64,000 bases of DNA, from the NCBI GenBank assembly GCA_046351395.1, contig JAXLYP010000017.1, forward strand, positions 1,508 to 65,507, in the 5' to 3' direction. This document shows, piece after piece, positions 1 to 64,000 of this stretch (positions are counted from its first letter, which is position 1; every line of letters begins with the position of its first letter). Position numbers and translations under genes: made by a program. The notes under the pieces are model-generated. The model did no database searches, was not told where the DNA came from, and saw nothing but the letters and a program-made list of their open reading frames with translations. Source of the stretch: Polyangiaceae bacterium. GTDB lineage: Bacteria; Myxococcota_A; Polyangia; Polyangiales; Polyangiaceae.

Positions 1-210
1 GATCAGGCACGCCGAGCGTGTAGACGTCGAGGAAGAGCCGAGCTGCCCCATACCCCGAGAGGAACGAGTGGTGGAACGCGTCACGCGCCGAGCCAGCCGG
101 CGCCACCAGGGTCGCCTCGTGCCAGGTGTGCCCGTCGTCCCGACCCTCCGGGTGACATCCCGCGCACCCCACGTCCGGGGCTCGACGGTAGAAGAGTCGC
201 CTGCCGCCGT

Positions 211-1593
211 TCACGTCCGGTCCGAGCGGGTCGTCGATGAGGTGGACTCGACGTGTCGGTGCGACGAGCGCGGCCGAGAGCGGCGGCGCAAGGGAGACGA
301 CGAAAGCTCGAACGACGACCGGCAGAACACGTAGGCGGTCCGCTCGTCCTTCGACAGCGCGACGCCGCTCGGGGCTCCGCCCGTGGAGTACGTTCGTACC
401 ACTGCGATGGAGGGGTCGGTGAACGCGGTGTCGAGCTCGACGAGCTGGTCCGCGCCCTCGCTCGCGACCAGCATCGTCCCGGCGCTGGGACGGAAAGTGG
501 CCGCGCGCGGCTCTACCATCGTGTTCACGTCCGACTCGATGACGCCCCACTTGCCCGCCAGCCACGACTGGCCGCGAGTCTTCATCAACTCCTCGGCGCC
601 CTTCTCGAACGTCACGGGGAGCCCGTCCCTGCGGCGTGGGGCGAGCGGCTTGTCGTTCGACGTCAGGAGCACGTCCACCGTCGGGACGCCGAACCACGCG
701 TCCTTCCCCAGCGCGCCGAGGGCGTGCCGCGGGAAGTAGACCCGGTCCCCGCCGTCCGATGCGACTGCGACGTATCCGAGCGACGCGGACAATGTCTCCT
801 TCGACGGCGACCGGAGCGGCGCGGCGGGCAGGTCGATCCGCTTCACTGTCGGCGCCTCCGCGCGGAGCGCGTCGACGCGCGTTACGCCTGCGCCGACGAG
901 GTGAGAGACATACGCGGTGTCGCCGCTCGGCAGGATGGTGACGCCCCGCGGCTCTCGCGCCGTGTCCACCGACCAGCGGACAGTGCGCTTCTCCACGTCG
1001 ATCGCAGACAATCGGTGCGTCCACGCGCTCGTAAGCAGCGCGAGCGTTCCGTCCGGGGACAGCCCGAGGCCCCACGCGTCCGGAGGCAGCGCGACCCGAC
1101 CGACCTCGGTGAGGTCCACGCCATCACCCTTTCGCTCGAACACGACGAGCGCCCCCTCCGCCGACGCGTCGCCGTCGACCCGACGCACGACGACGAGCAC
1201 GCGCCGCCCCGACACTACGAGCGACGCGGGACGACCCGGGAGCGGCGTCGTCACGACCGAGGGGGTCCTCGTGAGCGGGAGCGCGAGCGCGTGCAGACAC
1301 GTCGCGTCCTCGTCGGCGATGAAGAGCGCGTCCTCCTCGGGCGTTCGCGCGATCGTGGAGCCTTCGCGCACCGGTGTGGCCGGCGCGGCGATGGGCGCCA
1401 CGCGAGGCGGCGCATCGGGCGCGCCGCTCGTGGTCGCGTTGCTGCTCGACGCTCCGCTCGTCGCGGCGGTCGGCGTTGGCGGCGCCGCTCGTTCTGCGCA
1501 GGCTCCCGCGAACCCGGCACCGACTGCAGCCACGGCGAGCGCTGTGACCCACCGGTCGTGCGGCCGCCGCCCTCCCCTCCGCTCGTCGTTCAT
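211..1593 (-). CDS. Lipoprotein with YVTN-type beta-propeller repeats; 3' end uncertain (possible frameshift into a cytochrome c-like CxxCH region)
   Basis: ORF 211..1869(-) trimmed to the in-frame ATG at 1593. The N-terminus MNDERRGGRRPHDRWVTALAVAAVGAGFAGAC is a signal peptide plus lipobox. The body has repeated beta-propeller strand motifs (DGTLALL, SGDTAYVSH, SDGGDRVYF, SKDERTAYVF). The last ~40 aa are Arg/Ser low complexity. A different frame over 1..330 reads ...VHLIDDPLGPDVNGGRRLFYRRAPDVGCAGCHPEGRDDGHTWH (CxxCH) and runs off the window. Confidence 0.55.
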   Translation of the reverse strand: MNDERRGGRRPHDRWVTALAVAAVGAGFAGACAERAAPPTPTAATSGASSSNATTSGAPDAPPRVAPIAAPATPVREGSTIARTPEEDALFIADEDATCLHALALPLTRTPSVVTTPLPGRPASLVVSGRRVLVVVRRVDGDASAEGALVVFERKGDGVDLTEVGRVALPPDAWGLGLSPDGTLALLTSAWTHRLSAIDVEKRTVRWSVDTAREPRGVTILPSGDTAYVSHLVGAGVTRVDALRAEAPTVKRIDLPAAPLRSPSKETLSASLGYVAVASDGGDRVYFPRHALGALGKDAWFGVPTVDVLLTSNDKPLAPRRRDGLPVTFEKGAEELMKTRGQSWLAGKWGVIESDVNTMVEPRAATFRPSAGTMLVASEGADQLVELDTAFTDPSIAVVRTYSTGGAPSGVALSKDERTAYVFCRSSFELSSSPLRRRSRPRSSHRHVESTSSTTRSDRT

Positions 1594-1957
1594 CGTGGTG
1601 GAGGATACGCTCGACGGCGGGCGCCTCTGCCTTTCTATGCGCTCGGTGACGGCGCGCGCGGCGCCGGGGCCGCGCTGCGGCCGGCCGCAGCAGCGTGACA
1701 GTGGCCTCTCGTCCTCCGCCGATCGAGCGACTTGTTTCGAATGCGGGATCCGTCGAATGCGGCGGGGAGCCTTAGAGCGGCGGCGCAACAGGAGCGGGGC
1801 GAAGAGCGTGCGGGCCGATCGCGGAAAGGCGTTCGTGGTCGTTCGACGGCGGAGGTCGATGTGGCCCACGTTCGGCGATTCTTGCGCGGCCCGTAGGGGT
1901 TTCGTGGGGCTTGGTCGTGTGCGACCCTACTCGTTCGTGTCGACGCTCGAAGTGGGG

Positions 1958-3499
1958 ATGCTGTTCGCGGGACGCTATCGTGTCGTCCAGCGGATCGGTG
2001 TCGGCGGCATGGGCGCGGTCTACGAGGTCGTGCACGTCGAGACGGATCGGCGCCGTGCGATGAAGGTGATGCACGCGCACGTCGTCGAGAGCCCGGAGCT
2101 CCGTGCGCGCTTCAAGCTCGAGGCGCGGGTCGCAGCGCAGATCGACAGCGAGAGCCTCGTCGATGTGTTCGACGCGGGCGTCGACGTCGCGACCGGGATG
2201 CCGTTCCTCGTGATGGAGCTTCTCCGCGGTGAGGAGCTCGGCAAGCGCGTCGCGCGCTTGGGGCGCCTCGCTCCCGGCGAGGTCGTCGCGCACCTGCGCC
2301 AGGTCGGCCGCGCGCTCGAGAAGACGCACCGTGCGAACATCGTCCACCGGGATCTCAAGCCGGAGAACCTGTTCCTCCACGCAAAGGAGGACTCCGCACC
2401 GCGCGTGAAGATCCTCGACTTCGGGATCGCGAAGTTCGTCGCCGACGTCTCGACGCAGACCGGCGGGACGAAGAGCCTCGGGACGCCGCTCTACATGGCG
2501 CCCGAGCAGTTCCTCACGAAGCCGCCGTCCCCCGCGAGCGATCTCTATGCGCTCGCGCTCGTGACGTACACTCTGCTCGTCGGCTCGCCGTACTGGTGGG
2601 AGGAGACGCAGAGCGGCACGAACCTGATCGCCTTCGCGCTGGTCGCCGCGAAGGGCCCGGTCGAGCTGGCGACGGCACGCGCCGCGCGGCGAGGGGCCAC
2701 GCTCCCGCCCGCGTTCGACGCGTGGTTCGCGCGGGCGACGAACGCCGATCCAGCGTCGCGGTACGCGAGCGCGATCGAGATGGTCGAGGGCCTCGCCGCC
2801 GCGTTCGGCTTCCCGGTCGACGCGTCCACGAGCTCCGGGGCAACGCCGTTCTCTGCGACCGTGGCCGCGCCGAGCGGCGCGACGGGCCCCTCGCCGGAGC
2901 TCGTCACGGGGGCGGGGCGGGACGCCCTCACGGGGCCGGTGGACCACACGACCCCGGAGCCCGCTCGCTCGAGCGGCCCCACCACGGCGCAGCGCCTGGA
3001 GAGCGCGCCCTCGGTCGCGAAGACGAACCCTGTCGGGCCCCGACAGAGCTCGTCGCGCCTCCTCCTGGCCGTCGTGCTCGCCGCGGGGATCTCGGCGGCC
3101 GTCGTCCTCCTCGTCGTGAAGCTCGGCTCGTCTCCTCCTTCCGGAGCCGCGACTGGGTCGGCGGTCGTCGCGAACGCGACCGCGCTGTCCACCGACACCG
3201 CGTCGGCGAGGCTCACGGTTCCGATCGCGCCGCAGCCGAGCGACACCGCCCTCACGCCCGCGCCGAACGCGAGCGCCGCTCCGAGCGTGAGCGCCGCTCC
3301 GAGCGTGAGCGCCGCTCCGACCACGGCGCCCGCGCAGCCGCGCCGGCCGAAGCTCCGCAGCCGCGGCGTGAGGTGCACCGGGGCCGAGCCTGGCCGCTGC
3401 GTGTTCTGCTGCCAGCTCGAAGGCGACATCATGGGTCCGCCGCCGAACTGCGAATGTCTGTTCGATGGCGAGAAGTGGGATCGGGAGCACGGCGGCTGA
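1958..3499 (+). CDS. Ser/Thr protein kinase (Hanks-type) with Pro/Ala-rich linker, TM segment and Cys-rich C-terminal tail
   Basis: ORF 917..3499 trimmed to ATG 1958 (MLFAGRYRVVQRIGVGGMGAVYEV). Kinase motifs seen: the G-rich loop, AMKVMH (the catalytic Lys), HRDLKPEN, DFG and the APE motif. A TM helix LLLAVVLAAGISAAVVLLVV follows. The tail is CVFCCQLEGDIMGPPPNCECLFDGEKWDREHGG. Confidence 0.85.
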   Translation: MLFAGRYRVVQRIGVGGMGAVYEVVHVETDRRRAMKVMHAHVVESPELRARFKLEARVAAQIDSESLVDVFDAGVDVATGMPFLVMELLRGEELGKRVARLGRLAPGEVVAHLRQVGRALEKTHRANIVHRDLKPENLFLHAKEDSAPRVKILDFGIAKFVADVSTQTGGTKSLGTPLYMAPEQFLTKPPSPASDLYALALVTYTLLVGSPYWWEETQSGTNLIAFALVAAKGPVELATARAARRGATLPPAFDAWFARATNADPASRYASAIEMVEGLAAAFGFPVDASTSSGATPFSATVAAPSGATGPSPELVTGAGRDALTGPVDHTTPEPARSSGPTTAQRLESAPSVAKTNPVGPRQSSSRLLLAVVLAAGISAAVVLLVVKLGSSPPSGAATGSAVVANATALSTDTASARLTVPIAPQPSDTALTPAPNASAAPSVSAAPSVSAAPTTAPAQPRRPKLRSRGVRCTGAEPGRCVFCCQLEGDIMGPPPNCECLFDGEKWDREHGG

Positions 3500-3625
3500 T
3501 CCAGCTCGTCGGTGCTGCGGGATCGCGACCCGACCGCGACGGTCGCGGCCCCGCAGTGGCGGAGCCGTCTATCGCCGAGCCTCTGTGTGAGGCGAAAGCG
3601 GCTGGGTCGCGAGGAGAGCCTCGTC

Positions 3626-6600
3626 TCAGATGGTCTCCGTGGGAGGGGCGGGCGTGGCGAGGAGCTCGTGCACCGCCGATCGCAGGTCGCTCATCGAGTA
3701 GGGCTTCGAGAGCAACGAAACCGCCTGGTGCTCGACCCCGTACCGGACGACGGCGTCGTCCGGGTAGCCGCTCGTGTAGAGGACACGGATGTGGGGGTGG
3801 GTCGAGGCGAGCGCTTGCGCGAGAGACCGACCATCCATCCGGGGCATCACGACGTCGGTGACGAGCGCGTGGATCGGCCCCTGATGCCGCCGCGCGAGCT
3901 CGAGTCCCTCGACCCCGTCACACGCTTGGAGGACGGTGTACCCCGCGGCCAAGAGCGCGCGCGCGGCGATGCGCCGGATCGGCAGCTCGTCCTCGACGAG
4001 CAGCACGGTCGCGGAGGCGCGCTCTCCCCCGTGCGCTTGTGGTGCTCGGCGTGCTTCGACCGCTTCTTCCACGATCGGCAGGTACACGCGGAACGTGGCG
4101 CCAGCGCCGGGCTCGCTGCTCACCTCGACGTGGCCCCCGCTGCCGGACACGATCCCGTGCACCACGGAGAGCCCAAGCCCCGTTCCCCGCCCGACGCCCT
4201 TCGTCGTGAAGAACGGCTCGAACAGGTGCGCCTGCACGTCGGGCGTGATCCCCGAGCCGGTGTCGCTCACGGAGATCACGACGCACCCGCCGGCGCAGGG
4301 CCTTCGGCACTCGCCGTCCCTGGCGCGGCGGGTCGAGATCGTGAGGCGGCCGCCGCGGGGCATCGCGTCCCGTGCGTTGACGGCGAGGTTCATGAGCACC
4401 TGCGTGAGCCCGCCAGCATCGCTCTTCACGCGTACGGTCCCTGCGTCGAGCGCGATCGCGAGGTCGATGTCCTCGCCAAGGACCCGGCGGAGCATCTTCT
4501 CGGTCTCGAGGATCACGGCGTTGAGCTCGAGGACGCGCGGCTCGACGACCTCGCGACGGCTGAACGCGAGGAGTTGACGCGTGAGCGCCGCTGCGCGCTC
4601 GCCCGCCTCGCGGATCTCCCTTACGAGCGTCCCCCCGACGGACGACGGCGCAACCTCGTCCCCGAGCAGCTCGCAGCACCCGTGGATGACGGTGAGCAAG
4701 TTGTTGAAGTCGTGCGCGACGCCGCCCGCGAGGACGCCCACCGACTCCATCTTCTGCGTCTGCCGGAGCTGGGCCTCGAGCTCTCGACGCTCGGTGACGT
4801 CCTGCGCCGAGCCGGCGACGCGCACGACCCGGCCCGCGGCGTCCCGCACGGGGAACCCGCGATCGCGCACCCAGCGGACGACCCCGTCGGGGCGCACGAC
4901 GCGGTACTCCTCGTCGTACGTGCCCAATGTCTGCTTCGGGAGCGCCGCGATCACCCTCGCCCTGTCCTCCGCGTGGATCGCCTCGAGCCACGCTTGGGGG
5001 TTGTCGCGGAGCTCGCCCACTGGACGACCCCAGATCCGCTCGTAGCCGGGGCTCACGTAGACCATCTCGCGCTTGCCCGGATCCGTGAGCCAGAACGCCT
5101 CTTCGATCGTGTCGGCGAGCTGGCGAAAGCGCCCCTCGCTGTCCTTGAGAGCTTCCTCGACGTGCTTGCGCGCGGTGATGTCCTGGAGGACGACGAGCAC
5201 GTACACTTCGCCGCTCAGCGTCATCGACCTCGACGACACCAGCGTGTTCCGGATCTCGCCCGACGGCAGGTAGACCGGCACGTCGAAGAGGTCCGTGATC
5301 TCGCCGCCCATCGCGAGCTCCACCTTGAACGCGGCGCGCACCTCCGGGGGGCCGAACGGCAGGCTCGCGGTCGTCGCGCCGAGCGTCGCCTCCCGGGTCC
5401 GATCGAAGAGGCGGAGCGCCGCCTCGTTCACCTCGACGATTCGACTGTCCGCCGCGCGTACGAGGAGCTTCGCGATGGGGCTCTCTTCGAAGACGGTGGC
5501 GAATCGGCGCGTCGACTCCGCGAGGGCGTCCTCGAGTTGCCGCTCCGCGGTGAGGTCGGTCATCGCCGCCACCATTCCCCGGAGCGTGCCGTCCTCTCGC
5601 TTCAATGGCCCGACGGACAGTCGCACCGGCACGAGCCGGCCGTCGCGTGCGGAGCGTTCCGTGACCAAGTCGCGCACGATCTCGCCCCCCGCCACGGCTC
5701 TCCGAAGGGCGACGAGCTCTGCTTCGCGTTCGATGGGCAGCAGCATGAGCGGCTGCCCGAGGACCTCGTCCGCAGTCCACCCGAACACGCGCGTGGCCGC
5801 CGCGCTCCAGAGCACCATCTTGCTCGACGCGTCCATTGCCATGATCGGCATGGGGGCAGCGTCGACGATCGCCTTGACCTCCCCCAGCGCGAGGCGCTGC
5901 GCCTCCTCCCTGTCGCGTCGCTCGGTGACGTCGACCGAGAGGATGAAGATGCCCCGAGGCTGGGGCTGCACGCTCAGATCGAACCAGCGCACGCGCCCGT
6001 CCGGGAACGAGAACTCGGTCTCGAAGTGCGCTGGGACGCGGGAGCGCATGACCCCATCGAGGGTCGCGAAGAGCGGGGAGGCCTCGACACCCGGGTAGAG
6101 CTCGAGGACCGTCTTGCCCACCATTTGGTCCGGACGCAGCCCCGACTGCGCGCACACCGCCTCGTTCACGTAGAGGTAGCGCCAGTCGAAGTCGATGACC
6201 TGACACCCCTCGACCATGTGGTCCAGGAGCGAGCGGTAGAGCTCCTCCGCCCCACGCAGCTCCTCTTCGGTGCGCTTCTGCTCCGTGATATCGAGGACCG
6301 TCAGCAGCAAGCCCGTCCCGCCCTCCATGGGCACGGGGCTGATCCTCCCCTCGAACCAGCGCCTGCGCCCGTCGAGGAGGACGGCGCGTGGCGGGAGGTA
6401 CTGTTGCTCTCCGCGGCGAGCGTCGACGTGCTTCTGTCGGGCTTCGGCCGTCGCCTGCGGGAAGAGTTCGAAAATCTCCCGACCGAGGACGTCGTTCAAC
6501 CGTCGCCCAGCGGTCACGAGCCACGCGTCGTTCGCCATCATCACGTGGCCACGCGGGTCGAGCAGACAGAGACCGGCGCCGGCTTGGTCGAAGATCGTGT

Positions 6601-6658
6601 CGAGCAGGCTGGCGGCAGGTGGTTGGCTGGCGTTCGGTTGCTCCTCTACCCCAGCCAT
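3626..6658 (-). CDS. Hybrid sensor histidine kinase/response regulator with multiple PAS domains
   Basis: 1010-aa ORF. At least four or five PAS/PAC-like blocks, each followed by a coiled-coil (e.g. ...DITEQKRTEEELR, ...DVTERRDREEAQ, ...DLTAERQLEDAL, ...DITARKHVEEAL, ...DVTERRELEAQL). HisKA H-box VAHDFNNLLTVI. HATPase_c N/G boxes (NLAVNARDAM, DTGSGI, GLGLSVV). C-terminal receiver domain (LLVEDE...DVVMP...SGY). Confidence 0.9.
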   Translation of the reverse strand: MAGVEEQPNASQPPAASLLDTIFDQAGAGLCLLDPRGHVMMANDAWLVTAGRRLNDVLGREIFELFPQATAEARQKHVDARRGEQQYLPPRAVLLDGRRRWFEGRISPVPMEGGTGLLLTVLDITEQKRTEEELRGAEELYRSLLDHMVEGCQVIDFDWRYLYVNEAVCAQSGLRPDQMVGKTVLELYPGVEASPLFATLDGVMRSRVPAHFETEFSFPDGRVRWFDLSVQPQPRGIFILSVDVTERRDREEAQRLALGEVKAIVDAAPMPIMAMDASSKMVLWSAAATRVFGWTADEVLGQPLMLLPIEREAELVALRRAVAGGEIVRDLVTERSARDGRLVPVRLSVGPLKREDGTLRGMVAAMTDLTAERQLEDALAESTRRFATVFEESPIAKLLVRAADSRIVEVNEAALRLFDRTREATLGATTASLPFGPPEVRAAFKVELAMGGEITDLFDVPVYLPSGEIRNTLVSSRSMTLSGEVYVLVVLQDITARKHVEEALKDSEGRFRQLADTIEEAFWLTDPGKREMVYVSPGYERIWGRPVGELRDNPQAWLEAIHAEDRARVIAALPKQTLGTYDEEYRVVRPDGVVRWVRDRGFPVRDAAGRVVRVAGSAQDVTERRELEAQLRQTQKMESVGVLAGGVAHDFNNLLTVIHGCCELLGDEVAPSSVGGTLVREIREAGERAAALTRQLLAFSRREVVEPRVLELNAVILETEKMLRRVLGEDIDLAIALDAGTVRVKSDAGGLTQVLMNLAVNARDAMPRGGRLTISTRRARDGECRRPCAGGCVVISVSDTGSGITPDVQAHLFEPFFTTKGVGRGTGLGLSVVHGIVSGSGGHVEVSSEPGAGATFRVYLPIVEEAVEARRAPQAHGGERASATVLLVEDELPIRRIAARALLAAGYTVLQACDGVEGLELARRHQGPIHALVTDVVMPRMDGRSLAQALASTHPHIRVLYTSGYPDDAVVRYGVEHQAVSLLSKPYSMSDLRSAVHELLATPAPPTETI

Positions 6659-6876
6659 TAGATCGGAAAGAAGAGCACGGAACGTGCCGCGGCGGGAGCA
6701 GATCGTGGCCCCGCCAAAAGTGGAGTTCGCCCGATCTCGTCAGCAGGCGGCGCAAACATTGCGTCGGAGACGCACCCGTTGCCGCGCCACTCGCCTTCCA
6801 AGCGCAGCCTTTGGCGGAGAGCGTCTCACCGCGCGGCCGTCGCGCGGTGAGACCTTCCGGCCGCCAATCTCTCGCG

Positions 6877-9054
6877 CTACCCGCGCCGCCGCCTGCGCCG
6901 CGCAAGCGCCGCGCCGAGGAGGAGCGCAGAGACGCCGAGGACCTTGCCGCCATCCCCGTCGTGGACGTCGATGCGGCAGCTGCAGCCGCCACCCTCTGCC
7001 CCCGCGCCGCTGCCGGCGACGGGTTGGCAGGTCGCGCTGCACACGCCCTTGCCGTTGTCCGCGCCGAGGTCACAGACCTCGGTGGGCGCGTCGACGACCC
7101 CGTTGCCGCACGTCTCGTTGGAGGTGCAGGTCGCGTTGCAACCGTCTCCGCTCGTCTTGTTGCCGTCGTCGCAGGTCTCACCCGGGTCGACCACGCCATC
7201 GCCGCACGTCGGAAGCGCGCAATCCGCGGAGCAGCCGTCGCCGTCCGTGGTGTTGCCGTCGTCGCACGCCTCGCCGTTCTTCACGTCGACGTAGCCGTTG
7301 CCGCAGGTCTCGTTGGAGAAACAGTCGCTGCTGCACCCGTCGCCGGAGACGTTGTTCCCATCGTCGCAGGTCTCCGCGCCTTCGACCTCGCCGTTGCCGC
7401 AGAACTCGACCTTGCAGGTCGCGCTGCATCCGTCGCCGCCGGCGGTGTTGCCATCGTCGCACGTCTCGCCCTCCTTCACGTCGATGACGCCGTTGCCGCA
7501 CGTCTCGTCCGAGGCACAGAGCGCGCTGCATCCGTCGCCGTCGACCTTGTTGGCGTCGTCGCACGCCTCGCCCGCGTCGACGTGGCCGTCGCCGCACGTC
7601 GGGAGCGAGCAGTCGTTGTGGCAGTCGTCATTGTCGACCATGTTCCCGTCGTCGCAGCCTTCGCCGACCGCCACGTCGACGACGTGGTTGCCGCACGCCT
7701 CGTCGGACTTGCAGTCGGACGAACAGCCGTCCCCGCTGATCGTGTTGCCGTCGTCGCACGCTTCGCCGAGGTCGACGGTGCCGTTGCCGCAGTACTCGAT
7801 CTTGCAAGTCGGCGAGCAGCCGTCCCCTGGGAACGTGGCGCCGTCGTCGCACTGCTCGCCCGCCTCGCTGTCGACGACGTCGTTTCCGCACGTCTCGTCC
7901 GACTTGCAGTCGCTCGAGCACCCGTCGCCGCTCGTCGTATTGCCGTCGTCACACACCTCGCCCGGCCGAAGCAGCCCATCGCCGCAGAGCTCGACGTGAC
8001 ACGACGCCGAGCAGCCGTCGCCGCTCGTCGTGTTGCCGTCGTCGCACTGCTCGCCGACCGGACCGTCGACGATGCTGTTGCCGCAACCCTCCGTGGACGT
8101 GCACGTCGCGTTGCAGCCGTCGGCGCTCACGTTGTTGCCGTCGTCGCACGCCTCGCCTTTGGCGACGTCGACGATCCCGTTCCCGCAGATCTCGAGGGAC
8201 TTGCAGTCGCTCGAGCAGCCGTCGCCGCTCGTATTGTTGCCGTCCTCGCACGCCTCGAGGCCCTCCTTCACCCCGTCGCCGCACAGCTCGCGGTGGCAGA
8301 AGCGATCACAGCCGTCGCCGTTCGTCGAGTTGCCGTCGTCGCACTGCTCGCCCGCGTCGAGGATCCCGTCGTGATTGCAGAACCCCCAGACCCAGGTGTC
8401 CGCCATGGTCGTGATCCCGCCGACGTCATACTGTTGCCCCGCGAAGACGTCGTCGTTGCCGTAGGCCGCCATCGCGATCGGCACACCGAGCGTGTCGAGG
8501 CCGATGAACGAGTCGTCGTTGCTCGGCGTCCATCGGAGCTGCCCGATGAGCCCGCCGGAGCTGTTCCAGACGGTGAGGTATTGCGTGCCGTTGAACCCTG
8601 CGGTCAGGCCGACCTGCGTGACCGGAACCGAGAACGTCGCGACGAAGCCGAGGCTCCCGAACGATCCTGACGCTTCACCGCCGTTCGGGACCGGCAAGGG
8701 AAAGTAGACACTCGGGCCTGGTTGGTAGGTCGGCAAAAAGGCGCTGCCCGTGTTGGTCACGCCCGCGAGGATCGACGACAGTGCTCCCGAGCGCCACGTG
8801 AGGCCCCGGCCCGAATAGATCCCGGCGGGCACGAAGCCCGACGAGGCTTCGTTGAAGCGGCCGACTCCGATCCGCGCGACCTGCCGGCCGTCGGGTATGG
8901 CGATGACGGCTCCCTGGACGGTCACGTTTCCCGCGTGAGCAACGCCCGGCGCCGTGAGCGCGAGCATTCCGAGAAGTGGTGCGATGGTACTGGCGACGTT
9001 CGGGGCACGCAGGCCCCAGCGGCCACGAGCGAGTGCGGGCAATGACTGCTTCAA
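6877..9054 (-). CDS. Secreted protein with about 20 Myxococcus cysteine-rich repeats (TIGR02232-like) and a MYXO-CTERM-like anchor
   Basis: ORF 6877..9150(-). Tandem repeats of about 40 aa of the form CGNGxV(D/E)xGExCDDGNxxxGDGCSxxCxxE. The C-terminus GGGCSCRIDVHDGDGGKVLGVSALLLGAALARRRRRRG is a GC motif, a TM helix and an Arg tail, i.e. a MYXO-CTERM-type sorting signal. The start was placed at TTG 9054, which follows GGAGGTG (an RBS) and gives a signal peptide ...STIAPLLGMLALTAPGVAHA. The exact start is uncertain. Confidence 0.8.
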   Translation of the reverse strand: MKQSLPALARGRWGLRAPNVASTIAPLLGMLALTAPGVAHAGNVTVQGAVIAIPDGRQVARIGVGRFNEASSGFVPAGIYSGRGLTWRSGALSSILAGVTNTGSAFLPTYQPGPSVYFPLPVPNGGEASGSFGSLGFVATFSVPVTQVGLTAGFNGTQYLTVWNSSGGLIGQLRWTPSNDDSFIGLDTLGVPIAMAAYGNDDVFAGQQYDVGGITTMADTWVWGFCNHDGILDAGEQCDDGNSTNGDGCDRFCHRELCGDGVKEGLEACEDGNNTSGDGCSSDCKSLEICGNGIVDVAKGEACDDGNNVSADGCNATCTSTEGCGNSIVDGPVGEQCDDGNTTSGDGCSASCHVELCGDGLLRPGEVCDDGNTTSGDGCSSDCKSDETCGNDVVDSEAGEQCDDGATFPGDGCSPTCKIEYCGNGTVDLGEACDDGNTISGDGCSSDCKSDEACGNHVVDVAVGEGCDDGNMVDNDDCHNDCSLPTCGDGHVDAGEACDDANKVDGDGCSALCASDETCGNGVIDVKEGETCDDGNTAGGDGCSATCKVEFCGNGEVEGAETCDDGNNVSGDGCSSDCFSNETCGNGYVDVKNGEACDDGNTTDGDGCSADCALPTCGDGVVDPGETCDDGNKTSGDGCNATCTSNETCGNGVVDAPTEVCDLGADNGKGVCSATCQPVAGSGAGAEGGGCSCRIDVHDGDGGKVLGVSALLLGAALARRRRRRG

Positions 9055-9234
9055 GAAGACACCTCCATGAGCCAGGATCGCCGAGAGCCGCGGGTCGCCG
9101 CAATCGTCGGGTGGCGCGCGCCGATGTTGAAATGCCCATAGGGAACACATCGGCGTCGGTCGCGCGCGATGGCACGGAGCGGCGCGGACCCTCCGTGGTG
9201 TCGACGAGTCTCCGAACTTTGGCGCGCGCGAGGC

Positions 9235-10218
9235 TCAGCGGGCGGCGAGCGAATAATAGTAGATGACCGCCGGATCCCGGTCGTCGCGGTACGCGCCATG
9301 GCCCTCGGGATCCATCAGCGCCGCGGCCGAGAGCGCGATTCGATGAGCGAGCGAGGCGCGGCAACCGACTGTCGGTCGCGCGAGCAGCATTGGGCGCGTG
9401 GCGCTCCAACCCTCGAGCGCGCGGAGCGCTGCGGGCGCGAGGCCCTCGATCACGTGGCCCCACACGAGCCTTCGGTTCGCGGCGTCGTACGCGCAGACAA
9501 TGTCGGCCGGCACGCGGCGACGCTCGGCCCCCGAGACATCGAAGAAGACCAATGACCGCTCCTCGGGGTCGTAGTTGAAGCCGCCTCCGTCCTCGTAGCC
9601 GACGTACGCGTCGACCTCCCGCTGTCGGCGCTCGACCTCGGGCTCCGCGTCGCGCAGCATCGCGATGAACGGCTCGGTGAGCAAGCAGTGACGCGCGACG
9701 TCGGGGGCGACCCGTTCGACGTGGAGGGGCGAGGCACTCGGGGCTGCACCGTGCACCTCCAGGACCAGCCCGTCGCCGTCTCGGCGGAGAGTGAGCGCGC
9801 GGCTCGTCCACGGCGTGCCGGCGGCGCTGGTCAACGCCGCGATCTCGTCCGCGATCTCGGCGGCGTCGACCGCGGCGCCCGTTGGGTCGCCGAGGTTGGG
9901 CTTCGGCAGCGCTGGGCGGTGCGCGACGGCGCCGACGCGTTGGAGCGCGTGGTGACCGTCGGCGGCGCGATCGAAGACGACGTCGAGCATGTCCCAAGGG
10001 TGTGGCGCGAGGACCGCCAGAGCGTCGTGGAGCGCGAGCGCGAGCGCCGAGAATCCCATGTCGACGCCGAGCGTACGCGGGCGTCGTCGGCGTGTCGCGG
10101 CCGAGCTCGGTTCGTCGGCGACGAGCCCGGTCGATACGCTACCTTCCGCGACGATCGCGCGCTTTGCCCCGTGCTCTTCGGGGGTCGGACGATCGGTCAA
10201 AGGCGGAGGAACGAACAC
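9235..10218 (-). CDS. Hypothetical protein
   Basis: 327-aa ORF with balanced, non-Arg-biased composition (e.g. YVGYEDGGGFNYDPEERSLVFFDV, IYYYSLAAR). No recognisable motif. It lies in the right position between neighbouring genes. Confidence 0.45.
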   Translation of the reverse strand: MFVPPPLTDRPTPEEHGAKRAIVAEGSVSTGLVADEPSSAATRRRRPRTLGVDMGFSALALALHDALAVLAPHPWDMLDVVFDRAADGHHALQRVGAVAHRPALPKPNLGDPTGAAVDAAEIADEIAALTSAAGTPWTSRALTLRRDGDGLVLEVHGAAPSASPLHVERVAPDVARHCLLTEPFIAMLRDAEPEVERRQREVDAYVGYEDGGGFNYDPEERSLVFFDVSGAERRRVPADIVCAYDAANRRLVWGHVIEGLAPAALRALEGWSATRPMLLARPTVGCRASLAHRIALSAAALMDPEGHGAYRDDRDPAVIYYYSLAAR

Positions 10219-10244
10219 CGTATCCTTCGCGAACCATCGAATTC

Positions 10245-12605
10245 ATGGCCCACCCGCCCGACGCTCCGACCCCGCCCGAGCCACCTCATCCGTGGATCGG
10301 TCGAACCCTCCGCGACAAGTGGCGGATCGATGGCTTGCTCGGCAAAGGTGGAATGGCGACCGTCTTCTCCGCCACCCATCGGAACGGGATGCGCGGCGCC
10401 ATCAAGGTGCTCAACGCTTCGACCGGCGAGTCCGCGGACGCGCGCGCGCGCTTCATCCGCGAGGGGCGCGCGGCGAATCGGATCGATCACCCGGGTGTGG
10501 TGAAGATCCTCGACGACGACGTGACGGAGGACGGGCTCACCTTCCTCGTGCTCGAGATGCTCGAGGGCGAGACCTGGAAGGATCGCTGGCGCGCCCATGA
10601 TAGGCGCCTGCCCGTGCGCGAGACGATCGAGATCGCGACCGAGGTGCTCGACGTCCTCGCGGCGGCGCACCGCGCGGGGGTCATCCATCGCGACGTGAAG
10701 CCGGACAACGTGTTCCTGTGCAAGGGGACCGGCGACCTCCGCGGACCGGTGAAGCTCCTCGACTTCGGGATCGCGCGCCTGCGCGAGGTCGCGGGGGAGG
10801 CGACGGCGGACGGCGCGACGCTCGGCACGCCCGCGTTCATGTCGCCGGAGCAGGCGCTCGCGCACACGGAGCAGATCGATCACCGCAGCGACCTCTACGC
10901 CGTCGGCGCGACGCTCTGGACGCTCCTCAGCGGGCGTCTGGTGCACCCCGCGGCGACGGCGCCCGCGCTGCTCATCGCAGCAGCGACGACGCCCGCGGCA
11001 CCGTTCTCGAGCGTGATGCCGGACGCCCCAGCCGACCTCGCGGGCGTGATCGACCGCGCGCTCGCGTTCGACAAGGAGGCGCGGTGGGCGGACGCGGACG
11101 CGATGCGGGAGGCGCTGCGGCGCACGCTCGACGCGCCGGCGGTCGCGACCCTCCGCGCGGGCGTCGCGAGGTTCGAGGATCTGTCCGCGCCGACGGAGCG
11201 GTCGGGGGCCGCCGTCGCGAAGACGATCAAGCTCGACGCCTCACCCCTTCAGGCGACCGACTTCGGCGCCCAAAAGACGCTCGCGCAAGCGACGGCCGCT
11301 GCGCCCACGCCGAGGCGGTCGTCGGCGCGCGCCCTGATCGGCGCTGGCGCGGTGATCGCGGTCGGCGCGGGGGTCGCGGTGCTCGTCTCGACGATCGGGG
11401 GCGCCTCGACGTCGACCGCGCGGCCGAGCGCCTCGAGCGCGCCCACCCCGTCGAGCGCCCCTCCTCCTTCCACGCCCGAGCCGGTCGCCTCTGCGGCGCC
11501 GCCGGGCGCACACCAGGCGAAGAACCTCTTCGCGGGGCTCTACAGCACGTGCGCGGTTCGCAAGGACGGGCGTGTCGTCTGTTGGGGCAACGATCCCAAG
11601 GTCGGTGTGACCAAGTCCGCGCCGGGGCCCGCGCTCGTGAAGCGCCTCGAGGATCCGCGCTCCCTCGCGATCGGGGAGGCGGTGGACCTCGCGATCGTGC
11701 CCGCGGGCGCCGCCGGCCCGCGGCTGATCGGTTGGGGAAAGAACGTGAGCGAACTGCTCGGGACCAGCGTCCCGGACGGCGCCGTCGTCGACGTCGAGCA
11801 CGCGGTCGACCTCGAGATCCCGGGGGCGACGGACGTCGCCGTCGGCATGGTCTACGACGAGACGAGCGCGTGCGCCGTCGTCGACGGCAAGATCGAGTGT
11901 TGGGGGCGCGCCGGGCTCGCCCGGAAGGGGGCGATGAGCGAAGATCGAGCACCCCTCGCGATCCGCCTCGTCGCGGGCCCGTTCGAGCTGCCTGCGCGCC
12001 ACGTCGGCCTCGGCGCGAGCGACTTCGCGTGCGCGCTCGGCCAGAACGACGACTTCGTGTCCTTCGGGTGTTGGGGGACGGACCACCCGGAGCTCACACG
12101 TCAACGGGATCCGAAGTCGCGCTCCACCGATCAGTTCTGGGGCGCGTCGCCCTTGGACGCCTGGGCGGTGGGGCCGAGCGGCGCGTGCTTCACGAGCGGG
12201 CGATCCGTGACCTGTTGGGGAGGTGTCGCGCGGTGCGACGAGTCCGCCGAAGCGCCGCCCATGTTCGTCGAGGAACCGTCGAGTTCCATCGCCGTCGCGG
12301 GAGACCACCAATGCCTCGTCAGCGCGTCCGGGAAGCTCGCGTGCTGGGGGCGGGCGAGCTCCGCGACCGGCGATCCCAAGGAGAAGCGAGGGACCCTCGA
12401 GTGCAGCCCCGTCCCCGTGCCGCTCCCGGACAAGGCCACGAAGGTCGTCGTTGGAGGGGCCCACACCTGCGCGCTCACCGCCTCCGGAGACGTTTATTGT
12501 TTCGGTCGCAACGACGCAGGACAGCGCGGCTGCGGCGACGAGATCGAGACCCCCGTGCCGTGCCGTGTATCCCTGGACGTCCACTCGAGCGCATCGAGGC
12601 CCTGA
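10245..12605 (+). CDS. Ser/Thr protein kinase with TM segment and C-terminal RCC1-like repeat domain
   Basis: ORF 9882..12605 trimmed to ATG 10245 (MAHPPDAPT...). Kinase motifs GKGGMATVF, AIKVL, HRDVKPDNV, DFG and SPEQ. TM helix ALIGAGAVIAVGAGVAVLV. C-terminal repeats of the form xCAVxxDGxVxCWG (CAVRKDGRVVCWG, ACAVVDGKIECWG, ACFTSGRSVTCWG, CLVSASGKLACWG, TCALTASGDVYCFGRNDAGQRG), typical of RCC1/beta-propeller repeats. Confidence 0.85.
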   Translation: MAHPPDAPTPPEPPHPWIGRTLRDKWRIDGLLGKGGMATVFSATHRNGMRGAIKVLNASTGESADARARFIREGRAANRIDHPGVVKILDDDVTEDGLTFLVLEMLEGETWKDRWRAHDRRLPVRETIEIATEVLDVLAAAHRAGVIHRDVKPDNVFLCKGTGDLRGPVKLLDFGIARLREVAGEATADGATLGTPAFMSPEQALAHTEQIDHRSDLYAVGATLWTLLSGRLVHPAATAPALLIAAATTPAAPFSSVMPDAPADLAGVIDRALAFDKEARWADADAMREALRRTLDAPAVATLRAGVARFEDLSAPTERSGAAVAKTIKLDASPLQATDFGAQKTLAQATAAAPTPRRSSARALIGAGAVIAVGAGVAVLVSTIGGASTSTARPSASSAPTPSSAPPPSTPEPVASAAPPGAHQAKNLFAGLYSTCAVRKDGRVVCWGNDPKVGVTKSAPGPALVKRLEDPRSLAIGEAVDLAIVPAGAAGPRLIGWGKNVSELLGTSVPDGAVVDVEHAVDLEIPGATDVAVGMVYDETSACAVVDGKIECWGRAGLARKGAMSEDRAPLAIRLVAGPFELPARHVGLGASDFACALGQNDDFVSFGCWGTDHPELTRQRDPKSRSTDQFWGASPLDAWAVGPSGACFTSGRSVTCWGGVARCDESAEAPPMFVEEPSSSIAVAGDHQCLVSASGKLACWGRASSATGDPKEKRGTLECSPVPVPLPDKATKVVVGGAHTCALTASGDVYCFGRNDAGQRGCGDEIETPVPCRVSLDVHSSASRP

Positions 12606-12808
12606 GCGCCGCACGCCGCGGAGGCTCGACTCGGGGTACACGGGGCGCGCACTCGGTGCTCAACCTCCCCGGCGCACCGTGACACAATCCGGAAGCGCGT
12701 GTCCTGGAGGCGGGGCTCGGGGCGATGCTCCGCAGCAGGAGGCGCGCCGTCGTCAGCGCGAACGAGTCGATCGCGCGGTCAGGTATGACGGTTGCTCTCG
12801 GGGGCTTT

Positions 12809-13351
12809 ATGAGAAGCTCGCTTGGGTCGTCGATTTGTACGCTCGTGATCGCTCTGTCCGCCAACGCTTGTGGTTCGACCGTCAGCCTGGAGAGCAAAGA
12901 CGGGAAGGAGCAAAGCGAAGGCTCCACCTCGACGTCGAGCGGAGCGCCCGCAGCGTGCGCGGAGTTCGGGGATTGTCCGAGCGACGTCTCCAATGACCCC
13001 GAAGTGCCGCAGGCGGAGGCGCAGAATGAGCTCGTCGGCGAGTGGGTCGTCTGCGACAGTTCCAGCAGCCTCATTGGCGAGTTCGGGGGGAGCGGGATCT
13101 CCTTCTCCGCCGACGGATCATTCCGCCTGCTCGCCCCGACGGACAACGGCTGTGTGAGCGGGTTCTCCGACCCGGGGACGTGGAGCCTCGAGGATCACTC
13201 GGGCATTGGACTTCCCGACGAGTACCAGCTGAGCCTCTTCTGGGCCGACGACAGCGTGTCCCCGGTCTTCATCGTGTTCGCGAACGGCCGGAGCTTCATC
13301 CGCCTCGAAAACGGTGGCGGTGGGTGGGACGACCTGGTGCGAATCGATTGA
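12809..13351 (+). CDS. Lipoprotein (hypothetical)
   Basis: ATG 12809 gives MRSSLGSSICTLVIALSANACGS (signal peptide + lipobox). Acidic, Ser/Gly-rich mature part. Confidence 0.55.
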   Translation: MRSSLGSSICTLVIALSANACGSTVSLESKDGKEQSEGSTSTSSGAPAACAEFGDCPSDVSNDPEVPQAEAQNELVGEWVVCDSSSSLIGEFGGSGISFSADGSFRLLAPTDNGCVSGFSDPGTWSLEDHSGIGLPDEYQLSLFWADDSVSPVFIVFANGRSFIRLENGGGGWDDLVRID

Positions 13352-13369
13352 AGGCGGGGCTTGGGTTGC

Positions 13370-13909
13370 TCAGCGCACGACGCATCGCCTCGAGGCGTCG
13401 CACGTGGCGCCTGCGTTCTTGCATGGATTGACGGCGCACTCCTGGCTCGCGAGCTCACGGGTGATGGGCGTACCGCTCACGCACGGACCGCAAGGCAGCG
13501 TTGGACAGTCCGCGTCCGACTTGCAGGCGATCGCGCCCGGCGCGGGGGCGGCGGGGCGAGCGACGCACGTCCCGGCCTCGCACGCGGCGACCACCCGATC
13601 GCATGGGGATCGCTCACAGACAGTGGGGCAGGGGTCGACGTGCATCGCGATGGACGCGACGCACCGCTGACAGTCGCACGAGCTCACCACCTGACAGTCG
13701 GCGTCGACCTTGCACGAACCCTCACGACCCTGGGAGGATTGGACGCTGGTCGGGATGGAAGACGTCGAGGGCGTGGTCTCCGGCCGCTTTGGCGTCGCCG
13801 ACGAACCCTGCGGCGCGTCCGTCGTCCCCGAACCGCGCGGCTCGGGGGGCGGAGAGCACGCCGCGAGGGAGACGGCGACCAGACCGACGAGCGCTGAGCG
13901 GTGAGCCAT
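13370..13909 (-). CDS. Cys-rich secreted lipoprotein (hypothetical)
   Basis: ATG 13909 gives MAHRSALVGLVAVSLAACSPP (lipobox). About 20 Cys in 180 aa (CKVDADCQVVSSCDCQRC..., CPTLPCGPC). Confidence 0.55.
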   Translation of the reverse strand: MAHRSALVGLVAVSLAACSPPPEPRGSGTTDAPQGSSATPKRPETTPSTSSIPTSVQSSQGREGSCKVDADCQVVSSCDCQRCVASIAMHVDPCPTVCERSPCDRVVAACEAGTCVARPAAPAPGAIACKSDADCPTLPCGPCVSGTPITRELASQECAVNPCKNAGATCDASRRCVVR

Positions 13910-13948
13910 GCGAAGCTCGTATCGCCTTTCGGCCCTCGCTCCAAGCGC

Positions 13949-14003
13949 ATGGATCTCTCCGAAAGAGGGGATGAGCACCGCGTTTCAACGGGATGGGGCG
14001 CTA
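13949..14003. repeat. Truncated third copy of the TIR-bounded intergenic element (right-terminal ~55 nt only)
   Basis: ggatctctccgaaa...gcaccgcgtttcaacgggatggggcgctac aligns with the last ~55 nt of the copy at 22349-22529 (ggatctctccgaaatcggctgcatacctcggcgtttcatgatggtcggtgtctac). As in that copy, the terminal cta overlaps the TAG stop of the adjacent minus-strand gene (14001). Confidence 0.5.
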
Positions 14004-15086
14004 CAACGGCGGTTGGGGCGAGCGGGCCCGCAGCGTGAACCAATGCTCTTCTGCCGCGTAGGTAGGCCCGTCATACGAGCCGCGCACGCTCCGCGAAAGG
14101 ACGAGCGCGTCCCCCGTGGTCGCGAACGCGAGGGCCGTGTCGTTCGTCGTGCGGTCATACCCCTTGTACGGGGGCCGCAGATACCGCGCGATCATCACGT
14201 CGTCCGATGCGCGGTAGACCGCGAGCTCGCGCGCCGTGGAGATGGCGTAGCGCGCGCTGTCTTCCGAGATCGCGACGGAGGGACGGTCGCTCGGCGGCGT
14301 CGCGGACGCCTTGGGCTCGTCCGCCTCGTTGCAGGTCCACGCGGCGGGGACGGGGGGCGTCGCGAGCGCGTACGGGCGCGACGAACCGTCCGTGGGGATG
14401 CGGAACGTGCGGGACCACGAATAGCAGTCGCCTCCAAACCAGAACGCGGGGGGCGCGAGCGCGTACGACAGATCGGGCGCGTATGCTGCGACGCCCCCCG
14501 GGCCGAGCTTCTTGCCCGAGAACAGATCGAAGACGTCCTCCCCGTGTCTGTAGTGGCCCGCGATGACGACGCCCCAGCCATTGCTCGAGCACGCCGTGGA
14601 GGCCATCGCCCCACCCGCGGAGCCCACGTGCCTCCTCCAGAGGAGTCGGGATCCTTCGCGCACCGCCAGGTTGCCGACGCCGTCGAGCGCGAGGTCGAGC
14701 GTTCGACCGCGCGACTCGATGGTCATCGACGCGTGCGCGCTCTCCTCCTCGCCGATACAGGTCGGTCCCGCCGCGCGCTTCGCGCGTCGCGCGTCGCGCG
14801 GCCGTCGCGGCTCGGCGACGAGCCGGAGGGGCAGGGTCTCGTCCGTCTCTCCGGCGCGCAACGCGGGGACCTCGGGTTCAGGTGGAGTCGCAGGCTCGGA
14901 CGACTCCGCACCGCTCGGCTGCGGAGCCCGCCTCTGTTCGAGAGCGCCGCTCGACGTGGGCGCCGCCGGCCCCTCGATGGTCGCCGCTGCCGAGGGCGGC
15001 GAAGAGATCGTCCGGCGATCATCGCGGTCCCCGCACGACGACAGACAGACAGTCAACACCAGGACCGGGCCCTCGGTCACCCTCAC
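14001..15086 (-). CDS. Putative lipoprotein (hypothetical)
   Basis: ORF 14001..15290(-). The C-terminal 300 aa are protein-like (aromatic-rich: GWGVVIAGHYRHGEDVFDLFSG, AFWFGGDCYSWSRTF...). LVLTVCLSSCGD is lipobox-like. The start is tentatively GTG 15086; the opposite-strand ORF is Arg-rich junk. Confidence 0.45.
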   Translation of the reverse strand: MRVTEGPVLVLTVCLSSCGDRDDRRTISSPPSAAATIEGPAAPTSSGALEQRRAPQPSGAESSEPATPPEPEVPALRAGETDETLPLRLVAEPRRPRDARRAKRAAGPTCIGEEESAHASMTIESRGRTLDLALDGVGNLAVREGSRLLWRRHVGSAGGAMASTACSSNGWGVVIAGHYRHGEDVFDLFSGKKLGPGGVAAYAPDLSYALAPPAFWFGGDCYSWSRTFRIPTDGSSRPYALATPPVPAAWTCNEADEPKASATPPSDRPSVAISEDSARYAISTARELAVYRASDDVMIARYLRPPYKGYDRTTNDTALAFATTGDALVLSRSVRGSYDGPTYAAEEHWFTLRARSPQPPL

Positions 15087-15157
15087 GCGGCCCGTACGCC
15101 CCGCGCTCCTCGCCGATTCCCGCGAGTCGCCCCCCTCGAGGGCGATGCGGGACGGGC

Positions 15158-16117
15158 TCACCACTCCCAATTCGTGCGCAGGTGCTCGTCCAGCTCTTCC
15201 CAAAACAGGGCGCGACACGGGACAGGCGACCGCGAGCTCGCCACGGAGCGCCCTGTCGGCTCGAGCGTCTGTGCGAGGCGTGCCTTCCATGCCTCCGCGG
15301 ATTCACCGGCTTCGACCGGCGGGAGGGACACATTGAACTTCCAAAGGTCGCGCGCGGGCTTCGGTTGCACGGTGTCGAGCTCCGCCGGCAGTTCGTCGCC
15401 ACAGTCGAGGACGAGGAACGTGGGCGCCTCGCGGCTCCCCGCGAAGAAGTGGAGGTAGATGCTGCGACCCTCCAGACTCCTGCGAAAGATGCTCCCGACG
15501 TCCCATGGGAACGGCGCGCGCTTCGTCCTCTTCCGGGAGCGGGGCGCTGTGCGCGGGGCGCTCTCGGGCGCTGCGGCGAAGAGACGCGCGACCTCGGCCA
15601 GGGCCCTGCGACGAACGTCCTGGGCGGACCGGTCGGGGTAGAGTCGTTCGAGCACGAGCGGCTGTGACTGTCGGGCGACGGCGCGCCCGAGCATCTCGCG
15701 CGCTGGGCCGTCCACCCGGCCGTCCATGAGCAGTCGCGCGAGCCCCGTCGCGATCACGGTCTCGTCGAGGACGTACACGTCCTGGTAGAAGTCCTCGATC
15801 TCGGCGAGCGCGCGCCGCACCGCCGGCTCGCTCGCGATGTCGGCTGGGTAGCCCGCGGACTCGAAGTCGGAGACGATCTTCGCGAGGATTGTGGCGAGCC
15901 CCGTTCGGGGGCTCGCGTCCCGAAAGTCTGCGAACTCCGAGACCGCGTCGCGCCCGGCGTCCGACCCCATCGGCCCGCTATCGACCGCCCAGAGAAGCTC
16001 CGTGTCCTCGCCGAGGATGGCCGCGGCGCTGGGGTGGAGCTCGGCCCCGTCCGGGAGGAGGTGGGTGAGGTCGACCGCCATCCCACGCGCATACCACCCA
16101 TCGACTGGCGCGCGCAC
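15158..16117 (-). CDS. Hypothetical protein
   Basis: 319-aa ORF with balanced composition (ELHPSAAAILGEDTELLWAVDSGPMG..., IYLHFFAGSREAPTFLVLDCGDELP...). No known motif recognised. Confidence 0.5.
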   Translation of the reverse strand: MRAPVDGWYARGMAVDLTHLLPDGAELHPSAAAILGEDTELLWAVDSGPMGSDAGRDAVSEFADFRDASPRTGLATILAKIVSDFESAGYPADIASEPAVRRALAEIEDFYQDVYVLDETVIATGLARLLMDGRVDGPAREMLGRAVARQSQPLVLERLYPDRSAQDVRRRALAEVARLFAAAPESAPRTAPRSRKRTKRAPFPWDVGSIFRRSLEGRSIYLHFFAGSREAPTFLVLDCGDELPAELDTVQPKPARDLWKFNVSLPPVEAGESAEAWKARLAQTLEPTGRSVASSRSPVPCRALFWEELDEHLRTNWEW

Positions 16118-16141
16118 GCCCTCGGAGCGACGTCGTTCAAG

Positions 16142-16780
16142 CTAGGGCAAACCCCCAATGCGCTCGAACGTCACGAAGTTGTAGTCGGCGCTCCCGGACG
16201 TGTTCCAGGTGGGCGGCGCGTCGTGGTGGAAGTTCAGGGACAGCTTCTGGCCCTTCGTGCAGCGCGTCGTCACCGTCCCCATGATCCGCGCATAAGTCTC
16301 GGTCGTCGAGAGATCGTGGATCACCGTCGCCGTTCCGCCCTCGACGGTCAGGTTCAGGCTCATGTTGGCGCCCCCGACTGGCAGCGTCCCCGCAGGGAAC
16401 TCGAGCGCCGCCGTCACGCGGTAGAGACCGGCGACGGGGCAGGCGTAGTCCCCCGTGTTGGGGTTCATCGCGTCGTCCGTGTCGTAGTCCTTGGTGTAGC
16501 CCACGACTTTCACGCCCGGTCCGGCCGCGAGCATCTGGCTCGCGTTCTGTGTGTAGCGCGCGGCCACGGTTCGCTCAAGCGCCACGAGGCGATCGTCCGC
16601 CTCCTTGAACAGCTTAAGGAGGCTCGAGGCCGAGACCGGCTTGCCGGTGTCGATCCATTGGGTGTCTGCCATCCAGGTCGCGTGTGCGCTCGTGACGAGG
16701 CCGGCGGAGAGCGCGAGCGCGCAGGCGAACGCCGCGCGCTTCACGCGAGGAGATGCTTCGATTTCGATCCGGATTCGCAT
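16142..16780 (-). CDS. Secreted protein (hypothetical; possible C1q/TNF-like beta-sandwich C-terminal domain)
   Basis: ATG 16780 gives MRIRIEIEASPRVKRAAFACALALSAGLVTSAHA (signal peptide). The remainder of the long ORF 16142..18385 upstream is Arg-rich junk. Confidence 0.55.
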   Translation of the reverse strand: MRIRIEIEASPRVKRAAFACALALSAGLVTSAHATWMADTQWIDTGKPVSASSLLKLFKEADDRLVALERTVAARYTQNASQMLAAGPGVKVVGYTKDYDTDDAMNPNTGDYACPVAGLYRVTAALEFPAGTLPVGGANMSLNLTVEGGTATVIHDLSTTETYARIMGTVTTRCTKGQKLSLNFHHDAPPTWNTSGSADYNFVTFERIGGLP

Positions 16781-16803
16781 GCCCGAAAGGGTACACGATC
16801 GAG

Positions 16804-18255
16804 TCAGGCCGCCGCGGGCGCCGGCGCGGGCTCCGGTGGGGAGGGCGGAGCCGCCCAGCGGCCGCGCTGGAACAGGACCCCGGCGAGCACGGCTTGAGAC
16901 GAGTAGGCGATCGCGATCGCGATGAACACTCCGCGGGGGCCGAGCCCGACGACCTCGGACAAGAGATACGCGAGCGGGATCTTCACGCCCCAGAAGCAAA
17001 TGACGTTCACGACCATCGGGATGCTCGTCTTGCCCGCGCCATTGAACGCTTGGATCGCGACCATGCCGTACCCGAAGAACAGGAAGCCGAGCGCGACGAT
17101 CCGAAGACACTCGACGCCGTACGCCTCGATCACGGGGACGTCCGTGAAGAGGCGAATGAGGGGGTGCGCGAGCGCCACGAAGACGACGCTCACCACACCG
17201 AGGAACGCGACGTTGTACTTCGCGATCGTGTTCACCGCGCGCTTCGCGCGCTCCGGCTGCTTCGCTCCGAGGTTCTGTCCCACGAGCGTGGCCGCCGCGT
17301 TGCCGAGGCCCCAGCACGGGAGCAGCACGAAGATCGCGATCCGGATCGCGAACGTGTACCCCGCGAGCGCGTCGCTCCCGTGGAGCGAGAGGATGCGCAC
17401 GAGGCCGAGCCAGCTCGCCGTCTCGATCAGCGTTTGGAAGCTCGCGCCGACGGAGACCTTGAAGACCTCGCGGATCACGTCCAGCTGGACGCGCACGTGG
17501 CGCGCGAGGACCACGAGCCGGCGCTTGCCGCCGAGGAGCATGAACACCTGGAACGCGACGCCCACGCCGCGGCTCACGGTCGTCGCCACGGCGGCGCCCG
17601 TGACGCCCATCCGCGGGAACGGGCCCAACCCGAAGATGAGGCAGGGGCTCAACGCCATGTTGAGGAGGTTCGAGATCCAGAGCGTGCGCATCGAGATCGT
17701 CGCGTCGCCGGTGCCGCGGAACGCGGCGTTGATCACGAACAGCAAGAAGATCGTCACGCTCCCGCCGAGCATCACCGCCGTGTAGCTCGAGCCCGTCGCG
17801 ACGAGGCTCGGCTCCGCGCCCATCGCCGCGAGGAGGCGCGGCGCGAAGATGGCGCCCACCCCGCCCACGACCGCGGCGAGCAGGACGCTGAGGCCGATGA
17901 CCTGCACGGCGGCGTTGGACGCGCCCTCCGAGTCCTTCTCCCCCGTCTTTCGCGCGATGATCGCGGTCGCCGCGGCGGACATGCCCATCGCGAGGGCGTA
18001 GATGATCGACAGCATCGCCTCCGTGAGGCCGACCGTCGCGACCGCGTCCGCGCCGAGGCGCGACACGAACAACATGTCGACGACCGTCAGCAGGGACTCC
18101 ATCGACATCTCGAGGACCATCGGGACCGCGAGGAGGATCACGGCGCGCTCGAGCGGCACGCGCGTCATGTCGTCGTCCGTGCCGCGCACCGCGGCGCGGA
18201 GGGTCGCCCAGAGGGAAGGTCGTTCGGCCGTGGGTGTGGCGGGGTCGGCTGTCAT
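16804..18255 (-). CDS. MATE family efflux transporter
   Basis: ATG 18255 (MTADPATPTAERPSLWATLRAAV...). 483 aa with 12 predicted TM helices. Typical MATE N-terminus (RAVILLAVPMVLEMSMESLLTVVDMLFVSRLGADAVATVGL) and Q-rich loops. The upstream part of ORF 16804..19236 is junk. Confidence 0.85.
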   Translation of the reverse strand: MTADPATPTAERPSLWATLRAAVRGTDDDMTRVPLERAVILLAVPMVLEMSMESLLTVVDMLFVSRLGADAVATVGLTEAMLSIIYALAMGMSAAATAIIARKTGEKDSEGASNAAVQVIGLSVLLAAVVGGVGAIFAPRLLAAMGAEPSLVATGSSYTAVMLGGSVTIFLLFVINAAFRGTGDATISMRTLWISNLLNMALSPCLIFGLGPFPRMGVTGAAVATTVSRGVGVAFQVFMLLGGKRRLVVLARHVRVQLDVIREVFKVSVGASFQTLIETASWLGLVRILSLHGSDALAGYTFAIRIAIFVLLPCWGLGNAAATLVGQNLGAKQPERAKRAVNTIAKYNVAFLGVVSVVFVALAHPLIRLFTDVPVIEAYGVECLRIVALGFLFFGYGMVAIQAFNGAGKTSIPMVVNVICFWGVKIPLAYLLSEVVGLGPRGVFIAIAIAYSSQAVLAGVLFQRGRWAAPPSPPEPAPAPAAA

Positions 18256-18397
18256 GCGATGTCCAGTGTCCGTCCCGCCCCTTTTGCCGCGAGAACGCTC
18301 GCGTGGCCACCGAGACGTGCGACCCGCCAAGGACCTGACCCCGGAACCAAGAATCGCTCGACGGACGCGCTCTCCACCAACACACTGGAGCCGGTCG

Positions 18398-19131
18398 ATG
18401 GTCTCCCGAGGCGCCGTCATCCTGGTCTTCGTCGCGATCCTCGCGGGCTGTGGCGCGTCGGCCCGGAGCCCGTTCGATCCGCGCGTCATGGAGCGGCGGC
18501 TCGCGTGCACGTCGTACGAGACGGCGACCGACGCGACGCTTCCGGGCCCGCCCCCGCTCTCTCGCGACGGCCGGGCCCGGTCGGACTTCGACCTCGAGCG
18601 GCGAGGGGAGACCCCCGAGCCCGGGCGGCCGAGCGATCTGATGGCGGAGGCGACCGAGCTCTTCGACGCGCGGCCGTGCCGCTGCTCCAGCGCGTCATCC
18701 GCCGCGAGGGGCAGGACGACGCGGGCAACGTGGAGCTCGCCACCTATCAGCTCGGCGTCGCCTACTACCACTCCGGGCTCTTCACGGCGTCCCTCGACGC
18801 GTTCGCGCCCATCGCGTCGGACCCCGCGCACCTGATGCACCACGAGACCCTCTATTGGCTCGTCGATCTGGCGCTCGAGGAGGAGACGAACCTGAAGGCG
18901 ATCGACCTCAGTTATCAGTACCTCGGGGAGAACTACTACGAGCTCGACTCGACGAACCGCGAGCTCGAATACCTCATCCAATACATTTGGGGCCGCGCCT
19001 ATTACCGCGTGGGCCTCTGGGACCAGGCGATCCGCAAGATGGAAGCGGTCGCGCGCGATCCTCGCTTCGCCCGCATCGCGACCGATTGCGCGAGCCTCGC
19101 GAAGCAGTTCGTGCACCCGCCCGGCGAGTGA
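18398..19131 (+). pseudogene. TPR-repeat lipoprotein (BamD/YbgF-like) interrupted by an apparent frameshift near 18690
   Basis: ATG 18398 preceded by GGAG gives MVSRGAVILVFVAILAGCGAS (lipobox). That frame reads ...DLMAEATELFDARP and then low complexity. A second frame from about 18685 reads ...LLQRVIRREGQDDAGNVELATYQLGVAYYHSGLFTASLDAFAPIASDP...YYRVGLWDQAIRKMEAVARDPRF (TPR-like) and runs to the stop at 19131. The two halves join into one plausible TPR lipoprotein only across a 1-nt frame change. Confidence 0.5.
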
Positions 19132-19222
19132 GCGCACGCGATGGGCCTCGGTGTTGCGCCGCGTGCGCGAGGGCGCGCGGCCGCGACGCAGCGCTCCCGA
19201 GGAGGGGGGCGTGCGGCGCGGC

Positions 19223-20332
19223 TCACTCGCTCCCAACGTCTTTCGGGAGCAGCTCGCGCGCGACCTGGATGCGGAGAATCCCGTCCTTCACGCGCTGGTC
19301 GTCGCCCGTCTTCTCTCCTTCCATCACGAGCCGGAAGCCGAACTCACAGCCATTCAAGTAGCGGATCCACGCGGCGAAGACCTGGCGGAAAGGCTCCTCG
19401 GGCGAGAAGCGCTCGGCGCGCTTCACCTCGGCGGCCCACGCGGGGACGACGCGCTCCTCGAGGATCGAGGCGAACCGAGCGCGGTCGATCTCCTTCGCGC
19501 GGAGGGACGCGCTCGCCGCCTCATAGTCCTCCAGGATGGCCGCGATCGCCGCGCGGCTGCGCTCGATCTCCGCGCTCGTGCGCGACTCCGGGCTCGGCCC
19601 GGCGGTCACCGCGAGGACCCACACCACCGCGCTCAGGGCGAACACGCCCGCTCGTCTCAGGCGCGCGTCCCACGGGGGCGCGCGTCTCCGGGCGTCGAGC
19701 ACGAGCGCGGCCGCGTACCCCACGACGAACCCTCCGAAGTGCGCCGCGAACCCGAGCTCGCGCATCGCGAGGCCGGGCACGAGCGTGAGCACCGTCATCG
19801 TGAGCACCTTGATGACGAGCCACCTCCGCGCCGCCTCCGGGATCCGCTCCCTCTGCAGCCGGACCTCCGCGAGGAGGGCGCCGTACATCCCCATGATCGC
19901 GCCCGACGCGCCGATGTAGACCACGTCCGGCTGCCACCACGCGCTCGCGAGCGCGCCCGCGAGGCCCGACAGCAGGTACACGCCGACGAACGCGACGTTG
20001 CCGAGGATGGCCTCCGCGGCTCGGCCGATGAGCCACATGCCGAACAGGTTCGCCGCGAGGTGGAGCACCCCGTAGTGCAAGAACATCGACGTGAGCATGC
20101 GCCACGACTCCGCGCGGAGGGCGCGGCCGTGGAGCCCTCCCCATGCGCGGAGCGACGCCGTCGTCGGCGCGAGGACGGACACGCCCTGCGTCGCGAGCGC
20201 CGCGAGCACGGCGACGTTCGCGACCATCAGCACGTAGACGACGTAGACGCGCGCTCCGAGCGACGCGACGAACGCCCGCTCCGCAGCGCGGCCGCTCGTG
20301 CGTGGGGGTGGGGTCTCGTCTCGCCCCTCCAT
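19223..20332 (-). CDS. Rhomboid family intramembrane serine protease with C-terminal soluble extension
   Basis: ATG 20332 (MEGRDETPPP...). Six TM helices. Catalytic GASGAIMG (GxSG) and the His in AHFGGFVVG. The ATG overlaps the TGA stop of the upstream kinase (cgcTGATGgag). Confidence 0.8.
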   Translation of the reverse strand: MEGRDETPPPRTSGRAAERAFVASLGARVYVVYVLMVANVAVLAALATQGVSVLAPTTASLRAWGGLHGRALRAESWRMLTSMFLHYGVLHLAANLFGMWLIGRAAEAILGNVAFVGVYLLSGLAGALASAWWQPDVVYIGASGAIMGMYGALLAEVRLQRERIPEAARRWLVIKVLTMTVLTLVPGLAMRELGFAAHFGGFVVGYAAALVLDARRRAPPWDARLRRAGVFALSAVVWVLAVTAGPSPESRTSAEIERSRAAIAAILEDYEAASASLRAKEIDRARFASILEERVVPAWAAEVKRAERFSPEEPFRQVFAAWIRYLNGCEFGFRLVMEGEKTGDDQRVKDGILRIQVARELLPKDVGSE

Positions 20333-22338
20333 CAGCGCGCGAGCTGTGCGCGCAGCGCTCCGCAGCGCTCGCCGAGCCAGAACTGAAGGAGAGTCTGTCG
20401 ACGACCCCGTCGACGGTGAGCACCCCCGCGGCTGGCGGAGTGCGCGTGGATACCGCGGAGCGCGCTGCCGAGGTCGCCCGTGACGACGAGCGCGGCGCGC
20501 GCGGCGGTCGCGTGTGCTCCCCGGATCGTGCGCCCCAGATCCGCGACGGAGGCCGACTGCAACAGGCGATCGACCTTCTCGCCGAGCGCGTCGCGCTCCG
20601 CGGGCCGCAAGTTCTGTCGGAGCATCGCGGTGATCGGCGCCGTCTCCGCGTGCATCGCCGCGGACCGCCCCGTCGCTTCGGCGAGGCTCGTCACGAGGTT
20701 CCGGAGGTTCTCGGTCGTCCCGAAGAAGTGCGCCGCGTAGAGCTCGGGCCGGAGGCGCGCGAGGGATCGCGCGGCCACGAAGAGCGCGCGCGGTGGTGAG
20801 AGGATCGCGAAGAACGACGCGCTCGCAACGCACGTCGGCGGCGCGCCGTGGTGGACCGCGACGGGGACGGCGCTCTCCGCTCGCACGAGGACGCGGGGCG
20901 TGTGGATGGCGAGGAGCGCCGCCGCGCGGAGCACCGCCGCGAGCGGCTCGGATGGCGGCGTGTGAGGGTCGAGGGGCCACGTGCGTTCGCCGGCGGGCGC
21001 GCTTCGCGCGCCGCTCGCGCGCGCGCGCGGCGCGGCCGCGCCGCCAAGTACGTCCACGAGGGGCAGCGCGAGATCCTCGTGCAAGAGCGCGCGCCACGCG
21101 GCATCGTCGAGCGGGACCGTCAGCGTCGCGGGGCGAGGGGGAGCGCCCGCGAGCGCCGCCTCGCTCGGCGACGCGTCCTTGAATGCGGAGAGGAGGGTCG
21201 CCGCTCTCCACGAAAGATCGCCGTCCCCCGTGCTTGCAGCGAACGAGAGGAGCTCGCGGACGAGCCGCGGCTGGCGCGGCGTGCGCTCGAACTCCGCGCG
21301 CACGTGCGCGATCGGCCGGCGACCGCCCGTGACTTTCGCCGGCTCGTCCGGCTCGACGAGATCGGGGTCGATCTCGTCGATCTCGTCGATCTCGTCGATC
21401 TCGCCGATCTCGTCGATCTCCTCGAAGTCCGCGGGATCCAGGAACTCCTCCTGGGCGCCGCCCCCCAGGAGGACCGGTCGGAGCGCCTCGAACGCCTCGC
21501 GGGCGCTCGGAAAGCGGCGCGCCGGATCGCGCGCCACCGCGACGAGGAACCACGCGTCGAAGCCTGGCGGGAGCGCGCCGCGCACGCCGCGCCGCGCCGC
21601 GCGCACACTCGGCGCCTCGATGGGATCCATGATCACCTCGCGCAGAAGGGCGTGCACGCTCGAGTCGGAGTCCGTCGCCGCGTTCCAATAGTACGCGCCC
21701 GTGAGGACCCGAAACGCGATGAGACCGAGCGCCCACACGTCCGTCGCCGGGGTGATGCGGCCCTTCGAGTCGGACTGCTCGGGCGCCATCCAGAGCGGCG
21801 TGCCCATCGATTGCGTCGCCTGGCTCACCGCGCTCGCGACGACCTTCGCGATCCCGAAGTCGAGGATCTTCACGTGGAGGTCGGCGCCGATCCTCCGCGA
21901 TCGGGCGAGGAACACGTTCTCCGGCTTGAGGTCGCGGTGCACCACGCCGCGCGCGTGCGCCGCGGCGAGCCCGTGGCAGAGCTGCGCGAGGATCACCGCG
22001 GCGTCCGCGGCGCTCTTCGCGCCCGCGCGCGTGAGGTGCGCGGCGAGATCTTCCCCGGAGAGCAGCTCCATCGCGAGGAACGGCGTCCCCGTCGGAGCGT
22101 CGACGCCGGCCGCGACCACCTCGACGACGTGGTCGCTCTCGATCGACGCCGAGATCCGCGCTTCCTGCACGAAGCGCTCGCGGAGGCGCGCGTCGCTCAC
22201 CAGGTTCGGGTGCATGAGCTTCAGGGCGCGCTGGCGGCCCGTGGAGAGCTGCTCGGCGACGAACACCGAGCCCATCCCGCCCGCGGACAACGGCCGAAGG
22301 ACGCGGAAATCGCCGCCTACGATCGCGCCCGCCTTCAT
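20332..22338 (-). CDS. Ser/Thr protein kinase with acidic (EID)n repeat linker and long C-terminal domain
   Basis: MKAGAIVGGDFRVLRPLSAGGMGSVF, ALKLMH, HRDLKPENV, DFG and APEQ. Linker FEEIDEIGEIDEIDEIDEIDPDL is encoded by a 9-nt tandem repeat. The stop overlaps the rhomboid start. An RBS (GAGGAG) lies 5 nt upstream of ATG 22338. Confidence 0.8.
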   Translation of the reverse strand: MKAGAIVGGDFRVLRPLSAGGMGSVFVAEQLSTGRQRALKLMHPNLVSDARLRERFVQEARISASIESDHVVEVVAAGVDAPTGTPFLAMELLSGEDLAAHLTRAGAKSAADAAVILAQLCHGLAAAHARGVVHRDLKPENVFLARSRRIGADLHVKILDFGIAKVVASAVSQATQSMGTPLWMAPEQSDSKGRITPATDVWALGLIAFRVLTGAYYWNAATDSDSSVHALLREVIMDPIEAPSVRAARRGVRGALPPGFDAWFLVAVARDPARRFPSAREAFEALRPVLLGGGAQEEFLDPADFEEIDEIGEIDEIDEIDEIDPDLVEPDEPAKVTGGRRPIAHVRAEFERTPRQPRLVRELLSFAASTGDGDLSWRAATLLSAFKDASPSEAALAGAPPRPATLTVPLDDAAWRALLHEDLALPLVDVLGGAAAPRARASGARSAPAGERTWPLDPHTPPSEPLAAVLRAAALLAIHTPRVLVRAESAVPVAVHHGAPPTCVASASFFAILSPPRALFVAARSLARLRPELYAAHFFGTTENLRNLVTSLAEATGRSAAMHAETAPITAMLRQNLRPAERDALGEKVDRLLQSASVADLGRTIRGAHATAARAALVVTGDLGSALRGIHAHSASRGGAHRRRGRRQTLLQFWLGERCGALRAQLAR
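21368..21425. repeat. 9-nt tandem repeat (gatctcgtc) x~6.5 encoding (EID)n in the kinase linker
   Basis: Direct reading: gatctcgtcgatctcgtcgatctcgtcgatctcgccgatctcgtcgatctcctc. Confidence 0.8.
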
Positions 22339-22348
22339 CCGCTCCTCG

Positions 22349-22529
22349 CTAGAGCACCGGACACGTCGAGACCCGAACGAATGCGCTCGAGTTCGAGGGA
22401 GAGGCGCACGCCCGAGGAGCGAGCGCCCGAAGCCGACTCCGCATCATGCCCGGAGCAGCGCGACGAGGCCGTTTGGATCTCTCCGAAATCGGCTGCATAC
22501 CTCGGCGTTTCATGATGGTCGGTGTCTAC
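22349..22529. repeat. TIR-bounded ~181-bp intergenic element, copy A (MITE-like)
   Basis: Starts ctagagcaccgg and ends cggtgtctac. About 85% identical to the reverse complement of 28085-28266 over the full length. Its left end lies 10 nt upstream of the kinase ATG (22338). Its right-end cta doubles as the TAG stop of the cyclophilin gene. Confidence 0.7.
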
Positions 22530-23347
22530 GGCGCGCAGCGCGTGATCGCGATCGAGTTCATGTGGATCGGGACGAGGGGCTTGTCGTTCGCGTCCGTCAT
22601 CACCTCGGTGATCGCCTTCACGACGTCCACCTCGGCGCAGTGGCCGAAGATCACGTACTTCCCGTCGAGCCCGCTCTGATCGACCTCCGCGACGATGTAG
22701 AACTGGCTCCCGTTCGTGTTCGTGTGCGGCCCGGAGTTCGCGTACGCGAGCGTTCCGGGGGTGTGGCTCAAGGCGGGATCGATCTCGTCGGCGAACTTGT
22801 AGCCCGGGCCTCCGGTGCCCTCGCCGAGCGGGTCACCGCCCTGCGCGACGAAATTGTCGATGACGCGGTGAAAGATCAGCCCGTCGTAGAACCGCGTGCC
22901 CTTGAACCAGTGCGTCCCCTTCCTGAAGGGCCGCCGGCCGCGCGCGAGGCCGACGAAGTTCGCGACGCCCTTCGGCGCGGACTCGGGGAAGAGCTCGCAC
23001 GTGATCGAACCCATCTCGGTGTCGATGATCGCGCGGAGCGGCCCCGGGCCCTCCGGCAGTCCCGCGAGCGCCTCTTCCATCGTGAAGTCGCCCATCTCGG
23101 GATCCTTGCCCGTGCCGAGATCGACGGTCGGGAGCGTCGTGTCGTCCGCGGGGCACTGCGTGATGGGCTCGCCCGAGCTGCTCGAGGAGCCGGTGTCCGC
23201 GGTCGTCGCCGTGGTCGTCGACGAGGTCGTCGCGTCGGCGCTCGACGAGGACGTGGCGCCGCCCGTCCCGGGCGCGTCCGTCGCGCTCTTTTCGCACGCG
23301 GTGGTGAGGGCGGCGAGCGCCGCAGCGAGGAGGTGAGCCCTGCTCAC
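22526..23347 (-). CDS. Peptidyl-prolyl cis-trans isomerase, cyclophilin type, lipoprotein
   Basis: GTG 23347 preceded by GAAGGGAG gives [20 protein letters not shown] (lipobox), then a Ser/Thr-rich linker. Cyclophilin motifs FHRVIDNFVAQGGD, GSQFYI and the conserved W. Confidence 0.85.
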   Translation of the reverse strand: MSRAHLLAAALAALTTACEKSATDAPGTGGATSSSSADATTSSTTTATTADTGSSSSSGEPITQCPADDTTLPTVDLGTGKDPEMGDFTMEEALAGLPEGPGPLRAIIDTEMGSITCELFPESAPKGVANFVGLARGRRPFRKGTHWFKGTRFYDGLIFHRVIDNFVAQGGDPLGEGTGGPGYKFADEIDPALSHTPGTLAYANSGPHTNTNGSQFYIVAEVDQSGLDGKYVIFGHCAEVDVVKAITEVMTDANDKPLVPIHMNSIAITRCAP

Positions 23348-25353
23348 GAGCGCGCTCCCTTCGGGGCGCGCTCGCTCCGCGAGCGGTCGCCCGCCCACTC
23401 CGTCCGCTGGACGACGGGGAGCTGCAGCGCGCGCTCGCGGTCGAGGTCGAGCGAACCGACGTGGAGCGCGATCGGTGCCTGCACCCACTTGAAGATCGAT
23501 CGGGTGAAGAGGCGCGCGAACTTCTCCGCGAAGCCCGAGAGCTTCTCCTTCGGGAGGCTGGGGAACAGGCTCGGGAGCGCGTCCGCGAGCTCGTCCGCGG
23601 CGAGCTTCTCTGCTCCGTAGAGGTAGAGGCACGCGTCGAGCACCTCGAACGGCATGAGCTCCTCCTCGCCCGATTGGTTCGCGGCGAGCTCCGGACCCGC
23701 GGTCGTCCCGAGGGTGGCGGCGATCCCGGCGAACCCGAAGCGCGTGAGCAGCCGCTCCAGCATCGCGATGACGACCGTCTTGGGGAGGTTCGCGATGACG
23801 CTGAGCGCACCCTCGAGATCGCCCCCGACGGTGGTGTAGCCGAGCGACTTCTCGCTCATGTTGCCCGTCTGGAGGAAGAGCGCGCCGCTCGTGTTTGCCC
23901 AGTTCCACATGCGCTGACCGCGGATGCGCGCCTGGATGTTCTGGCTCGTGATCTCGGTCATCGCCGGTCCCCCTTCGCCCAGCATCGCGCGCGTCGCCTC
24001 CGCCTCGCGTCCGAACGCCTCCTCGATGGGGAGCGTCATGAAGGACGCGCCGAGATCCTCCGCGATCTGTTGCGCGGCCTTCTGCGTGCCGCCGCTCGAG
24101 AACCGTGTCGGCATGTAGAACGCGTGGATCATGTCCGCCATCGCCGCCTTCGCGGTCTCGTCCGTGAGCTCCGGGCGGATGAACCGGACCGCGCGCCACG
24201 CGATGAGGAGCGTGAGGAGGGAGTCCCGGCCTCCCGAGAGCGCGATGCCGATCGACTTGAACGCGCCCGTCTTCCGGAAGTAGTCGGCGACGCCGAGCGC
24301 GAGCGCTTCGAAGAGATCGTCGAGGAGCTCGTCCCGCGGCGAGAGCGTCCGCACCTCCTTGCTCGGGAGGAAGAACGTCGTCCCGGGGGCGGGCGCGGGG
24401 TACCGGAGCGCGGACGTGTTCGCCGTCGGCGCCTCCGAGCGGAGCGTCGGGACGGCGACGTCGACGGACCGGAAGGTCTCGAGGTCGCTCCGCCACGTGC
24501 TCGCCTCGCGGCGGCACCGCGCGGTGCGATCGAGATCGACGACCGCCGCGCTGAATCCTTCGCGGAAGCGCGGACCCTCGAGGATGGGCCGCCCGTTCTG
24601 GTTGATGAACCCGCCGCCGTCGAAGATGAGTCCGTCGTTCGCGCCGACCAGGTTCGCGTAGAGGACGGTGCACTGGTTGTCGGACGCGCGCGTCGCGATC
24701 ATCTCTCGCCGCGTCGCGACGACGCCCGTGCGGTACGGGGACGCGGAGACGTTTACGACGACCAACGCGTCGCTGTAGCAGCGGCGCCGCATCGGCCCGT
24801 CCGGGGACCAAATGTCCTCGCACACCTCGACGCCGATCGTGCCGAAGTCGAACCCGAACAGGTAGTCGCCGAGGGGGATCCGCTCCGCCTCGCGAGCGCG
24901 CCCGCCCGGCGCTGGAAGGGAGAGGGCGAGCCCAGGCGTCCCGCGCGAGAACGTGCGCATCTCGTAAAAGACGTTGTACGTGGGGAGCTTCTCCTTCGGG
25001 ACGACGCCCAGGATCTTCCCCGCGTGGATGACCGCGGCGCAGTTGAAGAGGTCCCCGCCGATCCCCACCGTCACGCCGACGACGAAGACCGTCGCGAGGC
25101 CCGCGGTGGACTCGGCGAAGCGCCCGAGCTCGTCCCACTGCGTCTCGACGAACCCGCGCCACTGCACGAGATCCTCCGCCGCGTACCCGCCGACGACCTG
25201 CTCGGGGAACGCGGCGATCGTGACGTCGTCGCGCGCCATCTCGTCCGCGATCCGAAGGACGCGATCGACGTTCGAGCGGACCGCTCCGACCGTGGCGTTG
25301 ACGTTCGCGATCCCGAGCTTGATGAGGCGCATCGCCGCGGAGGGTAGTGCCAC
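23344..25353 (-). CDS. nadE: Glutamine-dependent NAD+ synthetase (N-terminal nitrilase/CN-hydrolase domain + NAD synthetase domain)
   Basis: 669 aa. N-terminal CN hydrolase features (Cys in EVCEDIW). C-terminal NadE P-loop [10 protein letters not shown] and the nadE-typical [16 protein letters not shown]. 4-nt overlap with the cyclophilin start. Confidence 0.85.
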
Positions 25354-25412
25354 GGCGTGCCCTGGTCGAGGCTTGCCCGCCCGCCGAAAGCGGTCGAGAG
25401 TCGCCCCTAGCC

Positions 25413-25955
25413 ATGAACCCCCTGCACGACGTCGCGCTCCCGATCGATCTGAAGGCGTTCTTCCCCGCGGTCGTGGAGATCCCCGCGGGATCGAAGCTCA
25501 AGTACGAGATCGACAAGGAGAGCGGCCTGCTCGTCCTCGATCGCGTCCTCTATTCGTCCGTCCACTACCCGCACAACTACGGGTTCATCCCGCGCACGCA
25601 CGCGGGAGACGGTGACGCGCTGGACGTGCTCGTGCTGATGCAGGGCGCCGTCCACCCGCTGACGATCGTCCGAGCCCGCGCGATCGGCGGGTTCCACATG
25701 ACGGATGACAAAGGCGAGGACCACAAGATCATCGCCGTCGCGATCGACGACCCCGCGTTCGCCCACTACCACGAGGCGGCCGAGCTCCCGCCCCACCTCG
25801 TGCGCGAGATCCGGCGGTTCTTCGAGGACTACAAAATCCTCGAGGGCAAGGCGAGCGAGGTCGACGAACTGTACGGCTCCGAGGAGGCGCTCCGAGTCAT
25901 CCAAGAGTCGGTGGACGCGTACGTGAAGCTCCAGGCGGAGAAGCGCTGGAAGTAG
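25413..25955 (+). CDS. ppa: Inorganic pyrophosphatase
   Basis: ATG 25413 ([15 protein letters not shown]...). Motifs [20 protein letters not shown] and AVAIDDPAF. 180 aa, typical family I PPase. Confidence 0.85.
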
Positions 25956-26154
25956 AGGCGGCGGCGGCGATCGACCGCGCTTGGAGGCGGTCCTCGGCCG
26001 TGCCGGGTCAGGGCCCAAGGACCCGCTGCGGACGAGATTCCGCACCTCGCGGAGGTTGTCGACCGGTCGATCGTGGTCACAGTGTTCTCCGCAACCCCTC
26101 CAACGAGAGCGACCGAGCTGGTTGCCCAAACCTCACCGAAAGGATCTCACGACC

Positions 26155-26412
26155 ATGTCCATCGTTCTCTTCCTCGTTTTCGGCTGGATCGTCGGCCTCC
26201 TGGCCCGCGCCATCATGCCGGGGAAGCAGCCGATGTCCCTGATCATGACGTCCCTCCTCGGCGTCGCCGGCTCGTTCGTGGGCGGAGCGCTCTCGGCCGC
26301 GGTGTTTCACCACGACTTCCTGTCGTTCCGGACGACGGGCCTCATCGGAAGCGTCGTCGGGGCGCTCATCGTCCTCGCGATCGCCGGGCTCGTGAAGAAG
26401 GACAAGAAGTAG
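26155..26412 (+). CDS. GlsB/YeaQ/YmgE family membrane protein (transglycosylase-associated type)
   Basis: ATG 26155 preceded by AAAGGA. 85 aa with two or three TM helices (MSIVLFLVFGWIVGLLARAIMPG...GVAGSFVGGALS...GSVVGALIVLAIAGLV). Confidence 0.7.
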   Translation: MSIVLFLVFGWIVGLLARAIMPGKQPMSLIMTSLLGVAGSFVGGALSAAVFHHDFLSFRTTGLIGSVVGALIVLAIAGLVKKDKK

Positions 26413-26509
26413 CCCACCGCATCGGCGCTTTCGCGCGCGGCTCGCCTCGCCGGCCTCCCGAGTTGACGCACCTCCGAGCCAGGTGCGAGCCTTTGTCCAC
26501 GCAGCGCGC

Positions 26510-28084
26510 ATGGAGAGCCCGGCCGAAATCGGTGATCTGATCGCCGGCAAATACCGCGTCGACAAGGTCCTCGGGACCGGCGGCATGGGCGTCGTCGTGG
26601 CGGCGACGCACGTGGGCTTGAACGAGGTCAGAGCGATCAAGATGCTCCGACCGAAACTCGCGACGAACCCGGCCTACACCGATCGGTTCCTCCAGGAGGC
26701 GCAGGCGATCGCGCGCCTCAAGAGCGAGCACATCGCCCGCGTGCACGACGTCGGCATCCACGTGCGCGCGGACGGCCAGAGCGTGCCGTACATGGTCATC
26801 GAGTACGTCGAGGGCGGCGATTTTGCGACCGTCCTTCGGCAGCGCGGTGCCCCTCCCGTCGAGCAGGCGGTGACGTACGTCCTCCAGATCACCGAGGCGC
26901 TCGCCGAGGCCCACAAACACAACATCGTCCACCGGGACATCAAGCCGGCGAACCTCTTCCTGTCGACGAGCAACGACGGATCCGCGTGCGTGAAGGTGAT
27001 CGACTTCGGCATCGCGAAGACGGCCGCGAACCTCACGCAGGTCGGCGTGGTGCTCGGCAGCCCGCGCTACATGTCGCCCGAGCAGATCCGGGAGTCGCGC
27101 GACGTCGACGTGCGCGCCGACATCTGGTCCCTGGGGATCGTGCTCTACGAGCTCCTCACGGGACAGACCCCGTTTCAAGGTGGCGGCATCCTCGAGGTGT
27201 GCGAGCGCATCTTCGAGGACGACCCGGCGCGCCCGTCGCGGCTCCGCGCCGACGTTCCGGCCGCGCTCGACGCGGTGGTGCTGCGCTGCCTCGAGAAGGA
27301 TCGCGAGCGCCGCTACCCCCACGTCGCCGCGCTCGCGGAGGCGCTCGCTCCGTTCGCGACGGAGGACGCGCGCACCGTCGCGCAGCGGGTCGCGCGCGTG
27401 CTCGGCGTCGCCTTGCCGGCGAGGGTGCCGCTGCCCGCGGCGCCCGCGGTCGATCCATCGCCCAGCCACACGGACGTCGATCCCCGCCCGGTCGTGGTGC
27501 TCTCCACCCCCGATCCGCGCCCGCTCGGGCAGGACACGTCGACCGATCTTGGCCCGCCGAACGGCGCCGCGGCGCCTCCCGCGCCGACGCTCGTCTACGC
27601 CCAGCCCGGTCACCCGCGTCCTCCGTCGGGGCCTCGCGTCGGATCGGTGACGGAGACGTCCCTCGGCGCGATCGGCGCGGCGTCGCCCATGCCCGTCGGG
27701 GCTGTGTCGACGCTCCCCGCTGGGCGCGGGCGCCTGATCGCGATCGCTGCCGTGACGGGCGTCGCGGTCGCGGCGGTCGCGACCGCGATCGCGTGGCCCG
27801 CCGACCGAACCGCTCCGCCGAGCGCGGCGAGCGCGGCGGCGCCGTCGGACACGAGCTCCGCGCCCGCGCCCGCGCTCGCGAGCTACTCGGCCCCCATCCA
27901 CGCGGCCTCCTCCGACGCGAGCTCGAGCGCGCCGCTCACGGCGAGCTCGAGCCCCAGCGCATCGGCGCAGCCGTCGAGCGCTCCGCCCCCGCGCGCGACC
28001 TCGGCCCCGCAGCGCCCCGTCGGTCCGACGACCGCGCCGCCGCGATCGCCGGGCGGGCTCACGTCGAGCCGAGGCAGGATTTAG
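26510..28084 (+). CDS. Ser/Thr protein kinase with TM segment and Ser/Ala/Pro-rich C-terminal tail
   Basis: MESPAEIGDLIAGKYRVDKVLGTGGMGVV, AIKML, HRDIKPANL, DFG and SPEQ. TM helix LIAIAAVTGVAVAAVATAIAW. An alternative GTG start lies at 26483. The TAG stop at 28082-28084 is followed directly by the TIR element. Confidence 0.85.
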   Translation: MESPAEIGDLIAGKYRVDKVLGTGGMGVVVAATHVGLNEVRAIKMLRPKLATNPAYTDRFLQEAQAIARLKSEHIARVHDVGIHVRADGQSVPYMVIEYVEGGDFATVLRQRGAPPVEQAVTYVLQITEALAEAHKHNIVHRDIKPANLFLSTSNDGSACVKVIDFGIAKTAANLTQVGVVLGSPRYMSPEQIRESRDVDVRADIWSLGIVLYELLTGQTPFQGGGILEVCERIFEDDPARPSRLRADVPAALDAVVLRCLEKDRERRYPHVAALAEALAPFATEDARTVAQRVARVLGVALPARVPLPAAPAVDPSPSHTDVDPRPVVVLSTPDPRPLGQDTSTDLGPPNGAAAPPAPTLVYAQPGHPRPPSGPRVGSVTETSLGAIGAASPMPVGAVSTLPAGRGRLIAIAAVTGVAVAAVATAIAWPADRTAPPSAASAAAPSDTSSAPAPALASYSAPIHAASSDASSSAPLTASSSPSASAQPSSAPPPRATSAPQRPVGPTTAPPRSPGGLTSSRGRI

Positions 28085-28266
28085 CTAGAGCACCGATCAT
28101 GTTGAAACGCCGACGTATGCACCCGATTTCGGAGAGATCCACACGGCCTCGTCGCTCCGCTCCTCAGATGACGAGGAGTCGTCTTGCGGTGCTCGCTCCT
28201 CGGACGTGCGCCTCTCCCTCGAACTCGCGCGCATTCGTTCGGGTTTCAACCTGTTCGGTGCTCTAG
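28085..28266. repeat. TIR-bounded 182-bp intergenic element, copy B (MITE-like)
   Basis: ctagagcaccgatcatgttgaaacgccgacg...cattcgttcgggtttcaacctgttcggtgctctag. The terminal inverted repeats are 12/12 perfect and about 30/35 over the extended termini. It fills the spacer exactly, from the kinase stop codon to the GTG start at 28267. Confidence 0.75.
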
Positions 28267-29190
28267 GTGCGAACGTCGCTCTTCGCGATCGCCCTCGCCT
28301 CGCCATCCGTCGCGCTCGCCGCGCCCGGTCCCACGTCTGCGCAGGCCGAGGCGCTGTTTCAAGAAGGGATCGCGCTCGTCGATCAGGGGCAGCCCGCCCT
28401 CGGCTGCCCGAAGCTCGAAGAGAGCGAGCGGCTCGAGTCCCAGGTGGGCACCGAGTTCCGACTCGCGGACTGCTACGAGCGCATCGGGCGGACCGCGAGC
28501 GCGTGGGCCCTCTTCGTCCAGGTGCAGGGGAAGGTCGAGACGAAGGAGGAGATCGAGAAGGCGAAGGGACGCGTGGACGCGCTCGCGCCCAAGCTCACGC
28601 GCCTGCGCATCCTCGTGCCGGACGCCGTCGCGTCGCTCGTCGAGCTCGAGGTGCAGCGTGACGGTGTGCTCGTCGGTCGCGCGAGCTTCGGAGCGGCGGC
28701 GCCCGTGGACCCGGGGCCCCACACGATCCGCGTGACCGCGAAGGGCAAGGCGCCCTGGGAACGGCACGTCACGGCGGACGGGCCCGGCGCGACCGTGGAC
28801 GTGTCCGTCCCCGAGCTCGAGGCTTCGACCGAGGGGAGCGCGGGTGGCTGGGGCATGCACCCGCGGCGCGTGGCGGGCTTCGCGATCGGTGGTGCGGGGC
28901 TCCTCGGGCTCGCGATCGGCGGCGTGCTCGCGGGCGTCGCGGCGAGCACGTGGAGCGACGCGGAGGCCCTCTGTCCCGCGAAGAAGGGCTGCTCCGAAGA
29001 GGCGCACGCCGAGAGCCTCACCGCGCTGTCGCTCGCGGACGGCGCGACCGCGATGTTCGTGATCGGCGGTGCCCTCGCCGCGACCGGGATCGTCCTCGCC
29101 GCCATCCCGACGTCGCAGGGAAGCGCGGAGCGCGCGGCGGTGTGGATCGCGCCAACCTTCGGGGGCGCGCTCCTGAAGGGGACGTTCTGA
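28267..29190 (+). CDS. Secreted/membrane protein with PEGA-like beta domain and C-terminal TM helices (hypothetical)
   Basis: GTG 28267 gives MRTSLFAIALASPSVALAAPG (signal peptide). N-terminal TPR-like helix pair. PEGA-like segment LRILVPDAVASLVELEVQRDGVLVGRASFGAAAPVDPGPHTIRVTAKGK. Two C-terminal TM helices. There is no SD sequence, because the start abuts the repeat element, so the start is uncertain. Confidence 0.5.
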   Translation: MRTSLFAIALASPSVALAAPGPTSAQAEALFQEGIALVDQGQPALGCPKLEESERLESQVGTEFRLADCYERIGRTASAWALFVQVQGKVETKEEIEKAKGRVDALAPKLTRLRILVPDAVASLVELEVQRDGVLVGRASFGAAAPVDPGPHTIRVTAKGKAPWERHVTADGPGATVDVSVPELEASTEGSAGGWGMHPRRVAGFAIGGAGLLGLAIGGVLAGVAASTWSDAEALCPAKKGCSEEAHAESLTALSLADGATAMFVIGGALAATGIVLAAIPTSQGSAERAAVWIAPTFGGALLKGTF

Positions 29191-29270
29191 CGTGCGCGTC
29201 GACGCGCCCGGGCCGCTCACTTTCCCTCTCGCGCGCGCGGTCTCCGCGCCTCGAGGGGACGCCTGACTCC

Positions 29271-30614
29271 ATGTCGCGCGCGCACCCTACGAGCTCGACC
29301 CTCACGGACATGACGACGTTCTCCGTCGAGGTGCCTTCGCTCCGCGTGTCCGTCGCGACGCCGGGCGCGGCGCCGCTCTCCGCCGTCCTCGGCGTCGCGC
29401 CGCTCGTGCTCGGCACCAGCGCGGATGCGGACGTCGTCGTCGCGGACACCAAGGTGTCGCGCCGCCACTGCGAGCTCCGCCTGACCGATCAGGGCGTCGT
29501 CCTCCGGGATCTCCAGAGCAAGAACGGCGTCTTCATCGGCGTTGTGCGGGTCCACGAGGCGATCCTCGCGCTCGACACCCCCGCGACGATCGGCTCCTCG
29601 ACCGTCACGGTGCGCGCCGATGGGCCCGCGGCGAAGCTGCCCCTCTCGCCCGCCGCGCGCTTCGGGGAGGCGGTCGGCGGGTCGATCGCGATGCGGCTCC
29701 TCTTCGCGCAGCTCGACCGCGTCGCGCAGACACACGAGACGGTCTTGCTCATCGGCGAGTCGGGCACGGGCAAGGAGATCCTCGCGCGCGCGATCCATGA
29801 TCACAGCCCTCGGCGCGCGGGCGCGTACGTCGTCTTCGACTGCAGCGCCGCGGCGCCGAACCTGATCGAGGATCAGCTGTTCGGGCACGTGCGCGGCGCG
29901 TTCACGGGCGCCGAGGACACGCGCCCCGGCGTGTTCGAGCAAGCGCACGGCGGGACGCTCTTCCTCGACGAGATCGGGGAGCTCCCGCTCGAGCTGCAGC
30001 CGAAGCTCCTCCGCGCGCTCGAGTCGCGCACGATCGTGAAGCTCGGGGACTCGACGAGGCGAGCCGTCGATTGTCGCGTGATCGCCGCGACGCACCGCAA
30101 CCTGCGGGCGCTCGTGCAGGAGGGGCGGTTCCGTCAGGATCTCTACTATCGCCTGCAGGTCGTGGAGCGGCGCGTCCCCCCGCTCCGGGAGCGGAGAGAG
30201 GACATCCCGATCCTGGTCGAGCGGTTCCTCGCCGCGCACACGCCGCCGCGCTCGCTCGCCGATCTGCCCCCGAACGCGGTCGCCATGCTCGAGTCGCACG
30301 CGTTCCCGGGGAACGTGCGCGAGCTGCGCAACACCGTCGCGCGTCTCGTCCTGTTCGCGGATCTCGGGGACGTCACGGGCGACGCCGCGGACACCTTCAC
30401 CGACGATGGCCTCGGACGCCTCGCCGACCTCCCGCTCAAGGACGCGCGCGACGTCGTCGTGGAGCGCTTCGAGAAGTCGTTCGTCGAGGCGAAGCTGAAG
30501 CGCGCGGGCGGCGTCGTGGTCGAGGCCGCCGCGTCGATGGGTGTGTCGCGGCAGATGGTCTACAAGCTCATGGACCGCTACGGGATCCCGCGCGGCGGGG
30601 AGCGCGACAAATAG
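29271..30614 (+). CDS. Sigma54-dependent transcriptional activator with N-terminal FHA domain
   Basis: ATG 29271. FHA-like N-terminus ([48 protein letters not shown]). AAA+ Walker A GESGTGKE. The sigma54-contact GAFTGA motif. Walker B LFLDEIGE. Arg finger region. C-terminal Fis-type HTH ([14 protein letters not shown]). Confidence 0.85.
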
Positions 30615-30615
30615 C

Positions 30616-30636
30616 GGCGGGCTCGGCCCCGCTCAG
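30616..30636. terminator. Weak GC-rich hairpin between convergent genes (possible bidirectional terminator)
   Basis: gcgggCTCGGCcccgc lies just after the EBP stop (30614) and before the stop of the minus-strand gene (30691). There is no U-tract, which may be normal at this GC content. Confidence 0.2.
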
Positions 30637-30690
30637 CGCCACAGGGCCGCACGGCGCTCGCCGCCGCTGCACCGTCGAAGCACGCGGCGG

Positions 30691-31176
30691 TTACTCGGCG
30701 ATCTTCGCGAACACGTCGTCGCGGAGGCGCTTTGCGTCCGCCACGTCGATGCCGAACGCATCGCGGATGTCGCCCTCGAGCGCGATCTCCTCGTCCGTCG
30801 TCGCGAAGTCGACGAGCGTCATCGCGAACGCGAGTTGAAAGGCGAGGCGCCGCGTCGAGTCGCTCGTGAGGCTCGCGCCGATCTCCTTCAGCCGAACGAG
30901 CTCCCGGCCCGTGGGCACGCGCCGGGCGAATGTACCGAGCAACGTCTCGATATCGAGCTCCGAGAGCGGCGGCGCCTCCGGGTCGACGAGCCCACGGAGG
31001 CGCAGCGCGAGGTTCCGAAACGCGTCGAGCTCCTCCTCCGGGACCTCGCGATCGATCGCCATCGCGACGTACGCGACCTCGAGCAGCGCGTTCGCTTCGA
31101 TCGGCTGAAGCACCACCTTGCCCACCGGGGGAAGAACGAGCACGACACGCGCGCTCCAGGAGTTCGGTCCGCTCAT
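30691..31176 (-). CDS. TerB-like (tellurite-resistance TerB family) protein
   Basis: ATG 31176 (MSGPNSWSARVV...). Two helical halves with the TerB-like pattern (EANALLEVAYVAMAIDREVPEEELDAFRNLALRLRGL; RRLAFQLAFAMTLVDFATTDEEIALEGDIRDAFGI). The upstream part of ORF 30691..31707 is Ser/Arg junk. Confidence 0.5.
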   Translation of the reverse strand: MSGPNSWSARVVLVLPPVGKVVLQPIEANALLEVAYVAMAIDREVPEEELDAFRNLALRLRGLVDPEAPPLSELDIETLLGTFARRVPTGRELVRLKEIGASLTSDSTRRLAFQLAFAMTLVDFATTDEEIALEGDIRDAFGIDVADAKRLRDDVFAKIAE

Positions 31177-31240
31177 GGATCCGGACACGATAGAACATCT
31201 TGCGCACGCCGCCCCAGAGCTCACGGAGCATCGCGCATCG

Positions 31241-32185
31241 TCACCTCGCGGCTCCCGGTCGGCGCCGCCGATCGACGAATCGGACGAAGCGCTGGGCGAG
31301 GCCGCTGCGTGGAGCGTTCGACGGGAAGATGGCGTAGACCGGCGGCGAGGCGAGCCGGTACGCGGGGAGGATCTCGACGAGCCGCTGCGCCTCCAGATCG
31401 TGGGCTGCCATCGCAGAGGGAACCATCGCGACGCCCGCTCCGCCCCGCGCCAATCCGACGAGCGCGGCGGCGGCGTCCGCGGTGACGCGCGCGCGGAACG
31501 GGAGCTCGACGCGCGCGTCCGTGGCGCGTGAGAAGAACTCGGCGACGGGCGGGCGCGAGCGGAGCCCGATCCAGTCCCAACTCGCGAGGTCGCGCGGATG
31601 CGATGGCGCCGCGCGCTCCGCAGCGTACGCGGGGCTCGACACGAGCTTGCGCTCGAAGTCGAACAGCCGCCGGGCGAGGAGCGCGCTGTCGCGCAGCGCC
31701 CCCGCACGGATCGCCAGGTCCATGCCCTCGTCGACGACGTCGACCTGCGTGTCCGATAGATGGAGGCTCACGGCGACGCGGGGGTGCGCGCGCGCGAAGG
31801 CCGCGAGATCCTCGTACAGCGCATCGGTGAGGATCGCGGCCGGAGCCGCGACGCGGAGTGTTCCCTTCGGGCTGTCCGCGAGGTCCCCTACGGCGCTCAC
31901 CCCCTCTTCTGCGGCCGCGATCATCACGCGCGCAGACGCGAGCAGCGCCGCGCCCGCCTCGGTGAGCGTGACCGATCGAGTCGTCCGGTAAAGGAGGGCG
32001 ACGCCGAGCGCGGCCTCGAGCTCGGAGACGTGGTGGCTCACGACCGACGGCGAGAGGCCGAGCGCGGACGCCGCGCCACGAAACGATCCGAGCTCCGCGG
32101 TGCGCGCGAACACCGCGATCGCCCGGAGGTGGTCGAGGGACCGGGGGCGGGAGCGCGTCGGGGCCACTGTTCGATTCTGTCGCAC
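31241..32185 (-). CDS. LysR family transcriptional regulator
   Basis: N-terminal HTH (LDHLRAIAVFARTAELGSFRGAASALGLSPSVVSHHVSELEAALGVALLYRTTRSVTLTEAG) and a LysR substrate-binding domain. Tracker start is GTG 32185; the true start may be slightly downstream. Divergent from the SnoaL-like gene. Confidence 0.8.
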   Translation of the reverse strand: MRQNRTVAPTRSRPRSLDHLRAIAVFARTAELGSFRGAASALGLSPSVVSHHVSELEAALGVALLYRTTRSVTLTEAGAALLASARVMIAAAEEGVSAVGDLADSPKGTLRVAAPAAILTDALYEDLAAFARAHPRVAVSLHLSDTQVDVVDEGMDLAIRAGALRDSALLARRLFDFERKLVSSPAYAAERAAPSHPRDLASWDWIGLRSRPPVAEFFSRATDARVELPFRARVTADAAAALVGLARGGAGVAMVPSAMAAHDLEAQRLVEILPAYRLASPPVYAIFPSNAPRSGLAQRFVRFVDRRRRPGAAR

Positions 32186-32285
32186 AGTGCGATCCGCTGC
32201 CAGCCGTTGTAGCCCTGGGCCCGGCTCCTAGGTTCGTCGCTCGCCACGGGGAGTACCCGCGGCGCCCGAACGAAGGAGACGACCC

Positions 32286-32699
32286 ATGACGAACCTCGAA
32301 GAGACCGTGCTGCCGTTTTACCGAGAGTGCCTGACCGTGCGCCCCGGCGGCGATCCCGCGGCGGTGATGAGGCGGATCCTCTCGGACGACTTTCAATCCA
32401 TCGGGAGCGTGGACGTGAAGACGCGCGATCAGCTGAGCGCGCAGATTGGCTTCTTCTGGAAGCTCATCCCGGATCTGCGCTGGGAGGTCGCGGAGGCTCT
32501 GCCGTCTTCTCAGGACCGCCTGATCGTCCGCTCGATCGCGTCCGGGACGCCGAAGGGAGACTTCATGGGCCTCCCGACCGACGGCACGCGGAGCTTCAAG
32601 ATCATGACGATCGACATCCACACGGTCGTCAGCGGACGCGTGAGCCGAGTCCACCACCTCGAGGATTGGGTCACCGCGATGAAGCAACTCAAGGGCTGA
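32286..32699 (+). CDS. SnoaL-like / ester cyclase (NTF2-like fold) protein
   Basis: ATG preceded by AAGGAG. 137 aa. Signature ...FYRECLTVRPGGDP...LSDDFQSIGSVDVKTRDQLSAQIGFFWKLIPDLRWEVAEALPSSQDRLIVRSIASGTPKGDFMGLPTDGTRSFKIMTIDIHTVVSGRVSRVHHLEDW resembles the SnoaL-like polyketide cyclase family. Confidence 0.65.
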   Translation: MTNLEETVLPFYRECLTVRPGGDPAAVMRRILSDDFQSIGSVDVKTRDQLSAQIGFFWKLIPDLRWEVAEALPSSQDRLIVRSIASGTPKGDFMGLPTDGTRSFKIMTIDIHTVVSGRVSRVHHLEDWVTAMKQLKG

Positions 32700-32737
32700 G
32701 GCTTGACCCGTGCCGCGGAGCCGCGGCCTACTGGGGC

Positions 32738-33655
32738 ATGCGCTTCAACGTTCGAGCTCGCTCCGCTGCTTGGACCATGATCGTCTCGCTGCTCGTCGCG
32801 TGCGATGACGCGACGGGATCGGGCGCGGGGGGCGCGAGTGCATCGAGCGGGAGCGTCGGCTCGACGCAGGCGAGCACGGGCCAGGCGAGCTCGGGGCAAG
32901 GGACGACGGGCGCGACGAGCTCGGGCGCCACGTCGTCCGCGTCCACCGGGACCGGGATGGGTTGTCCGTTGCTCGTCGACACGTTCGACGGCGCGGCGCT
33001 CTCGCCCTGTTGGACGGCGCTGAACGGGCCCGGATCCGCGTCGCCGCTGTTCTCGGTCGCGCTCGCGTCGGGCGCGCTGCACCTCGTCGCGACGAACGGC
33101 GCGTCGGGCGTCTGGTACCAGGGCAGCACCAAGTCGCTCCTCTACCAAACCGTCGCCGCCGACCACTTCAAGGTCACGACCACGGTGCACCCGCGCAAGC
33201 GGACGAACGCGAACGCCGCGCCCACGAACCCGCTCCACGTCGGCGGCTTGATGGTGCGTGATCCCGCGTCGAACGGCGGCGCGACCGAGAGCTACGTGTT
33301 CATCATGGCCGGTTCGAACGAGCAAGCGCAGCCCGGCGTGGAGGTGAAGAGCACGACGAATGGCGTCAGCCTCTTCTCCGAACCGGTGTGGGCCGACCCG
33401 CTCGCCGCGGATCTGCGCGTGTGCCGTCTCGGGAGCGACTTCTACCTCTACAAGCGCGTCGTCGGCTCCGGCGCGTGGCAGCTCGCCGACCACCAGGGCG
33501 AGGCCAAGCCCATCGCGCGCCCCGATCTCCCGATGACCGTGCAAGTCGGGCTCGCGCTGAACTTCAACGGACCGGACAACGATCTCGACGTCGCGTTCGA
33601 CGCCGTGGATCTCGGCCCCTCGCCGGCGACGGCCGCGGACTGTACCTCCGACTGA
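32738..33655 (+). CDS. Lipoprotein with Ser/Thr/Gly-rich linker and C-terminal beta-sandwich-like domain (hypothetical)
   Basis: ATG 32738 gives MRFNVRARSAAWTMIVSLLVACDD (lipobox), then a linker GSGAGGASASSGSVGSTQASTGQASSGQGTTGATSSGATSSASTGTG, then a 230-aa domain (ALHLVATNGASGVWYQGS...). Confidence 0.6.
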   Translation: MRFNVRARSAAWTMIVSLLVACDDATGSGAGGASASSGSVGSTQASTGQASSGQGTTGATSSGATSSASTGTGMGCPLLVDTFDGAALSPCWTALNGPGSASPLFSVALASGALHLVATNGASGVWYQGSTKSLLYQTVAADHFKVTTTVHPRKRTNANAAPTNPLHVGGLMVRDPASNGGATESYVFIMAGSNEQAQPGVEVKSTTNGVSLFSEPVWADPLAADLRVCRLGSDFYLYKRVVGSGAWQLADHQGEAKPIARPDLPMTVQVGLALNFNGPDNDLDVAFDAVDLGPSPATAADCTSD

Positions 33656-33780
33656 GGTTCGCGGCGCGCGCCCGACGCAACTGCCGTCCATCTCTCGCTG
33701 GCGCGAGGCGCGAGCCGATTGGCGCGAAAGCACCATCGACGAGGATCGACGCGCGCGCGGAGACTGGCCAACACCGTCGC

Positions 33781-34083
33781 ATGCGACATGCCCTTCGGAC
33801 CTCGAGTGTCTTCCTCGGCTTCCTCCTCCTCGTCGGCGCCACGTTCGCCTGCGGCTCGAACGCGGAGGCGACGGCGGTCTGTGAGAAGGCGAACGCGCGC
33901 TGGACGGCGTGCATGATCGAGCTCATGGGGCCGAACGCGGCGGCGCTCGCGAAGGAGAAGACAGACATTGCGGGGTGCGCGTCGGAGGAGAAGACCGTCG
34001 CGATGTACGCGGAGTGTCTGCCCAAGGCCACGTGCACGGACTTCACGCAATGCATGTTCGCGCACGTCGAAGAGACGATGTGA
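33781..34083 (+). CDS. Small Cys-containing lipoprotein (hypothetical)
   Basis: ATG 33781 gives MRHALRTSSVFLGFLLLVGATFACGS (lipobox). 100 aa with 8 Cys. Confidence 0.55.
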   Translation: MRHALRTSSVFLGFLLLVGATFACGSNAEATAVCEKANARWTACMIELMGPNAAALAKEKTDIAGCASEEKTVAMYAECLPKATCTDFTQCMFAHVEETM

Positions 34084-34093
34084 GCGCGGGTCT

Positions 34094-34600
34094 TCAGCGG
34101 TGCGGCTCGGCGTGCGCGTCGCCGAGCCAGACGTCGACGTGAACACCCTGACACGCCTCTGCCTTCGCCTCGCACGGCGGTCCGGGGTTCTTCACGACGA
34201 CGCGCGCCCCGGAGACCTTGTGCTCGATGAACCAGTTCCGGAGCGCCTCGCCCCGGCGGAGCGCCTTCGAACGGTCATTCGTCGAGTCACCTGTCGATAG
34301 CGCCGAACCCGTCAGCTCGACGTGTCCGGTGGGGCTGCTGGCGAGCTTCGCGACGAGGTCGTCGAGCGCCTTCACGCCCTCGGGCGTCTCGCTCGGCTCC
34401 GTGTCGAACGCGAGGAAGAGTTGGGCGTCGGGAGTCGGAGCGGGCGCGGCGCTCGCGCTCGGTTCGACGGACGGTGAGCCGCTCGGCGCTGAGGACGCCA
34501 CGGTCGCATGAACGTCGTTGGAGCCGCACGCGGCGCTCGTCAGCGCGACGAAGAGCGCGACGAAGTCACTCCGTCTCGAACCCGAAGAAGAGCCTACCAC
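34094..34600 (-). CDS. OmpA/MotB-like domain lipoprotein (hypothetical)
   Basis: ORF 34094..34780(-). The signal/lipobox RRSDFVALFVALTSAACGS has no ATG before it; the tentative start is GTG 34600. The C-terminus (HVELTGSALSTGDSTNDRSKALRRGEALRNWFIEH) resembles an OmpA-like peptidoglycan-binding module. It overlaps the upstream gene by about 35 nt. Confidence 0.45.
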   Translation of the reverse strand: MVGSSSGSRRSDFVALFVALTSAACGSNDVHATVASSAPSGSPSVEPSASAAPAPTPDAQLFLAFDTEPSETPEGVKALDDLVAKLASSPTGHVELTGSALSTGDSTNDRSKALRRGEALRNWFIEHKVSGARVVVKNPGPPCEAKAEACQGVHVDVWLGDAHAEPHR

Positions 34601-35141
34601 CGCCGACGAGCGTACCCATCGGACGCGCCGTCTCGAACCCCGAATCGTCCACCGCTGTGCCGGCGTACGTCGCGCCGACGATCCCGTCGGCGCCGACGAG
34701 GAGCACGCCCCCCCGATCGTGGTCGAAGCGGAGCGCCGCGCGGGCGACGCCAAAGCCGTAGCTCGCGGTGTTCGGGCCATAGCCGAACCGGAGAAAATAC
34801 AGGCCGCCCACGCCGCCGCCCAACCCGAGCAGGAGCACGCGCCCGGGCTCGAACGACGCGATCGCGCCCACGTTCGATCGGCCGCAGAACAGGCAGTTCT
34901 CGAGCATCAGCGTGGCGTCGATGGTGAACCCCTCGGCGAACCTCGCGCCGAGCGCGCCCTCCATCGCGACGCCGCCGACCCACGTCGAGCCCGCGTTCGC
35001 GAAGCCCCCGCCCACCAGCGCGCCCCCGTGAAGGCGGGGGAAGCTCCCCTCCTCGGCCTGCGCCATCGGCGCGCCGATGGCGGCGGTCGCAGCAGCGGTG
35101 ACAGACAAAAGAGCACCATAGAACGCAGCCCGTCGTTGCAT
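34566..35141 (-). CDS. Secreted Gly-rich protein (hypothetical, possibly small beta-barrel)
   Basis: ATG 35141 gives MQRRAAFYGALLSVTAAATAAIGAPMAQAEE (signal peptide). Alternating Gly/hydrophobic strands (GGALVGGGFANAGSTWVGGVAMEG..., GVLLVGADGIVGATYAG...). Confidence 0.45.
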   Translation of the reverse strand: MQRRAAFYGALLSVTAAATAAIGAPMAQAEEGSFPRLHGGALVGGGFANAGSTWVGGVAMEGALGARFAEGFTIDATLMLENCLFCGRSNVGAIASFEPGRVLLLGLGGGVGGLYFLRFGYGPNTASYGFGVARAALRFDHDRGGVLLVGADGIVGATYAGTAVDDSGFETARPMGTLVGGGRLFFGFETE

Positions 35142-35314
35142 CCGCGAGACCCCGGCGATGTTCGAAGGAAGAGCGCGACCCAAATGTCATGCGGTCGCGC
35201 GAAGCGAGCTCGAAAAGCCGCGCTTCCGCGCGCGGCGACGCCCGCGTCGCAAGCGTCGCGCCAAAGGGTGAGCTCGCTCGCGCCGGCGCCGGCGCGCGAG
35301 CGCCGCAACGCGGG

Positions 35315-36769
35315 TCAGGCCACGCGCTTGACGGAGCGTGGAGCCTTCGCGCGCGGCCGGAGATCCTTCGAACGGTCGTGACGCACGTTGAAGCGCTCGA
35401 GGATCTCGTCGCGCCGCTCGATGGCCTTCTTTCGGTCGAGCACGATCTTTTGACCGTCCGCGAGCTCCACCGTCACGTAGGGCCCGGCGCCCTCCTCGAC
35501 GATCTGCACGAGCTGGCGCAAGGTCGCGATCGTCTGCCCGTCGACCTTCGTGACGATGTGGTTCTCGTACTCGTGGTACCCCTGGTTCATCTCGTCCGCG
35601 AGGACCTTCTGGAGGATCACGACCTCCTGCCGGACGGCGGTGCGGATCGACGTCTCGTATGTCGTCATGAGCTCGTTGGGAGCGGCCTTCCACCACTCGT
35701 GACCCCAGCTCTTCAGGTAGTCGCGCGTGAGGGGCGCGAAGAGCACGCCCCCGAAGATGAAATACGTCGGCATCACGTCGTAGCGATCCTCGGGGACGAG
35801 GAGGCTCGGGCCAGCGAGCGTGACCTCGAGCTCGAGGCGCTTGCGCTCGCGCAAGATCGACAGCTTGAGGCGCTCTCCAACGTGGCGGAGCGCGACGCGG
35901 AAGCTGTGATCCACGAGCTCGCCGCGCCGGAGCGTGAGCGTCCCGTCCGGGCCGACCTCTTCGCCGTCGATCGCGAGCAGCACGTCCCCCTCCTTGAGGA
36001 TGCCCCACGCGCTCGACTGGTACGCGACGCGAACGACGAACACGCCCCCGCCGCCCGGGCTGAGGCCGAGCGACTTGCGGTGCGTCGCGGACTCGAGGCG
36101 CTGCCAGATCACGCCGAGGCTGGGGAACACGAGGGGGCGCTTCGCCGCGAGATCCGCGAGGAAGTGCTGCACGACGGGCAGGGAGATCGCGTACGCGATG
36201 TTCTGCGTCTCGTCGAGCGATTGGAAGGCGACGCCGATGAGCTTGTCGCCCTTGAACACGGGGCCCCCGCTGTTGCCGGAGTTGACGGCCGCGTCGATCT
36301 GGATGGCGAGGAGCGGGCGCTGGCTGTGCGCGTACGGCGAGACCTCGATGCGCGAGACCACGCCCTGCGTGAGGGACAGGCGATCGCCGCCGATCGGGTA
36401 TCCGCACACGGTCACGTGATCGCCGAGCTCCGGGAGCTCCCCGAACTGGATGGGCGTCGCGCCCTCCCAAAACTCCTCCTTCTTGACGCGCAGCAGCGCG
36501 AGGTCGCACTCGTGGCAGACGCCCTCGACCTCGGCCGCGAACTTGTGCGATTGACCGAACCGACGGAGCTCGACGAACACCTGGTTCTGGACGACGTGCG
36601 CGTTCGTGAGGACGCGCAGGCCCCGCGCCGTCTCGATGATCGCGCCGGACCCGGAGCTCGAGGTCGGGCCGTGCATCTGCCAGGGTTGCTCGTAGTCGGG
36701 AGCGTCCGACACGGTCAGGACCTTGACGACCGAGTGCAGGACGGGCTTCTGGGAGGCGCGTTTGGTCAA
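35315..36769 (-). CDS. Trypsin-like serine protease, HtrA/Deg family, with C-terminal PDZ-like region; no signal peptide
   Basis: Catalytic triad context: TNAHVV (His), DLALL (Asp) and GNSGGP (Ser). 484 aa. Resembles cytoplasmic Deg-type proteases. Confidence 0.8.
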   Translation of the reverse strand: MTKRASQKPVLHSVVKVLTVSDAPDYEQPWQMHGPTSSSGSGAIIETARGLRVLTNAHVVQNQVFVELRRFGQSHKFAAEVEGVCHECDLALLRVKKEEFWEGATPIQFGELPELGDHVTVCGYPIGGDRLSLTQGVVSRIEVSPYAHSQRPLLAIQIDAAVNSGNSGGPVFKGDKLIGVAFQSLDETQNIAYAISLPVVQHFLADLAAKRPLVFPSLGVIWQRLESATHRKSLGLSPGGGGVFVVRVAYQSSAWGILKEGDVLLAIDGEEVGPDGTLTLRRGELVDHSFRVALRHVGERLKLSILRERKRLELEVTLAGPSLLVPEDRYDVMPTYFIFGGVLFAPLTRDYLKSWGHEWWKAAPNELMTTYETSIRTAVRQEVVILQKVLADEMNQGYHEYENHIVTKVDGQTIATLRQLVQIVEEGAGPYVTVELADGQKIVLDRKKAIERRDEILERFNVRHDRSKDLRPRAKAPRSVKRVA

Positions 36770-36899
36770 AGGATGGGTGGCCTACCGAACCCCTCGTCGC
36801 GCCACAAGCCATCGCGAGAACACCTGTGTTTCACCGGCTCCCCGCGACGACAGGAATCGGACGGCCCGGTCGGCGCGGACGTTGCGAGCTCCGCCCCCC

Positions 36900-37733
36900 A
36901 TGAGCCGGACCGTCCGAACATCGACGCTCGCCGCTTGCGCCGTCGCGCTCTCCTGCGCCCTGGGGATCGCCCCCGCCGCGCGCGCGGAGCCCCCGGCGGA
37001 CACGCCGAACCACGGTGCGCACCCCGCGCTGGTCGTGGGCGCCGCCGATCTCGCGGTGACGGGCGTGCTCGTCCCGATCGGCATCGGCATGGGCGCGGGC
37101 GTCCGAGACAACGGGTGGGAGAAGGCGTCCGCCGTGATCGGGGCGGGGTTGGGGCTCGGCGCGATCGGCGCGGCCGCCGCGATCCATGGCGAAGGAGAGG
37201 GGGCGCGAACGTTGAAAGACCCCGTGGCCGCGGGCTTCGGCTGGATGTTCACGTCGCTCGCGGCGAGCGGCGTGGGCGCGGGGCTCGGGCTCGTGATCGG
37301 CGGCGACGAGGCCGCGAAGCCCGTCGGGGGGATCCTCGCCGCGTCCTCGCTCGCGTTCCTCGCGCCCGGGATCCCGCTGATCGCGGATGGAGAGCGCACG
37401 GCCGTCGAGCCTCCGCGTTGGGGGCCGCCCGCCGAGGCCGACCGCGCGCGGACCGAGATGAACAGCCCGGCGATGGTGGGGATCGGATCGACCTGCATCG
37501 TGCTCGGCGGCCTCGGCTCCTTCATCGGGCTCGCGGGGGTCGTCGCGGGCAGTGGCATCTCGGGCAGCGGGGGGGAGCAGCTCAGCGGGATCGGCGGAGG
37601 ACTCCTGGGCGGCGGGCTCGCGCTCGCGCTCGCGGTCGGCACGCCGCTCGTGGTGGTCGGCGCAAAGCGGGTCCCTGCGGCGCCGTCCGTGGGCGTCGGT
37701 CCGAGCAGGATCACGATGCGCGGCGAGTTCTGA
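36900..37733 (+). CDS. Gly-rich integral membrane/secreted protein (hypothetical)
   Basis: ATG 36900 gives MSRTVRTSTLAACAVALSCALGIAPAARAEP (signal peptide). Multiple Gly/Ala-rich hydrophobic segments (GAGLGLGAIGAAAAI, GVGAGLGLVIGG, GIGSTCIVLGGLGSFIGLAGVVAGSGISGSGG). Confidence 0.45.
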   Translation: MSRTVRTSTLAACAVALSCALGIAPAARAEPPADTPNHGAHPALVVGAADLAVTGVLVPIGIGMGAGVRDNGWEKASAVIGAGLGLGAIGAAAAIHGEGEGARTLKDPVAAGFGWMFTSLAASGVGAGLGLVIGGDEAAKPVGGILAASSLAFLAPGIPLIADGERTAVEPPRWGPPAEADRARTEMNSPAMVGIGSTCIVLGGLGSFIGLAGVVAGSGISGSGGEQLSGIGGGLLGGGLALALAVGTPLVVVGAKRVPAAPSVGVGPSRITMRGEF

Positions 37734-37779
37734 GGGCGCGGTCCTTGCGACTGCCTCGCGTCTACGCGATCGTTCACCG

Positions 37780-39974
37780 ATGGTGCGGACGCGCGCGATC
37801 TCCGCTTCGCTCGCCGCTTGTACGCTCGCGTCTCTGCTCGCGTCTCTGCTCGCGTCTCTGCTCGCGGGTTGTGGCGGGGGCATCGATCGTGGTGCGGCGC
37901 CGAGGGTGTCGACGAGCGCGAGCGCTTCTCCGGCGATCGCGTTGCCCGATCAGGATCCACCGAAGGGCACGCAGCGCGATGTCGTCGCGGTCGCCGTGGA
38001 TCATGGCGCCTGGTGCGCCGCGCTCTCGGACGGCCGCGTCGCCTGCTGGGGCGTGGGCCCGCTCGGACTCGCGACGCGCCCGACGATCGTCCCCGGAGTG
38101 AAGGAAGCCCGATCGATCATCCTGGTCGACGATCAGCTCTACGTGACGCACGCGAACGGCGACGTGACCTCTCACGGTCCGCCGCTGCGGGCGAGCGCGC
38201 CGCCCCTCGTCACGGGCTCCGCGACGTTCGTCGCAGGTGAAGACGTCGCGTGTTGGATCCTGGGGAACACGAACTTCAAGTGCACGAGGCGCGCGGATCG
38301 GCGCGCCATGATCACCGGCAACGGCGCCATCGCGATCGCCGCGGGCGCGCGGCACGCGTGCTTCATCCAGAGCGACGGGAGGGAGTCCGCTGCGTGGGCG
38401 CGAACGACGCTGGGCAGCTCGGCGCTGCCGCGGCGGAGGTCGCAGCAGCCGGGCACTGCGCATCCCGTCCGCACGCCGGCGCGGGCGGTCTCGGCCGAGA
38501 GGCGCACGGCTGCGCGCTCCTCGAGGACGGCTCCGTCTCGTGCTGGGGCTCCCCCGAGGCGGCGCTCGGCGCCACCCCGGGCGCCAAGGTCGCGGGCGTG
38601 TCGGGCGCGGTCGCGATCGCGAGCGGCGATTCGAACACGTGCGCGCTCGACGCCGAGGGCGCGCCCACGTGCTGGGGCTCGAACGGCCGCGGCCAGCGAG
38701 GCGCAGGAGACGTCGGCGGGATCGACCGTCCTCCGACGCAGGTCGGTCTGGACCGCGTGACTCGGATCGCCGTCGGCGAACGCACGTGCGCGGTGACGGC
38801 CGGCATGCATCTCTTCTGTTGGGGCGAGACGGTCGCGTACGCGCCCGTGCGGGCCGACCTCACCGAGCGCGCCACCTCGCTCGCGCTCGGGGCGGGGCGC
38901 TCGTGCGCGGAGACCGAACGCGGGTCGTTCTGCTGGGGAGATCTCGACGCGCGGTTCGACCTCACGAAGCCTCGCCCAGTCCGCCGCATCCCGGAGCTCG
39001 TCGATCCCCATCGGACGGTCGAGGCGCGCCGTGCCTGGCGAGCGCCGCTATGCGATCTGCACGATCGACGGCGCGGGCCGCGTCGCGTGCACGCGCTCCG
39101 AGGACACGTTCACCGAGACGCCCGCGTCGAACGATCCCCGCGTCGTGACCCCCGGGGTCGACGACGCCGTCGACCTGGCGGTCGGGGCGTCCCACGCGTG
39201 CGCGCTCCGCAGGAGCGGCGCCGTGGCGTGCTGGGGTGACAACTTCTACGGCGAGCTCGGCCGCGCGCCTTGCGGCGCGTTCGCGAGCGAGCGGGACCAA
39301 GTCATGGGGGACGAGCTGCCGAAGTGCAGCGCCCCCGAGGACAGTGCCCGGGACGTCCCGGGTGTCGCGGGCGCGACGGCGATCGCCGCGCGTGGGAACG
39401 TGAGCTGCGCGCTCCTCGCGCCCGGGACCGTCCAGTGTTGGGGTTCGGGGCCCGCGCGCGGCGCCATGTCAGGGCGATGGCAGCCCGGAGTGGGCCGCCT
39501 CCGCGATCGCCGGCGTCAGCGACGCCGTGCAGATCTCCGTCGGGAAGCTCCACGCGCGCGCGCGCGCACGGGCGGCGTGACGTGCTGGGGGACCGGGGAC
39601 ACAAACCCTACAATCCTCGGACGGGCGCGGTCGACGCGTCGCCGCTCGGAGCGATCTCGGTCCCGTTGCACGACGTGGTGGACATCGCGTCCGGCGATCG
39701 GATCACGTGCGCGGTGAAGAAGAGCGGCGCGGTCGCGTGCTTCGGCGTGTTCGACGACGCGACTCGTGGCGGCCTCCCGGAGGACGCGATGGGGACGTGG
39801 ATCTTCAGTGCAGAACCTCCCGCAACGCCTCGCGCGTCGCCGGTCGGGGGCGATCCGCGATGCGCGATCACCCGCGCCGGCACCGTCTATTGCTGGGGTC
39901 ATGGGAAGGTCGGGCAGCTCGGCGACGGCAGCGGTGGGGCACGCCGATCGGGCGCGGCCATCGTCCTCGAGTAG
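37780..39974 (+). pseudogene. RCC1-repeat lipoprotein broken by at least three or four frameshifts
   Basis: ATG 37780 gives MVRTRAISASLAACTLASLLASLLASLLAGCGGG (lipobox). RCC1-type repeats (HGAWCAALSDGRVACWG; ARHACFIQSDGRE|; |GVRCVGANDAGQLG; GCALLEDGSVSCWG; TCALDAEGAPTCWGSNGRGQRG; HLFCWG; SFCWG; AICTIDGAGRVACT; ASHACALRRSGAVACWGDNFYGELG; NVSCALLAPGTVQCWG; GVTCWGTGDTN; RITCAVKKSGAVACFG; RCAITRAGTVYCWGHGKVGQLGDG). These continue across four different reading frames (tracks 37552, 38250, 39031, 39270/39707). Frame switches occur mid-repeat, e.g. at about 38390 (gacgggagggagtcc). Confidence 0.6.
37825..37867. repeat. 12-nt tandem repeat (ctcgcgtctctg) x3.5 encoding (ASLL)3 in the signal peptide
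   Basis: Direct reading: ctcgcgtctctgctcgcgtctctgctcgcgtctctgctcgcgg. Confidence 0.8.
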
Positions 39975-40093
39975 AGCGCGCGAGACTCGCGGCGCGCCTC
40001 ACCAGCGACGCGGCCGACGGCGCAGAAGGGGCGCGCGCGGAGCCGCACGAGGAGGCAGGCCGAGGGTCAGGCCGAACGAGATCCCGCTCCCGC

Positions 40094-41275
40094 TCAGCGT
40101 GATCTGAAACCCGCTCGCCGGTGGGGACGGCGTCGACGGCGCGTCGAGGAGGGCGCGCCGCGCAGACTCCGCGGACACCGCGAGCGCCTTCGGCTTGGTC
40201 GACGCGCTCGGCGACGAACTCGCGCGTCTCGCGCTCGCTGAAAACGAGCACCGCGACGACGCCGCGAGCGCGATCCGCCGAGCGCGAGGCCGAGGGTGAG
40301 CGCGGTCCGGCGCGGTCGCCGCGCGCCCACGGCGGGCGGAGGGAGCGCGAACGCGGGCGCGTGCACCATCGTGTGCTGCGCGGCGACCGCGGCGAGGTGA
40401 GGCGTGGGTGCGTCCGGGGCGACGCGCTGGCGCGCTTCGGTGAGCCGCGCGAACACCTCCGCCATCGTCGGCCTCGAGGCCGGTGTCTTCGCGAGCATCC
40501 CGTCGACGAGCGCAGCGAGCTCGATCGGCGCGGACGGCGCGCGCGAAGCGAGCGGCGGCGCGGGCTCGATCGTGAGCTTCATGAGCATGTCGAGCAGCTC
40601 CTCCGCGTCGAACGGACGCGCCCCCGAGACGAGCTCGAAGAGGAGCGTGCCGAGCGAGAAGACGTCGCTCGGCGCCGCCACGTCGCGCTCGCCGGTCGCC
40701 TGCTCGGGGGACATGTACGCTGGCGTCCCGATCGCGGTCCCGGCCTCCGTGAGGGCCCGGCCCGTCCGGGTTCGGGCCACGCCGAAGTCGAGGAGCTTCA
40801 CGAGCGACGTGGATCCGCGCACGAGGTAGACGTTCGCGGGCTTTACGTCGCGGTGGACGACGCCGCGCGCGTGCGCTCCCGAGAGCGCGCTCGCGAGCGC
40901 CAGGCCCACGTCGATCGTCTCGGGCAGCGTGAGGGGGGCGCGCTCCATCCGCGCCTTCAGCGTCTCGCCGACGAGCCACTCCATCACGAGGAACGGCTCC
41001 GCGGCAGACGTGCGCCCGTGCGCCACGTACCGGACGACGGAAGGGTGCTGGAGCGCGAGCAGGATCTCCGCCTCACGCTCGAACCGCGAAGCCTCCTCGG
41101 TGCCGCTCGCGGAGTCGGGGCGCTTCAGGACCTTCACCGCGACGTCCCCGCCGACCGCGAGATCTTTCGCGCGGAACACGAGCCCCATCGCCCCCGAGCC
41201 CACGAGGTGGTCGAGGCGGAAGCGCCGTTCGAGGAGGTCTCCGACACGCATGGACGGTTCGGCCACGCTCAGCAA
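40094..41275 (-). CDS. Ser/Thr protein kinase with basic C-terminal tail
   Basis: LVGSGAMGLVFRA, AVKVLK, HRDVKPANV, DFG and SPEQ. C-terminus ...TALTLGLALGGSRSRRRRG is a hydrophobic stretch plus an Arg-rich tail. An alternative start lies at M9. Confidence 0.8.
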   Translation of the reverse strand: MLSVAEPSMRVGDLLERRFRLDHLVGSGAMGLVFRAKDLAVGGDVAVKVLKRPDSASGTEEASRFEREAEILLALQHPSVVRYVAHGRTSAAEPFLVMEWLVGETLKARMERAPLTLPETIDVGLALASALSGAHARGVVHRDVKPANVYLVRGSTSLVKLLDFGVARTRTGRALTEAGTAIGTPAYMSPEQATGERDVAAPSDVFSLGTLLFELVSGARPFDAEELLDMLMKLTIEPAPPLASRAPSAPIELAALVDGMLAKTPASRPTMAEVFARLTEARQRVAPDAPTPHLAAVAAQHTMVHAPAFALPPPAVGARRPRRTALTLGLALGGSRSRRRRGARFQRARDARVRRRARRPSRRRSRCPRSLRGAPSSTRRRRRPHRRAGFRSR

Positions 41276-41653
41276 CCGAGGGGCCAGCTCTCATCATCGG
41301 TGCGCGCGAGGTCCGTCGAAAGCGGTTCTTCCGCTATTCGACGGGCGGCGCGGCGCCGTCGGAGGGGGCGGAGGCGTTCGCTGTAGCGCGGAGCGCCACC
41401 CGTAGCGCCCGATGCACGCTCCGCGGGTCGAGGGCTACCTGCGGTCGCGGAGCCAGGCGCCCCACGGGGCTTGCCGGAGGAAGGCCCAACCCGGGCGCGC
41501 GTCGTGTCGTCGAGCTCGCCGGTCGGCCGCCAGCCGGAGCGCGCGCGCGAGCTCCTCCACCCGCGCGAAGCGGTTGCGCTTCCGCTTCGCGACACCCAAC
41601 GCGAGCACCAGCTCGACCTCCACGGGCACGCGCACCATCGCGCCGGGCGGGGG

Positions 41654-42931
41654 TCACGGGATCATCTTCGTGAACGTGTCCTGCACCACGCCGTCCGCGT
41701 CGATGACCTTGCCCGTCACGGTCGTGGCGCCGACGTCCATGATCATCGCGTGGTAGAAGCCGCCGCTCTTCACGCGGTCCTTGCAATACGGGCGCTCGAT
41801 GTTCTCGTCGACGTTCGTGATGACGCCGCCCCCGCCGGCGCTCGTGATGTACGTCATCCCGTCGGGGAGCTCGAAGCGCTCGTACCCGTGCATGTGAGCC
41901 TGGAGGACGAACATCACCTTGTGCTGGAGGAACAGCGGCTCGAACGCCTGATAGGCGGTCTCGTTGTCGCCCGTGTCTCCGCACGTTCGGAACGGCTTGT
42001 GGAAGTAGATGACGGAGAACCGGTAGCCCGGCTTCGACGCGGCGTCCGCGAGGCTCGTCGCGAGCCATACGCCTTGCTCGCTCACCGGGTCGAGCGGCAG
42101 CTCCGTGTTCACCGAGAAGAACCAGACGCCCGCGTTCTCGAAGCGATAGTACGTGTCCCCGCCGTCGAAGCCGGCCCCGCCGAAGAAGCGAAGCGCATAG
42201 AGGGAGAGCTCGTCGCTCTTCTCGCTCTCGTGGTTTCCGATCGCCGGAAAGAACGCGCCCTGCGAGAGCATGGGCTGCATGATGGGGAACCAGAGCGCCC
42301 AGGTCTCGAGCGTCGAGGCGTAGTATTGGATGTCGCCACCGTGCAGCACGAACTCCGGCTTCTCCGGCAGCGCGTGGGAGAGCGTCTTCGCCGTCGTCCC
42401 GAGCGCGGGGTTCGTGTCGCCAATCACCATGAAGCGCAGCGGATCACCGGACGGGTGCGCCGTGCAGAACCGGCCCTTGCGGGTCGCATCTGCGGCGAGT
42501 GAATAGCCGTAGCACGCGCCCGCCTGGAGCCCCGTCACGGTCGCCTCGTGCATGTAGTACGTGCCAGCCCAATCGGGGGGCGCCTTCGAATCGAGAGGCG
42601 CCGGGTACGTGTTCTCGAGGGTCACGGTGCTCTCGACGGCGGTGACGGTGACCGGCGGATCAGACCCTCCCTCACGCTCGATCGTCACGTCCGCGGGCGT
42701 CCCTGCGGCGCACGCCTCCCAGCGGATCTTCGCGGACGTGCCGTCCACGTGGAGCGCCCAAGGCCCCTTCGTGATCGACGGTGAAACGCACACCAAGCCC
42801 TTTTCTCCGCCCGATCCGCCCGAGCCGGACGAGCTCGAGGAGGACGAGCTCGTCGCCGTCGCGCCATCGTCGCAAGACCACAGCGCGCACGTGAGCACCG
42901 CGGCGGTCCATCGGAGCGTTCGCCTCTGCAT
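41654..42931 (-). CDS. Metallophosphoesterase (purple acid phosphatase-like) lipoprotein
   Basis: MQRRTLRWTAAVLTCALWSCDDG (lipobox). Calcineurin-like phosphoesterase motifs GDTN, GGDIQY, GNHE and HMHGYER. N-terminal fibronectin-like PAP domain. Confidence 0.75.
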   Translation of the reverse strand: MQRRTLRWTAAVLTCALWSCDDGATATSSSSSSSSGSGGSGGEKGLVCVSPSITKGPWALHVDGTSAKIRWEACAAGTPADVTIEREGGSDPPVTVTAVESTVTLENTYPAPLDSKAPPDWAGTYYMHEATVTGLQAGACYGYSLAADATRKGRFCTAHPSGDPLRFMVIGDTNPALGTTAKTLSHALPEKPEFVLHGGDIQYYASTLETWALWFPIMQPMLSQGAFFPAIGNHESEKSDELSLYALRFFGGAGFDGGDTYYRFENAGVWFFSVNTELPLDPVSEQGVWLATSLADAASKPGYRFSVIYFHKPFRTCGDTGDNETAYQAFEPLFLQHKVMFVLQAHMHGYERFELPDGMTYITSAGGGGVITNVDENIERPYCKDRVKSGGFYHAMIMDVGATTVTGKVIDADGVVQDTFTKMIP

Positions 42932-43054
42932 GCGCCGAGGATACTGCCTCCATCGGCGCTCCGCCGGCTCTCCGCGCGCCTCCCTTGGGGCGGGCGCCCG
43001 GCTGGCCTCGGCCCCTCCGGGGGACGAGCGCCGATCCTTCGCCGGCCCCCCGCG

Positions 43055-44044
43055 TCAGCGCCAATCGATCGTGTAGCCGAGATCGTGGCCGATCGCGGCG
43101 GAGAACTTCCTCACGGAGACGCTCGCCATGCGCTCGCTGAGGTCGACGGGGATGTGCGTGGTGAGCCAACCGCCGACCCCCATGAACTCGCCCACCGCGT
43201 GTCGCCCGCCGCTCGGTCCCTCGTAGCGGACGCGCGCCTCTTGCTTGCCCGCGCGCGCGAGGAGATCGATGAGGTCGCGCAAGAGGATGTACGACGTGTC
43301 GTTCAGGTGGGTCGCCCAGTTCGCGACCGGCATGAAGTCGACCAGGTGGACCAACTGGTAGTTGAGGCCGATCCAAAGGTCCTCCGCCGTCAACTCGATC
43401 GGCTCGTTGTCGATCACGCGCCGAAAGCGGATCCCGCGGAGCGCGCTCAGGCGGCCCAGGTTCTCCCGGAGCTCGCGCCGCAGATCGCCTGCGTAGAGGA
43501 GTCTGAGGAGGGACGGGAACGCCTCGATGTGCGTCCACTCGAACGGGCTCACGAGCGCCCGGAAGCGCGGGATCTTGCTCTTGTCCATCGCGAACGTGTT
43601 CGTCCCGGTGCCGAGGATCGAGTGCAGCAGGAGCACGAGCGGGGAGCGCTCGGGGTAGTGACGCACGCCGTACTCGAAGCAGAAATAGAGATGGTCGAGG
43701 AACGATCCGTCCGCGTGCTCGACGTCGAAGTCGCACTCCTCGACGAGGAACTTGAGGAGCGCTGGGTCGACCTCGGGCAACGGACCCTCCGCGGCGCGCT
43801 CGTCGTATGCCGCTTGGACGCGCTTGGCGTCGTCCACGAACCAGCGCACGTCCTTCGCGATGCGCTTCTTGATCACGTAGCGCGCCGCCCGCCCCTCGAG
43901 CGTCTGGAAGATGGTGCGTCCGAGATCGAAGTCCGGGATGGGGAGCACCGCGACGGCGCCCGCGTGATCGGTGGCGCCGCCGTGCGCGATGGCGGCTTTG
44001 CGTTGGTACGAGGGCTCGGGGCGGATGGCTGCGGATTGCTTCAT
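43055..44044 (-). CDS. Hypothetical protein
   Basis: ATG 44044 (MKQSAAIRPEPSYQRKAAIAHGG...). 329 aa with balanced composition, rich in aromatic and charged residues (HLYFCFEYGVRHYPERSPLVLLLHSILGTGTNTFAMDKSKIPRF...). The antisense ORF is Arg/Asp junk. Confidence 0.55.
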   Translation of the reverse strand: MKQSAAIRPEPSYQRKAAIAHGGATDHAGAVAVLPIPDFDLGRTIFQTLEGRAARYVIKKRIAKDVRWFVDDAKRVQAAYDERAAEGPLPEVDPALLKFLVEECDFDVEHADGSFLDHLYFCFEYGVRHYPERSPLVLLLHSILGTGTNTFAMDKSKIPRFRALVSPFEWTHIEAFPSLLRLLYAGDLRRELRENLGRLSALRGIRFRRVIDNEPIELTAEDLWIGLNYQLVHLVDFMPVANWATHLNDTSYILLRDLIDLLARAGKQEARVRYEGPSGGRHAVGEFMGVGGWLTTHIPVDLSERMASVSVRKFSAAIGHDLGYTIDWR

Positions 44045-44061
44045 CGAGGTGGCGCCGGAGC

Positions 44062-44889
44062 TTAGTCGGCCCTCGGCGGCGCGCGAAAGACCGTCTTCAT
44101 TACCGTCGACTCGCGCGGACGGAGCGTTCGCGCGCGGCGCGCCGCCATCGCGATTCCGCCCACCGCGAACGCGCCGAAGAGCGCCCCGAGAGGGCTCGCC
44201 GCGCCCACCGCGGAGATCACGCAGCCGCTCGATCCGCTGTCCGCGCCCGCGCCGCCCGCGCCGGACGACGTCGTGGTCGAGCCGCCCGACGTGACCGAGG
44301 TCGGCGGGGCGGTGCCGATCGAGACCGTCGCGCAGTGGTGATAGAAGCAGCCGCCCGGATCGTTCAGCGCGTGGTTCGACATGAACTCGAGCACCTGCAA
44401 GGTGCAGTGATCGCACTTCACGCCCGCCGGGAGCGTGACCTCGAACGACTGCGGGCCGCTGAACGGGCTCGTGTGGACGAGCTCTCCGTCCGCGAGCACC
44501 GGGAAGACCGGCGGGTCCTGGATGACCGTGGAGCCGCACGCGGTCGAGCCCGCAGTGACCGGCGGCTCCTCCGGTAGATCCGCGGGGCCGTTCAGCCCGA
44601 GGGCCACGCGGTAGTGTCCCGGGTGGGCGATCGTCTCGTCGATCGTGATCGTGATCGTCTGGCCCTCTGCATAGGCGGTCACGAGACCGTTGTCCGCGCC
44701 GCCGCCGCACGGCGGCTCCTTCTGCGGGCTCCCGAGGACGTCCTGATCCGTCGACGCGGGCGGCTCGTCGAGGATGAAGTGCGCGCTCGCCGTGGACGGC
44801 GAGACGAACAGCGCGCCGAAGGCGAACGCGAGGGCCGCCGCGGCGAGTACGCGCTGGGGCGCGGAGGGACGAGCGAGCATGCGGTGCAT
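44062..44889 (-). CDS. Secreted protein with predicted N-terminal His after signal cleavage and MYXO-CTERM-like anchor (hypothetical)
   Basis: ATG 44889 gives MHRMLARPSAPQRVLAAAALAFAFGALFVSPSTASA|HFILDEPP (signal peptide). C-terminus DSGSSGCVISAVGAASPLGALFGAFAVGGIAMAARRARTLR is a GC motif, a TM helix and an Arg-rich tail, i.e. MYXO-CTERM-like. There is a Ser/Thr/Gly linker before the anchor. Confidence 0.6.
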   Translation of the reverse strand: MHRMLARPSAPQRVLAAAALAFAFGALFVSPSTASAHFILDEPPASTDQDVLGSPQKEPPCGGGADNGLVTAYAEGQTITITIDETIAHPGHYRVALGLNGPADLPEEPPVTAGSTACGSTVIQDPPVFPVLADGELVHTSPFSGPQSFEVTLPAGVKCDHCTLQVLEFMSNHALNDPGGCFYHHCATVSIGTAPPTSVTSGGSTTTSSGAGGAGADSGSSGCVISAVGAASPLGALFGAFAVGGIAMAARRARTLRPRESTVMKTVFRAPPRAD

Positions 44890-44939
44890 GGTCCGTCGCG
44901 CGCTGGCCGAGTGCAAACGCGTTCTCTCGCGGGCGCCCG

Positions 44940-45404
44940 TCATTTGCAGTCGCTGCAGTTGCACTTGTTCTCGTCCCCGGAGCACTTTCCGTCTCCGCAG
45001 TGCTTCGTGCACACGGCAGGCGCGGACGCGACGGGCGGCGGTGGGAGGCACTTTCCGTCCGGGCCGAGGATTCCCATCGTGAAGACGGGGCCGAGTCCAG
45101 GGCAACACGACCTGGTGTTGGGGTGCCCCGGGAACGTCTCGATCGTCTCGTTCTCCTTCCCGCAATTCGGCGGTGGAACCGCGGCGTCGCCGCTCCCTGT
45201 CGTCGCCGACGCGCCCCCCGTCGTCGTGCCACCGCCGCTCGTCGACGCGGCGCTCGTGGTTCCCTGTGTCGCGGCGGTCTGCGTCGCGGCCACCGTGGCG
45301 GTGGCGGTGGCGTTCCCCTCGGGGGTCGTGGGCGCTGGCGCCGCGCACGCGACCCAGCAGACGGAGACGAGCGCGAGCGGCGGCACGGCGAGCAGAGCCT
45401 TCAT
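44940..45404 (-). CDS. Small Cys-rich secreted lipoprotein (hypothetical)
   Basis: ATG 45404 gives MKALLAVPPLALVSVCWVACAAP, then a Thr/Ala/Gly linker, then 10 Cys in the last 70 aa (NCGKENE..CCPG..KCL..CTKHCGDGKCSGDENKCNCSDCK). Confidence 0.55.
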   Translation of the reverse strand: MKALLAVPPLALVSVCWVACAAPAPTTPEGNATATATVAATQTAATQGTTSAASTSGGGTTTGGASATTGSGDAAVPPPNCGKENETIETFPGHPNTRSCCPGLGPVFTMGILGPDGKCLPPPPVASAPAVCTKHCGDGKCSGDENKCNCSDCK

Positions 45405-45563
45405 GCACTTGAGGTATCGAAGCGGTTCGGCCGAGGCAAGCCGCGGCGCCTCCGCGAGGGGATCCGCGACTGCGAGGGCTCTCCTCAACGTGAGGATCGG
45501 ACCGTCTCGGCCATCGTCACGAAGGCGCGACGCCCTTGGAGAGACGTCGAGGCGTCCGCGCGG

Positions 45564-47009
45564 TCAGCGGGGGATCTCGGGGAGGTGCTCGTCTCGAACG
45601 ATCACCTCGTCCCCGACGCGATACGGCAGATCCTGTCGGTACTCGGGGCCCCACGCGGCCTGTCCGGCGGTGTTCCACGCGTCGATCGCGTTCTGAAGAT
45701 CGGTCTGCGCGTTCGGGGTCAGTCCCGAGGCTCCGCTGTCGAGCGCCGCCTGGAGACTCGCGATGTTCTCGGCCATCTGCGCGACGGTCATGTCCGTGAG
45801 CCGGCCATCCTGGAACGATCCCCCTCGCTCGGCCCCGAGGCTCATGTTCGCGTCGCCGCCGACGGCCGCGAGGATGCTGTCGTACGCGTTGCGCACGCCT
45901 CCTGGGAGATCCGAGTACTTCTCCCCGTGCCGCGCGAGCTGGCTGTAGTCCGCCTCCGTGTGGAGCAGGTTGATGAGGTGGGCGATGCTCTCCTTCACGT
46001 CGGCGACGCGCACGGGCGCGCGCGCCTCGTCCGCGAGGCCGCCCATGAAGTTGTACGGGTTCACGCGCGTGCCCTCGCTCTCCATCTTGATGTAGAGCAT
46101 CTCGGAGCCCTGACGCGTGAGCCCCTGATAGAGGAGCGTCCGCATCCCGAAGGGCAGGTGTCGGTCGAGGCCCCTGCCATGTTTGTCGAAGTCGATGCCT
46201 CGGCCCGTGTGGCCGGCGCCCTGCTGGTCGGGCTTGAGGTGCGACGAGGGCCGCATGTAGACGGCGTTCGACGTGGAGTTCAGCCACCCGCGGACGCGCC
46301 CGCCCGGGTCGGGGATCGTCATCGCGCCTCGGTACCAGGGCTTGCCCGCCGCTTTGTCGCTCTGCGCGCGCAGGTAGAACATCAGGTCCGAGACCGTGTC
46401 CTTCGTCGCTTGCGGCGGTGTCCCGTTCGGGTCGCGAAGCTGTGACATGATGTCGCGACCGCGGTCGATCTTCGCCGCGAGGTCGCGGATGCGCTGCGGG
46501 CGATCGCCGAGCGGGAGCTTGCTCCAGCCGGGCATCGTCTGGTTGTTGAGCTCGTCGCCGCTCGGAAGGACGATCGGCCGCTGTCGCTGGATGGTGTCGA
46601 GCAGCGCGGCGAGCGCTTCGTTCTGCTTCGCCCACTGCGCTCCCGCGTTCGACGCGTTCGGGTCGATCGGCGCGGAGGCGATCTGATCGAGCGAGCTCAG
46701 GAACGCCGAGAGATCTTCGTTGGGTTTGTCCCCGCGCCAGTCCTCGAGCTCGTTGACGATCGCGTTCCGGAGCTGCGCCGCCTTCGCGAGCTCCTTCGGT
46801 GCGGACGGGCGGATCGCGTGACACGCGAACCCGAGGACGCGCGACATGAAGCTCGGGTGCGCAGCCCCGGACGCGCTCGATCCGCTCGCGGCGCCGGCCG
46901 CGGTGCCGGCGACGTTACCCCCGCTCCCGTGAGAGCCGCTGTTGCTGCTGCTCCCCAGGCTCGACGTGTTGCTCGAGCCGGACGTGCCTGGTCCGCCGCC
47001 GTGCGCCAT
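45564..47009 (-). CDS. Hypothetical protein with Gly/Ser-rich N-terminus
   Basis: 481 aa. No signal peptide. Ordinary mixed composition after the G/S-rich first 50 aa. No known motif recognised. Confidence 0.5.
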   Translation of the reverse strand: MAHGGGPGTSGSSNTSSLGSSSNSGSHGSGGNVAGTAAGAASGSSASGAAHPSFMSRVLGFACHAIRPSAPKELAKAAQLRNAIVNELEDWRGDKPNEDLSAFLSSLDQIASAPIDPNASNAGAQWAKQNEALAALLDTIQRQRPIVLPSGDELNNQTMPGWSKLPLGDRPQRIRDLAAKIDRGRDIMSQLRDPNGTPPQATKDTVSDLMFYLRAQSDKAAGKPWYRGAMTIPDPGGRVRGWLNSTSNAVYMRPSSHLKPDQQGAGHTGRGIDFDKHGRGLDRHLPFGMRTLLYQGLTRQGSEMLYIKMESEGTRVNPYNFMGGLADEARAPVRVADVKESIAHLINLLHTEADYSQLARHGEKYSDLPGGVRNAYDSILAAVGGDANMSLGAERGGSFQDGRLTDMTVAQMAENIASLQAALDSGASGLTPNAQTDLQNAIDAWNTAGQAAWGPEYRQDLPYRVGDEVIVRDEHLPEIPR

Positions 47010-47086
47010 CGTCGGAGTCTATCAGGGGCTCGCGCGCGGCCGAGCGCGCCTCGACCCGAATGCGCCAGTTCTTTCCGGACGCGCCC

Positions 47087-48484
47087 TCAGGAGCCGAAGA
47101 TCCCGTCGACCCAGCGGTTCGCGAGCTTCCGCCCTGGATCGTACGCGCGCATGCGCGCGCCGAAGTCCGCGAACCTCGGGTACTGCGACGCGAGGTAGGT
47201 CGGATCGAACCGCGCCTCCTTCCCCCAGTGCGGCCGGCCCCCGTGCTCCCGCGCGAACGCTTCGAACCGCCGGAGCTGGTCGTCCCAGCGGGGCTCGCTG
47301 TCGATGTTGTAGAGCGACAGCCAGATCGTGTCGCGCCCGTGCGCGGGGCTCATCCAGAAGTCGTCCCCGCGTGTGAAGCGGATCTCCTGGATGAAGTTGA
47401 ACGTGTGCCCGCTCTCGAGGAGGAGCCTGCGGTAGCCGCGCAGCAACGCCTTCGCGCCGGCGAGATCGAACGCCCACTCGGCCTCCCGGTGGACCGGCGG
47501 CGATGGCGTGAGGAACCCGACGTGGCTCTGGCACACGCGCTCGAATCGCTTGCCGACCTGTGCGCCCAGCAGGCGGTTCACCGCCGGCACGAGGCGCCTT
47601 CGATCCAGCCGCTCGAGCGCGAGGAGGCTCCGGTACACCGCGACGGAGAGGAACTCGTCCTTGAACGCGCGCAGCACGCGAGACGCGAGATCGCCGTCGT
47701 CCCGGGGCGCGTTCGTCCGATCGTGGGTGAAGACGATCGCGGTGTCCCCGGGGACGAGCCACCAGAGCTTGAAGTGATCGAACCCGTGGACGAAGGCGTC
47801 GAGGTTCTCGATGACCTCGTCGAACGACGCCGTGTCGGTGATCGCGTGCATCTGGAACGCGGGGACGACGGACAGCGTGATCTCGTGGACGACGCCGAAA
47901 CACCCCAGGCCGACGGCGATCGCGTCGAAGTCGGGGTGCCCGCGATCCACGCGTACGACGTCCCCGCGCCCGTCGACGAGCGAGAGCGACTGCACCTGAT
48001 CGGCGAGGCACCGGAACGCGATCCCCGAGCCGTGCGTTCCGGTGGAGATGGCGCCGGCGAGGGACTGCTCGGCGATCGATCCCAGGTTCGCGAGCGCGAG
48101 GCCGCGGCGGTCGAGCGCCGCGATGAGCTCCTTCAGCTTGATGCCCGCTTGGACCGTCGCGAGGCGCGCGGATGGATCGATCGCGACGACCTCCCGCATC
48201 CCGTCGAGCGAGACGACCGTGTCCTCCGTCACGACGCCCAGCGACCAGGAGTGTGCGCTCCCCACCGCACGCAGTCGGTTCGCGCGACGGACGATCGCCT
48301 GCAGCTCGTCCACCGACCGCGGTAGCTCCACGGCGCGAGGTCGAAAGCGCCACGTTCGACCGTAGTTTCGAATGGCTCGCCCTTCACCCACGGAGAGAGC
48401 ATACGCGCACCCCGGTCCGCGATCGGCGCGCACCGTGCGCGAGGCCGTCCCGGGTCGCGTGGCGTCGAAGTCCGCGCGTACCAT
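47087..48484 (-). CDS. FAD-binding oxidoreductase of the D-arabinono-1,4-lactone / L-gulonolactone oxidase family
   Basis: ATG 48484 (MVRADFDATRPG...). FAD_binding_4-like N-terminal half (RPRAVELPRSVDELQAIVRRANRLRAVGSAHSW..., ATVQAGIKLKELIAALDRRGLALANLGSIAEQSLAGAISTGTHGSG). C-terminal ALO domain with HWGK (GGRPHWGKE). The upstream part of ORF 47087..48733 is junk. Confidence 0.75.
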   Translation of the reverse strand: MVRADFDATRPGTASRTVRADRGPGCAYALSVGEGRAIRNYGRTWRFRPRAVELPRSVDELQAIVRRANRLRAVGSAHSWSLGVVTEDTVVSLDGMREVVAIDPSARLATVQAGIKLKELIAALDRRGLALANLGSIAEQSLAGAISTGTHGSGIAFRCLADQVQSLSLVDGRGDVVRVDRGHPDFDAIAVGLGCFGVVHEITLSVVPAFQMHAITDTASFDEVIENLDAFVHGFDHFKLWWLVPGDTAIVFTHDRTNAPRDDGDLASRVLRAFKDEFLSVAVYRSLLALERLDRRRLVPAVNRLLGAQVGKRFERVCQSHVGFLTPSPPVHREAEWAFDLAGAKALLRGYRRLLLESGHTFNFIQEIRFTRGDDFWMSPAHGRDTIWLSLYNIDSEPRWDDQLRRFEAFAREHGGRPHWGKEARFDPTYLASQYPRFADFGARMRAYDPGRKLANRWVDGIFGS

Positions 48485-48491
48485 CGACCCA

Positions 48492-49895
48492 ATGAGAACG
48501 CCCCCCGCGTCGGTCGCCCTCGCCCTCGCGCTCGCCTGCGGCTGCGGGGATGGAGCCTCGAAGGCGCCGCACCCCGCGTCGTCATCCGCGTCGCCGCGCA
48601 GCGCGAAGGGGCGACCCGGCCCGTCGGCGAGGACGACCGCGAGCGCGGCGCAGCCGGCCCCCGTCGAACGAACGCTGGAGCTCCTGCAAACCACGAAGGT
48701 CGAGCAGCTCCTCGGCGATTTCGACCGACACACGAAGAAGCCGACCAGCGGCCGAACGCTGGAGCGGTTCGGCGTCGCAGGCGCAGATCTCGGCTACCCG
48801 TTCGAGGTCGACGGCAAGCTCGTGTTCCTGTTCGGCGACACCATCGGCACCGAAGCGCTGAAGGGGCAGGACGCGATGGGGCGCACCGACGCGCGGGATC
48901 CCGAGAGCGGGATCGCTCTCGACTTCTACACGCGTGAGGATGGCAAGTTCCTCCCGTTCCGCCCCGTCGACAAGAGCGGCAGGAAGGAGCTTCTGCTCGG
49001 GTTCGAGGTTCCGGTCGGGGGCATTCAGACGCCGCGGGGCACGTTCGTCGCGTACAAGAACAACCACACGGGGGACGAAGACGGTTCGAAGGACGGCGGC
49101 GCGCGACCCGCAGAGACCGACGTGACGCTTCTCGCGTCGTTCGACCCGGCGACGGGGGGCGCGACTTCGCACTGCGAGCTCTCGCGCCAGCCGCTCGGGC
49201 GCTTCGAGAAGATCTGGTTCCACTCCGTCGACGTCCCCGATGACGCGTCGCCCGACGCCGAGCACCGCGGGCCCTGGATCGCGATGTACGGCACGGGCCC
49301 GATCCGGCGGTCTCCCGTCTACCTCGCGCTCGTAACGCCGGACGGCCTCGCGGCGTGCTCCGGCGTTCGCTACTTCACGGGTCTCGACGGCGGGAAACCG
49401 CGGTGGTCCGAGCGCGAGGCGGACGCGTCGCCTCTGTTCACCGAGGCGGATCCGCGTATCGGCGAGGTCTCCGTCGGTTGGATCGCGGGCGCCGAGCGTT
49501 GGTTGATGCTCTACGACGGGCGACGACCGAGCGCCGAGGGGGCCGTATCACCGCGCGCCGACGCGGCGAGCGGGCCGAAGGCGATCCTCGCGCGCGAGGC
49601 GACCACGCCGTGGGGGCCCTGGTCGGCGCCGATCGTCGTCTTCGATCCGAACGACGGCGGCTTCGGTGTGTTCATCCATGATCCGTCGAAGAGCCCGCCG
49701 GACGGCCAAGCCGGCCCGATGATCGGAAAGGACAAGGACCACCCGGAGACCGCGAGGGGCGGAGCGTATGCGCCTTTCCTGGTCGAGCGCTGGACCCGCG
49801 CGACCGGGGCCGGAGTGCAGATCTACTTCACGCTGTCCGTCTGGAACCCGTACGTCGTCGAGCTGATGCGCGCGACGTTCCGAGTTGTTCGGTGA
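48492..49895 (+). CDS. Lipoprotein, DUF4185-like (tentative)
   Basis: ATG 48492 gives MRTPPASVALALALACGCGDG (lipobox). Conserved-looking core FGVAGADLGYPFEVDGKLVFLFGDT..., which I associate with DUF4185 from memory. The family assignment is not verified. Confidence 0.6.
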   Translation: MRTPPASVALALALACGCGDGASKAPHPASSSASPRSAKGRPGPSARTTASAAQPAPVERTLELLQTTKVEQLLGDFDRHTKKPTSGRTLERFGVAGADLGYPFEVDGKLVFLFGDTIGTEALKGQDAMGRTDARDPESGIALDFYTREDGKFLPFRPVDKSGRKELLLGFEVPVGGIQTPRGTFVAYKNNHTGDEDGSKDGGARPAETDVTLLASFDPATGGATSHCELSRQPLGRFEKIWFHSVDVPDDASPDAEHRGPWIAMYGTGPIRRSPVYLALVTPDGLAACSGVRYFTGLDGGKPRWSEREADASPLFTEADPRIGEVSVGWIAGAERWLMLYDGRRPSAEGAVSPRADAASGPKAILAREATTPWGPWSAPIVVFDPNDGGFGVFIHDPSKSPPDGQAGPMIGKDKDHPETARGGAYAPFLVERWTRATGAGVQIYFTLSVWNPYVVELMRATFRVVR

Positions 49896-49922
49896 GGCCG
49901 TGCCCTCTGTCGGCGCCATCCC

Positions 49923-51308
49923 TCAATTGGGACAGGCGGTCCCGTTGTCGACGGAGAAGCGGATCACGTACGCCTTCGAACCGCTGAACGTGCTCGAGCC
50001 GCCCACGATGAGCCCGCCGTCGCAGCCCGGTCGAAACGCGGCGTCGTTCAGGCGGTCCTGCGAGATCGCGTTGTAGGGAGCCAGGCTGAAGTTGGGAATC
50101 GAGACGTCGGTGATGTCGGCCTGTTGGAAGAGGTCGTCGCGGAACTCGTAGATCTGGCCGACGGGCGGGTTGCCCCCGTACCCCCCGAGCACGAGCGCGC
50201 GCGCGCCGTCCGTCGAGAACGCGACCTGGAAGATCCCGGGGAACGTCGGGTTCGAGAAGCCCGTGCTCCAGTTGCCGAGTTCGAAGCGATAGATGCGCTG
50301 CCCCGACCAGCCGATCGCGAGCGCGTAGTCGCCCTGCGGACGCGCCGCGATGCGCGACGTGTTGCCCGCGTTCATCGAGTAGTTCTGGAAGAACCCGCTC
50401 GCGTCGAGGTGGAAGAGCGAGACCCCGTTCACGCCGCAAGTGACAGCGACCGCGGGCCCGCCGAACGCGTCGGTCGCCCAGCCGAGATCCTGACAGCCCG
50501 CGCTCGTCGCCTGCGCCTTCAGGTCGCTCGTCCCCGTCGTGAGATCGAACTTCCAGAGATACGCGATGTAGGAGCCGGCGTTCGGCTTGCTCCCGAGGAG
50601 CCGCGCGGTCGCGCCGTCGTGGGACCACTCGATGCCCTCGTAGGTCCCGCCCGCGAACGTGACGGTCGACATCTGCGTGAGCTGGGACGTCGCGTCGTCC
50701 CACACGTAGACGCGACCCTCCACGGGGGAGCTCACGTTGCCGAGGAGCACCGCCTTCGAGCCGTCCGGGCTGAACGTGATCGCGCGCCAGGTGACGTTGT
50801 TCGCCGTGGTGCCGACGCTCGTGAGCGAATGGGTCACCGGATCGTACCGGTGGACGGAGTTCGTGGCGTTCAGGACGAGCGCGTAGTTCCCGCTCGGGTG
50901 CCACGCGACCGAGGGCGGGTTCACGAGGCCGGGCGCGGGCACTGCCGTGTACGTGTAGGACCCGATGTCGACCGGACCGCCGCCGGTCCCGCTGCTGCTC
51001 GAGCTCGAGGCGGACGAGCTCGACGCGACCGAGCTCGTCGCGGTGCTCGAGGCCGAGGTCGACGCGCTCGTGGACGAGGCCATGCCCCCCGATCCCCCGG
51101 ATCCGCTCGCGGCGGTCGTCGACGCCGCGTCCGAGGACGACGCGTCCCCCGAGCTCGCTGTAGTCGACCCCTGAGACGAGGACCCCGTGACCGACGTGGT
51201 CGCTCCCGAGGACGTCGACCTCGACGACGCGCCGCCGACTCCGTCCTCGTTCCCCGCCGCGCAGGCGGCGAGGAGGACGATCGCACACCAGGAGAGCGGA
51301 GCTCGCAT
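49923..51308 (-). CDS. Lipoprotein with long Ser/Thr-rich linker and beta-propeller-like domain (hypothetical)
   Basis: ATG 51308 gives MRAPLSWCAIVLLAACAAG (lipobox). About 110 aa of Ser/Thr/Ala/Gly linker. Repeats of the WD/YVTN flavour (VAWHPSGNYALVLN, ITFSPDGSKAVLLG, IEWSHDGATARLLG, VAFSTDGARALVLG). Confidence 0.6.
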   Translation of the reverse strand: MRAPLSWCAIVLLAACAAGNEDGVGGASSRSTSSGATTSVTGSSSQGSTTASSGDASSSDAASTTAASGSGGSGGMASSTSASTSASSTATSSVASSSSASSSSSSGTGGGPVDIGSYTYTAVPAPGLVNPPSVAWHPSGNYALVLNATNSVHRYDPVTHSLTSVGTTANNVTWRAITFSPDGSKAVLLGNVSSPVEGRVYVWDDATSQLTQMSTVTFAGGTYEGIEWSHDGATARLLGSKPNAGSYIAYLWKFDLTTGTSDLKAQATSAGCQDLGWATDAFGGPAVAVTCGVNGVSLFHLDASGFFQNYSMNAGNTSRIAARPQGDYALAIGWSGQRIYRFELGNWSTGFSNPTFPGIFQVAFSTDGARALVLGGYGGNPPVGQIYEFRDDLFQQADITDVSIPNFSLAPYNAISQDRLNDAAFRPGCDGGLIVGGSSTFSGSKAYVIRFSVDNGTACPN

Positions 51309-51381
51309 CGACCTCACGGACGACGAGAACACGCGAGATCGCGCGAGAGATCAACCCCGAGCGAGGCGCGCACGACCCGCC

Positions 51382-53400
51382 TCAATCCGGGAATCGGGCG
51401 GCCGATGCGGCCTCGGCGACGCGATCGATCCACTCGCCCTCCGCGCGGCCGATCGGTGGGTTTCGATCGATGGCGGCGGGCAGCGCGCGGGCCTCGAGCC
51501 CGTTCCGATGCACCCGGATGAACGCGTCACGCACCTCGCCGACGCGGCCGTTCATCCCGTGGAAGAGCGCGTAGAGATCCGGGCCGACGGCGCGGCGCGG
51601 CCCTGGCCGCACCGTGAGCGTGTCGCCCGATCGAAGCTTCGCGACGAACCCGGCGACCTGGTGGTCGGGCGGATCCTCGTAGCTGTCGAGGCCCGATACA
51701 CCGCCCCGCGCGAGGAATGCGCCGAGCGTCTCGCTGCGATCCAGGTCTCGCACCCGGAGCGAGAGCCCGCGCGCGAGCGCCGCGTCTTCGATGGAGCCGA
51801 GCGTCGCCGTCCCGAGCGCGTGTGCGAGCAGCGATTCGTCGTCGAACGTCGTCTCGCGGGGCGCGGGCGCCGCCGCGAGCCTGCGCGGCGGCTCGCGCGG
51901 CACGAGGTTCCCCGGGTTCATGACGCCCGCGGGGTCGAGCACCCGCTGCATCGCGTGGACGATCGGCACGCCCAGGCCGAGCTCCACGCCCATGCGGGGC
52001 GCTTTGCTCCGGCCCACGCCATGGTGGTGCGAGAGCGTCCCTCCGCTCGCGAGGACGGCGTCCATCGCGTCCGCCCAGACCGCGTCGTACTTCGCCTCGG
52101 CCTCCTCGCGCGTCGGCGCGCTCCCGGCGAACGTGAAGTAGATGCTGCACCCGTCCGGGTAAGCGTGAGAGAAGTGCGCCATCACGAAGACGTGGCGCTT
52201 CATCGCGCGCCGAACCGCCTCGTACATCCCCTCGAGCTTCGACCACGGCGCCGCGACCTCCATCGTGTCGCTGAAGGCGCCGCTCATGAACACGGGCGCC
52301 TGCCGGTAGCTCACCGAGTAGCGGTGCTCGAACCAATGCTTCGCGGGGCTCTCCCCGAGATCCTCTCCGCGGTGGCGCTCCGCGACGAGGCGCGCGCGCG
52401 AGAGATCCGCTCGCCCTTGCTCACGCGTGCCCTCGAACACGAGGACGAGCGTCGTGCCGCCGAAGAGCCGATCGCCGCCGCGCTCCACGACCTCGTTGTG
52501 GACGCTCGGCGCGCGCAGCAGCGTGCGGAGCGCGAGCTGCTTCGCGTCGGCGGCGAACCCGCTGCGGCGCTTCGACGCGGGATCCGCCCGCTTCTCCTTC
52601 GACCCGGTGACGCGGCCGCGCTTCGCCATCCACGAGTCGAACGGATCGTAGAGCCGGGAGACCGCGGGTCGGAGGCCCGATTGGAAGAGGTCTCGGATCG
52701 CGTCGCACCCCGCGCGCACCGTCGGGAACGAGAAAGCGACGAACGTCCGGCTCTCCGGCGCGGCGTGGATGCGGAGGCGAGCCGCCGTGATCACGCCCAA
52801 GATCCCCTCGCTCCCCGTGAGGATGGGCGTGAGATCCGGCCCCGAGAGGCGGCGCTTGAAGCGGACGATCTCGCCTCGCCCGACGACGCACTCGAGATCC
52901 ACGACCATGTCCTCGATCTTCCCGTAGAGGCCCGAGCACTGGCCCGCGCTGCGCGCGGCGACCCAGCCGCCGACGGTGGAGCACAGGATGGACGAGGGGA
53001 AGTGTCCGAGCGTGTGTCCGCGCGCGACGAGATCCTCCTCGAGGCGGATGCCGTTCGCGCCGGCCTCCACGTCGAGCACGTCCCCCTCGATGGCGCGGAT
53101 CGCCTCGAGCTTCTTGAGGTCGAGCACGACGGTGCGCGGATCCGGCAGCGTGCCGCCGCACACTCCCGACCCAGCGCCGAAGGGCGCGACGGAGAAGCCC
53201 TCGCGCGCGCACACGCCGACGATCGCGGCGACGTCCTCGGTCGTCCGGGGCCACACGACGAGCGCGGGCTTGTGCTCCGCGATCGCTCCATCGCGCACCG
53301 CGATGTGGTGCCTCGGCCACAGATCGCGCGCGTACGTGACCCGATCGATCTCTCGGGTGCTCGTCTGAAACCCGGCGAACGCGGACTCGATCCCGCTCAC
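51382..53400 (-). CDS. FAD-linked oxidase (GlcD / D-lactate dehydrogenase / alkyl-DHAP synthase superfamily) with about 200-aa C-terminal extension
   Basis: GTG 53400 overlaps the TGA stop of the upstream methyltransferase (ACGTGAGCGGG). FAD_binding_4 features (PALVVWPRTTEDVAAIVGVCAREGFSVAPFGAGSG, GANGIRLEEDLVARGHTLGHFPSS). C-terminal FAD-oxidase_C region (SHHHGVGRSKAPRM). 673 aa. Confidence 0.75.
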   Translation of the reverse strand: MSGIESAFAGFQTSTREIDRVTYARDLWPRHHIAVRDGAIAEHKPALVVWPRTTEDVAAIVGVCAREGFSVAPFGAGSGVCGGTLPDPRTVVLDLKKLEAIRAIEGDVLDVEAGANGIRLEEDLVARGHTLGHFPSSILCSTVGGWVAARSAGQCSGLYGKIEDMVVDLECVVGRGEIVRFKRRLSGPDLTPILTGSEGILGVITAARLRIHAAPESRTFVAFSFPTVRAGCDAIRDLFQSGLRPAVSRLYDPFDSWMAKRGRVTGSKEKRADPASKRRSGFAADAKQLALRTLLRAPSVHNEVVERGGDRLFGGTTLVLVFEGTREQGRADLSRARLVAERHRGEDLGESPAKHWFEHRYSVSYRQAPVFMSGAFSDTMEVAAPWSKLEGMYEAVRRAMKRHVFVMAHFSHAYPDGCSIYFTFAGSAPTREEAEAKYDAVWADAMDAVLASGGTLSHHHGVGRSKAPRMGVELGLGVPIVHAMQRVLDPAGVMNPGNLVPREPPRRLAAAPAPRETTFDDESLLAHALGTATLGSIEDAALARGLSLRVRDLDRSETLGAFLARGGVSGLDSYEDPPDHQVAGFVAKLRSGDTLTVRPGPRRAVGPDLYALFHGMNGRVGEVRDAFIRVHRNGLEARALPAAIDRNPPIGRAEGEWIDRVAEAASAARFPD

Positions 53401-55469
53401 GTCCGCTCGGCCAGGATGATCAGGCGCGGCGACTCGGTGCCGAAGAAGATGCCCGGGTGCGCGACGAGCCCCGTGACCTCGACGACGCGGAACCCGACCT
53501 CGCGCAGCATTCGGCCGAGCGCATCGAGCGAGTAGAGGCGCAGCGAATACTCGACCTCGCGGGAGTGACCGTCCTCGAACATCGCCGTGCGCTTCACCTT
53601 CAACCGGCTCGTGAGGAAGTCGACCTGCATCTCGTCCATGCAAGTGCAGCGATCCCCCTCGAACCATACGAGGCTCGGGGATCGCGGCGCGATGTAGTCG
53701 CGGTTCGCGACGTCGATCAGCAGGTTGCCGCCTTGCCGGAGCGCGCGGTGGAGCCGCTTGAGGACGGCGAGGTTCACATCGTCCTCGAAGTACCCGAAGC
53801 TCGTCGCCCAGCAGTACGCGCCGTCGAAGTTCTCTTCGAAGTTCAGCTCGCGCATGTCGGACCGCATGAAGCTCGGCTTCGCCTCCATCGCGCCTTCGAG
53901 CGCGCGCACGCGGAGGTTCTCGTGGGCCAACGCGAGGGCCACGGGCGACAGATCCAGCCCGACGACGTTGTAGCCCCGGCTCGCGAGCTCGATCGCCATC
54001 TCGCCCCGACCGCACGCGAGGTCCAGGATCACGCCCTGCTTCTCGACGCCCAGACTCTCTTCGACGAAATCGACCTCGCGCCGCACGTGCTCGTCCGGCA
54101 GGACGTCCATCGTCTTGATGTAGTCCTCGGAGAACAAATCCTCGAACCAAGGCTTCTGCTTCTTCGTCGCGATCTCGAGCGTCTCGGGGACGGCCTCTCT
54201 CGCCTTGCCCTCGCGGCCTTTGGGCGGTGGCGGCGGCGGCTTCTTCGCGGGGATCGGGACCGCGTCCGGCTCGATGTCTTCGAGGAGCTCCTGCGCGCCC
54301 TCGTCGCTCTCCGTGATCTGCAGGGCGGGCGCCTCCTCGACCACGACGTCCACCACGGGGTGCGCCTTTGCGGCCTCGGGCGCAGCCTCGAACTGCGGCA
54401 CCGCGGGCGCGCGCAACACCTCGGGCGGCGCCGGCGTCCAGCCCTCCTCGGGGATCGCGGGGGGGAGGAGATCGGTCTTCGTGGCGGAGGGGACGAACCT
54501 CCGCACGGTCTCCGCCTCCGCGCTGTCCGGGCCCGGTCCGCTCGACGGTGCCGACTGGGGCGGAACCTGCTGGCCGTAGGGCGTGTACACCCCCACGGAC
54601 GAGGCCGACGGCCACTCCGCGATCGCGCTCGTGATGGGCGGTGGCGGCTCCGACCCGACGTTGATGATGCGCATCGGCCGGAGCACACCGTCGTCCGGCG
54701 GGGCCGCTGCGATGCGGGGCTCGAGCACGTCGGTCGTGTCGTTGAGCTGCATCGGCACGATCCCCGGCTCCGCGTTGAACGGGAGCGCCGCGGGGTGCGC
54801 GCCCGTCTCCGCGAGATCGGAGTACGTGTCGCCCCCTTCCATCGGGTAGGCGGCGGGCGGGACTGGCGGCGGATCGAGCGGCTGCGTCGTCGAGCCGGCG
54901 CGCCGGGCCTCGGCGGTCTGCGGTGGCGGCGCGACGGGCGCCGTCTCGGCGCGGGTGATGACCTGCGGCAAGTTGCGGCGCTCGACGGGATCGTCAGGGA
55001 TCTTGACGGTTCGCCGGGAGCTCCGTTTCCGGCCGGTGTCGCGCAGCGCATCCTTCGGGGGTTCCGCCGCAGCGGGCTGCGTGAGCGCGGGAACGCGGGG
55101 GGCGGGGGGAATGATCGGCGTCGGTCCGCCGCCAGCGGGGCGGGACGAGCGCTGGCGCGGCAGCTGCGCGCGCGGGTCGTAGTCCACCGTCGGGGACTCA
55201 TCCACGCCGTCCTCGTCGGGATCGAGCACCATCGTCCGCTCGGGGTCGAACGCCTCGCCGCCGGCCGCTGCGGCCGCCTTGTTCGACGCGATCACGGCCT
55301 GGATCTCGTCCGCGGTCATGCGCGTCGTGGATCGGAACTGGCGGGCTCCCATCGGTCCTCCGTCGCCGACGGCGTCCCGAATCGTGGGCTCGGGCGGGGG
55401 CACGGACCGCGGGCGCTGGGGGACGGGGGGCGGCATCGACTTCGGTCGGGCGTTTTGCTCGTCGCTCAT
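53397..55469 (-). CDS. Class I SAM-dependent methyltransferase with about 390-aa Pro-rich disordered N-terminal region
   Basis: The C-terminal 250 aa carry methyltransferase motif I (VILDLACGRGEMAIELASRGYNVVGLDLS) and post-I/II motifs. The N-terminal region is Pro/Ala/Glu-rich (MPPPVPQRPRSVPPPEP...KKPPPPPPKGREG). Its ATG overlaps the psd stop. The antisense ORF is junk. Confidence 0.75.
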   Translation of the reverse strand: MSDEQNARPKSMPPPVPQRPRSVPPPEPTIRDAVGDGGPMGARQFRSTTRMTADEIQAVIASNKAAAAAGGEAFDPERTMVLDPDEDGVDESPTVDYDPRAQLPRQRSSRPAGGGPTPIIPPAPRVPALTQPAAAEPPKDALRDTGRKRSSRRTVKIPDDPVERRNLPQVITRAETAPVAPPPQTAEARRAGSTTQPLDPPPVPPAAYPMEGGDTYSDLAETGAHPAALPFNAEPGIVPMQLNDTTDVLEPRIAAAPPDDGVLRPMRIINVGSEPPPPITSAIAEWPSASSVGVYTPYGQQVPPQSAPSSGPGPDSAEAETVRRFVPSATKTDLLPPAIPEEGWTPAPPEVLRAPAVPQFEAAPEAAKAHPVVDVVVEEAPALQITESDEGAQELLEDIEPDAVPIPAKKPPPPPPKGREGKAREAVPETLEIATKKQKPWFEDLFSEDYIKTMDVLPDEHVRREVDFVEESLGVEKQGVILDLACGRGEMAIELASRGYNVVGLDLSPVALALAHENLRVRALEGAMEAKPSFMRSDMRELNFEENFDGAYCWATSFGYFEDDVNLAVLKRLHRALRQGGNLLIDVANRDYIAPRSPSLVWFEGDRCTCMDEMQVDFLTSRLKVKRTAMFEDGHSREVEYSLRLYSLDALGRMLREVGFRVVEVTGLVAHPGIFFGTESPRLIILAERT

Positions 55470-56314
55470 CCGGCACTCCCCCGCGCTGCATCGTTCAGGG
55501 GCTCGCCGAGGCGGATGGGCCCGAGCTCTCGATGGAGCGACGGCACGCTCGGCTCCGTGAACACGACCGCGGTCGAGCCGAGGTGGAACACCCCGATCTC
55601 GCCAGCGCGCTCGACCTGGTAGGCCGGCTCGAGGGTGTGCGTGCCGATCTCGACGTCGTGGTGATCGAGCATGGGCACGGTGATGCGGCCGACGATCATC
55701 GCCCCCACCATGACCACCGTCACCCGGCCGTGCGTCGGTGAGTCGATGGGGATCGCGACGCGCCGGTTGATCGAGAAGAGCGAGCGCACGTGGCGCTCGC
55801 CGATCGCGTTCACCGGGAACAGATCCCCGGGCATCGAGCGAATCGCGCGGACCTCGCCGCCGACGGGCGCGTGCACGCGGTGGTAGTCCCGGGGGGACAG
55901 GTAGATCACGGCGAAGCTTCCGCCCTCGTACCGCGTCGCCTCGTGGGTGCTGCCGAGCAGCTCGTCGGCGCGGTAGTCGCGCCCCTTGATCTGGAACCGC
56001 CCGCTCGACGTGATCGGGCCGATCGCCTCGAGCCGCCCGTCCGCGGGGCTCACGACCGTCTCGCTCGGCGCGTGAATCGCGCGCGCACCCTCGCGGAGCC
56101 GACGCGTGAAGAACGCGTCGAAGCTCTCGAAGCCTCCCTCGGGGTGGATCGCCTCATCGAGGTCCACGGAGTACGCGCGCGAGAAGATCCCGACGACGGC
56201 CGACGACACGGACGCGGAGATCGCCGCGTCCGCCAAGCGACCGACCGCGCGCGTGATCCTCACGCGAGGTAATACGCGAAGGAGCTGCGCCGCAGCGAAG
56301 GTGGCCACGCTCAT
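55466..56314 (-). CDS. psd: Phosphatidylserine decarboxylase proenzyme
   Basis: 282 aa. Psd self-cleavage motif FHLGSTAVVF (LGST). Conserved YLSPRDYHRVHAP and FPVNA motifs. Confidence 0.85.
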   Translation of the reverse strand: MSVATFAAAQLLRVLPRVRITRAVGRLADAAISASVSSAVVGIFSRAYSVDLDEAIHPEGGFESFDAFFTRRLREGARAIHAPSETVVSPADGRLEAIGPITSSGRFQIKGRDYRADELLGSTHEATRYEGGSFAVIYLSPRDYHRVHAPVGGEVRAIRSMPGDLFPVNAIGERHVRSLFSINRRVAIPIDSPTHGRVTVVMVGAMIVGRITVPMLDHHDVEIGTHTLEPAYQVERAGEIGVFHLGSTAVVFTEPSVPSLHRELGPIRLGEPLNDAARGSAG

Positions 56315-56468
56315 CTGGTTACGCGGCTCATCCGGTTGCGCACGTCCCGCCGGCGGGGCGGATCCGATTCATGAGCGGCGGAAAGTCGAGTGCGGCTCCC
56401 ACGATCGCCCTCATGCTAGGCGCCCCCGTTCCGCGTTGTCTACTCCCCTCACGCGCGGCAGAGCTCGC

Positions 56469-58022
56469 TCAACGCCCTGCCCGCGGCCTCGCGCGGGCGG
56501 CTTCACACAGCGCTCGCCGGTCGGGATCGGCGGGGGATGCCGCGCCATCGAGCGTGCCGCAAGCCACCAGCGGGTCCAGGGGATCGAGCCCGAGCGCCGC
56601 GTTCGAGGCCGCCTCCGTCTCCTTGGGGATGAGGATCGCGCGGAGGGCCCACCAGCTCGCGTCGTTCGCGTAGACGTCCGCGGGATCGGCGACGAGCGCC
56701 GCCGCCGCCGGCTCGTCCCCGAGCCGGGCGAGCGTCTCCGCGAAGCGGGCGCGGATCACCGCCTCGCGCGGCGCGAGCCCCTCGGCCGCCTGAAGCTCCT
56801 TCCGGGCGGCGAGCAGGTCGACCCCGCGCAAGGTCGGATCGGCCTCCTTCCGGTTGGCGAAGAGCTCGCCGAGCCGAACGCGCTTTCGGGTCTCGCCGAG
56901 CGTCTTTGGAGGATCCGCGTTCGGGCGAACCTCGTCCGGGAGAACCTCGGCGCTCGCCATGACCGCCTTCTCCCAGCGCTCCTTCCAGGACGCGAACGAG
57001 CCGCCGCTCACCTGCTCGATCGCCGCGTTCACGCTCTGCTCCCCGCCCTTCAGCGCGCCGAGCAGCTTGGGGAGCGCGCCCGCGCCCGCCTCCCGGATGT
57101 AGAACCGCATGAAGCTCTGCACCTTGCCGTAGGTGACCTGGGCCTCGGTCGCGCTCGAGAGCATCGCGATGGAGGGGCCGATCTCGTCGATCTCCGGGCC
57201 GATGTGCTGGTTGATGCCGAGCGCGCTCAGGCCGTCGCACGACGGGACGTTGTCGAACGGTCGCGCCGGGCGCCAGCGCGACTCTTCGATCCGCGCGACG
57301 CCCTCCTGCAACCAGAGCGGGGCCCGGTCGGCGGACGCCCGCGTCTGGGCGAGGTGCGAGAGCTCGTGGGCGAGCGTGTCGAGGTACGAATAGCCGCGGG
57401 GCGCCGCGCGCGGGGACACCATGATGACCCGCCCCCACTTCGCGATCGCGACCGTCCCCGTGGTCCGCGCGGCGGTCACGGGGAGCCCCGTCATCGCGCT
57501 GAGCGCGTACTGATCACGCACCAGCTCGATGCGGATGGGCGAGGGGAGGAGCGTGCCGAGGTCGTCCTTGAAGACCTCGCGGGCGCGCGCGGCGACCTCG
57601 AACATGAACGGCGCGAGGACCTGATCCCCGTCGTCCTGGAAGCGGATCCACACGCCGCGCGCGGAGTCTTCGACCGTGACGGCGCCCACCGTGGAGCGGA
57701 CGCAGCCGCGCGCCACGGCGCCGAGCTCCTTGGTCTCCTCCGCGTCGACGAGCGGCGGGCGGGAGAGCAGGCCCGCGGCGAGCTCGCAGTCGCCCGCGTA
57801 GAGGGCGCGGCGCGCGCGCTCCACGGCGAGCCGTGCGTCCGACGGATCCGCCCCCTCGAGGGTGGACTTCGCGGCGTCGAGATCGAGTTCGAAGATCGCC
57901 TCGCGGGCCTTCGTGGCGCGCGCCTCATCGCCCGCGAGATCCGCCGTCGCGGTGAGCGCGACGGCCGCGCACGCGAGCGCGGCCCCCGCCGCGACGAGCG
58001 TCGAGAAGGCTCGGCGCCTCAT
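56469..58022 (-). CDS. Secreted zinc-metallopeptidase-like protein (gluzincin-type HExxH...E motif)
   Basis: ATG 58022 gives MRRRAFSTLVAAGAALACAAVALTATA (signal peptide). HELSHLAQ, and a Glu 16-18 residues after it (LWLQEGVARIEE). TPR-like helical N- and C-terminal regions. The start overlaps the stop of the 1057-aa gene. The rest of the 1592-aa ORF upstream is junk. Confidence 0.6.
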   Translation of the reverse strand: MRRRAFSTLVAAGAALACAAVALTATADLAGDEARATKAREAIFELDLDAAKSTLEGADPSDARLAVERARRALYAGDCELAAGLLSRPPLVDAEETKELGAVARGCVRSTVGAVTVEDSARGVWIRFQDDGDQVLAPFMFEVAARAREVFKDDLGTLLPSPIRIELVRDQYALSAMTGLPVTAARTTGTVAIAKWGRVIMVSPRAAPRGYSYLDTLAHELSHLAQTRASADRAPLWLQEGVARIEESRWRPARPFDNVPSCDGLSALGINQHIGPEIDEIGPSIAMLSSATEAQVTYGKVQSFMRFYIREAGAGALPKLLGALKGGEQSVNAAIEQVSGGSFASWKERWEKAVMASAEVLPDEVRPNADPPKTLGETRKRVRLGELFANRKEADPTLRGVDLLAARKELQAAEGLAPREAVIRARFAETLARLGDEPAAAALVADPADVYANDASWWALRAILIPKETEAASNAALGLDPLDPLVACGTLDGAASPADPDRRALCEAARARPRAGR

Positions 58023-61000
58023 CGGACGAGGCCCTCCGCGTAGCGCTTGATCGCCTCTCTCAGCCGAGGGTCTTGCGGCATGGAGAGGCCGTCCGTCACC
58101 CGCTTCTGAAAGTCCTCGGGTGCCTTGGGCTTGTCCTTGTCGGGGACCTTCGTGTCCCCGCTGATCGCGCGCTTGCCCTTGTCTCCGCTCTCGCCGCCGT
58201 CGTTCTCGTTCTCGTCGTCGTCCTGGCCCTTCGCCATCTCGAGGAGCCGCTGCGCCTGCTTCTCGAGCTCCTTGCCGTGATCGGCTTCGCCCTGCTCGAG
58301 CGACCTCTGCGCCTCGCGCATCGCCTCCTCGGCCTGCTCGAGCTTCTCGATCTGCTCCTCGCTGAGCGGCGCGTTGCTCTTCTCCCCCTTCTCTCGGAGC
58401 TGCTTCGCGCGCTCGCCCATGCGGCCCTCCTCGGCGCCGATGTCCTCGAGGTCCTGCTTCGCGCGCTCCTGCTGCTGCCGGCGCATGCGCTCGACCTCGT
58501 CGCGCATGCGGTCGAGCGCCTCCTGGATGCGGTTGCCGGACCGCGTCGCGTCCTTCGCGAGCTCCTGTTCGTCCGTGAACTCGGAGGCGCGGCCGCGCTC
58601 CGCCGCGTCTCGCAGCGCGCGGAGCGCCTCCTCGCCGCGCTTCAGCGCCTCGTCGACGTCGCCCTGTTCGAGCGCGCCGGCCATCGCCTCCGCGTGCTTG
58701 CGCCCGTCGGACGCTCGACCGCTCGGCGACCCCGGGGTCCCTTGGCTGGGGAGGCCCTTGACCGCGTCTCGGATCGCGTCCGCCTCTTCCTTCGCGAGCT
58801 TCTTCAGCGCGTCGAGCTCCTCGGGGGTCGTCGCCTTGCGCATCGCGTCCTCGACCTTGCCGATCTGCTGCGCGTGCTTCTTGATGAGGTCGTCGAGCTC
58901 GTCCGCCCTCTCTTGGGCCTCGCTCGCGGCGTCGGACGCCTCGCCCTCGTCCGAGCCGCCGCCGCCCCCGCTCGAAGGCGCGCCCCCGGACTCGACGCCG
59001 GGCCGGCCGCCGCCGCCGAGGCTCGCGTCGGCGTGGCGCAGTCGCTCGGCGAGATCGCGCGCGGCGATCTCCGTGCGCACCATGTCGAGCTCCGCGCGGG
59101 GTCGCCGGATCCGACCCATCCCGGCGCGCACGGCGTCCCCGAGATCGAGCCCGAGGTCGCCGATCTTGAGGAGCTCGGCGCCGCCGCCCTCGAGCACGTG
59201 GAGCGCGGCGTCGAGCCTCATCCCCGCCGACTCGCGATCGGCGTCCCGATCGAACCCGCGCGCGAGGTTCGCCGCGTCGTCGGCGACGAGCGCGAGCTTC
59301 TTCGCGACCTTCGCTGCATCGGTGAACCCTTGCGAGCGGATCATCGCGTCCACCGCGAGCAGCGCGTCCTCGCTCACCGTGACGAGGCTCGCGTACGTGC
59401 CGACGTCCGGCTTCTTCCCGGTCGCGCCGTGGCGGAGCTCCGCGAGCGCGCCGTCCAGCTTGTGGAGCTGCCCGGCGATCACCGTGCGGATGCGCCCGCG
59501 GATCGTGAGGCCGCCATACGACTCGGCGAGGCGATCCTCGATCAACGTCTCTTGGGCGCGCTGGGCCTTCGCCTCCTCCTCGGCGACCGCTTCGATGTTC
59601 TTGTCCGTCACGGCCGGCAGCGCGGGCGCCGAGGCGCCGGGCGCGGTCTCGCCACGTGCGACGCGCGGCGCCGTGAGGTCGACGAGGGCGTCCCGGATCT
59701 GGAGGAGCGCCGCGAACCGAAGCGCCTCGGGCTCGCCGACGTTCGGGGGCACGACCACGATCGCGGCCGACTTGCCCCACTTCGGTCCGGTCACCGCGTC
59801 GTTGTCGCGCACCTCGATCGTGACCTCGACGGGGAAGAAGCTCTGCTTGAAGAACGGGTCCTTCGTCGAGAGCTCCTCGCCGCCGGCGGCCGTCTTCGAG
59901 TCCGCGGCCTGCCGGGAGAGCGATCGCCTCTCCACCGTCGCGCCGGCGCGGAGCACGAGCGCGACCTCGCGGATGCCATGGTCGTCGGTCGCGCTGTACT
60001 TCAGGTGAATCGAAGGGGTGTCCATGAGCCGCACGGTGCGCGGCGCGCCCTCGAGCCGAACGACGGGGACCTCGTCCGGGATGGAGGTGATCTCGAGCGT
60101 GTCCGCTTGCGGGATGCGCCGCGCGCACCCGCGGCCCGCGCCGTCCGCCGACGCGGAGCCGGGCGGCTCGGGCGCTTGACCGAAGCACGCGGCGACGTGG
60201 AGCTTCGTGGAGTCGCCGAGCGTCCACTTCGCGATCAGGAGGCCGCCGCTCCCTTCGCCCGCGGAGCCCTCGACGACGAACGGCTCTTCGCGCACCCCAT
60301 CCGTCAGCACGAGGGAGCGACCTTTCCGCAGCGCTCGTCCGCGCACCGCGATGACGGATCCGCGCGGGGCGCTCATGCGGCCGAACCGGTCGATCGGCTT
60401 CTCGCTGTCCTGAAGGTACGCGGGAGGCGTGGAGACGATGTCGACGTCGTCGAGGTAGAAGAGGGAGAACGGGGCCTCGCGCTCCGTGCTCGCGAGCAGG
60501 TTCGCCCCCTCGACGATGCGCATGGGCTCGAGCATGACCGCCCCGAACAGCGCTCCCGTCACGCCGAGCGCGGCGACCGCCAGGTAGAGGCCGCGGCGAG
60601 CGGAGCGGGCCTCGACGTCGTCGAGGGAGATCTTCCGGAGCTGGCGCGCGAGGTGGAGCTCCGAGAGCATCTGCGTCGCGCGCGCGTCTCGCGGAGCGTC
60701 GCCCTCCGAGGCGCTCGCGCGCTCGGCGGAGTCGGCAAGCCGAAGCGCCCGATCGATCGCCGCGGCGAGCGACGGATCGGCCTGCTTCACGGTGCGATGG
60801 ATGGCGCGCCGCACGTCCCGCCAAGCGAACAGGCGCACGAGGGAGAAGATCCCCGCGCCCAGCATGGCGGCGACGAGCAGCGCGTACGCGGCGATCGTAG
60901 CGGCGCGCGTCGCCGTCGTCGCCGCGATCGCCGCGCCCGCGACGGCCGAGAGAGACAGCGACGAGACGAGCGCGATACGCGCCGCGCCCGTGCCCTTCGC

Positions 61001-61192
61001 GGACGCGCGGCGCAGCCGATCCCGTGCGCGCCGCATCATCCCCGCGGGGGTCAACGGCGCGGGCTTCGGCGGGTCTCCGCTGTCCGCTGGCGGTGCCGTC
61101 GTGGAGGGCTCCTCGAACGTGGGTGCGTCGTCCGAGGTCTCCGGCGGCTCGGAAGGCGCTCCTTCGAGGGGCGGCTCCTCCTTCGTGCTCAT
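58019..61192 (-). CDS. Large membrane-anchored protein (1057 aa) with two N-terminal TM helices and a long charged coiled-coil C-terminus (hypothetical)
   Basis: Acidic/Pro-rich first 60 aa, then TM helices (IALVSSLSLSAVAGAAIAA; AAYALLVAAMLGAGIFSLVRLFAW), a roughly 650-aa domain, and a roughly 250-aa Glu/Lys/Arg-rich coiled coil (EEQIEKLEQAEEAMREAQRSLEQGEADHGKELEKQAQRLLEMAKG). 4-nt start/stop overlaps with both neighbouring genes. Confidence 0.6.
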   Translation of the reverse strand: MSTKEEPPLEGAPSEPPETSDDAPTFEEPSTTAPPADSGDPPKPAPLTPAGMMRRARDRLRRASAKGTGAARIALVSSLSLSAVAGAAIAATTATRAATIAAYALLVAAMLGAGIFSLVRLFAWRDVRRAIHRTVKQADPSLAAAIDRALRLADSAERASASEGDAPRDARATQMLSELHLARQLRKISLDDVEARSARRGLYLAVAALGVTGALFGAVMLEPMRIVEGANLLASTEREAPFSLFYLDDVDIVSTPPAYLQDSEKPIDRFGRMSAPRGSVIAVRGRALRKGRSLVLTDGVREEPFVVEGSAGEGSGGLLIAKWTLGDSTKLHVAACFGQAPEPPGSASADGAGRGCARRIPQADTLEITSIPDEVPVVRLEGAPRTVRLMDTPSIHLKYSATDDHGIREVALVLRAGATVERRSLSRQAADSKTAAGGEELSTKDPFFKQSFFPVEVTIEVRDNDAVTGPKWGKSAAIVVVPPNVGEPEALRFAALLQIRDALVDLTAPRVARGETAPGASAPALPAVTDKNIEAVAEEEAKAQRAQETLIEDRLAESYGGLTIRGRIRTVIAGQLHKLDGALAELRHGATGKKPDVGTYASLVTVSEDALLAVDAMIRSQGFTDAAKVAKKLALVADDAANLARGFDRDADRESAGMRLDAALHVLEGGGAELLKIGDLGLDLGDAVRAGMGRIRRPRAELDMVRTEIAARDLAERLRHADASLGGGGRPGVESGGAPSSGGGGGSDEGEASDAASEAQERADELDDLIKKHAQQIGKVEDAMRKATTPEELDALKKLAKEEADAIRDAVKGLPSQGTPGSPSGRASDGRKHAEAMAGALEQGDVDEALKRGEEALRALRDAAERGRASEFTDEQELAKDATRSGNRIQEALDRMRDEVERMRRQQQERAKQDLEDIGAEEGRMGERAKQLREKGEKSNAPLSEEQIEKLEQAEEAMREAQRSLEQGEADHGKELEKQAQRLLEMAKGQDDDENENDGGESGDKGKRAISGDTKVPDKDKPKAPEDFQKRVTDGLSMPQDPRLREAIKRYAEGLVR

Positions 61193-62382
61193 GCCGCTCT
61201 CGTACGGGGGCGCGTGGTCCCTCGGACCAGCTCGCGAACGGCCTCACCGAGCCCGTCGAGCGTCAGGTCGAACATCGGGAACACCTGCGCGATCGGATCG
61301 ATCGTCGTCCCTCGGTAACTCTTCCAGTTCTCGGGGTTGAGCCACACCGCGCGGTGGAAGTGATCGCGCAGCATCTTGAGCCACGCGAGCCCGGGTACGC
61401 GCCCGTCGTCGCCGACGCCGGTCGACCCCATGAGCTCGTACGGCGCCATCAGGGCGTCCCCCACCATCACGAGCTTGTAGCCGCTGTGGCACTCCGCGAT
61501 CACGTCGCGCACGCTGACGGGCTCGAGGAAGTTCTCCGTCTTGTAGACGCGACCGTAGACGCAGTTGTGGAAGTAGTACGTGCGGATCTCGCGGAAATGC
61601 GTGGCGCGCTTCGCCGCGCTGAAGAGCTGGCTCATGGTGACCGCGTAGGGGTCCATGGAGCCTCCCACGTCCATCATGAGGATGACGCGCGTCGCGGGCC
61701 TGCGCGGCGGGCGCGTCTTCACCTCGAGCTCTCCGGCGTTGCGCGCGGTCGCGTCGATCGTCCCCTCGACGTCGAGCTCCTCGGCCTGGCCGTCGTAGGA
61801 GAAGACGCGCAGGCGCCGGAGCGCGACCTCGATCTGGCGCGTGTCGAGCACCACGTCCGTCCGGTACGGCTTGTACTTGCGCGCGTCCGCCGAGACGATC
61901 GCGCTGCGCCCGCCGCCGCTCGCCCCGCCGAAGGAGACGCCGCTCGGGTTGAACCCATCGCGACCGAACGGTGAGGTCCCTCCCGTCCCGACGAACCGGT
62001 TCCCGCCGTCGTGTCGCTCCTTCTGCTCCTTGAGGCGCTCCTCGAGGAGCTTCATCACCTCGTCGAGCTCGAGCGCCTGGATGGCCTTCTTCTCGTCGTC
62101 CGAGAGGTCCCGCATCTTGATCGGGTTCGACAGCCACTCGAGAAGTTCCTCGGCGATCGCCTTCGCCTCGATCGCGACCCCCTTGAAGTGGGACGCGAAC
62201 ACGAGGTCGAAGTCGTCGAGGTGCTTCTCGTGGTGGACGAGGAGCGCGCGCGAGACGTCGTAGAAGCCCTCGAGCGAGCTCTCGTGGAGTCCGAGCGCGA
62301 GCGCTCGCGCGAGCGCGACGGCCTCCTGCGCTCCCACCGGCACCTTCCGAGCGCGGAGCTCGTAGAGGAATTCGACGAACAC
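61189..62382 (-). CDS. VWA domain protein of the CoxE-like family
   Basis: GTG 62382 lies 7 nt after the stop of the upstream lipoprotein. N-terminus FVEFLYELRARKVPVGAQEAVALARAL is typical of CoxE-family proteins. VWA region ATRVILMMDVGGSMDPY (the MIDAS-like motif DxGGS rather than DxSGS) and the C-terminal YKLVMVGDA. 397 aa. Confidence 0.7.
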   Translation of the reverse strand: MFVEFLYELRARKVPVGAQEAVALARALALGLHESSLEGFYDVSRALLVHHEKHLDDFDLVFASHFKGVAIEAKAIAEELLEWLSNPIKMRDLSDDEKKAIQALELDEVMKLLEERLKEQKERHDGGNRFVGTGGTSPFGRDGFNPSGVSFGGASGGGRSAIVSADARKYKPYRTDVVLDTRQIEVALRRLRVFSYDGQAEELDVEGTIDATARNAGELEVKTRPPRRPATRVILMMDVGGSMDPYAVTMSQLFSAAKRATHFREIRTYYFHNCVYGRVYKTENFLEPVSVRDVIAECHSGYKLVMVGDALMAPYELMGSTGVGDDGRVPGLAWLKMLRDHFHRAVWLNPENWKSYRGTTIDPIAQVFPMFDLTLDGLGEAVRELVRGTTRPRTRAA

Positions 62383-62387
62383 GGCGG

Positions 62388-63014
62388 TCAGTGGACCATC
62401 ACGAGGGGAGCCTGGCCACGTTCGATCGCGGCCTGCCACTCCTCGGCGGTCCTCGGGATGGCTCCCTGCAGCCGGAGGCGTTCGAACGCCGCCTTCGCTT
62501 GCTCGTCGGTCATCTCGGAGATGCGCGCGTGGTACGCCCACCCGGCGTCGGGCATGCGACACATGACGCACGCCTCGGTCGCGATCATCTCGTCCCCGAC
62601 GACGCACGCGGAGGCGGCCTCGGGGCCGTACGAACCCTCCTGCGCGTGCGAGAGCGAGACGAGCTTGCACGGAGGCTCGGCGTGGAGCGGGTGGTTCGAG
62701 AACTCGACCGCCACGCGGCCTTGCGTGCCGCAGGCGGCCCCTTCATCCCTGAGGTTCTGGCAGGGGCCATCGAACACGGCTGCGTTCGAAGCGGTCGCGC
62801 TCGAGAGGCGGAAACCCGTGGACGTCTTGGCGCGCGGGTCCTCGTTGCGCCGAACGGGATGCGCGGTCGATCCCTCCGAAGATGAGCCAGAGCCGGGATC
62901 CGAGCCGGGATCGACGATCGCGACGGTGGGGGGCTCCGCCGTCGACGAACAACCGACGGAAGCCACCGCCGACCAACCGGCGAAGACGAGGAGGAGCGGA
63001 GCGCGAGACGCCAT
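62388..63014 (-). CDS. Lipoprotein (hypothetical), first gene of the VWA cluster
   Basis: MASRAPLLLVFAGWSAVASVGCSS (lipobox), then an acidic Ser/Gly linker, then a Cys-containing domain (GPCQNLRDEGAACGTQG...EPPCKLVS...ASACVVGDEMIATEACVMCRMPDAGWAYH). Confidence 0.55.
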   Translation of the reverse strand: MASRAPLLLVFAGWSAVASVGCSSTAEPPTVAIVDPGSDPGSGSSSEGSTAHPVRRNEDPRAKTSTGFRLSSATASNAAVFDGPCQNLRDEGAACGTQGRVAVEFSNHPLHAEPPCKLVSLSHAQEGSYGPEAASACVVGDEMIATEACVMCRMPDAGWAYHARISEMTDEQAKAAFERLRLQGAIPRTAEEWQAAIERGQAPLVMVH

Positions 63015-63037
63015 CCGCCAACCCTACACCACGACCG

Positions 63038-63784
63038 CTACCGATGCCCGTTCACGCACGGGTTCATCGGATCGTCGTCCTCCACGCACGGCGCGGTGGG
63101 GGGCGGCGGCGTGACGACGGGCGGAGGTCGGACACCCCCCGGCTGCCCGCCGGCGCCGGGCTTCGACGTCGGCTTCTCGGGGGTGCTCGGCGGCTGCGCG
63201 GGGGCGTTGGCCGCCGCGGCGGCGAGCTCGTCGGCCCGCCGCTCCGCCTCCGCGAGGAGGGCAGACCGGGCCTTCATCTCCGCGTCGAGGCGAGCGTTCT
63301 CGCGCCGCGTCTCCTCCGCCTGCGCCTCGAGCCGCTGCTGGGCGGCGATCGCGTCCGGCCGAATCTTTCCGAAATAGAGTCCGACGCCGCCCGCGAGGAG
63401 CATCGCCGCACCGACCGAGAGCCCCACGACCGCGCGTCGGAGCCTCGAGCGCGACTCCTTCGCGCGGATCTCCGCGACGACGCGCTCGTGATCTTGAACG
63501 AGCTTGAGCTCCTTGAGGCGCGCGTCCGCGAGCGCGCTTTGGCGGGCCTGCTCGACGAGCGCCTCCGCTCGCGCGCGCGCCAGGGCTTCCGCCTCTCGCT
63601 CGGCGCGCGCGGCCGCCCTTCGGCGCTCCTCCGCGGCGGCGAGCTCCGCGCGCTCCTTTTCGAGCGCAGCTTCGCGCGCGATCGCGGCCGACGCGCGCCG
63701 CTCGGCCTCGCGCTTCGCGAGCGCCTGCTGCTCCTCTTCGACGCGCTGCTCTTCGATGGACATCAGCTCCTTGAGCGTGAACAT
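63038..63784 (-). CDS. Coiled-coil membrane protein with Pro-rich C-terminus (hypothetical)
   Basis: ATG 63784 (MFTLKELMSIEEQRVEEEQQALAKREAERRA...). About 150 aa of Ala/Glu/Arg-rich coiled coil, a TM helix AVVGLSVGAAMLLAGGVGLYF, a second coiled coil, then PAQPPSTPEKPTSKPGAGGQPGGVRPPPVVTPPPPTAPC. Confidence 0.45.
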   Translation of the reverse strand: MFTLKELMSIEEQRVEEEQQALAKREAERRASAAIAREAALEKERAELAAAEERRRAAARAEREAEALARARAEALVEQARQSALADARLKELKLVQDHERVVAEIRAKESRSRLRRAVVGLSVGAAMLLAGGVGLYFGKIRPDAIAAQQRLEAQAEETRRENARLDAEMKARSALLAEAERRADELAAAAANAPAQPPSTPEKPTSKPGAGGQPGGVRPPPVVTPPPPTAPCVEDDDPMNPCVNGHR

Positions 63785-64000
63785 CGCGGAGCTCTGGTTC
63801 GTGGACGGGGATCGGGACGAGACGGGAGACGTAGTGGTTGGAGAGCGACCCATTGCAAGAGGAAAGACACGCCCTCGCGCGCCGCATTGGGTGTCTCGCG
63901 AAGCTCCCGCGCGGTTTCACGCGCAGCGATAGCGCGCGAGCGCGAGGCGTGCGCGCGTCCGCGAACGCTCGAGGGCCATCCGACGAGCGGAGCGCGAACG

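Follow-up and report, generated by a model that had tools for sequence, protein, structure and literature searches.

Where RCC1-type repeats are encoded in several reading frames within a short stretch of bacterial DNA, two questions arise: whether the pieces descend from a single gene and, if so, whether that gene is broken in the organism or in the assembled sequence. Such a locus lies at 37780-39974 on the plus strand of a window of 64,000 nucleotides (the whole stretch of DNA that was analyzed, ~71% GC), taken from a 246,456-nt contig of the NCBI MAG "Polyangiaceae bacterium" (locus tags U0414_266xx). A first-pass annotation had described it as one lipoprotein gene with at least 12 RCC1-type repeats, disrupted by several frameshifts, and had named a decaying pseudogene or assembly indels as possible causes.

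The single-gene reading is confirmed by four independent lines of evidence, namely the frame signal in GC3 and a frame HMM, the alignment to orthologues, the phases of the DNA repeats, and Pfam, which agree that 37780-39974 (+) descends from one ORF whose RCC1-type repeats are now spread over three reading frames. The GC3 frame plot and the frame HMM, both of which are homology-free, showed the coding frame passing from 1 to 0, 1, 2, and 0 (codon start modulo 3) inside 37962-39806, a density of switches seen at no other place in the 64-kb window. HMM frame switches elsewhere, for example at 50974 and 44944, and an in-frame stop at 41654 were rejected as ordinary gene boundaries or low-complexity N-termini. 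Frameshift-aware protein-to-DNA alignment gave identical net frame switches against three intact full-length homologues, P0001 (688 aa), P0002 (720 aa), and P0003 (690 aa), all of which contain RCC1/RLD Pfam domains. At the DNA level, the "...CAL..G.V.CWG" unit is represented by the repeat families D1 and D2, whose copies occur in register but in two codon phases over the length of the gene. The co-linear, full-length alignment to all three orthologues and the synteny of the locus with the P0002 contig (L005) show descent from a single functional ORF; the functional ancestor is certain, since intact orthologues exist, one of them at a syntenic locus.

At least five frame changes were located in the RCC1 gene, near 38378, 39005, 39465, 39562, and 39597 (Table 1). 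Two to four more are probable, which would bring the total to 7-9 within 38378-39843. One additional stretch in frame 1, at ~38425-38495, is probable from both GC3 (frame 1 over 38390-38500) and the P0003 alignment. As a control, the same alignment method was applied to three intact orthologous genes and returned a net frame change in 0 of 5 comparisons, but short compensated excursions in 2 of 5, and a 30-nt compensated excursion at 39812-39843 in the RCC1 gene is unproven for that reason. The co-linear alignment also bears out the earlier statement that the breaks fall in the middle of repeats, and the repeats number 14, above the minimum of 12 first given. The frame switching described in the first-pass annotation was real, although its count of four ORF-track frames becomes three frames over four to five ORFs. 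The positions of its two example junctions were likewise right, while the motif at the second reads GGVTCWG rather than AAVTCWG.

Table 1 Features of the RCC1 locus, their database records, and the other frame-broken genes of the window.
Feature	Position	Strand	Description	Evidence
Whole former ORF	37780-39974	+	~730 codons when repaired, 14 repeats	Full-length match to P0001-P0003, Pfam
Lipoprotein signal peptide	37780-37872	+	Lipobox LAGC, Cys31 (codon 37870-37872)	Direct reading
Tandem repeat	37824-37866	+	Perfect, 12 nt x 3.6 (GCTCGCGTCTCT)	Tandem Repeats Finder, 100% matches
Segment A, frame 1	37780-38376	+	Repeats 1-3, part of 4	GC3, alignments
Segment B, frame 0	38379-39005	+	Probable brief return to frame 1 at ~38425-38495	Alignments
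Segment C, frame 1	39006-39465	+	B/C break adjoins GATCCCCATC, CCCC run 39003-39006	Alignments
Segment D, frame 2	39470-39560	+	…PEWAASAIAGVSDAVQISVGKLHA; ends in (CG)7.5 tract 39553-39567	
Segment E, frame 1	39562-39597	+	GGVTCWG	Alignments
Segment F, frame 0	39597-39974	+	To TAG stop; possible compensated excursion 39812-39843	
Frame change 1	~38376-38382	+	Frame 1 to 0	Alignment to three orthologues
Frame change 2	38954-39037, refined ~39005	+	Frame 0 to 1; beside CCCC run	Alignment
Frame change 3	39462-39503	+	Frame 1 to 2	Alignment
Frame change 4	39553-39571	+	Frame 2 to 1; in (CG)7.5 tract	Alignment
Frame change 5	39594-39597	+	Frame 1 to 0	Alignment
MFO0616194.1 (P0481)	38394-39239	+	"RCC1 domain-containing protein"	NCBI CDS, exact look-up
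MFO0616195.1 (U0414_26615)	39582-39974	+	"hypothetical protein"	NCBI CDS
Convergent Ser/Thr kinase gene	40034-41275 (annotated 40094-41275)	-	Catalytic part intact down to ~40352	
TPR lipoprotein gene	18398-19131	+	Frame break ~18668	Orthologue P0245 (251 aa), 77% identity
MauG-like gene (MauG/cytochrome-c-peroxidase-like)	1-1926	-	Frame switch ~265-300	930-aa homologue

The ATG at 37780 opens MVRTRAISASLAACTLASLLASLLASLLAGC, and the TAG at 39972-39974 ends the last piece. The end of the signal peptide (…SLLAGC, Cys31) conforms to the lipobox pattern [LVI][ASTVI][GAS]C, identifying the product from its sequence as a putative bacterial lipoprotein with an N-terminal lipid anchor; the lipoboxes of P0001-P0003 are VGC or LGC. 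The perfect tandem repeat at 37824-37866 encodes (LASL)n within the hydrophobic core of the signal peptide and is not present in the orthologues; it looks like a recent in-frame expansion.

A repaired protein of 715 aa exceeded the curated Pfam cut-offs for PF25390 WD40_RLD (164.2 bits, cut-off 150), PF13540 RCC1_2 (137.7 bits, cut-off 22), and PF00415 RCC1 (33.6 bits, cut-off 21.7), which makes it a predicted member of the RCC1-like repeat (RLD) family. It shares the motif ..H.CA....G.V.CWG.N..GQLG.. with bacterial RLD proteins, named "alpha-tubulin suppressor-like RCC1 family protein" in the sources, and has 14 repeats, as do RLD homologues of 650-800 aa, which are common in Myxococcota. Compared with RLD proteins in general, the subgroup of P0001-P0003 adds a lipoprotein signal and evolves fast (~50% identity), and, unlike its intact RLD orthologues, the ORF in the window record is frame-broken. 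In the frameshift-aware alignment, identity to P0001 and P0002 was ~49-50% over ~700 residues, and the family consensus consists of 14 CWG units.

The AF2 model of P0002, the syntenic orthologue rather than the window protein, is all-beta with a mean pLDDT of 72, and its top Foldseek matches are UVR8, RCC1, and the HERC2 RLD (E ~1e-18 to 1e-15). Its TM-scores are ~0.45-0.55 when normalized to the target vs ~0.25-0.30 when normalized to the query, as expected if each propeller spans about half of the model. The 14 RCC1-type repeats would probably correspond to two seven-bladed propellers, and the CWG units and the model matches together suggest that the ancestral product would have been a lipid-anchored double propeller.

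The first-pass annotation had considered a disrupted gene notable in view of a kinase-fused RCC1 domain 25 kb away. That gene exists and is intact (9795-12605, plus strand, with Pkinase and WD40_RLD/RCC1_2 Pfam domains), but it is a distant paralogue, and RCC1-type repeats are very common in the phylum, so the fusion does not make the locus notable. A generic motif scan confirmed 471 RCC1-type loci in the phylum and recovered only paralogues of ~30% identity, and the degenerate pattern "HKPYNPRTGAV" searched against metagenome contigs was found in the P0001 organism only. In all three protein searches the matches had ~0.57-1.75 times the length of the query, a range that would explain why shorter RCC1 fragments were missed in the first homologue search. 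A literature search returned nothing relevant on RCC1 lipoproteins in Myxococcota.

The breaks are not confined to the RCC1 gene, as the first-pass annotation had taken them to be, and three further genes are affected: a convergent Ser/Thr kinase gene, a TPR lipoprotein gene (~18668), and a MauG-like gene (~295). The annotated kinase product (P0125, MFO0616196.1, 390 aa) ends in an Arg-rich out-of-frame tail, the GC3 phase of its gene switches at ~40275, and the true C-terminus ("ASGFQITLSGSGISFGLTLGLPP") lies in a different frame at ~40120-40040. The kinase orthologue P0126 is 62% identical overall and 73% identical over the kinase domain, and its own C-terminus ("...SSGLRLSLSQSGISFSLTFGPP") is matched by the window solely in that other frame; likewise, a transmembrane segment and "SGISFGLTLG", a conserved motif of the C-terminus, read on in other frames. 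At least one frameshift, and probably two or three, fall between ~40040 and ~40350. Taken with those of the RCC1 gene, they yield ~8-12 indels within an indel-dense patch of 1.9 kb (38376-40275) that spans the RCC1 gene and the kinase 3′ end, vs ~2 indels in the remaining 62 kb.

In the TPR lipoprotein gene, the N-terminal 90 aa and the C-terminal 150 aa are encoded in different frames, each part matches P0245, and the junction is 13 nt shorter than in P0245 and two further homologues. In the MauG-like gene, it is the second frame that contains the CxxCH haem motif GCAGCHPEGRDDGHTW. At least four of the ~45 genes in the window are thus frame-broken, and the remaining genes appear intact. The window also holds at least five Ser/Thr kinase genes (~1927-3499, 9795-12605, 20332-22443, 26396-28084, and 40094-41275).

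In the NCBI annotation, the RCC1 pieces were called as separate proteins (Table 1), and MFO0616193.1 should be a third RCC1 piece by accession order; judging from the accession and locus-tag numbering, no pseudogene is flagged at the locus. With the 3′-encoded third of the repaired protein as the query, the only short fragment found was the source's own 130-aa CDS. Four independent short-read Logan contigs (L087, L094, L095, and L096) from three SRA runs (SRR14234094, SRR14234089, and SRR12908308), in which the same population is present, matched the window at 100% identity over 6.4 kb with no indel, which shows the MAG contig to be accurate wherever it is checkable; these contigs cover none of the breaks. 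Exact Logan copies were found for five of eight complete short genes (≤282 aa) elsewhere in the window. No Logan product matched the 3′ part of the RCC1 gene (39304-39974), and exact look-up of the two NCBI RCC1 fragments and of the kinase returned NCBI copies and no Logan copy. A strain variant (L092, from DRR438477) was 98.7% identical, with 2 indels and 6 substitutions in 970 nt: a 1-nt change in a G-run upstream of a 154-aa lipoprotein gene (~45501) and a 6-nt in-frame change in an ACC repeat. Indels may therefore be naturally frequent in the lineage of the window.

Tests that bear on error or decay were applied to the RCC1 gene. Every disruption in it is an indel, and it contains zero nonsense codons; ~2.3-2.6% of random substitutions in the CDS would make a stop, and the probability of seeing no stop with 5-7 frameshifts is 0.02-0.23 for indel:substitution ratios between 0.05 and 0.1. 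Signs of relaxed selection in the gene, whether rate acceleration, stop codons, or loss of codon bias, were not found. A relative-rate test with P0003 as the outgroup counted 69 window-unique vs 56 orthologue-unique changes for P0001, and 63 vs 63 for P0002. In the window, 80% of the residues invariant across P0001-P0003 are kept, the loss being 20% after the first break vs 18% before it (p=0.72), and GC3 is 0.887 after the first break vs 0.853 before it (0.85-0.94 in the other genes).

Whether the breaks fall in homopolymers, a check that the first-pass annotation had proposed, was answered in the negative: runs of at least 4 nt occur in 4 of 13 break intervals, no more than by chance (null mean 2.7, p=0.28), and neither GATC nor CG repeats are enriched in these intervals. 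Without homopolymer enrichment, the classical homopolymer-miscall model does not fit. Measured against mutually agreeing orthologues, the RCC1 gene shows indels of +2, -2, -4, and -1 nt and the TPR gene one of -13 nt; for each of these to be a 1-nt error, most sites would also have to carry an in-frame indel by coincidence. In neither GC content nor homopolymer density does the patch stand out within the window, which suggests no compositional cause for a local failure, and the homopolymer-length spectrum was uninformative as a signature of the sequencing technology.

The first-pass annotation had itself named independently translated small genes as the reading that would overturn its own, and NCBI indeed lists 38394-39239 and 39582-39974 as separate CDSs. 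Both this reading and programmed frameshifting or transcriptional slippage are excluded in practice, because the breaks lie within repeat units, the pieces align one after another along single orthologues of 688-720 aa, and no slippery motif is shared by the 5-9 sites, whose contexts are unrelated. The annotated pieces moreover bear long Arg-rich out-of-frame tails or heads, and the frame-1 ORF that starts at the ATG, as annotated, continues out of frame beyond segment A to a stop at 38760. The clustering of indels in the patch would, taken alone, fit a real, localized indel hot spot where the 3′ ends of the lipoprotein and kinase genes converge, in a clonal environmental Polyangiaceae population; error-prone repair or a conflict between replication and transcription could, for instance, give rise to it, as opposed to neutral decay or assembly noise. 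We consider such a hot spot highly improbable, as no repeat, motif, or structural feature marking the patch was seen and as it requires all the assumptions of a pseudogene plus an unknown mechanism.

This leaves the two causes originally put forward. Over genuine decay we favor, with a rough probability of 0.55, an error in the consensus where the assembly has poor support. The locus would then encode, or very recently have encoded, one lipoprotein of ~730 aa with 14 RCC1-type blades, probably forming two seven-bladed beta-propellers tethered to the membrane through the N-terminal lipid anchor, and its ORF would have been chopped by dense small indels from a poorly supported patch of the MAG contig. 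Such a patch could stem from a long-read stretch, gap fill, or contig join without short-read polishing, or from a chimeric consensus; both the method of assembly and the absence of these indels from the organism itself are inferred. This reading is preferred because an otherwise pristine gene carries multiple hits beside a broken neighbor, with more broken genes on the same MAG contig. As an artefact would, the breaks affect unrelated genes (kinase, MauG-like, and TPR) and ignore a gene boundary; the split CDS calls, the junk tail of the kinase, the restriction of the damage to indels, the lack of relaxed selection, and the missing Logan copies also speak for it. Against it stand the 100% Logan agreement, the unremarkable composition, the non-1-nt sizes, the indels of L092, and the absence of a concentration in homopolymers, by which long-read or 454 errors are classically recognized.

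Long-read MAG consensus sequences are documented to carry frameshifts caused by indels and to yield fragmented gene calls (PMC9262707). The window resembles such long-read or hybrid metagenome assemblies in its indels without stops, its several broken genes on one MAG contig, its otherwise intact coding signal, and its separately annotated fragments (PMC9262707). It differs from them in that its breaks are not homopolymer-enriched and include sizes of 2, 4, and 13 nt, and in that the contig perfectly matches short-read contigs elsewhere.

Genuine decay is a serious possibility, though one to which we give less than even odds. The RCC1 gene would be a real, fairly young pseudogene with many indels of 1-13 nt, the kinase would truly lack its transmembrane and extracytoplasmic tail, and the two remaining broken genes would also be true pseudogenes, all in a clonal population under relaxed selection. 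The indel sizes, mostly other than ±1, and the lack of a preference for homopolymers agree with decay, as do the intact orthologues, one of them syntenic, and the 100% match to short-read contigs over 6.4 kb in three runs, which points to a population that is clonal and was assembled accurately; with the indel:substitution ratio of ~0.33 seen in L092, many indels would be compatible with few substitutions and no stop. However, at least seven frameshifts without nonsense codons, rate excess, or GC3 shift, and with 80% of the invariant residues kept, are unusual for a multi-hit pseudogene; the indel patch disregards the gene boundary and ends within the kinase, and the source is a MAG. At least four broken genes of ~45 would also be a high number for a free-living bacterium whose genome is large. 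With ordinary bacterial frameshift pseudogenes the RCC1 gene shares a single-ORF ancestor, intact orthologues, multiple breaks, and truncated products only, but it differs from them in having no nonsense codons or rate acceleration and a normal GC3, and in that its breaks extend into the neighboring gene.

Either the disruption is no real feature or the gene is an ordinary pseudogene; its family is very common in bacteria, and the locus is mainly a data-quality flag: MFO0616194.1, MFO0616195.1, MFO0616196.1, and, by numbering, MFO0616193.1 are fragment or frameshift products that stand in protein databases as real proteins. If the breaks are real, the gene is a young pseudogene of the ordinary kind, from a surface-protein family that evolves fast, and they would mean that the family is dispensable in that lineage, and little else. 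For putative double-propeller RCC1-like lipoproteins beside a conserved DegP-like protease, the intact orthologues are more informative than the window locus.

On the P0002 contig, the DegP-like protease is 95% identical in protein (83% in DNA) to the product of window gene 35318-36769 (-), and a membrane protein of 284 aa shares 53% identity with that of 36900-37730, with the RCC1 gene next to it. A steep conservation gradient thus runs across 34878-39974, from 95% for the protease to ~50-53% for the membrane protein and the RCC1 lipoprotein. On the P0003 contig (L006), the neighbor of the RCC1 lipoprotein is an orthologue (72%) of window gene 30697-31146 (-), which in the window sits 7 kb from the RCC1 locus, indicating local rearrangement between the lineages. 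The context of the kinase differs too in the P0001 organism (L088), and in relatives a gene for a MauG-like protein lies directly downstream of the orthologous kinase (L088).

Follow-up and report, generated by a model that had tools for sequence, protein, structure and literature searches.

The window analysed herein, a stretch of 64,000 nt from a Polyangiaceae contig, contains near its end a block of four co-directional genes, all on the minus strand as the first-pass annotation had described. In order of transcription they encode a lipoprotein, a VWA protein, a large membrane protein and a peptidase-like protein, with one further gene upstream and three downstream (Table 1). Both ATGA overlaps reported for the block, at 61189–61192 between the VWA and DUF4175 genes and at 58019–58022 between the DUF4175 and peptidase genes, are exact; the spacer between the lipoprotein and VWA genes, previously given as 7 nt, measures 5 nt (62383–62387). 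The GTG start of the VWA gene is backed by a database protein of the same length and 100 % identity (MFO0616211.1, P0001), which is also found on a 1.8 kb Logan contig. An assembly artefact at the junctions can be ruled out because the lipoprotein–VWA–DUF4175 order recurs in independent Logan and JGI assemblies. A terminator-like hairpin (63883–63866) lies just upstream of the 271 aa gene. Beyond the block, 154 nt separate the peptidase gene from that for phosphatidylserine decarboxylase, the methyltransferase start overlaps the stop of the phosphatidylserine decarboxylase (Psd) gene by 4 nt, and the FAD oxidase gene probably begins with a GTG at 53400, which overlaps the methyltransferase stop by a further 4 nt.

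Table 1. Genes of the block and its flanks, listed in the direction of transcription
Feature	Position	Strand	Basis
Charged coiled-coil protein, 271 aa, one TM helix (residues 140–162)	63038..63853	-	ORF list
Predicted lipoprotein, 208 aa, Cys-rich C-terminal domain	62388..63014	-	ORF; signal peptide, Cys at 22
CoxE-type VWA protein, 397 aa, GTG start	61189..62382	-	Pfam VWA_CoxE
DUF4175-family inner-membrane protein, 1057 aa	58019..61192	-	NCBI name, Pfam matches of orthologues
Exported MA-clan (gluzincin-type) metallopeptidase-like protein, C-terminal TPR, 517 aa	56469..58022	-	Profile matches of orthologues
Phosphatidylserine decarboxylase (Psd)	55466..56314	-	Pfam PS_Dcarbxylase, E = 1.4e-54
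Class I SAM methyltransferase, 690 aa, Pro-rich N-terminal extension of ~440 aa	53397..55469	-	Pfam Methyltransf_25/23/11
FAD-linked oxidase, ~672 aa	51382..53400	-	FAD_binding_4 and FAD-oxidase_C in L083 and L084 orthologues

The VWA protein matches the Pfam family VWA_CoxE (PF05762) over residues 186–273 with a score of 37.2 bits (cut-off 26.4, E = 2.8e-9), a domain carried by all of its listed homologues, and, possessing neither a TM helix nor a signal peptide, is predicted to be cytoplasmic. The MIDAS-like DVGGS motif noted at first reading is present as D238-V-G-G-S242, which departs from the canonical DxSxS pattern. Alignment of the window protein with 88 orthologues reveals D[VI]GGSM in all 89 sequences, MoxR-linked members included, and the motif is therefore a conserved variant of the family, not a sign of decay. 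The window protein also keeps every alignment column that is conserved in at least 97 % of sequences, whilst the N-terminal 60 residues stand out as strongly conserved across the orthologues; CoxE-type proteins are known to carry a four-helix N-terminal domain (PMC7159879). Values of dN/dS amongst relatives without a linked MoxR gene range from 0.08 to 0.17, indicative of purifying selection. The VWA family as a whole comprises at least 7,895 clusters.

The 1057 aa ORF is a single gene that does not split, with full-length homologues of 950–1050 aa, although its architecture differs from that first proposed. Rather than two TM helices, it displays three hydrophobic helices (residues 70–93, 98–121 and 201–224), and in place of a domain of about 650 aa followed by a coiled-coil of about 250 aa, an AlphaFold2 model (pLDDT 84.4) suggests an extracytoplasmic part of two beta-sandwich domains (247–481) succeeded by approximately 500 aa of helical bundles. 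A disordered, acidic N-terminus and a loop of about 80 aa are predicted to lie in the cytoplasm, exposing ~150 residues there. The protein is named DUF4175 by NCBI, and resembles that family (PF13779) in its N-terminal TM helices and in the low-complexity and charged helical stretches of a long extracytoplasmic region. It differs in scoring below the Pfam threshold (18.8 bits vs a cut-off of 27.3), in matching only positions 26–332 of the 825 in the profile, and in belonging to a Polyangiaceae subfamily that is always trailed by an MA-clan peptidase. The orthologues are more readily assigned, with 38 of 44 matching PF13779 at E ≤ 0.01 (best 8e-19), and the subfamily to which the window protein belongs numbers 300 clusters. 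No meaningful PDB match emerged when the 1057 aa sequence was searched, and the literature on DUF4175 yielded only an unrelated mention of AdvA in Acinetobacter.

For the 517 aa protein, the HELSH motif and downstream glutamate on which its classification as peptidase-like was based are present, with H219, E220, H223 and E240 invariant in 14 orthologues. Its own match to Peptidase_MA_2 (PF13485) falls below the cut-off (21.8 vs 32.4 bits); all 14 orthologues match this family at E ≤ 0.01 (best E = 2.2e-10), and nine of them also match TPR_19. A profile search of the PDB retrieved TPR proteins only, at profile positions 366–462, whilst the corresponding sequence search gave nothing meaningful and AlphaFold2, run on the single sequence, reached a pLDDT of 40.8, too low to be of use. 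Literature searches on Peptidase_MA_2 and on MadB with MoxR provided nothing useful. A signal-peptide-like segment spans residues 4–31. The N-terminus reads MRRRAFS, which is Tat-like; the orthologues do not possess the RR pair. In Escherichia coli, BepA is a periplasmic HExxH peptidase with TPR repeats (M48 plus TPR), and the 517 aa protein presumably resembles it in combining an exported zinc-peptidase-like domain with TPR repeats C-terminal to it. It differs from BepA in matching Peptidase_MA_2 instead of M48, in its additional N-terminal helical region and in its obligatory DUF4175 neighbour. By analogy, the TPR domain suggests a predicted protease that may find its substrates or partners in the envelope.

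The absence of a MoxR ATPase gene near the VWA gene, initially claimed for the surrounding 6 kb, holds for the entire window. No ORF of at least 120 aa within the 64 kb contains a GxxGxGK[ST] motif, and tblastn of the same stretch with six orthologous MoxR proteins gave a best E of 0.47. Nor does such a gene probably lie just beyond the window, as judged from two syntenic relatives (L086 and L085), where MoxR is absent for 1.5–4 kb past the equivalent point. Elsewhere in the Myxococcota a different arrangement prevails: of 84 orthologous loci, 67 have the gene for a MoxR ATPase of 279 aa, with the Walker A sequence GEPGTGKT, immediately upstream of that for VWA, and three more have it close by, though not adjoining. 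No neighbour family besides MoxR is common to more than 13 of the VWA loci. Close relatives at L003–L005, L084, L091 and L092 display the order MoxR–VWA–DUF4175–peptidase. Given that the ATPase gene precedes that for VWA in such a majority of loci, including those of relatives with the same downstream genes, a coxDE-type pair is the ancestral state.

In the window's own sublineage (L085, L086 and L088), the MoxR position is taken by the lipoprotein gene, together with the 271 aa gene in most members. Homologues of the lipoprotein are encoded directly upstream of VWA in L086 (51 %), L088–L090 (36 %) and L085 (30–40 %, frameshifted), and its family is small, with 99 representative clusters at E ≤ 1e-3 amongst 1.84 billion proteins. 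The lipoprotein is thus an addition specific to this sublineage (L085, L086 and L088–L090). Homologues of the 271 aa protein occur, in the same position, only in L086 (57 % identity) and L088, L089 and L090 (35–39 %), whilst L085 has the lipoprotein gene without its 271 aa companion. Neither protein has a match in Pfam or NCBIfam.

A search for a distal MoxR partner, as proposed at first reading, produced a candidate in the same submission, MFO0612909.1 (P0264), an intact protein sharing 82 % identity with the MoxR encoded next to VWA in L084. By accession number it is 3,301 away from the window DUF4175 protein (MFO0616210.1) and 3,302 away from the VWA protein. Within this submission batch adjacent genes are numbered adjacently, and other Polyangiaceae MAGs are 25,000–65,000 numbers away; MFO0612909.1 therefore probably belongs to the same MAG as the window, on another contig. 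One figure speaks against a split pair, in that the 82 % identity to the L084 MoxR is below expectation from the 80 % identity of the VWA proteins, with the L091 MoxR being 86 % identical by comparison. Separation of the two genes has precedent, as at least 10 further loci from Myxococcota have MoxR and VWA unlinked. Amongst the top 120 MoxR matches, Sorangium and Chondromyces proteins are present and none is from Polyangium, and therefore some genomes may keep VWA without a cognate ATPase.

The remaining genes of the block form a pair of their own. In 69 of 70 loci the peptidase gene immediately follows DUF4175, and in most DUF4175 loci the Psd–methyltransferase–FAD oxidase string, Psd first, comes next. 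By comparison, only 3 of 48 DUF4175-anchored loci have VWA upstream, and 3 of 67 VWA-anchored ones have DUF4175 downstream; in other genomes the position upstream of DUF4175 is held by Ddl, a Ser/Thr kinase or an Fe-S/CCG protein. In Polyangium mundeleinium, the MoxR/VWA and DUF4175 units are ~11 Mb apart on one contig. The idea of a single VWA-centred four-gene module doing without MoxR is accordingly not supported, as the partner of VWA is MoxR in 67 of the 84 loci and DUF4175–peptidase is a separate pair. From the suggestion of an envelope-associated system, what survives is that the 1057 aa and peptidase-like proteins are predicted envelope proteins; that such a system is centred on VWA is not supported. 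A general tie of DUF4175 to MoxR–DUF58-type operons was also considered and was rejected on 80 metagenome loci.

The block is probably best explained as two independent units juxtaposed by a change of gene order in one Polyangiaceae lineage, such that a split CoxD/CoxE-like pair now sits beside an envelope pair. The first unit would be the VWA half of a Myxococcota-wide pair of MoxR (CoxD-like, 279 aa) and VWA (CoxE-like, ~395 aa). The second would be an older pair of DUF4175 and an exported MA-clan zinc peptidase with TPR, typical of Polyangiaceae-type genomes and heading the Psd–methyltransferase–FAD oxidase string. In one subclade the MoxR–VWA pair seemingly landed directly upstream of DUF4175, with 4 nt overlaps, and in the sublineage of the window the lipoprotein gene, along with the 271 aa gene in most members, would then have displaced that for MoxR. 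The VWA protein would still serve as the cytoplasmic, client-binding adaptor of a MoxR hexamer encoded elsewhere, for which MFO0612909.1 is the candidate, pairing with it in trans and engaging a presumed client through its family-specific D-V-G-G-S MIDAS-like site, as in CoxD/E and NorQ/D. DUF4175 and the peptidase, for their part, may cooperate on the periplasmic side, where the membrane-anchored protein could serve the peptidase as a docking scaffold or as a regulator. Because the MoxR of this VWA protein adjoins it in most relatives, and is probably encoded elsewhere in the genome, the four-gene block is a gene-order variant and not a new system, both pairs belonging to families that are already annotated.

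Amongst characterized systems, the closest counterparts are the widespread CoxD–CoxE pairs (Kaur et al. 2020, PMC7159879), such as that of Oligotropha carboxidovorans. The window VWA protein passes the VWA_CoxE threshold, is CoxE-sized (~400 aa) and has neither a fused effector domain nor a third component, and in relatives its gene is preceded by one for a small, 279 aa MoxR, just as coxD precedes coxE. It departs from that model in that its ATPase gene is not adjacent, with none in 64 kb, and in that the whole myxobacterial family has the first MIDAS serine replaced (D-V-G-G-S). NorQ/NorD provides a mechanistic analogue of MoxR/VWA pairs (PMC9976466). No coxMSL or CODH subunit genes were seen beside VWA in the window, L002 or L083–L088, where the neighbours are envelope, lipid and regulatory genes, and no other obvious client genes were noted near the window VWA. 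The block is also distinct from operons of the Bat, or MoxR–DUF58–VWA, aerotolerance type, with no DUF58 or BatA/BatB-type membrane VWA protein amongst the window genes or the annotated relatives.

Of the other explanations, the one that fares best, although we deem it unlikely, is that the MoxR/VWA pair of this subclade is dedicated to DUF4175 and the peptidase. The VWA protein would bind the acidic N-terminus or the 80 aa loop of DUF4175, and the ATPase, in cis or in trans, would remodel DUF4175 and thereby control the peptidase across the inner membrane. The window, L084, L086 and L088 all keep the 4 nt overlaps at both junctions, and the ATGA coupling of VWA to DUF4175 persists across several species-level lineages, which is more than adjacency alone would call for and makes a functional link conceivable. 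Many contigs, judging by matching sizes, carry MoxR, VWA and DUF4175 together; DUF4175 does expose cytoplasmic residues, its acidic N-terminus included; and MoxR/VWA pairs elsewhere act on specific membrane complexes (PMC9976466, PMC7159879). Despite this, by far the most loci have one pair without the other, the DUF4175 subfamily, with its 300 clusters, is far narrower than the VWA family, and the ATPase gene has proved removable from the operon with all other genes staying. A more elaborate form, in which MoxR/VWA was recruited in the Polyangiaceae subclade to control a periplasmic TPR-metallopeptidase via three-TM DUF4175, genetically tied to phospholipid genes, with the ATPase acting in trans or dispensable in the window's sublineage and the lipoprotein and coiled-coil protein joining in, appears quite improbable.

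It is more doubtful still that VWA has become independent of any MoxR in this sublineage, working instead with the new lipoprotein and the 271 aa protein as an envelope-associated module. Such a change would be in keeping with the 271 aa gene–lipoprotein–VWA layout conserved in L086 and L088–L090, the strong purifying selection on VWA, the lack of MoxR throughout the 64 kb and the missing Polyangium proteins amongst the top MoxR matches. It is at odds, however, with the predicted extracytoplasmic location of the lipoprotein and most of the 271 aa protein, given a VWA protein without a signal peptide or TM helix, and with L085, which has the first but not the second of the two newcomers. The VWA protein moreover retains all family-conserved residues, with no sign of functional change, and an intact MoxR orthologue is probably present in the same MAG.

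An anti-phage or conflict system, whether of the MoxR–vWA ternary type or another defence module, is largely refuted: beyond the hint in the first-pass annotation and a general richness of myxobacteria in such systems (PMC7159879), nothing speaks for it. The ternary systems have in common with the present genes a MoxR–vWA core that derives from CoxD–CoxE-like pairs (PMC7159879). None of the five window proteins, however, matched PADLOC above noise, no VMAP, iSTAND or other third NTPase component is present, the 397 aa VWA protein carries no effector domain, and the genes are highly conserved and sit amongst stable neighbours of housekeeping type (Psd, methyltransferase, Ddl), not in a variable island.

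A VWA system operating without MoxR would have been unusual; the evidence favours an ordinary CoxD/E-like pair whose genes are unlinked, and the practical value of the finding is therefore modest. It does illustrate how little the lack of a partner gene in the neighbourhood says about whether the genome encodes one. The MoxR/VWA pair occurs in nearly all Myxococcota, its two genes have come apart repeatedly, and no client is known for it. DUF4175 and the MA-peptidase/TPR protein, meanwhile, constitute a strictly conserved envelope pair beside phospholipid-synthesis genes, and hence offer a testable context for two uncharacterized families.

The block forms a co-directional run of minus-strand genes (region G+C ~71 %), listed in the table below. 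Both ATGA overlaps, joining the VWA, DUF4175 and HExxH-protein genes, lie precisely where the first-pass annotation located them, whilst the lipoprotein–VWA spacer measures 5 nt rather than the claimed 7 nt. Further 4-nt overlaps link Psd to the methyltransferase (55466-55469) and the latter to the oxidase (53397-53400), with a gap of 154 nt separating the HExxH-protein gene from Psd. NCBI entries MFO0616211.1 (VWA) and MFO0616210.1 (1057 aa) match the window's proteins at 100 % identity; both come from a 246,456-bp contig of a Polyangiaceae MAG. A terminator-like hairpin sits immediately upstream of the 271-aa gene (63866-63883, minus strand), and the sole sigma-70-like match in the region occupies the gap before Psd (56413-56442, minus strand); both are consensus matches only, which hint that each end of the five-gene block marks a transcription-unit boundary. 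A 1592-aa ORF (56469-61247, minus strand), being the peptidase frame run upstream across the DUF4175 gene, was rejected as a shadow ORF, as were many long antisense ORFs in the window, which are usual for DNA of 71 % G+C.

Genes of the block and its downstream neighbours
Product	Coordinates	Strand
271-aa charged protein, one TM helix	63038-63853	-
208-aa lipoprotein	62388-63014	-
397-aa VWA protein, GTG start	61189-62382	-
1057-aa membrane protein (DUF4175)	58019-61192	-
517-aa exported HExxH protein	56469-58022	-
Phosphatidylserine decarboxylase (Psd)	55466-56314	-
Methyltransferase	53397-55469	-
FAD-linked oxidase	51382-53400	-

The VWA protein clears the Pfam VWA_CoxE threshold. Around its orthologs, 80 genomic loci were fetched from across Myxococcota; of 84 loci compared, 67 have a gene for a 279-aa AAA+ protein of MoxR type (Walker A, GEPGTGKT) immediately upstream of VWA and co-directional with it, and three more have one nearby. 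Apart from MoxR, each neighbouring family is common to no more than 13 loci, and the VWA gene is therefore half of a CoxD/CoxE-like MoxR/VWA pair that is complete in itself; such pairs are reported to be widespread (Kaur et al., PMC7159879). The DVGGS motif is indeed present, but is not peculiar to this gene, since each of the 89 sequences aligned (the window VWA and 88 orthologs) has D[VI]GGSM, MoxR-linked ones included. All alignment columns conserved in at least 97 % of sequences are retained, and dN/dS values of 0.08–0.17 within the window's sublineage indicate that the gene is still functional. Amongst the homologs, database protein P0003 (4,617-bp JGI contig; 651 aa) carries an internal tandem duplication of ~250 residues, spanning the helical linker to the VWA core, which could be real or an assembly artefact. 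Five MoxR–VWA loci with VWA proteins 45–58 % identical to the window's are labelled Actinomycetes, Comamonas, Burkholderiales, Nanopelagicales and Dehalococcoidia (L042, L052, L053, L070 and L080), which could reflect mis-binning, mislabelling or horizontal transfer.

With regard to the adjoining genes, the 1057-aa protein itself falls under the DUF4175 threshold; 38 of 44 orthologs match (best E = 8e-19), and it is probably a divergent member. A confident AlphaFold2 model (pLDDT 84.4), together with a hydropathy scan, predicts a disordered acidic N-terminus, then three TM helices that enclose a ~80-aa cytoplasmic loop, a pair of beta-sandwich domains (247-481) and helical bundles totalling ~500 aa; when this model was used for fold searches, the matches were all of generic Ig-like or four-helix-bundle type. 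Homology places the 517-aa protein in the Peptidase_MA_2 superfamily, a match made by each of 14 orthologs, and its C-terminal part has TPR repeats; H219, E220, H223 and E240 are invariant. Its N-terminus (57932-58022) carries a signal peptide starting MRRRAFSTL, which is twin-arginine-like; as most orthologs show KR or just one R at this position, Sec export is more likely.

In 80 metagenome loci fetched with the DUF4175 alignment, the peptidase gene directly follows DUF4175 in 69 of the 70 with enough downstream sequence, usually succeeded by Psd and the methyltransferase. The DUF4175/MA-peptidase-TPR/Psd/methyltransferase/FAD-linked oxidase string (window 51382-61192, minus strand; relative loci L083, L084 and L099-L169) is deeply conserved, with DUF4175 identity down to 33 %, and suggests a tie between the envelope pair and phospholipid metabolism. 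The methyltransferase (53397-55469) has a Pro/Ala-rich, probably disordered N-terminal extension of ~440 aa before its class I SAM-methyltransferase domain (residues ~450-665), an architecture shared by orthologs of 580-780 aa.

DUF4175 and the peptidase lie downstream of VWA only in the closest Polyangiaceae relatives, where L003-5, L084, L091 and L092 show the order MoxR-VWA-DUF4175-peptidase-Psd-methyltransferase-FAD oxidase, with the same 4-nt overlaps in L084, where gene calls are available. Elsewhere, DUF4175 is preceded by Ddl, Ser/Thr kinase or Fe-S/CCG protein genes; VWA lies upstream of it in only 3 of 48 loci, and of 67 genome loci 3 have it downstream of VWA. Some 11 Mb separates the two units in Polyangium mundeleinium. 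These gene-order counts in both locus sets make the block a juxtaposition, in one subclade, of two conserved units that are independent of each other. The initial observation itself is borne out. The proposed new VWA-centred, MoxR-less envelope system is not upheld, given this synteny and the usual MoxR gene upstream of VWA; the block represents an altered gene order for a MoxR/VWA pair of known kind, beside an uncharacterised yet already annotated envelope pair.

The window layout recurs in three further assemblies. L086 (VWA 94 % identical) encodes a 264-aa lipoprotein, homologs of the 271-aa protein and of the lipoprotein, VWA, DUF4175 and peptidase; L088/L090 (84 %) share this core; and L085 (78–79 %) has a lipoprotein homolog upstream of VWA, with MoxR absent within 4.2 kb. 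Inheritance across several species-level lineages rules out misassembly. Homologs of the lipoprotein and 271-aa genes occur in none of the other ~160 loci, so one or two lineage-specific envelope genes have taken over the MoxR position. Neither protein has a family match, and the lipoprotein family comprises only 99 representative clusters amongst 1.84 billion proteins.

The reported lack of MoxR near the cluster extends to the full 64 kb: no ORF of at least 120 aa contains a GxxGxGK[ST] P-loop, and tblastn with orthologous MoxR proteins gave a best match of only E = 0.47. The 120 top-scoring relatives of the MoxR from L084 include P0264 (MFO0612909.1; 522,741-bp contig), named 'MoxR family ATPase [Polyangiaceae bacterium]', which is intact at 279 aa and 82 % identical to the L084 protein. 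Its accession lies 3,301 numbers from the window DUF4175 protein and 3,302 from the VWA. Adjacent genes receive adjacent accessions within a submission batch (MoxR MFO0547960.1, VWA MFO0547961.1), and other placeable Polyangiaceae MAGs are 25,000–65,000 numbers off; on this numbering, the 3,301-number gap is most likely spanned by a single MAG with several thousand proteins. Separation of the two genes is nothing unusual: the available upstream sequence (10 kb in most) lacks MoxR in ten other loci, Polyangium, Labilithrix and Sandaracinus among them. Polyangium VWA genes stand alone (L002, L008, L009), and Polyangium species are absent from the 120 MoxR relatives, where Sorangium and Chondromyces are present; the cognate MoxR may have been lost or strongly diverged there, with VWA kept intact. 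In NCBIfam, the MoxR partner (L084:9093-9932, P0264) is most similar to 'MadB family AAA-type ATPase', at 104 bits, far under the 475-bit cut-off; no literature tying the name MadB to MoxR was found.

The best-supported reading, which we consider moderately probable, is that VWA would still bind clients as the adaptor of a MoxR hexamer whose gene lies in trans, on the pattern of CoxD/E and NorQ/D (PMC7159879, PMC9976466), and that DUF4175 and the TPR-peptidase would form a pair of their own in the periplasm with an inner-membrane anchor. Conserved translational coupling would fit the main rival, recruitment of the MoxR/VWA pair, in this subclade, to act on the cytoplasmic segments of DUF4175, but the two pairs are independent in most genomes and we regard this as doubtful. 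That VWA acts independently of any ATPase is more improbable still. A defence role, in line with the conflict-system idea first raised, is unlikely, there being no PADLOC match, third component or effector domain. More useful as leads are the gene string that runs from DUF4175 through peptidase, Psd and methyltransferase to the oxidase, and the MoxR/VWA pair, which is nearly universal in myxobacteria.
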